Part shown: one piece after another, positions 1 to 24,000 of the stretch
Numbering within the stretch: position 1 is the first letter of the stretch
Layout of the letters: every line of letters begins with the position of its first letter
Assembly (NCBI GenBank): GCA_047651235.1
Contig: CP178758.1
Span: 904,991 to 928,990, forward strand
DNA length: 24,000 nt
Source of the DNA: Candidatus Electrothrix yaqonensis
GTDB lineage: Bacteria; Desulfobacterota; Desulfobulbia; Desulfobulbales; Desulfobulbaceae
Direction of reading: 5' to 3'
Notes under the pieces: model-generated
Databases searched by the model: none
What the model was told of the DNA's origin: nothing
What the model saw: the letters and a program-made list of their open reading frames with translations, nothing else
Program-made: the position numbers and the translations under genes

Positions 1-1290
1 CATGGTTGCTTCGGCAAAGGCAATTTTAAGAGCATTATCTTCAGGCTTCAGATGCAGGGCCTGCGAGAAACAGGACAAAGCTTTATCGACCTCCATAATC
101 GCCAGATTCAGCTGGCCGATCTGATGATAGATATCTGCCTTGACATGCGCATTGTCTGTTTCCAGCTGCTGTTCAAGTGCACTGATTTTTTTCTGGACCC
201 CGGTCACCAGCGAGTCGGAGAGTTTGACCTCATGTTTAAGTTTTACCTCAATAAACGACCGGACCCCCTCCATTGTGGAGCTGTCGATAAGAACTGAACC
301 GGGAGAACATGCCTTTTCAAGACGCGATGACAGGTTGACGACATCGCCGATTGTTGTGTATGCCTGCCTTTTGGCCCCGATCAGGCCGACAATGGCCATT
401 CCGGAGGCTATGCCGATCCGCATCTGCCAAGGATATTTCCGGGACAGCATTTTTTCCTGCATCTTGATGGCGCAGACCACAGCCATGAGGCGATAATGCG
501 TAAAATCAAGCGGTGTCCCGAATTCGCACATAATGCCGTCACCCTGGTATTTATCAATATGGGCATTATAGGCGAACATAATTTTTTCCATTTCACTGAA
601 ATACCTATTCAGATCCCGTGTCACCAGCTCCGGCTGCCGGGTTTCGGAGTAGGCGGTAAATCCGGTAAGATCAGTAAACATGACGCTGATTTTTCTCTTT
701 TCATCCCGCAGGCGCCCCTCAATAATAAGTTTGGCCACAGTCGCATCCATTGTGGAATATAGGGCATCCTCCACCTTCCCCTTCATCATTTCCAGCATAT
801 TGCGGGATTCCTCCAGTTCCGCAGTCCGTTTGGATACCTCTCTTTCCAGGTCGCCGGCATTTTTCTGCAGGGAAAGGTTAGCCTGACGGAGTTCTTCCTG
901 CTGCTCAGTCAGTACGTCGTTCAGGCGAAGGGCTTTCCTAGTCTCCCGAAGCAGTTTTTCCTGCAGCCCGCCGACAACCGCACCGGCAATGATCAGAAAA
1001 GAACCCCATAAAACAAGATGGATAATGACCTCCTGGCTGTTGGAGTTCGCTGTGAAATGCTCCGGAAAAAGAACAAAATAGAGGACGTTAAAAACTATGC
1101 AGAGCAAAGCGCTCAGCACCGTGTTGCGTCTTCCGAGATAGTAGCCGGAAACAATAACCGGCAGGTAATAGAAATTCAGAAAAGCTACTTTCTGAATAAT
1201 AAGAGAATTGATTACCGCTACACTGACAATGAGCGAAAAAATAAAGAACAGTTCAAAATGTCTCAGAATAAAAGATTTCAGGAATTCCAT
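1..1290 (-). CDS. Membrane-anchored class III adenylate (possibly guanylate) cyclase with a C-terminal TPR-like region; the 3' end runs off the left edge of the window
   Basis: The reverse complement of 1-1290 is an uninterrupted 430-codon frame starting at ATG 1290-1288 (MEFLKSFILRHFELFF...). It is absent from the ORF track because no stop codon lies in the window. It has N-terminal hydrophobic helices and a coiled-coil stretch (LTEQQEELRQANLSLQKNAGDLEREVSKRTAELEES). Class III cyclase motifs follow: ISVMFTDLTGFT, DKYQGDGIMCEFG and YTTIGDVVNLSSRLE. The Lys/Thr specificity pair fits class IIIb adenylate cyclases. The tail ADIYHQIGQLNLAIMEVDKALSCFSQALHLKPEDN looks like a TPR. Confidence 0.85.
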   Translation of the reverse strand, partial: MEFLKSFILRHFELFFIFSLIVSVAVINSLIIQKVAFLNFYYLPVIVSGYYLGRRNTVLSALLCIVFNVLYFVLFPEHFTANSNSQEVIIHLVLWGSFLIIAGAVVGGLQEKLLRETRKALRLNDVLTEQQEELRQANLSLQKNAGDLEREVSKRTAELEESRNMLEMMKGKVEDALYSTMDATVAKLIIEGRLRDEKRKISVMFTDLTGFTAYSETRQPELVTRDLNRYFSEMEKIMFAYNAHIDKYQGDGIMCEFGTPLDFTHYRLMAVVCAIKMQEKMLSRKYPWQMRIGIASGMAIVGLIGAKRQAYTTIGDVVNLSSRLEKACSPGSVLIDSSTMEGVRSFIEVKLKHEVKLSDSLVTGVQKKISALEQQLETDNAHVKADIYHQIGQLNLAIMEVDKALSCFSQALHLKPEDNALKIAFAEATM

Positions 1291-1378
1291 TTTTCCGTCT
1301 CCGATAGTTTTTCTTATCTGTCCCCGCCCAGACCGCCTTCCAAGTGAATATATTCGCACCTTATCAGGAATAAAATTC

Positions 1379-1406
1379 ATTATATACGTTATACTGCAAA
1401 AGTAAA
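1379..1406 (-). promoter_or_regulatory. Candidate sigma70 promoter for the cyclase gene (TTTACT-N16-TATAAT on the minus strand)
   Basis: The minus strand reads TTTACT (1406-1401), a 16-nt spacer, then TATAAT (1384-1379), about 90 nt upstream of the ATG at 1290. This is pattern matching only. Confidence 0.35.
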
Positions 1407-1446
1407 CAGGAATAGGGGCAAGCGGGGCAGCGTCCTGAGAAAGGAT

Positions 1447-1474
1447 AAGGGAGAGACAGGGCTGTTCAATTCTA
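1447..1474. repeat. Left target-site duplication copy (1447-1456, aagggagaga) plus the left inverted repeat (1457-1474)
   Basis: Read directly from the sequence. See the mobile element entry. Confidence 0.9.
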
Positions 1475-2221
1475 TAAGAGCTTGTATTTTCAAGACGTAT
1501 GCAGTAATTGATACAGAAGAACTTTACACGAGGATTCTGCATGCTGTTTTTTTGCTGAACACAATCAAAGATCATCGACGCGGGCAGGGCCGGCGATATG
1601 AGCTTACGCATATTACGCATATTCTTCTGTTTTCGATCATGGCGATCCTAAGCGGTTCGGATTCTTATCGCAAAATCCATCTGTTCGTTGATGCGCATCG
1701 TGAAAGGCTCAATGAATATTTCGGCCTGGACTGGAAAAAAGCTCCTGCATATACAACGATCCGCACTGTCATTCTGAACACTTCCGGTTCGGAACTTGAG
1801 CGGATTTTCAGGGAGCACGGCAAAGCTCTCGCGGAAGAGGAACCGGACGGAGAATTTATTCATTGCGACGGCAAAACTCTCCGGGGAAGTTTCGATAACA
1901 TGAAGGATATTAATCAGCTTCAGATATTGAGCGCTTTTGCCGGCGACCGCGCCGTCGTTCTCGGCCATGAAGAAATCAAGGAGAAAAGCAATGAAATCCC
2001 GGCGGCGCGGAAACTGATGAAAGAACTCGGTTTATCCGACCGCATTTGACCGCTCCCGAATTCGTTGCAATCCGCACATATTTGCAAAACTGAGGAGCTT
2101 TGCTCTCAATATTCTTCGTAAGAACAAGGTGAAAGATGTCAGCCGGGAGCTTTTCAGGAACTGTATGGATATACATCGTCTGTTTGATTACGCCGGGATT
2201 TTTTAGAATTGAACAGCCCTG
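1457..2221 (+). mobile_element. ISAs1-family insertion sequence, internally deleted non-autonomous copy (765 bp)
   Basis: The terminal inverted repeats are perfect 18-mers. IRL 1457-1474 is cagggctgttcaattcta. IRR 2204-2221 is tagaattgaacagccctg, its exact reverse complement. The element is flanked by an identical 10-bp direct repeat, aagggagaga, at 1447-1456 and 2222-2231. Internally it holds only the N-terminal and C-terminal pieces of an ISAs1/H-repeat type transposase. Confidence 0.85.
1552..2206 (+). pseudogene. ISAs1-family (DDE_Tnp_ISAs1 / H-repeat-associated) transposase remnant with the catalytic core deleted
   Basis: The 1552-2049 frame (TTG start) gives MLNTIKDHRRGQGRRYELTHITHILLFSIMAILSGSDSYRKIHLF...IPAARKLMKELGLSDRI*, which is typical of the N-terminal third of ISAs1 transposases. 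A different frame (about 2042-2206) reads AFDRSRIRCNPHIFAKLRSFALNILRKNKVKDVSRELFRNCMDIHRLFDYAGIF*. That matches the conserved ISAs1 C-terminal tail (EDxSRIR....LRxxALNLL). The two pieces abut near 2040-2050, so several hundred bp encoding the DDE core are missing. Confidence 0.8.
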
Positions 2222-2231
2222 AAGGGAGAGA
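2204..2231. repeat. Right inverted repeat (2204-2221) plus the right target-site duplication copy (2222-2231, aagggagaga)
   Basis: Read directly from the sequence. The IRR is the exact reverse complement of the IRL, and the 10-bp flank is identical to 1447-1456. Confidence 0.9.
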
Positions 2232-2310
2232 AGTGTACAGGGGAAGGATATGAAATGAATTTACCCCGTCCTGACGAGGCAGGGGAGCAAACTCCGGTTC
2301 AATTTCCGGG

Positions 2311-3498
2311 TCATTTTTTATTCGGGGTTCTGATGTCAAACCTCGGTGCCTGCAGCATCCGACTGATCTGCGCCTTCAGGTCAGCCAGATCAGGATTGAC
2401 GCTGTCCTGCTCGGCAATCAGGGCGCAGAGGCGTTCCTGTTCCACCGGATGGATATATTCCGGCGGCGTGCCGTCCTGCAGCTGGATATGGGCCGCCCAG
2501 GGGACAAAGTAGGTGGTGGCCGGGCAGTCTTGGTGTTCTGAGATATCCAGGTTCAATCCGGCAACGTACAGCAGATTTCTGCCCTTATATTCCGTGCCCC
2601 GGCGGATGGATTCCACGGCCCGGGCGAACTCCAGCTGAATATTTATCTTGGCGGCCCGCAGCGGCGGATTTTTCGAGGTAACAATGATGGGCATAAATTC
2701 AATCAGATTGCGCTCCAGCAGGATAGAATCGTCGGTTTCATGAAAATCCTCCCGGAAATAAAATAGATCCTCAGTGAGATAATCACCGATGCTCTCTCCG
2801 GCCCCGCTCTTCCAGGTATATCCGGCCCCGTCAAGACGCCTGCGGAAGCTCTCGGATACCTCGTAGGTCTGACTGGTGCTGACCGCCCCGACCGGCTGAA
2901 TATTGCCGTTTTCATCCGGCGTGACAATGCGTTCCAGATGCACGACTAGACCGTTCACAACCGGATGGGAGGCAAAATCGATAAGGGAATTTTTTACCGT
3001 GATCAGATGGCGGCCCCGGTCGTCCCGATGCAGGAATATCCGCTGCCTGGCAAACTCATACTGCTTCAGATACGGCGTGATCACATGGGTTATTTTTCCG
3101 CAGGACGGCGTGATGCAGATGCCGTCCCTCTTGGGCCGGGTGCAGGTGCCGTAGATATCGGTCCGGGGATCATAGCCCACATGGCTTGCCTGGACAATCA
3201 CGAAATCTTCCCCGTGATTGGCATGGGGACCGTGACGGTCAATGGCGACGATTCCTCCCACCTGCCCGTGGTCAAACGGAAAGGTATCAAAATGCTTGGT
3301 CAGCAGAATGATGGGCCAGCCCTGATTTTCGTCCGAGCAGAAAGCTCTGGAGGGCATGATCCTGCCTTTGCGGAACCCCAAGGTCATACAGAGATTATAG
3401 AGCTTGGGCACAAATTCAGCATAGGGAATTGCAAAGCCGTCTACCCTGAACGGAGCCAACCGGCGGATAATTTTTGACTGGAGATAAGTATGCTGCAT
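2311..3498 (-). CDS. Conserved hypothetical 395-aa cytoplasmic protein with a Cys/Gly/His-rich N-terminal half; possibly LCIB / theta-carbonic-anhydrase-like (CGHR domain). The family assignment is tentative.
   Basis: A long ORF with a good SD (AAGGAA 5 nt upstream of the ATG at 3498) and no signal peptide or TM helix. Candidate metal ligands are AFC54SDENQG, HGPHANHGEDF, VIVQASH106VGYD and TRPKRDGICITPSC133GKITH. The C-x-D-E ... (A/F)(S/P)H(V/I) ... RP.R......CG pattern and spacing resemble what I remember of the Cys-His-Cys zinc site in algal LCIB. That comparison is from memory and is not a search result. The confidence value refers to the region being coding; my confidence in the family is about 0.35. 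Confidence 0.75.
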   Translation of the reverse strand: MQHTYLQSKIIRRLAPFRVDGFAIPYAEFVPKLYNLCMTLGFRKGRIMPSRAFCSDENQGWPIILLTKHFDTFPFDHGQVGGIVAIDRHGPHANHGEDFVIVQASHVGYDPRTDIYGTCTRPKRDGICITPSCGKITHVITPYLKQYEFARQRIFLHRDDRGRHLITVKNSLIDFASHPVVNGLVVHLERIVTPDENGNIQPVGAVSTSQTYEVSESFRRRLDGAGYTWKSGAGESIGDYLTEDLFYFREDFHETDDSILLERNLIEFMPIIVTSKNPPLRAAKINIQLEFARAVESIRRGTEYKGRNLLYVAGLNLDISEHQDCPATTYFVPWAAHIQLQDGTPPEYIHPVEQERLCALIAEQDSVNPDLADLKAQISRMLQAPRFDIRTPNKK

Positions 3499-3554
3499 TT
3501 CCTTACTTTCTTTTTTCTTGGAAACAGAACGAGGAACTTACGGAACGAAACATT

Positions 3555-3582
3555 CTAAAAAAATCAACTCAACTCTGTTGAG
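3555..3582 (-). terminator. Weak intrinsic terminator-like hairpin downstream of cbiQ
   Basis: The minus strand reads ctcaac-aga-gttgag (3582-3568) followed by ttgattttttt. The stem is only 6 bp with a 3-nt loop, so any termination would be partial at best. Confidence 0.25.
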
Positions 3583-3643
3583 AGTAGCATCATCTTTTTC
3601 TGATGCACAGAGAAAAAGGGGCGTCAGACAGAACATTTCAACT

Positions 3644-4393
3644 TCAAACCACCTCAATCACCATCAGCCCCGCTCCGGCCACCAGCAACCCGACCAGCAG
3701 CAGCACATCCCGCTGCTGCATCTTTCCTGTTGTATACAAAGAGTGAAACTGGCCGGAAAACCCGCGCAGCTCCATTGCCTGCTGTACCCGTTCGGCCCGG
3801 TTCCAGCTCCGCACCAGCAGCATCCCCAACATGGAACTGTAGCTCCGATAGGTGTGCAGATTGGTCTGCGGCCGGAAGCAACGCAATTCTGCGGCCCGCT
3901 GCAGGCGTTGCAGCTCCTCGTAGATCAGAGCTATGTAGCGGTAGGAAAACAGGAGGAGCAGGCAGATCTTCGGTGAAACCCGCAGAGTCTGCAGGGCATG
4001 ACCAAGCTGAGCTGCACTGGACGTGGCAAGCAGGCTGATAAACACCAGCAGTACCGCATTGGATTTGATCGTGATCAGAATAGCCATGGAGAGTCCTGCG
4101 CGGCTCAGATCGATGCCAGCAATCTCCAGCACGAGTCCGCCGTAGGTCAGAGGCAGAACCAGGAGGAGCAGGAGATTGAAGGTGTTGACGACAAGAATTC
4201 TGCGGAGAACTATTTTCCAGGGCAGGCGGGCTGCGGCCACCAGAACAAGGGCGAGCAGCAGCCCGATAAGGGCGGTGCTGAGATTACGGCACAGGGCGAT
4301 AATCAGACTGAGCAGCCCGGCGCTGATCAGCTTGCCGCGCGGGTCTGCCCGGTGCAGAAGTGAGGCCCCGCGACTGAACTGTTCAAAGGTCAT
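3644..4393 (-). CDS. cbiQ: ECF transporter transmembrane (T) component, CbiQ/NikQ type
   Basis: A polytopic membrane protein (MTFEQFSRGASLLHRADPRGKLISAGLLSLIIAL... RAAELRCFRP ... ELRGF) typical of CbiQ/EcfT. I prefer the ATG at 4393, which is preceded by AGGAAG, over the GTG at 4408 used in the ORF track. The gene lies in a cbiM-containing cluster. Confidence 0.85.
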   Translation of the reverse strand: MTFEQFSRGASLLHRADPRGKLISAGLLSLIIALCRNLSTALIGLLLALVLVAAARLPWKIVLRRILVVNTFNLLLLLVLPLTYGGLVLEIAGIDLSRAGLSMAILITIKSNAVLLVFISLLATSSAAQLGHALQTLRVSPKICLLLLFSYRYIALIYEELQRLQRAAELRCFRPQTNLHTYRSYSSMLGMLLVRSWNRAERVQQAMELRGFSGQFHSLYTTGKMQQRDVLLLVGLLVAGAGLMVIEVV

Positions 4394-4441
4394 ACGGCTT
4401 CCTACCACAACTGCACCGGCAGGTTCAACAGAAATAATTCA

Positions 4442-5209
4442 TTATTTATAGGCATCCAGGTAGGTCCAGAGCACAGCACCGAGCTCCACGCCCTTTTCGT
4501 TGCCTTCCGGATCCTTGATGGTATAATCGGCCTCATTCAGCGCGGAAAAACCCCACCATCCCGGCTGGGGACAGGCAAAGGTAAATACGCCGTTTTCATC
4601 GGCCTTGACCACCTGGGTGACATGATAGTCGCTGGGTGCGGTGAATTTCTTGTCCTTGTTATAGAGCTCCACTTCCACTTCCGCACCCGGAACCGGCTTG
4701 CTGTTCAACAGCACCTGACCGCTGAAGCTGTTGCCTGCATAGTTGCCGAAAGGACGGGTCAGGGGCACGATCTCCGTGGCAACGCCGATCGGCTTATCCC
4801 AGCCCTGGTCATCACCGAAGGCGGCAATCATGGTTTTTGTGTAATGGATGATATGGAGATCTTCGGCCGGTTCCCAGTACGGGGTCGGCTCCATAACAAA
4901 GGTATACACGCCGGGACGCTTGATGGGTATTTCTGCTGTCCAAGCAGTATGATCCATTACTTTGGCTTCCTTGAGAGCCGGAACCAGATTGGTCTTCTGT
5001 CCGCCTGCAACCATGAAGAACTCTTTCGGTTTGGCCAGATCCATGCCGATGATCTCAAAGGGATGCGAAAAGGAGAGGTCCAGCTTGACGCTCTTCTTTT
5101 TCGGGGTGAGGATGTTGTCCGAGGGAATGATCATGCCGAAATGGGCAAAGGCTTCGCCGGTCAGGCAGGCAAGAAATACTGCGGCCAAGGAAACTGCACG
5201 AATCTTCAT
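4442..5209 (-). CDS. Periplasmic DUF4198-family protein (COG5266 'CbiK' / NikK-like accessory component of Ni/Co ECF uptake systems)
   Basis: It has a Sec signal peptide (MKIRAVSLAAVFLACLTGEAFA|HFGMIIPS), so the mature N-terminus begins with His. This is followed by a beta-rich soluble domain. There is a strong SD (AAGGAG). The gene sits between the nikL-like gene and cbiQ. Confidence 0.75.
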   Translation of the reverse strand: MKIRAVSLAAVFLACLTGEAFAHFGMIIPSDNILTPKKKSVKLDLSFSHPFEIIGMDLAKPKEFFMVAGGQKTNLVPALKEAKVMDHTAWTAEIPIKRPGVYTFVMEPTPYWEPAEDLHIIHYTKTMIAAFGDDQGWDKPIGVATEIVPLTRPFGNYAGNSFSGQVLLNSKPVPGAEVEVELYNKDKKFTAPSDYHVTQVVKADENGVFTFACPQPGWWGFSALNEADYTIKDPEGNEKGVELGAVLWTYLDAYK

Positions 5210-5306
5210 CTTGTGTTACTCCTTTTTTTAGAGGGATAAAAACGAACTGCTCCCCGGCACATCCGGAAGAGCACATCATACACATACACGGAACAGAGAG
5301 CAGCGC

Positions 5307-5957
5307 TCAGGTCTGCCCTGCTTTTTGCTTTTTTCTGGAACGCAGCCAGGCAAACAGCCCGGCCAGCCCGATGATGCAGCCGATGCCGCCGAGAATATCC
5401 TGCGGAGCGATTTTTCTTTGCTGCTCTTCTGCCAAGGCCTGGCGGACAGGAGCCAGCTGCCGGTTTACTTCCTCACGCACAATACGGCGTATCTGCGCTT
5501 CATCCGGGCCTGCGGTTACCGGCTGTGTCCTGCCGCCGGATCCTGCAGTAGAAGATTTCGCAGGATGGTCTGCTGCAGCCGAGGAGGCAACAAGGTACTC
5601 CTCGGCTGCTAGCGGCCATTCGGCACGATGTCCGTCCCCAGCATCGGCAATGATCAGCAGGTCAGGCTGCTTTTCCACTGTCTGTGCAGGCGGAGAAAAC
5701 TGAAACTTGCCCTGTCCGTCCGTGCGGGTTGTCAGCAGGACGGCTCCTGACGCGGCATCCTCTACCGTGACTGTAATGTTTTTAGCGCCCCGTCCGCCGC
5801 TGAATTTAGCTTCGCCGTAGATTAGCTGGTCTTCTGCCCAGGCGAAAACATTCATTTTATGGGCCGAAGCCAGCAGCGGTGCCAGCAGGAGCACCAGCAG
5901 AATAGCGGGCCGGAAGATTGTCAGAATGCGCAGGTTCATGCGTACTTCTTCATGCAT
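5307..5957 (-). CDS. NikL-like bitopic accessory protein: signal peptide, a transthyretin/carboxypeptidase-regulatory-like periplasmic domain and a C-terminal TM anchor
   Basis: The sequence reads MNLRILTIFRPAILLVLLLAPLLASA|HKMNVFAWAE..., then VTVEDAASGAVLLTTRTDGQGKFQF, with a C-terminal helix ILGGIGCIIGLAGLFAWL followed by RSRKKQK. The start is ambiguous. The ATG at 5957 overlaps the cbiM stop, and the ATG at 5939 (MNLRIL) gives a cleaner signal peptide. Its position directly after cbiM, in place of cbiN, matches the nickel-type Nik(M)(L)(K)Q arrangement described from comparative genomics. Confidence 0.6.
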   Translation of the reverse strand: MHEEVRMNLRILTIFRPAILLVLLLAPLLASAHKMNVFAWAEDQLIYGEAKFSGGRGAKNITVTVEDAASGAVLLTTRTDGQGKFQFSPPAQTVEKQPDLLIIADAGDGHRAEWPLAAEEYLVASSAAADHPAKSSTAGSGGRTQPVTAGPDEAQIRRIVREEVNRQLAPVRQALAEEQQRKIAPQDILGGIGCIIGLAGLFAWLRSRKKQKAGQT

Positions 5958-6552
5958 ATTTCAGATGGAGAATTTCCGGCTGTACCCTGGCAATGAAGCT
6001 GACCGTGAACATGGTGACACAGCCTTCAATGACCATAACAGGAAGATTGGCCGCAATAATGAGTTTGGCCGCCGCCAAGAAGCCGGTATCTGACAGGGCA
6101 AGAGCCGAGGCCGTGAGCAGTGAGGCCAGCAGGATGGCCAGCGCCCCTGCGCTAAAGGCGGCTGCAGGTCTTGTTTTCGGATCATCCAGCCAAGGGCGGG
6201 CCAGATAAAAACAGCAGACCGCCGGAATGGACATGGTTGCCGTGTTCACTCCGAGGACAGTCAGGCCGCCGAACTGAAAGAAAAGCGCCTGCAGAAACAG
6301 GCCGGTCAGAATGGCCGGGAACGCAGCCCAGCCCAACATGATGCCGAGCAGACCGATGAGCATCAGATGCGCTGATCCCGGCCCGATGGGCACATGCACA
6401 AGTCCGGCAACGAAAAAGGCCGAGGAGAGCATGGCAGCGGGCATGATCTCCTCCGGATCAATCTTCTTCAGCCCGATATATGTGCCGATTGCGCTGATTA
6501 CCCCGCCGCTGAGCAGGACTGGTGCAGCCAGAACTCCTTCTGAAATATGCAT
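5950..6552 (-). CDS. cbiM: ECF substrate-capture (S) component, CbiM/NikM
   Basis: MHISEGVLAAPVLLSGGVISAIG... carries the hallmark N-terminal Met-His-x-x-E-G of CbiM/NikM, where the N-terminal amine and His2 ligate the metal. It is a 200-aa polytopic membrane protein. Confidence 0.9.
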   Translation of the reverse strand: MHISEGVLAAPVLLSGGVISAIGTYIGLKKIDPEEIMPAAMLSSAFFVAGLVHVPIGPGSAHLMLIGLLGIMLGWAAFPAILTGLFLQALFFQFGGLTVLGVNTATMSIPAVCCFYLARPWLDDPKTRPAAAFSAGALAILLASLLTASALALSDTGFLAAAKLIIAANLPVMVIEGCVTMFTVSFIARVQPEILHLKYA

Positions 6553-6585
6553 AGCAGGTAATATTTTTTTGTTGTTTGTAATACT

Positions 6586-6623
6586 GCCTTCTGCTCTATA
6601 GTATAAAGCAGAAGGCTTGTCAA
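6586..6623 (-). promoter_or_regulatory. Candidate sigma70 promoter of the nik/cbi operon (TTGACA-N17-TATAGA) overlapped by a perfect 10-bp inverted repeat, which may be an operator
   Basis: On the minus strand, TTGACA is at 6623-6618 and TATAGA at 6600-6595. The inverted repeat gccttctgct (6586-6595) / agcagaaggc (6607-6616) has an 11-bp spacer and brackets the -10 element. Confidence 0.35.
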
Positions 6624-6856
6624 GCAGTCCGGCAGGAAAAAATACAAATCAGCAGATCAGGCTGCCGGAGCTGCGGACTGCGGCGGCGTTCTGTTACCCG
6701 GCTGAACCGGCAGAAATATTCCGCCAGACAAGCGGATTTTCCGGGTTGGGAGAAAGCGGAGAAAGGAAAGCAGTGTTTTGTTTTCAGGAGACTTTTTTTC
6801 TTCTTTTACAGTAAAAGCCAAAGAGGAAAACTGCACAGCGGAATCAATGTATTTTT

Positions 6857-6919
6857 CTTGGGCAAATCATGCAAAAAAAAATATTGACACCAAAAATATT
6901 AAGGGTATCTTTGCCCAAG
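6857..6919 (+). promoter_or_regulatory. Candidate ferredoxin promoter (TTGACA 6884-6889, N16, TATCTT 6906-6911) bracketed by a perfect 10-bp inverted repeat
   Basis: cttgggcaaa (6857-6866) and tttgcccaag (6910-6919) are exact reverse complements. An A9 tract lies immediately upstream of the -35 element. This is pattern matching only. Confidence 0.3.
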
Positions 6920-7017
6920 TCAGTATATATCAGTTGTATGCAAGGAAGCGTGAAGTTATTTTTCGTTATCTTTATAAAATGGCTCTGCACTGAAGAGCCG
7001 CTACCAAGGAGAAAGAT

Positions 7018-7203
7018 ATGTTTGAAGTAGTTGTTGATAAAGAAAAATGTGTCGGTTGCGAAGAGTGTGTCGGTTCCTGCCCGGCAGGCGTATTTGAGAT
7101 GGTTGACGGCAAGTCTGATCCGGTGAACGAAGATGAATGTCTGGGCTGTGAGACCTGCGTCGAAGTCTGTGAGGTAGAAGCCATCACCGTGACTGAATCC
7201 TGA
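7018..7203 (+). CDS. Small 2x[4Fe-4S] ferredoxin (61 aa)
   Basis: It has two cluster motifs, CVGCEECVGSCP and CLGCETCVEVCE. The SD is strong (AAGGAGAAAGATATG). Size and acidity are typical of bacterial-type ferredoxins. Confidence 0.9.
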   Translation: MFEVVVDKEKCVGCEECVGSCPAGVFEMVDGKSDPVNEDECLGCETCVEVCEVEAITVTES

Positions 7204-7363
7204 TCCACCACCCGGTTACGAGTTCAGGGCAGCGGTCAGCCCGGCGCGCCGTTGCCCCTTCTTTCTGCCCTCCCTGCCGGATTTTCTTTTCCCCTTTGTT
7301 CACAGCAGAATAACAGAATAGACTTTTTGTTCTTCAGCTCTGCAACCTCGACGGGCTGCAGAT

Positions 7364-7399
7364 AAAAAAAAGGCACAGAGCAGATGCCCTATGCCTTTT
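7364..7399 (-). terminator. Rho-independent terminator for the Cys-rich protein gene; it may also act weakly on the convergent ferredoxin gene
   Basis: The minus-strand RNA forms ggcauag...cugugcc (7395-7389 paired with 7378-7372, including one G-U pair) followed by U8 (7371-7364), 58 nt after the stop at 7454. On the plus strand the same stem has a C-A mismatch and only a 4-T tail. Confidence 0.6.
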
Positions 7400-7453
7400 C
7401 CGGTTTCCCGGTCTCCGACGTGAGGTGGGGAGGGAATAAGTCTCCGCCTTACC

Positions 7454-8506
7454 TTACTGCTGGAAGCGCAGCCCTATGCCGAACCGTCCGTACTCCGAGA
7501 TGCTGTCCAGTTCATCGACCGCATTGCGGGCTTCCAAGAAGACAGAAATGTTGAAGTCGTCCGGATCGCCGTACACACGGGCCCCGATATTGGCCAGAAA
7601 ATCAATATCCGTGTCCTCCGAATCAGAGTCATCGTCTCCTGAGCTGATCCAGGTGCCGAGACCGATGCCCAGGAATCCGTCAAAGCTTTCAGACCAGTTG
7701 TACTGGGCAAAGAGATCGACCAGCAGGGCATCGTCGCCGTCAGAACCGCTCACTTTGGGCGCTGCACCGACTAAAGCCAGGAAAGAGACATCTTCCAGCG
7801 AAGTATCGGTAAAGGGGCTGTACTCAACACCGAGCCGGGCAAAGAGATAATCTGCCGGATCCGAGAGCCGCAGATAACCAAGATCTCCTATAAAACGGAG
7901 AGCCTTCGACCCGCTACCCTCTCCGTCATCGGTGAAATCATCATCAGGAACAGGAGGTGCATCGGGATCAAGCAGACATTCTTCCGGGATACCCTGACAT
8001 CCTTCCGGACAGTCTTCAGCATCCTCAGCACCTGCTGCGCATGATTCCGGGCAGTCGGACGGAAATTTGTCGCAGATGTTGCATCCGAGTTCATCGCATA
8101 CAGGCGGGCAGTCTTTCCCGTCCGGATTCTCAATGCATGCAACAGAACAGTCATCGCAGGTGTAACAGCTTATATCTCTGCAGATATCCGGGCAGGTTTC
8201 ACCGAAAGGATTTTTTTTGCAGGCAGCCGTGCAGTCACTGCAGGACTGACAGGCTACATCTCTGCAGATATCCGGACATCCCTTGCCGTAAGGATTTTTT
8301 TTGCATGCCTCCGAACACTCGTTACAGGATGCCTGACATTCCGGATCAGCGCAGATCGGCGGACAGCCCTTGGCATAAGGATTTTCCAGGCATTCATCTG
8401 AACAGTCGTCGCAGGTCAGCGCTCTGCCTCCGGCAGAGGCGATACCGGCTGACAGCAGGATAAAGACAGCCGTCTGTGCCAATACTTTCAGTTTCATGGT
8501 TTTCAC
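7454..8506 (-). CDS. Secreted cysteine-rich tandem-repeat protein with an acidic C-terminal domain predicted to be an 8-strand outer-membrane beta-barrel; function unknown
   Basis: It has a Sec signal peptide (MKTMKLKVLAQTAVFILLSAGIASA) with no twin arginine. Residues 32-177 contain 30 Cys arranged in five 25-36-aa modules, e.g. CQSCSDCTAACKKNPFGETCPDICRDIS. Residues about 201-350 show eight alternating hydrophobic/hydrophilic stretches: ALRFIGDLGYLRL, YLFARLGVEYS, VSFLALVGAAP, LLVDLFAQYNW, FLGIGLGTWIS, IDFLANIGARVY, FNISVFLEARN and YGRFGIGLRFQQ. These are separated by Asp/Ser-rich loops. The gene has its own promoter and terminator candidates. Confidence 0.85.
   Translation of the reverse strand: MKTMKLKVLAQTAVFILLSAGIASAGGRALTCDDCSDECLENPYAKGCPPICADPECQASCNECSEACKKNPYGKGCPDICRDVACQSCSDCTAACKKNPFGETCPDICRDISCYTCDDCSVACIENPDGKDCPPVCDELGCNICDKFPSDCPESCAAGAEDAEDCPEGCQGIPEECLLDPDAPPVPDDDFTDDGEGSGSKALRFIGDLGYLRLSDPADYLFARLGVEYSPFTDTSLEDVSFLALVGAAPKVSGSDGDDALLVDLFAQYNWSESFDGFLGIGLGTWISSGDDDSDSEDTDIDFLANIGARVYGDPDDFNISVFLEARNAVDELDSISEYGRFGIGLRFQQ
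8084..8413 (-). repeat. In-frame tandem coding repeats (84-87-bp period) encoding the Cys modules
   Basis: The plus-strand 18-mer atctctgcagatatccgg occurs at 8174-8191 and again at 8258-8275. The 16-mer aaggattttttttgca occurs at 8206-8221 and again at 8290-8305. Both pairs are offset by 84 bp. A more diverged copy lies 87 bp further on. Confidence 0.85.
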
Positions 8507-8610
8507 TCTCCTTTTTCTCTGAAGTTCATCTCATTGCCCGCAGTCATCACCAGCGGGCCGTATTCTGTTTTAAACATTTCCGGGTGAACGGTAAAATTTT
8601 TTATACTCTT

Positions 8611-8639
8611 TTTATATAAGCTCTCTTGTCATCTGGCAA
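8611..8639 (-). promoter_or_regulatory. Candidate sigma70 promoter for the Cys-rich protein gene (TTGCCA-N17-TATAAA)
   Basis: On the minus strand, TTGCCA is at 8639-8634, followed by a 17-nt spacer and TATAAA at 8616-8611, about 105 nt upstream of the ATG at 8506. Confidence 0.4.
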
Positions 8640-8768
8640 GATAAAAAAAGAGCAGGAAGGAAGACAGGAGGACAATTTTCTTCCACAGTACTTTGAGATA
8701 TGCCTCGCCTGTGTAAAGCTTGTAAAAAAAAATCTGCTGTAGTCCTTCTTTGCCGGGAGCTCTTGATC

Positions 8769-11696
8769 CTACTCTAACTCCGTAATATCGTCAAACAGTC
8801 CGGCGTCTGCTCTGATTTTTCCGCTGCTGCCGATGCTGGCCCGTACACCATTGTCCTGCAGTCTTTCCAGCAGTGGTGCATAGCTGCGTATGGCCTCCAC
8901 TTCCGTATCAATCGCCCGTTCAATACGTTCCTGTTTGTATTCCGGCGTAATACCGAAGAGGTATTCATTCCGGGCGGCAACACCCTGCAGGGCAGGGGAA
9001 AGCAGCGGGGTCAGACTGCCGTAGGTTCCGATGATTAATTGATCCAGTTTTTCCCGGCTCAGGTCGAGCTGCCGCACAGCAGCAGCAATGGCATCATAGG
9101 CTGCGTAGGTTCTGGCAACCTGGGGATCCCGGTAGCTGACCAGAGCGAGATTGCCGGTGGGCTGGTGGAACTGGACAAAACAGCCGTAGGCTCCGCCTAA
9201 TTGACGCACCGTGTTCCAGAGATAATCCCGTGACAGCCAGGTTTTGAGAACCTCGAACTCACCGCTGTACTGAGAATGATCCATAAACAGGGTACAGCCC
9301 TGGACATTGTAGACCACATCAGCCGAAGTGCAGAATCCCTGTCGGGCAGGCAGCTCCGGAAAAGCAAGCTCAGCAGGCGGTTGCGGTGTTCCCTGCAAAG
9401 AACTGCAGATACCGGCTGCATATTCCCTGACCCGATCAATATCAGGAGCAGATGCGGTCACCGCGATTTTGAGTCCGTCCGGCTGAAAAAGCAGCTGCCG
9501 GAGGGCTTCCAACCGGGCAAGGAACTCCTCCTCCTGACCTGCATAATCAGCAACCAGAGCCTTGAGCTGCAGGTAGGCTGTCGCGCCGTTGACGTACTCG
9601 TTCAGCATGCCGGATCTGCCGAGATGAGCAAAAACCCTGGAGGAAGCCAAGGCATATCCCTCGCTCTGCACTGAATGCTCGTTCCAGGTAAATTCTCGGA
9701 AGACAATTTCCCGGATACGCTGCCGGTTGCTGAGGTCGAGATCGGCAAAGACCTCACGGACCAGTTTGATAGCTTCGGGCAGATAATCGGACAGGGCCTT
9801 GAGCTGGAACCAGAGCACCGAGTGCATGGATTCCGGCCTGTTCATATGCTGATAGGTGGAGAACGAGTGGCTGAATCCTCCTGTGCAGATGTTGATATCC
9901 TTGGCAAAGCGGATGTAGTCCCGCGAGCCGGTGCCGATTTCGGTGGCAATGGTGGCGAACAGATCCAGCCAGGGCAGCAGGTCCGTCGGCACAGCCGAAC
10001 AGTCCAGGCCGAACTGGATATAGACGATGGAGTTGGTGTCCAGCTCACTGGCAATGCAGGTTGCGGAAGCGCAGTCCGTAACTTTGGGCCGCAGAAACTC
10101 CGGTCTGCGCTCCAGATCCTGCCGGGAAAGGCGGGGCAGCAGGGCAAGGGTCTGCTCGCTGTTCGGCGTCTGCTGAAGCCGCATGAGTTCCTGGGTATTG
10201 GCGATCAGGGCCTGAACTTGGTCGGCAGCAAGGGTCTGTTCATAAGCAGCCAGCCGCTCCTGCTCCCTGGCCATGCTTCGGCCTGTTTTTTCCGGATCAG
10301 GCGATAGGGTTACGGCAACAAAGGCCGGCGTTTCGACAAGATGGTCTTTGATCAGCTCTTCAAAATAATTTTCTTCCAGAGCCTTGTGCCGGATTGCGGC
10401 AAACACTTCCTCGATAGCCAGGGCTGCAAAGGGATCAGTCCCGTGCTGGAGGGCTGGCAGGGCTTTGCCAATCAGATCTAGGCCGCGCTGGGCCTTGGTC
10501 AGATCCTCCCGAAAAGCAAACTCGTATTTGTTCAGCTCTGACAGAACAAAATCCCGGTCAAGTCCCTGTGCAATGATCCCGGCCAGCGTTTCCCGGTACA
10601 GCTCCAGAAAACGGTCCCGCTGATCCGCCTCGGACCCGATCAGATAGGTCATCATAAAGGTTTTATAGCAGGAATCAGCCAGAAACATGCCGCCGAAATC
10701 CCGGCACAGCCCGGCTTCCAGGATAGCCTTTTTTAGGGGTGAGGCATCGGAGTTATAGAGGATATTGGCAATGATCTGAAAAGCAGTGTTGCGCTGACGA
10801 TCTAAGATTGTTCCCACAGCCGTACCCACGGCCAGATAGGTCTTGCCGGTCAGCTGGCTGCCCGGCTGCACTGCATAGCTGTCCTCGATAAACACCGGTT
10901 CACTGATGCCCGGGCCCCGGATGATTTCAGCCTTGTCACCGGGCCCGTCGTATTCAGCCAGAAAATTTTCCTGCACAGCAGCCAGCTCCTGCTCCAGATC
11001 AGCATCGCCGTAAAAAAAGAGCATGGCATTGGAGGGATGGTAATGCTTTTCATGAAAGGCAACAAACTGCTCATAACTGAGGTCAGGGATGGCGGCAGGA
11101 TCACCGCCGGATTCATGGGCATAGGTGGAGTCCGGCATCAGTCCGGCAAAGGTGTGGTGAAAGATGGCCCGGATGGGATCGGAATAGGCCCCCTTCATCT
11201 CATTGAGCACCACGCCCTGAAACTGCAGCGGTGCATCCTCGGCCTCCTTATGATAATGCCAGCCCTCCTGTTCAAAGGTGCTGCGCGGAAGCAGCGGATT
11301 GAACACAACATCGCAGTACACGTCCATGATGTTGAAGTACTCGGTCATATTACGGCTGGCAAAGGGATACCAGGTGGTGTCCGAGCCGGTCATGGCATTG
11401 AGAAAGGTGGTCAGGCCGCCCTTGTTGATCTCGCCGAACACATCATGCACCGGATATTTTTTCGATCCCATAAGCACGGAATGCTCCAAGATATGGGCCA
11501 CGCCGGTGGAGTCCTCCGGCACAGTCTGAAAGGCAATGCAGAAGGTCTTATTGGGGTCGGTATTCTTGATGGCCAGAGCCGGGGTGCCGAGCTGCTCATG
11601 CTCAAAAAGATAGACGTCGGAACGGATATCAGCAAGATGCTCCTGACGCCGGAGAATAAATCCGTGATAGCTGGAACCGATAGTGAAGTTTGTCAT
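8769..11696 (-). CDS. Insulinase-family zinc metallopeptidase, M16C subfamily (presequence protease PreP-like), 975 aa
   Basis: It has the inverted zinc motif HILEHSVLMGSKKYP (HxxEH). Its length (about 975 aa) and four-domain layout are typical of M16C. I prefer the ATG at 11696 (MTNFTIGSSYHGF...) over the TTG at 11762 used in the ORF track, because the 22 extra residues are not family-like. Confidence 0.9.
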   Translation of the reverse strand: MTNFTIGSSYHGFILRRQEHLADIRSDVYLFEHEQLGTPALAIKNTDPNKTFCIAFQTVPEDSTGVAHILEHSVLMGSKKYPVHDVFGEINKGGLTTFLNAMTGSDTTWYPFASRNMTEYFNIMDVYCDVVFNPLLPRSTFEQEGWHYHKEAEDAPLQFQGVVLNEMKGAYSDPIRAIFHHTFAGLMPDSTYAHESGGDPAAIPDLSYEQFVAFHEKHYHPSNAMLFFYGDADLEQELAAVQENFLAEYDGPGDKAEIIRGPGISEPVFIEDSYAVQPGSQLTGKTYLAVGTAVGTILDRQRNTAFQIIANILYNSDASPLKKAILEAGLCRDFGGMFLADSCYKTFMMTYLIGSEADQRDRFLELYRETLAGIIAQGLDRDFVLSELNKYEFAFREDLTKAQRGLDLIGKALPALQHGTDPFAALAIEEVFAAIRHKALEENYFEELIKDHLVETPAFVAVTLSPDPEKTGRSMAREQERLAAYEQTLAADQVQALIANTQELMRLQQTPNSEQTLALLPRLSRQDLERRPEFLRPKVTDCASATCIASELDTNSIVYIQFGLDCSAVPTDLLPWLDLFATIATEIGTGSRDYIRFAKDINICTGGFSHSFSTYQHMNRPESMHSVLWFQLKALSDYLPEAIKLVREVFADLDLSNRQRIREIVFREFTWNEHSVQSEGYALASSRVFAHLGRSGMLNEYVNGATAYLQLKALVADYAGQEEEFLARLEALRQLLFQPDGLKIAVTASAPDIDRVREYAAGICSSLQGTPQPPAELAFPELPARQGFCTSADVVYNVQGCTLFMDHSQYSGEFEVLKTWLSRDYLWNTVRQLGGAYGCFVQFHQPTGNLALVSYRDPQVARTYAAYDAIAAAVRQLDLSREKLDQLIIGTYGSLTPLLSPALQGVAARNEYLFGITPEYKQERIERAIDTEVEAIRSYAPLLERLQDNGVRASIGSSGKIRADAGLFDDITELE

Positions 11697-11785
11697 ATGT
11701 GATATTTTTCGGTTTGCGGTTGTGATCCGGGACTGGAGAACAGAATAACAAAACGATAGCAAAACAGCTATACGGAAATAGTATC

Positions 11786-12235
11786 CTAAAATTTCTTATG
11801 AGAATCAAGGAGAATGGTCACCGGCCCGGTATTGACCAGACTGACATCCATCATGGCCCGGAACTCACCGCTGGCTGTAATGACGCCGTAAGTCTCAACA
11901 GCGCGGATAAAATCAAGATAGAGCTGTTTTGCCTGCTCCGGCGGCGCAGCAGACGACCAGGACGGACGACGTCCTTTGCGGCAGTCAGCCAGCAGGGTAA
12001 ACTGGGAGACAACGAGCATGGACCCGCCGGTATCAGCAAGGGAGCGGTTCATCTTCCCCTGTTCATCTTCAAAGATGCGCAGATGAACGATCTTCTCTGC
12101 CAGCCAAGCGATATCCTTCTGCTCATCATCCTTATGCACCCCAAGCAGAACCAGCAGGCCCGTCCCTATGGTCCCGGTCTGCTGCCCGGCAACCGTGACC
12201 TCTGCGGAACTGACCCGCTGCAGCACGGCCCTCAT
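11786..12235 (-). CDS. dtd: D-aminoacyl-tRNA deacylase
   Basis: [15 protein letters not shown]...GLLVLLGV...[29 protein letters not shown]...[11 protein letters not shown] matches Dtd along its full 149-aa length. The start overlaps the rsmE stop (ATGA). Confidence 0.95.
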
Positions 12236-13011
12236 CGTCCGCTCTCCGTATTATTCACCGTACTGTTCTTCGCAGCCGGTTGTCCGGGGAAGGCGCAGAG
12301 ATTATGCACGGTATGCTGAATCAGCGTGACAGCAGAGAGAGCCGCTGTTTCAGCCCGCAGAATGCGCGGGCCGAGCGAGAAAGTCATAAATCCCAATTCC
12401 AGAGCATATTCGACCTCGTCAGCATGAAAGCCGCCCTCCGGCCCGATCAGCAGAACCACAGGACGTCCGCAGTCCAGCCGGACAGCGGAGAAAGAGCAGT
12501 TCTGTTCTCCTTCCCACGGCATAACCTTATTGCAGCCCTCCGGAAAAAACAGATCCTGCAGCGGGGTCGGCGGGCTGATATGCATGGGGACCGGCCGTCG
12601 GCACTGCTTGCATGCCTCCAGCATAATCCGCGTCCAGCGCTTGAGCTGCTGCCTTTCCCCGGTCTTTCCTGCACAGTAGCGGGTGATGACCGGAACAAAG
12701 GCATTTACACCCAGTTCGGTAGCCTTCTGGATCAGCAGGTCCATTTTCTTTCCCTTCAGGACTCCCTGGGCCAGAGTCAGGGGAATTCCGGTTTCCGGTT
12801 CCATATGCCGGGTCATAACCTGAAAGACCACCTGACCGGAGCAGATCTGCTCAATCCGCCCGGCTACGACACTGCCTGTGCCGTCAAACAGCTCGACCGC
12901 ATCACCGCACTGCATCCGCAGAACGCTTCTGATGTGATGGGCTTCGGCCCCGTTGATCAGAACCCGATCCTCCGTGTCCTGAATGTCGGAATCGTAAAAA
13001 AAACGTCGCAT
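12232..13011 (-). CDS. rsmE: 16S rRNA (uracil1498-N3)-methyltransferase RsmE
   Basis: MRRFFYDS...[28 protein letters not shown]...[10 protein letters not shown]...[11 protein letters not shown]...[16 protein letters not shown] are the PUA-like and SPOUT motifs of RsmE. Confidence 0.9.
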
Positions 13012-13231
13012 GAAAACCGGTTGTTCCGTAAGCGGAACCTCTGCTGCCTGCTGATATATATTCTGCCGGACGAACAGTCACTCCTCGGACTGCTGCCCCC
13101 AAAATACGCATACAAGAAACCAGATATCTTTGTCTCCTGCAAGCCTTTTTTGTCAAGAAAAACAGAAAGACGGATTCTTTCCCGACAGGAAGGGAAACGT
13201 GCACTGCAGTTTCAGGGCGGCCAGCTCTTTT

Positions 13232-13260
13232 TTGACGATATGTCCGCAATGGTGTAGAAT
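13232..13260 (+). promoter_or_regulatory. Candidate sigma70 promoter for the ABC importer operon (TTGACG-N17-TAGAAT)
   Basis: TTGACG is at 13232-13237 and TAGAAT at 13255-13260. This would give a leader of about 160 nt containing a 7-bp hairpin, tccggtt-tcaacgc-aaccgga (13265-13285). Confidence 0.45.
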
Positions 13261-13426
13261 GGCGTCCGGTTTCAACGCAACCGGAAAATTGTCAATCACC
13301 TGTCGCCATTTTCCGCAGGTATTACATTCTCATTCCTTACTCCTCTGATTTCGATTGACGAACAGCTCTCTTTCTGCTTTTCTGTAAGCTCAATTGCCTT
13401 CAGCCCCGACTTTGCAAAAACATACG

Positions 13427-16400
13427 ATGCGCAATTTTTTTATTCGCCTCCCCTTGCGCCTGATCCTCGGCGTTGCCTGCATTTTTCTGCTTTTTTTGGG
13501 GTGCAGCTTTCTCTTTTCACCTGCGCCGTCGGATACCGAAGCCCAATCTTCCCCTGACCTGGAAATACAGAAAGCGGTACAAAAAGTGGAGCTGGCTGTG
13601 CTCAAAGATCAGTCCATTGATCCTGATAAAATCATGCGCGTACAGGTGGAAGTGGACTACGATGAGGGAGAGGAGGGAGCATGGTATCCCAAGGCGGAAT
13701 CGCCGGTTCTGACGCCGCTGGTGGAAAAAGGAAAACTCCCTCCGGTGGCTGAGCGGGTCGGGGAAGAACCGCTGGTGCTCAAGGGTCTGCATGGCGCTGC
13801 CGAGTACGGCGGCAGCATGTACCGGCTGAACAGTGTCCCGGCCCCGCGCCTCACCCCGATCAATCTGGTGCGCTTCAGTCCGCAGGGCTTTCCCATTGTT
13901 CCCAATGTCGCCAAAAGCTGGACCATCAGCAAGGACGGTCGCCGCTTTACCTTTAGCCTGCGCAAGGGCATGAAATGGAGTGACGGGCAGCCCTTTACTT
14001 CAGAGGATATCCTGTATTGGTGGCGGCACGAACAATGCGATAAAAGCGTCAGTCCCGGCGGCCCTGCGCCGCTGTATGTCCATCACGGCAAACCCATGAC
14101 CGTGACTGCCCCTGATCCGCAGACCATTATTTTTTCCTTTGCAGATCCCTATTTCACCTTTCTGGAGAAACTCGCCGCTTCACCGGGGTATTACAATGCA
14201 TCGCCGCGCCATTTCCTGCAGTCCTATCATCCTGAACTGGGCGATCCGCACCTCATCCTGGATGTCATGCAGACCCATAACTTGGTCAATAAACGGGCTG
14301 TGTACGCGATGGTCAGCAACCGGGTTGAGCGCCCCAGCATCGGCCCCTGGATCACGCGGACGGAGAAGATGAGCTCACCGGAGACCATGGTGCGCAACCC
14401 CTATTACTGGGCCGTAGATACCGAGGGGCGGCAGCTTCCCTATATAGATCGCATCGTGATAACGGAAAAGTCCAAGGATATGGTGGGGATTTCAGCTGCC
14501 CAGGGCGAGGTGACTGTGCAGGCGCGCTCTATCCGGAATGAAGAGTACACCATGCTGATGCGGCAGCGGCAGACCTACGGCTACCAGGTACATCATTGGG
14601 TGCAGGGAAAGGGCAGCGCCTGGGCTATGGCCTTCAACCTGAACCGCAGGATTCCCGAAGGAGACCGGGAAGCGGCCCATAAAGCCAAACTGCTGGCTGA
14701 TAAACGCTTTCGCCAGGCCCTCTCCCTTGCCGTGGATCGGCAGACCATTATTCAGGCCCTGTTCGGCGGTGAGGGGGAACCCCATGCTGTGGGCCCGCCG
14801 CCGACCTCCCCGTTCTATTTTCCGGAACTGCAGCAGACCTACAGCCGCTTTGACCCGGCAAAGGCAAATGCATTATTCGATGCCCTCGGCCTGATCGAGC
14901 GCGACAGGGATGGTTTCCGCCGTTTTCCCGACGGTCCGTCCCTGCTTTTTGATATCAACTACTGCTCCTTTACCGGCGAAGGTCCCGGACAGTTCATTGT
15001 CGAGGACTGGCGCCGGGTCGGTATCCGGGCGCGGATGCGTTCCCAGGACCGCTCAATTTTTTATGTCGAAAAACTGGCCGGGCTGCACGATATCACGGTC
15101 TGGCGGGGCTACGGAGCCTATTTTCCCATCCTTGACCTGCGCTATTATGCTCCGCTGAATTCGGAATCCAACTTTGCCATCCGTTACGGCTCCTGGTATG
15201 CTTCGGGCGGTTTGTTCAAGGAAGACGGGACTGTGCGCGGCACACCGCCACCCAAGGATCATCCCCTGTATCAGGCCCTCCTCCTGAATGAGCAGATCAA
15301 AGAGGCCCCCACTTCTGCCGAACGCCGCGCCCTGTTCGGCGAGCTGCTCAAACTGGCTGCCGAGAATGTCTATATTCTGGACATTACCACGCCACTTCCA
15401 GCTCTGGCCGTGGTGAAAAACGGGGTCAAAAATGTGCCGATCAAGGGGGTGTATTCTTGGTCCTTCCAAAGCCCGGCCAATCTGGGCCTGGAGACCTGGT
15501 GTTACGCAGAACCCAAAATGAGCGCAGCTGAGATCCGGGATATTACCTCTGAGCTCAGCCATATCACGCCGGTGCGCCCGCTCCACAGTACCGGGGTGCA
15601 GAAGCCCTCTGCTTCTGCCGTTACAGCCCCGGCATCTGAGCCTGCTGCTTCCCTTGTCGGGACGCTGATCCGTTACGGTATCGGGCTGGCCCTGCTCCTT
15701 CAGCTGATCCTGCTTATCTTCCGCTTTCCCTTTGTCGGCTATCGGCTGCTGATTATGATCCCGACCCTGATCCTGATCTCCGTCATCACCTTTGTGGTGA
15801 TCGAGCTGCCGCCCGGCGATGCGATCAGCAGCAAGATCATGCAGATGCAGGAAGCAGGCGGTGAGGTCAACCAGAAGGAGATTGATGAAATGAAGGCCCT
15901 GTTCCGCATCGACGAATCGGCCTGGCATCGCTATGCCTGGTGGATGGGACTGGACTGGTTTGCCAGCCGAGAAGGCAGGGATGAGGGCCTGCTGCAGGGG
16001 AATATGGGGCGCTCCATGATGGACCTCAAACCGGTGAACGACAAAGTCGACGACCGACTGCTTTTCACCATTCTGATCTCCCTGGGCACGATCCTCTTCA
16101 CCTGGGCGATGGCCCTGCCCATCGGTATCTACTCGGCAGTGCGCCAGTATTCGTTTTTTGATTACTTTTTTACCGTGATTGGATTCATCGGCATGTGCAT
16201 TCCCGGGTTCCTGCTCGCCCTGCTTCTGATGTTTGCTGCCGAATCTTGGCTCGGGATCAGCGTGTCCGGGCTGTTTTCCCCGGAATATGCCGTTCAGAGC
16301 GGCTGGAGTCAGGGCAAGATTCTGGACCTGCTGCGCCATATCTGGCTCCCCATTTTTGTGCAGGGCGTGGCCGGGACCGCCGGGATGGTCCGGGTCATGC

Positions 16401-16756
16401 GGGCCAACCTGCTGGACGAGCTGCAGAAGCCCTATGTGATTACGGCGCGGGCCAAGGGCCTCCGGCCCATGAAGCTGCTTGTCAAATATCCCATCCGCCT
16501 TGCCCTCAACCCGTTTATCTCCGGGATCGGCAGCATTTTCCCGGAACTCATCTCCGGCGGGGCCATCATCGCCATTGTCCTGAGCCTGCCCACCATTGAG
16601 CCCATGCAGCTCAATGCGGTCATGCAGCAGGACATGTATCTGGCCGGTTCTATCCTCATGCTCCTGAGTCTGCTCAGCGTGCTCGGCACCCTGTTCAGCG
16701 ATATCATGCTCCTCCTCCTTGATCCGCGCATCCGCACTGCCGGAGGCTGGAAATGA
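13427..16756 (+). CDS. Fusion protein: family-5 (Opp/Dpp/Nik-type) substrate-binding protein, an extra TM helix and an ABC permease (DppB/OppB-type)
   Basis: It starts with the signal/anchor MRNFFIRLPLRLILGVACIFLLFLGCS, which may contain a lipobox (LGC). SBP_bac_5-like motifs follow (VAKSWTISKDGRRFTFSLRKGMKWSDGQPFTSEDILYWW, NPYYWAVD). Next come a Pro/Ser/Ala linker and a hydrophobic helix, LVGTLIRYGIGLALLLQLILLIF (about 15653-15721). A canonical permease N-terminus then begins (FVGYRLLIMIPTLILISVITFVVIELPPGD), and the EAA loop is present (ITARAKGLRPMKLLVKYPIRLALNP). The frame is continuous throughout. I prefer the ATG at 13427 over the TTG at 13394. Confidence 0.85.
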   Translation: MRNFFIRLPLRLILGVACIFLLFLGCSFLFSPAPSDTEAQSSPDLEIQKAVQKVELAVLKDQSIDPDKIMRVQVEVDYDEGEEGAWYPKAESPVLTPLVEKGKLPPVAERVGEEPLVLKGLHGAAEYGGSMYRLNSVPAPRLTPINLVRFSPQGFPIVPNVAKSWTISKDGRRFTFSLRKGMKWSDGQPFTSEDILYWWRHEQCDKSVSPGGPAPLYVHHGKPMTVTAPDPQTIIFSFADPYFTFLEKLAASPGYYNASPRHFLQSYHPELGDPHLILDVMQTHNLVNKRAVYAMVSNRVERPSIGPWITRTEKMSSPETMVRNPYYWAVDTEGRQLPYIDRIVITEKSKDMVGISAAQGEVTVQARSIRNEEYTMLMRQRQTYGYQVHHWVQGKGSAWAMAFNLNRRIPEGDREAAHKAKLLADKRFRQALSLAVDRQTIIQALFGGEGEPHAVGPPPTSPFYFPELQQTYSRFDPAKANALFDALGLIERDRDGFRRFPDGPSLLFDINYCSFTGEGPGQFIVEDWRRVGIRARMRSQDRSIFYVEKLAGLHDITVWRGYGAYFPILDLRYYAPLNSESNFAIRYGSWYASGGLFKEDGTVRGTPPPKDHPLYQALLLNEQIKEAPTSAERRALFGELLKLAAENVYILDITTPLPALAVVKNGVKNVPIKGVYSWSFQSPANLGLETWCYAEPKMSAAEIRDITSELSHITPVRPLHSTGVQKPSASAVTAPASEPAASLVGTLIRYGIGLALLLQLILLIFRFPFVGYRLLIMIPTLILISVITFVVIELPPGDAISSKIMQMQEAGGEVNQKEIDEMKALFRIDESAWHRYAWWMGLDWFASREGRDEGLLQGNMGRSMMDLKPVNDKVDDRLLFTILISLGTILFTWAMALPIGIYSAVRQYSFFDYFFTVIGFIGMCIPGFLLALLLMFAAESWLGISVSGLFSPEYAVQSGWSQGKILDLLRHIWLPIFVQGVAGTAGMVRVMRANLLDELQKPYVITARAKGLRPMKLLVKYPIRLALNPFISGIGSIFPELISGGAIIAIVLSLPTIEPMQLNAVMQQDMYLAGSILMLLSLLSVLGTLFSDIMLLLLDPRIRTAGGWK

Positions 16757-17850
16757 ACAGGAACAAGGACATCGCCTCCCTGAGCCAGTGGCAGCTCATT
16801 GCCTTGCGCTTCAACCGGCACCGGCTGGCCACGGTCGCCCTGCTCCTGATCGGGGGGCTGTATACCTTAGCGTTTTTTGCCGACAGCTTTGCCGTCAACA
16901 CCCCCTATGATAAAGACGTGCGGTACATTTACGCGCCGCCCATGCTGCCCAAGTTCAGCCTGGAGCAGGGATTCTACGCAAATGCCTCTATCCAGCAGAC
17001 CGATCCTGTTACCCTGAGAAGGTCATATCAGTTCACCCCGGACACCTCTGTACCGTTAGGCTTTTTTGTCAAAGGTTATACATATAAATTGCTGGGCCTG
17101 ATTCCGACAGATATCCATTTTTTGGGGGTCCGCCAGAGAGGAGCAGATGCACCGAAATTCCTCCTTTTCGGCGGCGATAAATTCGGTCGGGATATCTTCA
17201 GCAGAATCCTGCTCGGCACCCGGATTTCTCTGTCCATCGGCGTGGCCGCCATTGTGATTTCCTTTGTCCTGGGCGTGAGCATCGGCGGCATGTCCGGCTA
17301 TTTCGGGGGCTGGACCGACACCCTGATTCAACGCCTGATCGAGGTGATTGATGCCTTTCCCAAGCTGCCCCTCTGGCTCTCCTTGGGAGCTGCTCTGCCC
17401 CGAAACTGGTCCAATCTTCAAGTCTATTTCGGCATCACTATCATCCTCTCGCTGGTGGGCTGGACCGGCATGGCCCGGGTTGTGCGTGGAAAAATTCTCA
17501 GCCTGCGGGAGGAGGATTACGCCTTGGCGGCCCGCCTGATGGGCGCCGGGCACAGCCGGATCATCTTCCGCCATCTTGTGCCCGGCTTTACCAGCCATAT
17601 CATCGTCTCGCTGACCATGACCGTGCCGGGAATGATCCTGGGCGAAACCAGCCTGTCTTTTCTCGGCCTGGGCCTGAAGCCGCCCATCATTAGCTGGGGC
17701 GTGATGCTCCAGGACTGCATGAGTATGCAGGTGGTGAAGAATTATCCTTGGCTGCTTCTGCCGGTGCTCATGATTATCCTGACCGTGCTCTGCTTCAACT
17801 TCATCGGCGACGGCCTCCGCGATGCCGCTGATCCTTATACTGCAAGCTGA
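16753..17850 (+). CDS. ABC transporter permease (DppC/OppC-type)
   Basis: It has an OppC-like N-terminal region and the membrane domain GGDKFGRDIFSRILLGTRISL...ARLMGAGHSRIIFRHLVPG. The ATGA overlaps the upstream stop codon. Confidence 0.9.
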   Translation: MNRNKDIASLSQWQLIALRFNRHRLATVALLLIGGLYTLAFFADSFAVNTPYDKDVRYIYAPPMLPKFSLEQGFYANASIQQTDPVTLRRSYQFTPDTSVPLGFFVKGYTYKLLGLIPTDIHFLGVRQRGADAPKFLLFGGDKFGRDIFSRILLGTRISLSIGVAAIVISFVLGVSIGGMSGYFGGWTDTLIQRLIEVIDAFPKLPLWLSLGAALPRNWSNLQVYFGITIILSLVGWTGMARVVRGKILSLREEDYALAARLMGAGHSRIIFRHLVPGFTSHIIVSLTMTVPGMILGETSLSFLGLGLKPPIISWGVMLQDCMSMQVVKNYPWLLLPVLMIILTVLCFNFIGDGLRDAADPYTAS

Positions 17851-17864
17851 CTGCGAGATCGTCT

Positions 17865-18878
17865 ATGTCGGAAAATGTTCTGGAAATAAAAAACCTGCGG
17901 GTTGCCTTCCGCTTGGAAGAAGGCGAGATCCATGCTGTGCAGGATGTCTCGCTCGCCATCCCGCGCGGTAAGATTGTCGCCCTGGTCGGTGAATCAGGCT
18001 GCGGCAAGAGTGTCACCGGTCTCTCCATTCTCCGCCTGATTCAGCGGCCCGGTGAAATCACCGGCGGCGAGATGCTTTTCAACGGTCAGGACGGCAGAAG
18101 CGTTGATATTGCCCGGCTGAGAGAGAAGGACAAGGAGCTGTACTCCCTTCGCGGTAATCGGATTTCGATGATTTTTCAGGAGCCCATGACCGCGCTTTCG
18201 CCGGTGCATACCATCGGCAACCAGCTCTGTGAGGTTCTGCTTCTCCACCGGAAGGTGCGCAAAAGACAGGCGGAAAGAAAGGCCATGATGATGTTGGGGC
18301 GGGTCGGTTTTCCTGCCCCGGAACGGAGCCTCCGGCAGTATCCTTTTGAGCTGTCCGGCGGAATGCGCCAGCGGGTGGTGATCGCTATGGCCCTGCTGGC
18401 GGAACCGGAACTGCTGATCGCCGATGAGCCGACCACTGCCCTTGATGTGACCATCCAAGCGCAGATTCTGGCCCTGATGCATCGGCTCCAGCGGGAGGAA
18501 GGCAATTCCGTCCTCCTTATCACCCATGACCTCGGCGTGGTGGCCCAGGTCGCTGATGCAGTGGCGGTCATGTACCTTGGCCGCATCGTTGAAAAAGGCC
18601 CCATGCGCGACATCATGCAGTCGCCCCTGCACCCCTACACCCAGGGGCTGCTCCAATCCCTGCCTGGTCTGCACTTGGAGCATAAACGCCTTCCCGCCAT
18701 CAAAGGAACCGTGCCGGGCCTGAACGAGCTGCCCGAGGGCTGCCCGTTTCATCCCCGCTGTCCGCATTGCACAGCCGGTCTTTGTGACGGCCAGGCTGTG
18801 CCGTCTCCTGAAGCCTTTGGCCCGGAACGGGAAGCAGCCTGTTTCCGCATCAACAAACTGCAGGGAGTGCCGATATGA
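17865..18878 (+). CDS. ABC transporter ATP-binding protein (DppD/OppD-type)
   Basis: Walker A is GESGCGKS, the signature is LSGGMRQRV and Walker B is LLIADEPTTALD. The oligopeptide-type C-terminal extension carries CPFHPRCPHCTAGLC. Confidence 0.9.
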   Translation: MSENVLEIKNLRVAFRLEEGEIHAVQDVSLAIPRGKIVALVGESGCGKSVTGLSILRLIQRPGEITGGEMLFNGQDGRSVDIARLREKDKELYSLRGNRISMIFQEPMTALSPVHTIGNQLCEVLLLHRKVRKRQAERKAMMMLGRVGFPAPERSLRQYPFELSGGMRQRVVIAMALLAEPELLIADEPTTALDVTIQAQILALMHRLQREEGNSVLLITHDLGVVAQVADAVAVMYLGRIVEKGPMRDIMQSPLHPYTQGLLQSLPGLHLEHKRLPAIKGTVPGLNELPEGCPFHPRCPHCTAGLCDGQAVPSPEAFGPEREAACFRINKLQGVPI

Positions 18879-19882
18879 GCCTCCCTCTGCTCAGGGTCAG
18901 GAACCTGAAAAAATATTTCCCCGTCTGCAGCAAAGGCTTCTTCAAAAGGCGGCTGGGCATAGTCAGGGCCGTGAACAAGATCAGCTTCACCCTCGATGCC
19001 AAGGAAACCCTTGGACTGGTCGGTGAGTCAGGCTGCGGAAAAACCACCACAGCGCGCACCATCCTGCGGGCCGTCACGCCGACCGAAGGAAACATTTTCT
19101 TTGACCACAGTGGCACAGGTGAAGCTGTTGATCTAGCCGGTCTGCGCGAAGCCGGGCTGAAGCCGCTCCGCCAGCATATGCAGATGATTTTCCAGGATCC
19201 CTTCAGCTCGCTTAACCCGCGCATGACTGTGGGGCAGATTATTGCCGAGCCCATGCGGATCCATAAATTGGCTAAAGGGAGTGAGCTTGACGACCGGGTT
19301 GAGGCAATCCTGAAAAAGGTGGGGCTGAAACCGGAGCATAAGGCCCGCTATCCCCATGCCTTCAGCGGCGGCCAACGGCAGCGTATCGGCATTGCCCGGG
19401 CGCTCATCATGGAGCCTGCCTTAGTGGTTGCCGATGAGGCTGTTTCAGCCCTTGATGTTTCGGTCCAGGCCCAGGTTATCAACCTGCTGGACGACCTGCA
19501 GGATGAGTTCGGAGTGGCCTACCTCTTTATTGCCCATGACCTGGGCGTGGTCCGCCATATCTGCGACCGGGTCGCGGTCATGTACGCCGGACGGATCGTC
19601 GAGATGGCCCGGACCAAAGACCTCTTCAATAATCCCCTGCATCCCTACACGCAACTGCTGCTGGCCTCGGTGCCCAGTCCTGATCCGGACGTCATAATGA
19701 AGATGGAAGAGTTCAGCGAAGTTGCCTATACCGGCAACCTGCCTTTCGGCTGCGCATTTCAGCCCCGCTGCGGACAATGCTCGGACGGCTGCCAGAGCGG
19801 CATTCCTGAGCTACTTGAAGTGGAAGCAGGGCATTTTGTGGCCTGTCTGTTGCGCAGGGGCAGCAAGGTATCCGGCAGATAG
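18875..19882 (+). CDS. ABC transporter ATP-binding protein (DppF/OppF-type)
   Basis: Walker A is GESGCGKT, the signature is FSGGQRQRI and Walker B is LVVADEAVSALD. The C-terminal extension carries CAFQPRCGQCSDGC. The ATGA overlaps the upstream gene. Confidence 0.9.
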   Translation: MSLPLLRVRNLKKYFPVCSKGFFKRRLGIVRAVNKISFTLDAKETLGLVGESGCGKTTTARTILRAVTPTEGNIFFDHSGTGEAVDLAGLREAGLKPLRQHMQMIFQDPFSSLNPRMTVGQIIAEPMRIHKLAKGSELDDRVEAILKKVGLKPEHKARYPHAFSGGQRQRIGIARALIMEPALVVADEAVSALDVSVQAQVINLLDDLQDEFGVAYLFIAHDLGVVRHICDRVAVMYAGRIVEMARTKDLFNNPLHPYTQLLLASVPSPDPDVIMKMEEFSEVAYTGNLPFGCAFQPRCGQCSDGCQSGIPELLEVEAGHFVACLLRRGSKVSGR

Positions 19883-20026
19883 GCGGAGGAAACATACCTC
19901 CGAAAACGGAGGCATGCAGAAATGAAAACAGGACTGACTGATCATTTATGGACGCTCAAAGAGCTTTTCGCAACGACCGTTCTCGGTCGGCAACATTCAA
20001 CAACTCACCAGGGTGACTGTCGAAAA

Positions 20027-20482
20027 ATGAAATTCAAATTTACCCTTCTGTTCTTTGCAATATCAACTCTGCTGTTTGTAGTTGAAATTATTTTCAATTG
20101 TGATTTGATTGAAATCATCTATACAATGCACAGTAATATGCTGGATCGGTGCGCTTCAGTTGCTGTTTTAGCGGCAACCGGCTTGGTGATCGATTATATT
20201 ATCAGCATAAAACGCAGAAAAGAACGCGAGAAAGTAGCAGCATATAATGCCGCCATGAGAGCAGCCAACCAGCTGCTGCGTGATTTGATGAACAGCATGA
20301 TTATATTGTCCGCCTCAGAATCTGTAAAAGAAGAATTCGGTGATGACATTTCAGAGATAATAAACAAAAACATTAAAGATATGGAGCAAGTCCTCGAAGC
20401 CCTGACCGGTCTGAAAGAAATTACTCCGGAGATGATCAGGGAGATATCTGCTCCCTCGTATGCGGAAAATGAATCAGACTGA
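20027..20482 (+). CDS. Hypothetical 151-aa membrane protein (two N-terminal TM helices plus a helical cytoplasmic tail) in a low-GC islet
   Basis: MKFKFTLLFFAISTLLFVVEIIF... and CASVAVLAATGLVIDYIISI are hydrophobic helices. The remainder is charged and helical. I recognise no family. The ORF-track start at 19922 adds 35 residues that look like a transposase-tail remnant rather than part of this protein. The SD is weak. Confidence 0.5.
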   Translation: MKFKFTLLFFAISTLLFVVEIIFNCDLIEIIYTMHSNMLDRCASVAVLAATGLVIDYIISIKRRKEREKVAAYNAAMRAANQLLRDLMNSMIILSASESVKEEFGDDISEIINKNIKDMEQVLEALTGLKEITPEMIREISAPSYAENESD

Positions 20483-20507
20483 ACCGGAGTTCATTGTCCT
20501 GGAGGGT

Positions 20508-20534
20508 TATCTGAATTATCTGAATTATCTGAAA
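20508..20534. repeat. Intergenic 9-bp tandem repeat (tatctgaat, about 3 copies)
   Basis: Read directly: tatctgaat tatctgaat tatctgaaa. Confidence 0.8.
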
Positions 20535-20674
20535 ACAGTATTGTACAGCAAGGGTGCAAAAAAATAACAATGAAGTCCATCAATCCATTACTGTTTATCG
20601 GCATGATCGGCGTTTTTACCATAGGAAGCAGTCTTGCTGCTGATCTCATGCAGGTATTTTACGGGGACTAGGAT

Positions 20675-20998
20675 ATGTACTGGACGCATAAGGATAAGCC
20701 GTTGCCCCTTGAAAAAACCGGGGAACACTTTCAGATCTTTATCGGGGGGAAACCTCTGCAGGATCATCTGGACGGACAAACATTTTTTGCTGCGGATGCG
20801 GAGCTGGTGCCGTATCCGGTTGTTTCACAAGATGTTACAGTTCGGGTAAATAACTGGCATAAAGTAAAAGCGAGGACTCTGACTAAAACAACAATTACCG
20901 GTTTTGTATTCGGGGTTAACCTGACATTGATGATTGTGGGCTTGGTACAGACCTGTCTTCAGCGGAAGAAAAAGGCCGGTAATCGTCCAAGACGTTAA
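20675..20998 (+). CDS. Hypothetical 107-aa protein with a C-terminal TM anchor and basic tail; probably the downstream part of a gene interrupted by an in-frame TAG at 20669-20671
   Basis: The ORF ends in TGFVFGVNLTLMIVGLVQTCL-QRKKKAGNRPRR and stops 8 nt before sulP. In the same frame, 20570-20668 encodes a textbook Sec signal peptide (MKSINPLLFIGMIGVFTIGSSLAADLMQVFYGD), followed by TAG and one more codon before this ATG. See the findings. Confidence 0.5.
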   Translation: MYWTHKDKPLPLEKTGEHFQIFIGGKPLQDHLDGQTFFAADAELVPYPVVSQDVTVRVNNWHKVKARTLTKTTITGFVFGVNLTLMIVGLVQTCLQRKKKAGNRPRR

Positions 20999-21006
20999 GG
21001 GAAAAT

Positions 21007-22710
21007 ATGTTTTCCGCATTGAAAAAATCATTACACAGTAAACCATCGTATGCGGACATCCAAGCGAATGTGCTGGCAGGCTTGACGGTCGGCGTTATTG
21101 CACTTCCGCTTTCAATGGCTCTGGCGATTGCCAGTGGTGTTCCACCCCAGCATGGCCTGTACACAGCAATGGTTGCCGGGATTGTTATTGCACTTACCGG
21201 TGGTTCAAAGGTCAACATCTCCGGGCCGACCGCAGCGTTTGTGGTCATTCTGCTGCCCATTGTGCAGAAATTCGGTATAGGGGGGCTGCTTGTCAGCGGT
21301 ATGATGGCAGGGATGATCCTTATCCTGCTGGGTATAGGAAAACTCGGCAGGCTGATTGAAATTGTTCCGTATCCCGTGACGGTAGGATTTACCGCAGGCA
21401 TCGGCGTGGTGATCGGTACTTTTCAGATAAAGGATTTTTTCGGCCTGCAGATAGAATCAACGGGCGGCCATTATCTCGACAAACTGTCGGTTATCCTGCA
21501 GGCATTGCCATCGATAAACTGGCAGGAAACGTTCATCGGGGTTTTGACCCTGGCAGTCCTGCTGATCTGGCCGCGATTCCGCTCAAAGGTTCCCGGTCAT
21601 CTCATTGCCCTGTTGATAGGCAGTCTGACGGCCTGGCTGTTCAGCCGCTTCATTCCGGATTTTTCCGTTGCGACCATCGGCAGTCGATTTCAGTTTGAAA
21701 TAAACGGGATAACGGGTAATGGAATCCCCCCCATCCTGCCCTCCTTTGAATGGCCGTGGAATTTGCCCGGTGCCGATGGAAAACCCATCGGGTTGGATTT
21801 TGCTCTGGTCAGATCGCTTTTTCCGTCAGCAATGACGATAGCTATTTTAGGCGCTCTGGAATCCCTGTTATGCGCGGTAGTCGCCGACGGGATGTCCGGG
21901 AAAAAACACAATCCCAACGATGAGCTTATCGGTCAGGGGATCGGAAATCTGCTCGTGCCGCTCTTCGGGGGGATTCCGGCGACCGCTGCAATTGCCCGGA
22001 CAGCAGCCAATATCAAAGCGGGCGGCAGTATGCCGTTGGCCTCGGTTGTTCATGGTTTGTTTATCCTGATCGGGATATTGCTGCTTGCTCCTTTGTTATC
22101 CTACATCCCCATGGCTTCAATGGCAGCCTTACTTTTGATGGTTGCATGGAATATGAGTGAGGCCAAGCACTTTATGCGCACAGTCAAGATAGCACCCAGA
22201 CAGGATGTCTTTGTCCTGATTATCTGTTTTCTTTTAACTGTGCTGTTTGATATGACCGTCGCCGTCGCCGTGGGCATGGGGTTGGCAGCGGTATTATTTA
22301 TTCGAAGAACTATCAGCCTGATGCAGACTTCTGCAATTGAAAGCAGTCATGCAAAACGTGAACTTCCGAGGAATACGGTGATTTACGATATTAACGGCCC
22401 GTTATTTTTCGGCTCTGCGCAGAAAGCCCTAAAGACGATTTCAATGGTACGACCTGATGTGCGGGTCGTGATCCTGGATATGTCGGAGGTCACCATGCTG
22501 GATATGAGCGCCATTGTTGCTATGGAATCGATAGCAAATGATTTATCAGCAAGAAATATAGGTTTAATTATAAATAACCTGCAGCCCCGTATGATATTGA
22601 AGCTCAGGCGTGCCGGGATACGAAAGAGAATCGGCAGGGTGGCCTTTTCACGATCCCTTGAAGATGGTTTTGAGGCAGCAAAAAAGATGCTCACGTTGCC
22701 GCCCGCGTGA
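21007..22710 (+). CDS. SulP-family anion transporter with a C-terminal STAS domain (DauA/YchM-like)
   Basis: ANVLAGLTVGVIALPLSMALAIASGVPPQHGLYTAMVAGIVIALTGGS is the SulP signature region. It has about 11-12 TM segments. The STAS-like tail reads VIYDINGPLFFGSAQK...VVILDMSEVTMLDMSAI. The SD is AAGGGA. Confidence 0.95.
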   Translation: MFSALKKSLHSKPSYADIQANVLAGLTVGVIALPLSMALAIASGVPPQHGLYTAMVAGIVIALTGGSKVNISGPTAAFVVILLPIVQKFGIGGLLVSGMMAGMILILLGIGKLGRLIEIVPYPVTVGFTAGIGVVIGTFQIKDFFGLQIESTGGHYLDKLSVILQALPSINWQETFIGVLTLAVLLIWPRFRSKVPGHLIALLIGSLTAWLFSRFIPDFSVATIGSRFQFEINGITGNGIPPILPSFEWPWNLPGADGKPIGLDFALVRSLFPSAMTIAILGALESLLCAVVADGMSGKKHNPNDELIGQGIGNLLVPLFGGIPATAAIARTAANIKAGGSMPLASVVHGLFILIGILLLAPLLSYIPMASMAALLLMVAWNMSEAKHFMRTVKIAPRQDVFVLIICFLLTVLFDMTVAVAVGMGLAAVLFIRRTISLMQTSAIESSHAKRELPRNTVIYDINGPLFFGSAQKALKTISMVRPDVRVVILDMSEVTMLDMSAIVAMESIANDLSARNIGLIINNLQPRMILKLRRAGIRKRIGRVAFSRSLEDGFEAAKKMLTLPPA

Positions 22711-22856
22711 ATGACCGGAGTAAATTCCGCAGGGTGACAGGGAAAGCAGAAAAAGAGACCATTTTCTTGTAACCGTGACCTTTTATCCAATATTCAGTGC
22801 CGATCAACAAAAAGTGATGGGCGGTAAGGGAGCCCAACGTTTTCTGCGGAAAACAG

Positions 22857-22886
22857 TTGACAGCACCTTTCCGGAAATGGTAGATA
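22857..22886 (+). promoter_or_regulatory. Candidate promoter for tRNA-Pro (TTGACA-N18-TAGATA)
   Basis: TTGACA is at 22857-22862 and TAGATA at 22881-22886, about 27 nt upstream of the mature tRNA 5' end. Confidence 0.3.
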
Positions 22887-22912
22887 AATGCATTCTCGAA
22901 AGAATGATATAT

Positions 22913-22989
22913 CGGAACGTAGCGCAGTCTGGTAGCGCACCTGAATGGGGTTCAGGGGGTCGGAGGTTCAAATCCTCTCGTTCCGACCA
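22913..22989 (+). tRNA. tRNA-Pro (anticodon GGG), CCA encoded
   Basis: The sequence folds by hand into a cloverleaf. The acceptor is CGGAACG/CGTTCCG, the D arm is GCGC-AGTCTGGTA-GCGC, and the anticodon arm is CCTGA-ATGGGGT-TCAGG with U33, GGG at 34-36 and G37. The T arm is GGAGG-TTCAAAT-CCTCT, followed by ACCA. It is nearly identical in its arms to the E. coli proL tRNA as I remember it. Confidence 0.95.
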
Positions 22990-22997
22990 GCAATATC

Positions 22998-23035
22998 AAG
23001 GAGTTAAATGGCAACGCTTAACTCCTTTTTTGTTT
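22998..23035 (+). terminator. Rho-independent terminator after tRNA-Pro
   Basis: A perfect 10-bp stem, aaggagttaa (22998-23007) / ttaactcctt (23018-23027), has a 10-nt loop and is followed by a ttttgttt tract. Confidence 0.7.
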
Positions 23036-23459
23036 AAAGGTTCCAAAAAGGTTCCACTGGCACACCCTCTGAGAGTTTTTAAAGGCTCATCCTCTTACTC
23101 ACAATCCCACCAGTTTCCCGGCAAGATGTAACAAACGCAAAACCACCATTTCAAAAAAGCTCCCGTGAACATCCCTTCCAAGAACATCACCCCGAATATC
23201 AGCCAGGTTTTCAAAGCGGATCAAAAAGAACGGGTGGACTCCCCCTTTTTCTTGGTGGAGTCTCTGCGCTATGGGTGTACAGGTCTGCACAGGAAGTGGA
23301 GTTCTAAACGGTTGATGAAGTCACCGGACTATACAACGGATTGGGGAGAATTGCCGGTTGCCAAGGCATGAAAAACCCATTGCCCCGAAATCAACCTTTG
23401 GCAGCCCCACGTTCTGAGATTGAGCAGGGCGCACCGGAGGGAGAGAGGGGGGGGAGTTC

Positions 23460-23801
23460 CTACGGCAGCTCTTCACGTTCAAGAAGCCGGTTGACCGCCT
23501 CTTTCAGCGCAGGCAAATCCTGTTCCACCGTCATCCAGACTTCGGCCATGTCCACGCCGTCATACTGATGAATGAGCACATCCCGGAAGCCTGCAATCTC
23601 TTTCCAGGGGATATGCGGCACAAGTTGGCGGACTTCTTCGGAAATGCGTTTAGCAGCTTCGCCGATAATCTCAAAATTGCGGATAACCGCATCCTGTGTT
23701 TTGCCGTCCGCTGAAAATGTGGATTCCCCGTCCCCGGTGTATTCCTCTATCTTTTCGATGCACTCCCGGATATGGATGAGATACAGCCGTTGATCCTTCA
23801 T
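23460..23801 (-). CDS. hepT: HepT-family (DUF86, HEPN) toxin of a type VII toxin-antitoxin pair
   Basis: A 113-aa protein with the R-x4-H-x-Y HEPN motif (FRDVLIHQY). Its ATG overlaps the stop of the upstream nucleotidyltransferase gene (ATGA). Confidence 0.85.
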   Translation of the reverse strand: MKDQRLYLIHIRECIEKIEEYTGDGESTFSADGKTQDAVIRNFEIIGEAAKRISEEVRQLVPHIPWKEIAGFRDVLIHQYDGVDMAEVWMTVEQDLPALKEAVNRLLEREELP

Positions 23802-24000
23802 AAGGGCACTGCCTCTTTGATGATTTTATCCCGGACATACCAATGAACGCTTCGTTCCGTCACAACATCGACCTTGCGGCCCAACAGCTTTTCCAGCTCC
23901 TGCATAAAGGCGATACGCTTCAGCAGGCTGCCTTCCATATTCACAAGAAAATCAGCATCACTTGCCGCCGTGTTCTCGCCCCGTGCGAACGAGCCGAAGA
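23798..24000 (-). CDS. mntA: MntA-type minimal nucleotidyltransferase antitoxin (the 5' end lies beyond the right edge)
   Basis: The reverse complement translates to ..FGSFARGENTAASDADFLVNMEGSLLKRIAFMQELEKLLGRKVDVVTERSVHWYVRDKIIKEAVPL*. It carries the GS-x10-D-x-D nucleotidyltransferase motif. The stop TGA is at 23800-23798. Confidence 0.85.
   Translation of the reverse strand, partial: FGSFARGENTAASDADFLVNMEGSLLKRIAFMQELEKLLGRKVDVVTERSVHWYVRDKIIKEAVPL

Follow-up and report, generated by a model that had tools for sequence, protein, structure and literature searches.

Cable bacteria conduct electrons over centimetres via periplasmic fibres with a nickel-sulfur complex, which are joined at the cell junctions by Cu/S-rich spokes. 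In this conductive network, a Ni/S entity has been assigned to the fibres and a Cu/S entity to the cartwheels, and papers dated 2025-2026 identify no protein that would build, anchor or load them (PMC13534509; bioRxiv 10.1101/2025.10.10.681601). The window analysed here, i.e. the whole DNA stretch of 24,000 nucleotides, comes from such a cable bacterium, Candidatus Electrothrix yaqonensis YB6, and a gene for a cysteine-rich outer membrane protein in this window is therefore of interest: does its product take part in the conductive network, or does it serve the cell envelope in another way? Our literature search found no paper describing this protein, and our analysis presents it as an undescribed candidate for a part of, or an anchor for, the nickel/sulfur wiring of cable bacteria.

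The gene and its flanking signals

The first-pass annotation had listed an open reading frame of 350 codons (7454-8506). This frame is indeed present, on the minus strand, but its translation starts at the ATG at 8497 (M4, MKLKVL); the NCBI annotation of the gene likewise has 347 amino acids, and the product equals ACL93V_04225 from Ca. Electrothrix sp. YB6 at 100% identity. The GTG picked as the start by the program that listed the reading frames overlaps the ribosome-binding site AAGGAGAG, and the start context of the ATG is kept across nine Electrothrix species. Residue numbers refer throughout to the 350-codon frame beginning at 8506. The positions of all features are given in Table 1.

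Table 1. Features of the locus, with positions counted from the first letter of the window
Feature	Positions	Strand	Description and basis
Cys-rich outer membrane protein, coding sequence	7454..8497	-	347 amino acids; ATG at 8497; stop codon 7454-7456
Ribosome-binding site AAGGAGAG	8506..8513	-	8 nt 5' of the ATG; invariant in nine Electrothrix species
Putative sigma-70 promoter	8611..8650	-	T-tract, TTGCCA (8634-8639), 17-nt spacer, TATAAA (8611-8616)
Intrinsic-terminator-like hairpin and T-run	7370..7390	-	64 nt past the stop codon of the Cys-protein gene
Sec-type signal peptide, MKLKVLAQTAVFILLSAGIASA followed by GG	8432..8497	-	read from the sequence; conserved in all orthologues
Four canonical 26-residue six-Cys modules	8081..8413	-	residues 32-57, 61-86, 89-114 and 117-142
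Fifth, stretched six-Cys module	7976..8074	-	residues 145-177; C-x6-C-x3-C-x9-C-x3-C-x6-C
Acidic, Pro-rich flexible linker LLDPDAPPVPDDDFTDDGEGSGS	7907..7975	-	net charge -8; pLDDT <50 at residues 184-199
Eight-strand outer membrane beta-barrel	7457..7906	-	residues 201-350; AF2 model and Foldseek
2x[4Fe-4S] ferredoxin (fd)	7018..7203	+	61 amino acids; Pfam Fer4 families; convergent with the Cys-protein gene, divergent from nikM
ECF-type nickel/cobalt uptake genes	3644..6552	-	Pfam; synteny
nikM (CbiM)	5950-6552	-	Pfam
nikL	5307-5957	-	Pfam
nikK (DUF4198)	4442-5209	-	Pfam
nikQ (CbiQ)	3644-4408	-	Pfam

A leader of about 105 nt lies between the gene and a putative sigma-70 promoter. The promoter block, which was assigned by consensus match only, is nearly invariant in the nine species; an automated scan of the region for regulatory signals did not list it. 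Since a hairpin with a T-run follows the stop codon, the gene can be regarded as its own transcription unit. Judged from the DNA, i.e. from the near-invariant block of promoter and ribosome-binding site in nine species and the terminator of its own, the gene is likely to be expressed. A locus-tag search of one supplement to PMC13047784 returned no expression entry for it. In the 5' leader, hairpins are predicted that show no covariation, and a search of the window for known RNAs such as riboswitches yielded one tRNA and nothing else. Two antisense reading frames on the plus strand (7476-7850 and 7957-8463) were taken as shadows of the frame rich in Cys codons.

Signal peptide, cysteine modules and barrel

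The leader claimed for this protein could be recognized again: the n-region is rich in Lys, the core is hydrophobic, the cleavage motif is ASA, and neither a twin-arginine (RR) nor a lipobox cysteine is present, all of which marks it as Sec-type. The reported number of cysteines was correct as well, with 30 in the 146 residues from 32 to 177 (20.5% of this stretch), and all 30 are invariant across 24 orthologues that are 55-75% identical. Of the five tandem modules that had been proposed, the tandem Cys-module domain stands, but the phasing of the repeat has to be revised: the four canonical modules follow the pattern C-x2-C-x3-C-x8-C-x3-C-x4-C with the consensus tCdDCsxeC(l/k)xNPyxkgCPdiCxdxxC, and the fifth has a mirror-symmetric spacing of its cysteines that is kept in the orthologues (gap string ...263936). 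Every module has C2-x3-C3 and C4-x3-C5 on either side of an 8-residue loop (x9 in the fifth module), and the helices that AlphaFold2 (AF2) predicts there comprise one turn only; the pLDDT of the canonical modules is 74-92. At the level of sequence, the repeat is far beyond chance: pairs of modules have 6-11 of 20 non-Cys positions in common, and dN/dS is 0.05-0.10 in the Cys domain as well as in the barrel. The DNA that encodes the modules shows a period of 84 bp. The domain contains no Trp, three Tyr and two Phe and has a net charge of -23, and histidine is absent from this domain as from the whole protein.

The architecture had been said to belong to no named family, and searches of Pfam, NCBIfam, PDB profiles and Foldseek agree with this statement. 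For the Cys domain, there was no Pfam match at E<=1, which includes the metallothionein and metallochaperone models, a single chance match (E=0.19) in the PDB profile search, and no Foldseek match in the PDB at E<=10; NCBIfam gave no match for the protein.

The annotation as ferredoxin-like did not survive. According to this idea, the CX2CX2CX3C stretches would hold [4Fe-4S] clusters that pass electrons on beneath the outer membrane. As in 2x[4Fe-4S] ferredoxins such as the one encoded at 7018-7203, there are indeed two stretches of this spacing (C86 and C114), and both are kept at their junctions in all orthologues. However, each of them consists of the last cysteine of one module and the first three of the next and thus spans a module junction; the first junction varies among the orthologues (x2, x3, x4 or x6), and free-standing modules do not contain the spacing at all. 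The proline that follows the fourth cysteine is lacking in both cases (0/2). The whole protein matched no Fer4 model at E<=10 and the Cys domain none at E<=1, whereas the neighbouring true ferredoxin matches 13 of them. Moreover, the leader is of the Sec type rather than the Tat type, and the known ways of Fe-S insertion are incompatible with the Sec export of an unfolded chain. Because of the missing Fer4 match, the missing CP, the junction-spanning spacing and the Sec leader, an identity as ferredoxin or Fe-S protein was rejected; it is largely refuted, and we give it next to no chance. In agreement with this, iron is not enriched in fibre skeletons (PMC13534509).

For the C-terminal part, an 8-strand barrel of the OmpX/OmpW kind with very acidic loops and the terminus GIGLRFQQ had been suggested; the strongly acidic loops and the terminus were confirmed, and an 8-strand barrel, of the OmpX/OmpA kind, is supported by the model. 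AF2 predicts eight strands within residues 203-349 (203-214, 218-229, 240-254, 260-271, 277-288, 300-313, 319-329 and 341-349; pLDDT about 86-97 in most blocks), and hydrophobic and polar faces alternate in strands 2-8. The connecting loops are all acidic, and the loop with the invariant residues D298/D300/D302 is SGDDDSDSEDTD. Foldseek matched the barrel to the OmpA transmembrane domain, OprF, NspA, OmpX, OmpW and PagL (best structures 1bxw, 4rlc, 1qjp, 1p4t, 2f1v, 2m06 and 2erv) with E-values of 1e-5 to 1e-3, target TM-scores of 0.5-0.68 and a probability of 1.0. The protein shares eight antiparallel amphipathic strands and a signal peptide with these small barrels, but the sequence identity is only 10-20%, its loops are unusually conserved and acidic, and it ends in Gln (with Phe at -3) rather than in an aromatic residue; among 35 aligned family members, 26 have F or Y at the C-terminus. 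The Pfam model OMP_b-brl (PF13505) aligned with residues 190-311 below its threshold (13.8 bits vs a cut-off of 28.7 bits; E=0.068): the barrel is a member of the 8-strand fold class and lies outside this family as defined by Pfam.

Such barrels have both termini in the periplasm, and the N-terminal Cys domain of 150 residues would therefore hang into the periplasm on its acidic linker. Standard outer membrane protein topology thus supports the earlier proposal of a periplasmic Cys domain tethered beneath the outer membrane. In comparison to OmpA, the order of the domains is reversed, with the periplasmic domain at the N-terminus and the barrel at the C-terminus. The length of the linker varies, and an additional Cys module is found at this site in some orthologues.

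Distribution, possible origin and gene neighbourhood

The gene is found only in cable bacteria, and there in every lineage found, i.e. in both genera. In a scan of GTDB species, full-length copies were restricted to Electrothrix, Electronema and unnamed Desulfobulbaceae MAGs; Desulfurivibrio had no match. A profile of the family gave 108 matches among 1.84 billion representative proteins, and a profile of the Cys domain gave 22 matches among 5.8 billion proteins, all of which belong to this orthogroup. With the Cys domain as a single query, a word-indexed search returned two candidates only.

The barrel has homologues beyond the cable bacteria. In an uncharacterized head-spacer-barrel family of the Desulfobulbales (e.g. 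Desulfogranum japonicum, L037 5251-6438; Desulforhopalus, P0072), the signal peptide is of the same type and the barrel is 52-57% identical (E 1e-36 to 1e-52); the residues that are invariant in the barrel, D208, G210, Y211, R224, W286, D298, D302, E325, R327, R341 and R347, are all present in the YB6 protein. The proteins of this family have a head of about 130 amino acids (G.HPF..PPL...WM.F...CGN.AL), followed by PKD-like or VPGPERIVEK repeats, and about 7 cysteines, whereas the Cys-rich protein has no head and five six-Cys modules instead. In Desulfogranum and Desulfosediminicola, the relatives combine the barrel with a head and PKD and have only about 7 cysteines. The head (HPF ... CGN.AL) is absent from the YB6 protein and all 24 orthologues but present in paralogues and in the non-cable relatives, and neither the head nor the head-spacer-barrel family has a match in Pfam, NCBIfam or the PDB. 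Paralogues in the cable bacteria, among them head-bearing ones, carry 19-52 cysteines at the same middle position. The Cys-rich protein may have arisen from this older outer membrane family with head, PKD or Pro-rich spacer and the same barrel; the Cys modules would have taken over the position of the spacer, and the head would have been lost.

In all ten Electrothrix loci, the gene adjoins the fd-nikMLKQ genes (named as in PMC11247825), and this is the case in none of the nine Electronema loci. The adjacency in Electrothrix persists despite rearranged upstream flanks, and in a rearranged gigas-type locus only nikLK is kept beside the gene. This linkage may reflect inherited gene order only. 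The Cys-protein promoter and the fd-nikM intergenic region have nothing but A/T runs in common. A second importer of the Opp/Dpp/Nik type, an ABC system, is encoded 5 kb away in YB6, and sulfur-metabolism genes do not occur beside the gene in any locus examined. A conserved divergent partner gene was considered and rejected: the upstream neighbours differ between Electrothrix and Electronema, and YB6 has neither of them.

A possible role at the outer membrane

What could a thiol-rich domain do beneath the outer membrane? In our opinion, a thiol/disulfide-based tether from the outer membrane to the periplasmic Ni/S-Cu/S conductive network is the best reading, and we put its probability at about 0.4. 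The Sec leader brings the protein over the inner membrane, the C-terminal 150 residues fold into an OmpA/OmpX-type eight-strand barrel, and this barrel would be inserted in the outer membrane, as its topology suggests. To judge from the symmetry of the spacing, the Cys domain may form a rod in which five hairpin modules each pair their cysteines in three rungs (C3-C4, C2-C5 and C1-C6) and have a core that resembles the twin-CX3C motif. The thiols might serve as tether or scaffold where the outer membrane meets the Ni/S fibres under the ridges and the Cu/S cartwheel spokes; there, the protein would hold or nucleate the conductive material via thiolate-metal bonds or S-S bonds and could contribute to the resistance of the fibre sheath to SDS and to its richness in sulfur. 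In models of the Ni(ett) oligomers, cysteine S-S links form the end-caps (PMC13534509; bioRxiv 10.1101/2025.10.10.681601), and abundant protein disulfides have been proposed as the cause of the SDS/EDTA resistance and the high sulfur content of the fibre sheath (PMC8238962). Searches with known nickel-binding signatures recovered only transporters and enzymes (PMC11976967). Several observations speak against a tether: the nik linkage is missing in Electronema, the gene is convergent with fd, has signals of its own for transcription and shares no motif with the fd-nikM intergenic region, the lack of histidine is unusual among proteins that handle Ni(II), and the locus-tag search of the supplement to PMC13047784 gave no entry for the gene. 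Moreover, the PKD or Pro-rich spacers at the same position in homologues suggest a merely structural role, and the protein might serve other novelties of the cable envelope instead, such as the shared outer membrane, the ridges, the junctions, the sheaths or gliding. A more far-reaching version, which we consider very doubtful, makes the protein and its head-bearing Cys-rich paralogues the missing protein partner of the conductor: through Cys-S bonds, the ladders of cysteines would cap the ends of the nickel bis(dithiolene)/Ni(ett) nanoribbons, act as their template or nucleate them, or do the like for the Cu/S spokes of the cartwheels, and they would fasten the wires to the ridges of the outer membrane.

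The main rival of the tether is a purely structural one: the modules, each stapled by three intramolecular disulfides, would be rigid units that replace the PKD or Pro-rich spacers and act in envelope architecture, e.g. as a stabilizer of the outer membrane or a ruler of periplasm width, with neither metal nor a direct role in conduction. We hold this to be somewhat less likely than the tether, and much fits it. Homologues have their repeats between head and barrel at the very same position, the mirror-symmetric spacing suits a disulfide ladder of three rungs, AF2 is confident about the Cys domain in the absence of any cofactor, the periplasm, which is reached by Sec export, is the site of Dsb-type oxidation, and the acidic, histidine-free composition is closer to that of extracellular disulfide-rich modules than to that of nickel proteins. 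Of 25 full-length orthologues without a head, 24 have an even number of cysteines in the middle domain (30, 34, 36 or 44); yet this parity is a trivial outcome, because the modules have six cysteines each. Against an inert spacer, the head that would have to be held out is lost in this orthogroup, and still strong purifying selection acts on the Cys rod by itself. Moreover, the Cys modules occur in cable bacteria only and were expanded there up to 52 cysteines per protein, and in the sulfidic, reducing sediment that surrounds much of the filament, structural disulfides would be less secure.

Two further readings assign a chemical task to the thiols. As a buffer for soft metals, the domain would reversibly take up Ni(II), or else Cu(I), below the outer membrane and hand it off, as a partner of NikMLKQ on the outer membrane side that serves the very large nickel demand of the periplasm; the conserved acidic loops of the barrel might gather cations at the surface. 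A precedent is Csp1, a Tat-exported four-helix bundle that is a Cys-lined metal store for copper in the periplasm. The dense CxxC and CPxxC motifs and the invariant aspartate loop would suit such a function, as would the nik genes next door in every Electrothrix locus, the gigas-type one included, and the second importer nearby. Each cable bacterial cell contains about 18 million nickel atoms, and in the literature the route by which nickel crosses the outer membrane is unresolved (PMC13534509; PMC11247825). Nevertheless, a buffer is quite unlikely: nickel uptake genes are not linked in Electronema, the gene is a separate transcription unit that has no operator-like motif in common with them, the protein has no histidine and matches no metallothionein or metallochaperone model, and non-cable relatives have the same barrel but not the Cys modules. 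In addition, no eight-strand barrel is known to have a proven ion channel. Alternatively, the 30 thiols might form persulfides and so transport sulfane sulfur or polysulfide in periplasmic sulfide oxidation, or buffer sulfide or oxygen stress at the outer membrane. The protein would place a very high thiol density in the periplasm, and the host oxidizes sulfide and has periplasmic rhodaneses and polysulfide enzymes (PMC13047784). This is highly improbable, however, given that the protein has no fold or motif like that of rhodanese, SoxYZ, Sud or DsrE, that sulfur-metabolism genes are not linked to it in the loci examined, and that sulfide-oxidizing relatives such as Desulfurivibrio had no match in the scan of GTDB species.

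The gene is a concrete candidate for the conductive apparatus: it is clade-specific, universally kept and under strong selection, it provides 30 thiols per chain, and the predicted site of its product is probably exactly where the fibres lie. These thiols offer the chemistry that the field invokes for the end-capping of Ni-dithiolene oligomers and for a fibre sheath that resists detergents. If the protein were indeed a partner of the conductor, no structural part of a biological metal-organic conductor would have been defined genetically before it. Even a tether that is structural only would bring with it a Cys-rich repeat domain that is new, together with an uncharacterized family of outer membrane proteins, and the protein illustrates the remodelling of an existing envelope protein at the rise of the cable bacteria.

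The comparison with known Cys-rich proteins puts the modules into perspective. With metallothioneins and Csp1, the domain has in common its very high Cys content (20%), the lack of Trp and His and the small number of Tyr and Phe. It differs from them in that it matches no model, is strongly acidic (-23) rather than Lys-rich, and has a regular modular repeat with a confidently predicted fold that has no PDB neighbour according to Foldseek. The twin-CX3C hairpins of the small Tim proteins and the plant alpha-hairpinins may be comparable in that C-x3-C ... C-x3-C is placed on two short helical turns with a loop; in small Tim proteins, the same four cysteines form two disulfides or, when reduced, bind zinc. 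The modules described here, in contrast, have a third pair of cysteines and helices of one turn, form a tandem array and would reside in a bacterial periplasm, and Pfam zf-Tim10_DDP had no match in the Cys domain. Finally, the chlamydial proteins OmcA and OmcB are Cys-rich envelope proteins at the periplasmic side of the outer membrane, where disulfide cross-links generate a rigid, detergent-insoluble layer. Neither the barrel anchor nor the 26-residue module is present in OmcA/OmcB, and no likeness in sequence or domains was detected (no Pfam match at E<=1); by description, the two suggest a possible functional likeness.

Gene, cysteine modules and barrel

The 350-codon open reading frame described in the first-pass annotation is present on the minus strand, and its product is 100% identical to the hypothetical protein ACL93V_04225 of Candidatus Electrothrix sp. 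YB6, the clonal cable-bacterium culture published as Ca. Electrothrix yaqonensis (PMC12093952). The start codon had to be revised: The GTG at 8506 chosen by the ORF lister was rejected since the ribosome-binding site AAGGAGAG occupies 8506-8513, and the true start is the ATG at 8497 (MKLKVL...), 8 nt after this site, in a context that is invariant in nine Electrothrix species. The NCBI annotation has 347 aa; for comparison, our residue numbers follow the original 350-residue frame. The putative promoter and leader block is near-invariant across the same number of Electrothrix species, and judged by its flanking signals the gene is a separate transcription unit. No covariation was detected in the predicted leader hairpins. 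The long conserved leader brings to mind abundant outer-membrane-protein mRNAs such as ompA. Two long antisense reading frames overlap the gene; as conservation and selection fall on the minus-strand frame, which is rich in Cys and Asp codons, we regard them as its shadows.

All 30 cysteines counted earlier within residues 32-177 are there, and they are invariant across 24 orthologues at an overall identity of just 55-75%. dN/dS is 0.05-0.10 in the Cys domain and the barrel alike, and 0.07 and 0.07, respectively, in the least saturated pair (dS 0.4-0.6). We conclude that the protein is real and that purifying selection on it is strong. As proposed before, the leader MKLKVLAQTAVFILLSAGIASA/GG reads as Sec-type, with neither a twin arginine nor a lipobox cysteine.

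The earlier count of five six-Cys modules stands, and their phase does not: The unit is C-x2-C-x3-C-x8-C-x3-C-x4-C (26 residues; consensus tCdDCsxeClxNPyxkGCPdiCxdxxC), which explains exactly 5 x 6 = 30 cysteines. Four copies are canonical and the fifth is stretched. Extra free-standing modules in other orthologues have the same 26-residue phase after a spacer of 10-29 residues, module pairs have 6-11 of the 20 non-Cys positions in common, and the DNA has an 84-bp period. With a net charge of -23 the domain is strongly acidic, and His, Met and Trp are absent from it. Modelled alone (pLDDT 82.6, pTM 0.60), it forms only one-turn helices at the Cys positions. That it belongs to no named family was borne out: There was no match in Pfam at E<=1, in NCBIfam, or with Foldseek against the PDB at E<=10, and the PDB sequence search gave a single chance match (E=0.19). 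The spacing is symmetric, with x3 opposite x3 and x2 or x6 opposite x4 or x6. This suggests a hairpin in each module, with C3 opposite C4, C2 opposite C5 and C1 opposite C6, which would make a ladder of three rungs around a twin-CX3C core. Twin-CX3C hairpins, as in the small Tim proteins, have two disulfides or bind Zn when reduced; since both forms occur, the motif alone does not fix the redox or metal state.

AlphaFold2, run on an alignment of 35 sequences (mean pLDDT 81), returned the eight-strand barrel that had been anticipated, with the strands in residues 203-349 and one helix in the last loop; the acidic linker (residues 184-199) was disordered in the model. The top Foldseek matches in the PDB were solely small outer-membrane barrels, i. 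e. the OmpA transmembrane domain, OprF, NspA, OmpW, OmpX and PagL (E 1e-5 to 1e-3, probability 1.0, target TM-score 0.5-0.68). In strands 2-8, a hydrophobic face alternates with a polar or Gly face. The suggested comparison with the OMP_b-brl family of Pfam gave a sub-threshold match (13.8 vs 28.7 bits); because of this score, the protein is placed in the small-barrel fold class but outside the curated family. The C-terminal residue is F or Y in 26 of 35 relatives, and the YB6 protein ends in RFQQ. Since even-stranded outer-membrane barrels have both termini on the periplasmic side, the Cys domain would be periplasmic, tethered under the outer membrane.

The connecting loops are all acidic. 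The loop SGDDDSDSEDTD, which is predicted to face outward, holds the invariant D298, D300 and D302. The surface loops of typical outer-membrane proteins are variable, whereas two predicted outward loops here, which include D298/D300/D302 and the DELD helix, belong to the best-conserved regions of the family. A role in the binding of cations or a partner is possible.

Features of the window and of homologous loci
Feature	Position	Strand	Remarks
Transposase-associated remnant	1552-2049	plus	downstream of nikQ
395-aa ORF	2311-3498	minus	downstream of nikQ
nikM-nikL-nikK-nikQ	6552-3644	minus	nickel/cobalt uptake
fd, 2x[4Fe-4S] ferredoxin, 61 aa	7018-7203	plus	convergent with Cys-protein gene, divergent from nikM
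Hairpin and T-run	7390-7370	minus	64 nt past Cys-protein stop codon
Cys-protein ORF as first listed	7454-8506	minus
Antisense ORF, 124 aa	7476-7850	plus	rejected as gene
Antisense ORF, 168 aa	7957-8463	plus	rejected as gene
Promoter and leader block	8498-8650	minus	T-tract, TTGCCA, 17 nt, TATA(A/T)A, ~105-nt leader, AAGGAGAG
PreP-like M16 peptidase, 997 aa	8769-11762	minus	directly upstream of Cys-protein gene, same strand
Opp/Dpp/Nik-type ABC importer	13394-19882	plus
SulP sulfate permease with STAS domain	21007-22710	plus
tRNA	22913-22986	plus
HepT-like toxin gene	23460-23801	minus
Canonical six-Cys modules, four copies	residues 32-57, 61-86, 89-114, 117-142
Stretched fifth module	residues 145-177		C-x6-C-x3-C-x9-C-x3-C-x6-C, mirror-symmetric
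Predicted outward loops	residues 289-299, 330-340 (about 7610-7642, 7487-7519)
Sdh_cyt-like gene, Electronema	L003 7084-7722; L006 3368-4003	minus	also L014, L017, L018, L019, L021, L023
Tandem of paralogue and orthologue, Electronema	L019 4473-7056		also L021, L023
Head-spacer-barrel family	L037 5251-6438		Desulfogranum japonicum; further proteins P0064-P0127

Distribution and origin

The family profile found just 108 matches among 1.84 billion representative proteins. The homologue census that had been recommended, a GTDB scan with one genome per species, showed the full-length gene to be confined to Ca. Electrothrix (laxa, aarhusensis, gigas, marina and unnamed bins), Ca. Electronema (aureum GS, halotolerans, nielsenii, JC, PJ, JM, TJ and KV) and three unnamed Desulfobulbaceae MAGs. 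A profile of the Cys domain only retrieved this orthogroup alone from 5.8 billion proteins.

A homologous barrel occurs in non-cable Desulfobulbales (Desulfogranum japonicum, Desulfosediminicola flagellatus, Desulforhopalus). There, it is preceded by a conserved head of ~130 residues (G.HPF..PPL...WM.F...CGN.AL) and by PKD-like or Pro-rich VPGPERIVEK spacers, with ~7 Cys in total. Neither the head nor the family as a whole had a match in Pfam, NCBIfam or PDB; this is an uncharacterised Desulfobulbales outer-membrane family. Cable bacteria have in addition paralogues in which the Cys modules (19-52 Cys) stand between a head and the barrel, and in three Electronema genomes such a paralogue lies directly upstream of the orthologue. 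In one such pair (L019), the barrels are by eye far closer to each other than orthologous barrels are between the genera, suggesting gene conversion or a recent duplication. In the simplest history, the spacer of an older outer-membrane family would have been swapped for Cys modules in the cable-bacterial lineage, and one copy would subsequently have shed the head, with the Cys rod as the sole periplasmic part left.

Genomic neighbourhood

The order Cys-protein gene, fd, nik(M)LK(Q) is kept in 10/10 Electrothrix loci with enough sequence, including the gigas-type locus, in which only nikLK are left, and loci with a rearranged upstream flank; fd stays put in all of them. The order is found in 0/9 Electronema loci. 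Eight of these have a divergently transcribed Sdh_cyt-like membrane protein (succinate dehydrogenase/fumarate reductase cytochrome-b-like) upstream, with no sdhAB nearby, and otherwise housekeeping genes. At that spot, seven Electrothrix species encode an unrelated membrane protein of ~204 aa, which is absent in YB6, gigas and TB. A study on nickel homeostasis figures "fd" and "hyp." beside nikMLKQ without discussion (PMC11247825). No motif common to the Cys-protein promoter and the fd-nikM intergenic region was found. The nickel linkage is thus suggestive, genus-limited and not operonic, and it is possibly mere inherited gene order.

No nikO ATPase gene adjoins the nik cluster. The sole family match of the 395-aa product encoded downstream of nikQ is weak (LCIB-like beta-carbonic-anhydrase, E=0.0075); its place is taken by HAD/pgp and nifJ in other Electrothrix species. 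In the Opp/Dpp/Nik-type importer, a family-5 solute-binding domain is fused to a permease (1120 aa), and the other components are an OppC-like permease and two ATPases that carry oligo_HPY tails. This system may correspond to the 'Nik/Opp/Dpp' nickel importer specific to cable bacteria (PMC11247825); if so, two putative Ni importers lie less than 8 kb from the Cys-protein gene in YB6. The importer is not adjacent in other species, and the M16 peptidase, SulP, tRNA and HepT-like genes are not linked to the Cys-protein gene there.

Possible functions

It is well supported that the protein is Sec-exported, barrel-anchored, Cys-rich, specific to cable bacteria and under strong selection. Conduction in these bacteria occurs in periplasmic fibres that lie in ridges immediately beneath the outer membrane, and the Cys rod would face this compartment. 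The fibres hold a sulfur-ligated nickel complex, now called nickel bis(dithiolene) or Ni(ett) oligomers, with end-caps modelled as Cys S-S links; the junction cartwheels are rich in Cu and S, and the Ni content is ~18 million atoms per cell. The SDS/EDTA resistance of the fibre sheath and its high S content were proposed to stem from abundant protein disulfides (PMC8238962). Where periplasmic metalloproteins were searched for specifically, nothing beyond cytochromes and one NikA-like binding protein came up (PMC11976967), and no Cys-rich outer-membrane protein was mentioned in the papers retrieved by our full-text searches. It is tempting to think of a thiol-based tether or scaffold that would connect the conductive Ni/S-Cu/S network with the outer membrane via thiolate-metal or S-S bonds; we give this tentative reading a probability of about 40%, and the link to the wires is circumstantial.

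The main rival, somewhat less probable, is an inert disulfide-stapled spacer or envelope-architecture protein: The relatives have PKD and Pro-rich spacers at the same position, the cysteines come in even numbers, and the acidic domain is devoid of His. A Ni/Cu buffer in the periplasm, or a partner that hands the metal over to NikMLKQ, the reading to which the gene order pertains, is doubtful, and a sulfane-sulfur carrier or thiol buffer is more improbable still. The ferredoxin analogy drawn in the first-pass annotation did not survive. CX2CX2CX3C occurs twice, starting at C86 and C114, and each time combines the last Cys of one module with the first three of the next; isolated modules lack this spacing, and the equivalent first junction differs among orthologues (x2, x3, x4, x6). 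The canonical Pro is missing from both stretches, and no Fer4 model matched even at E<=10; 13 such models match the neighbouring ferredoxin of 61 aa. Moreover, Sec leaders export unfolded chains, and we know of no periplasmic Fe-S assembly. Finally, the fibre skeletons show no Fe enrichment (PMC13534509). An Fe-S protein is thus hardly credible.

Apart from strand, start codon, module phase and the ferredoxin analogy, the architecture is real as first described. The protein is of interest for the bacteria that have it and for being confined to them: With it, the question of which proteins build the wires of cable bacteria or keep them in place becomes experimentally specific. Small outer-membrane barrels that carry a periplasmic domain are known; the previously unclassified Cys-repeat domain is new.
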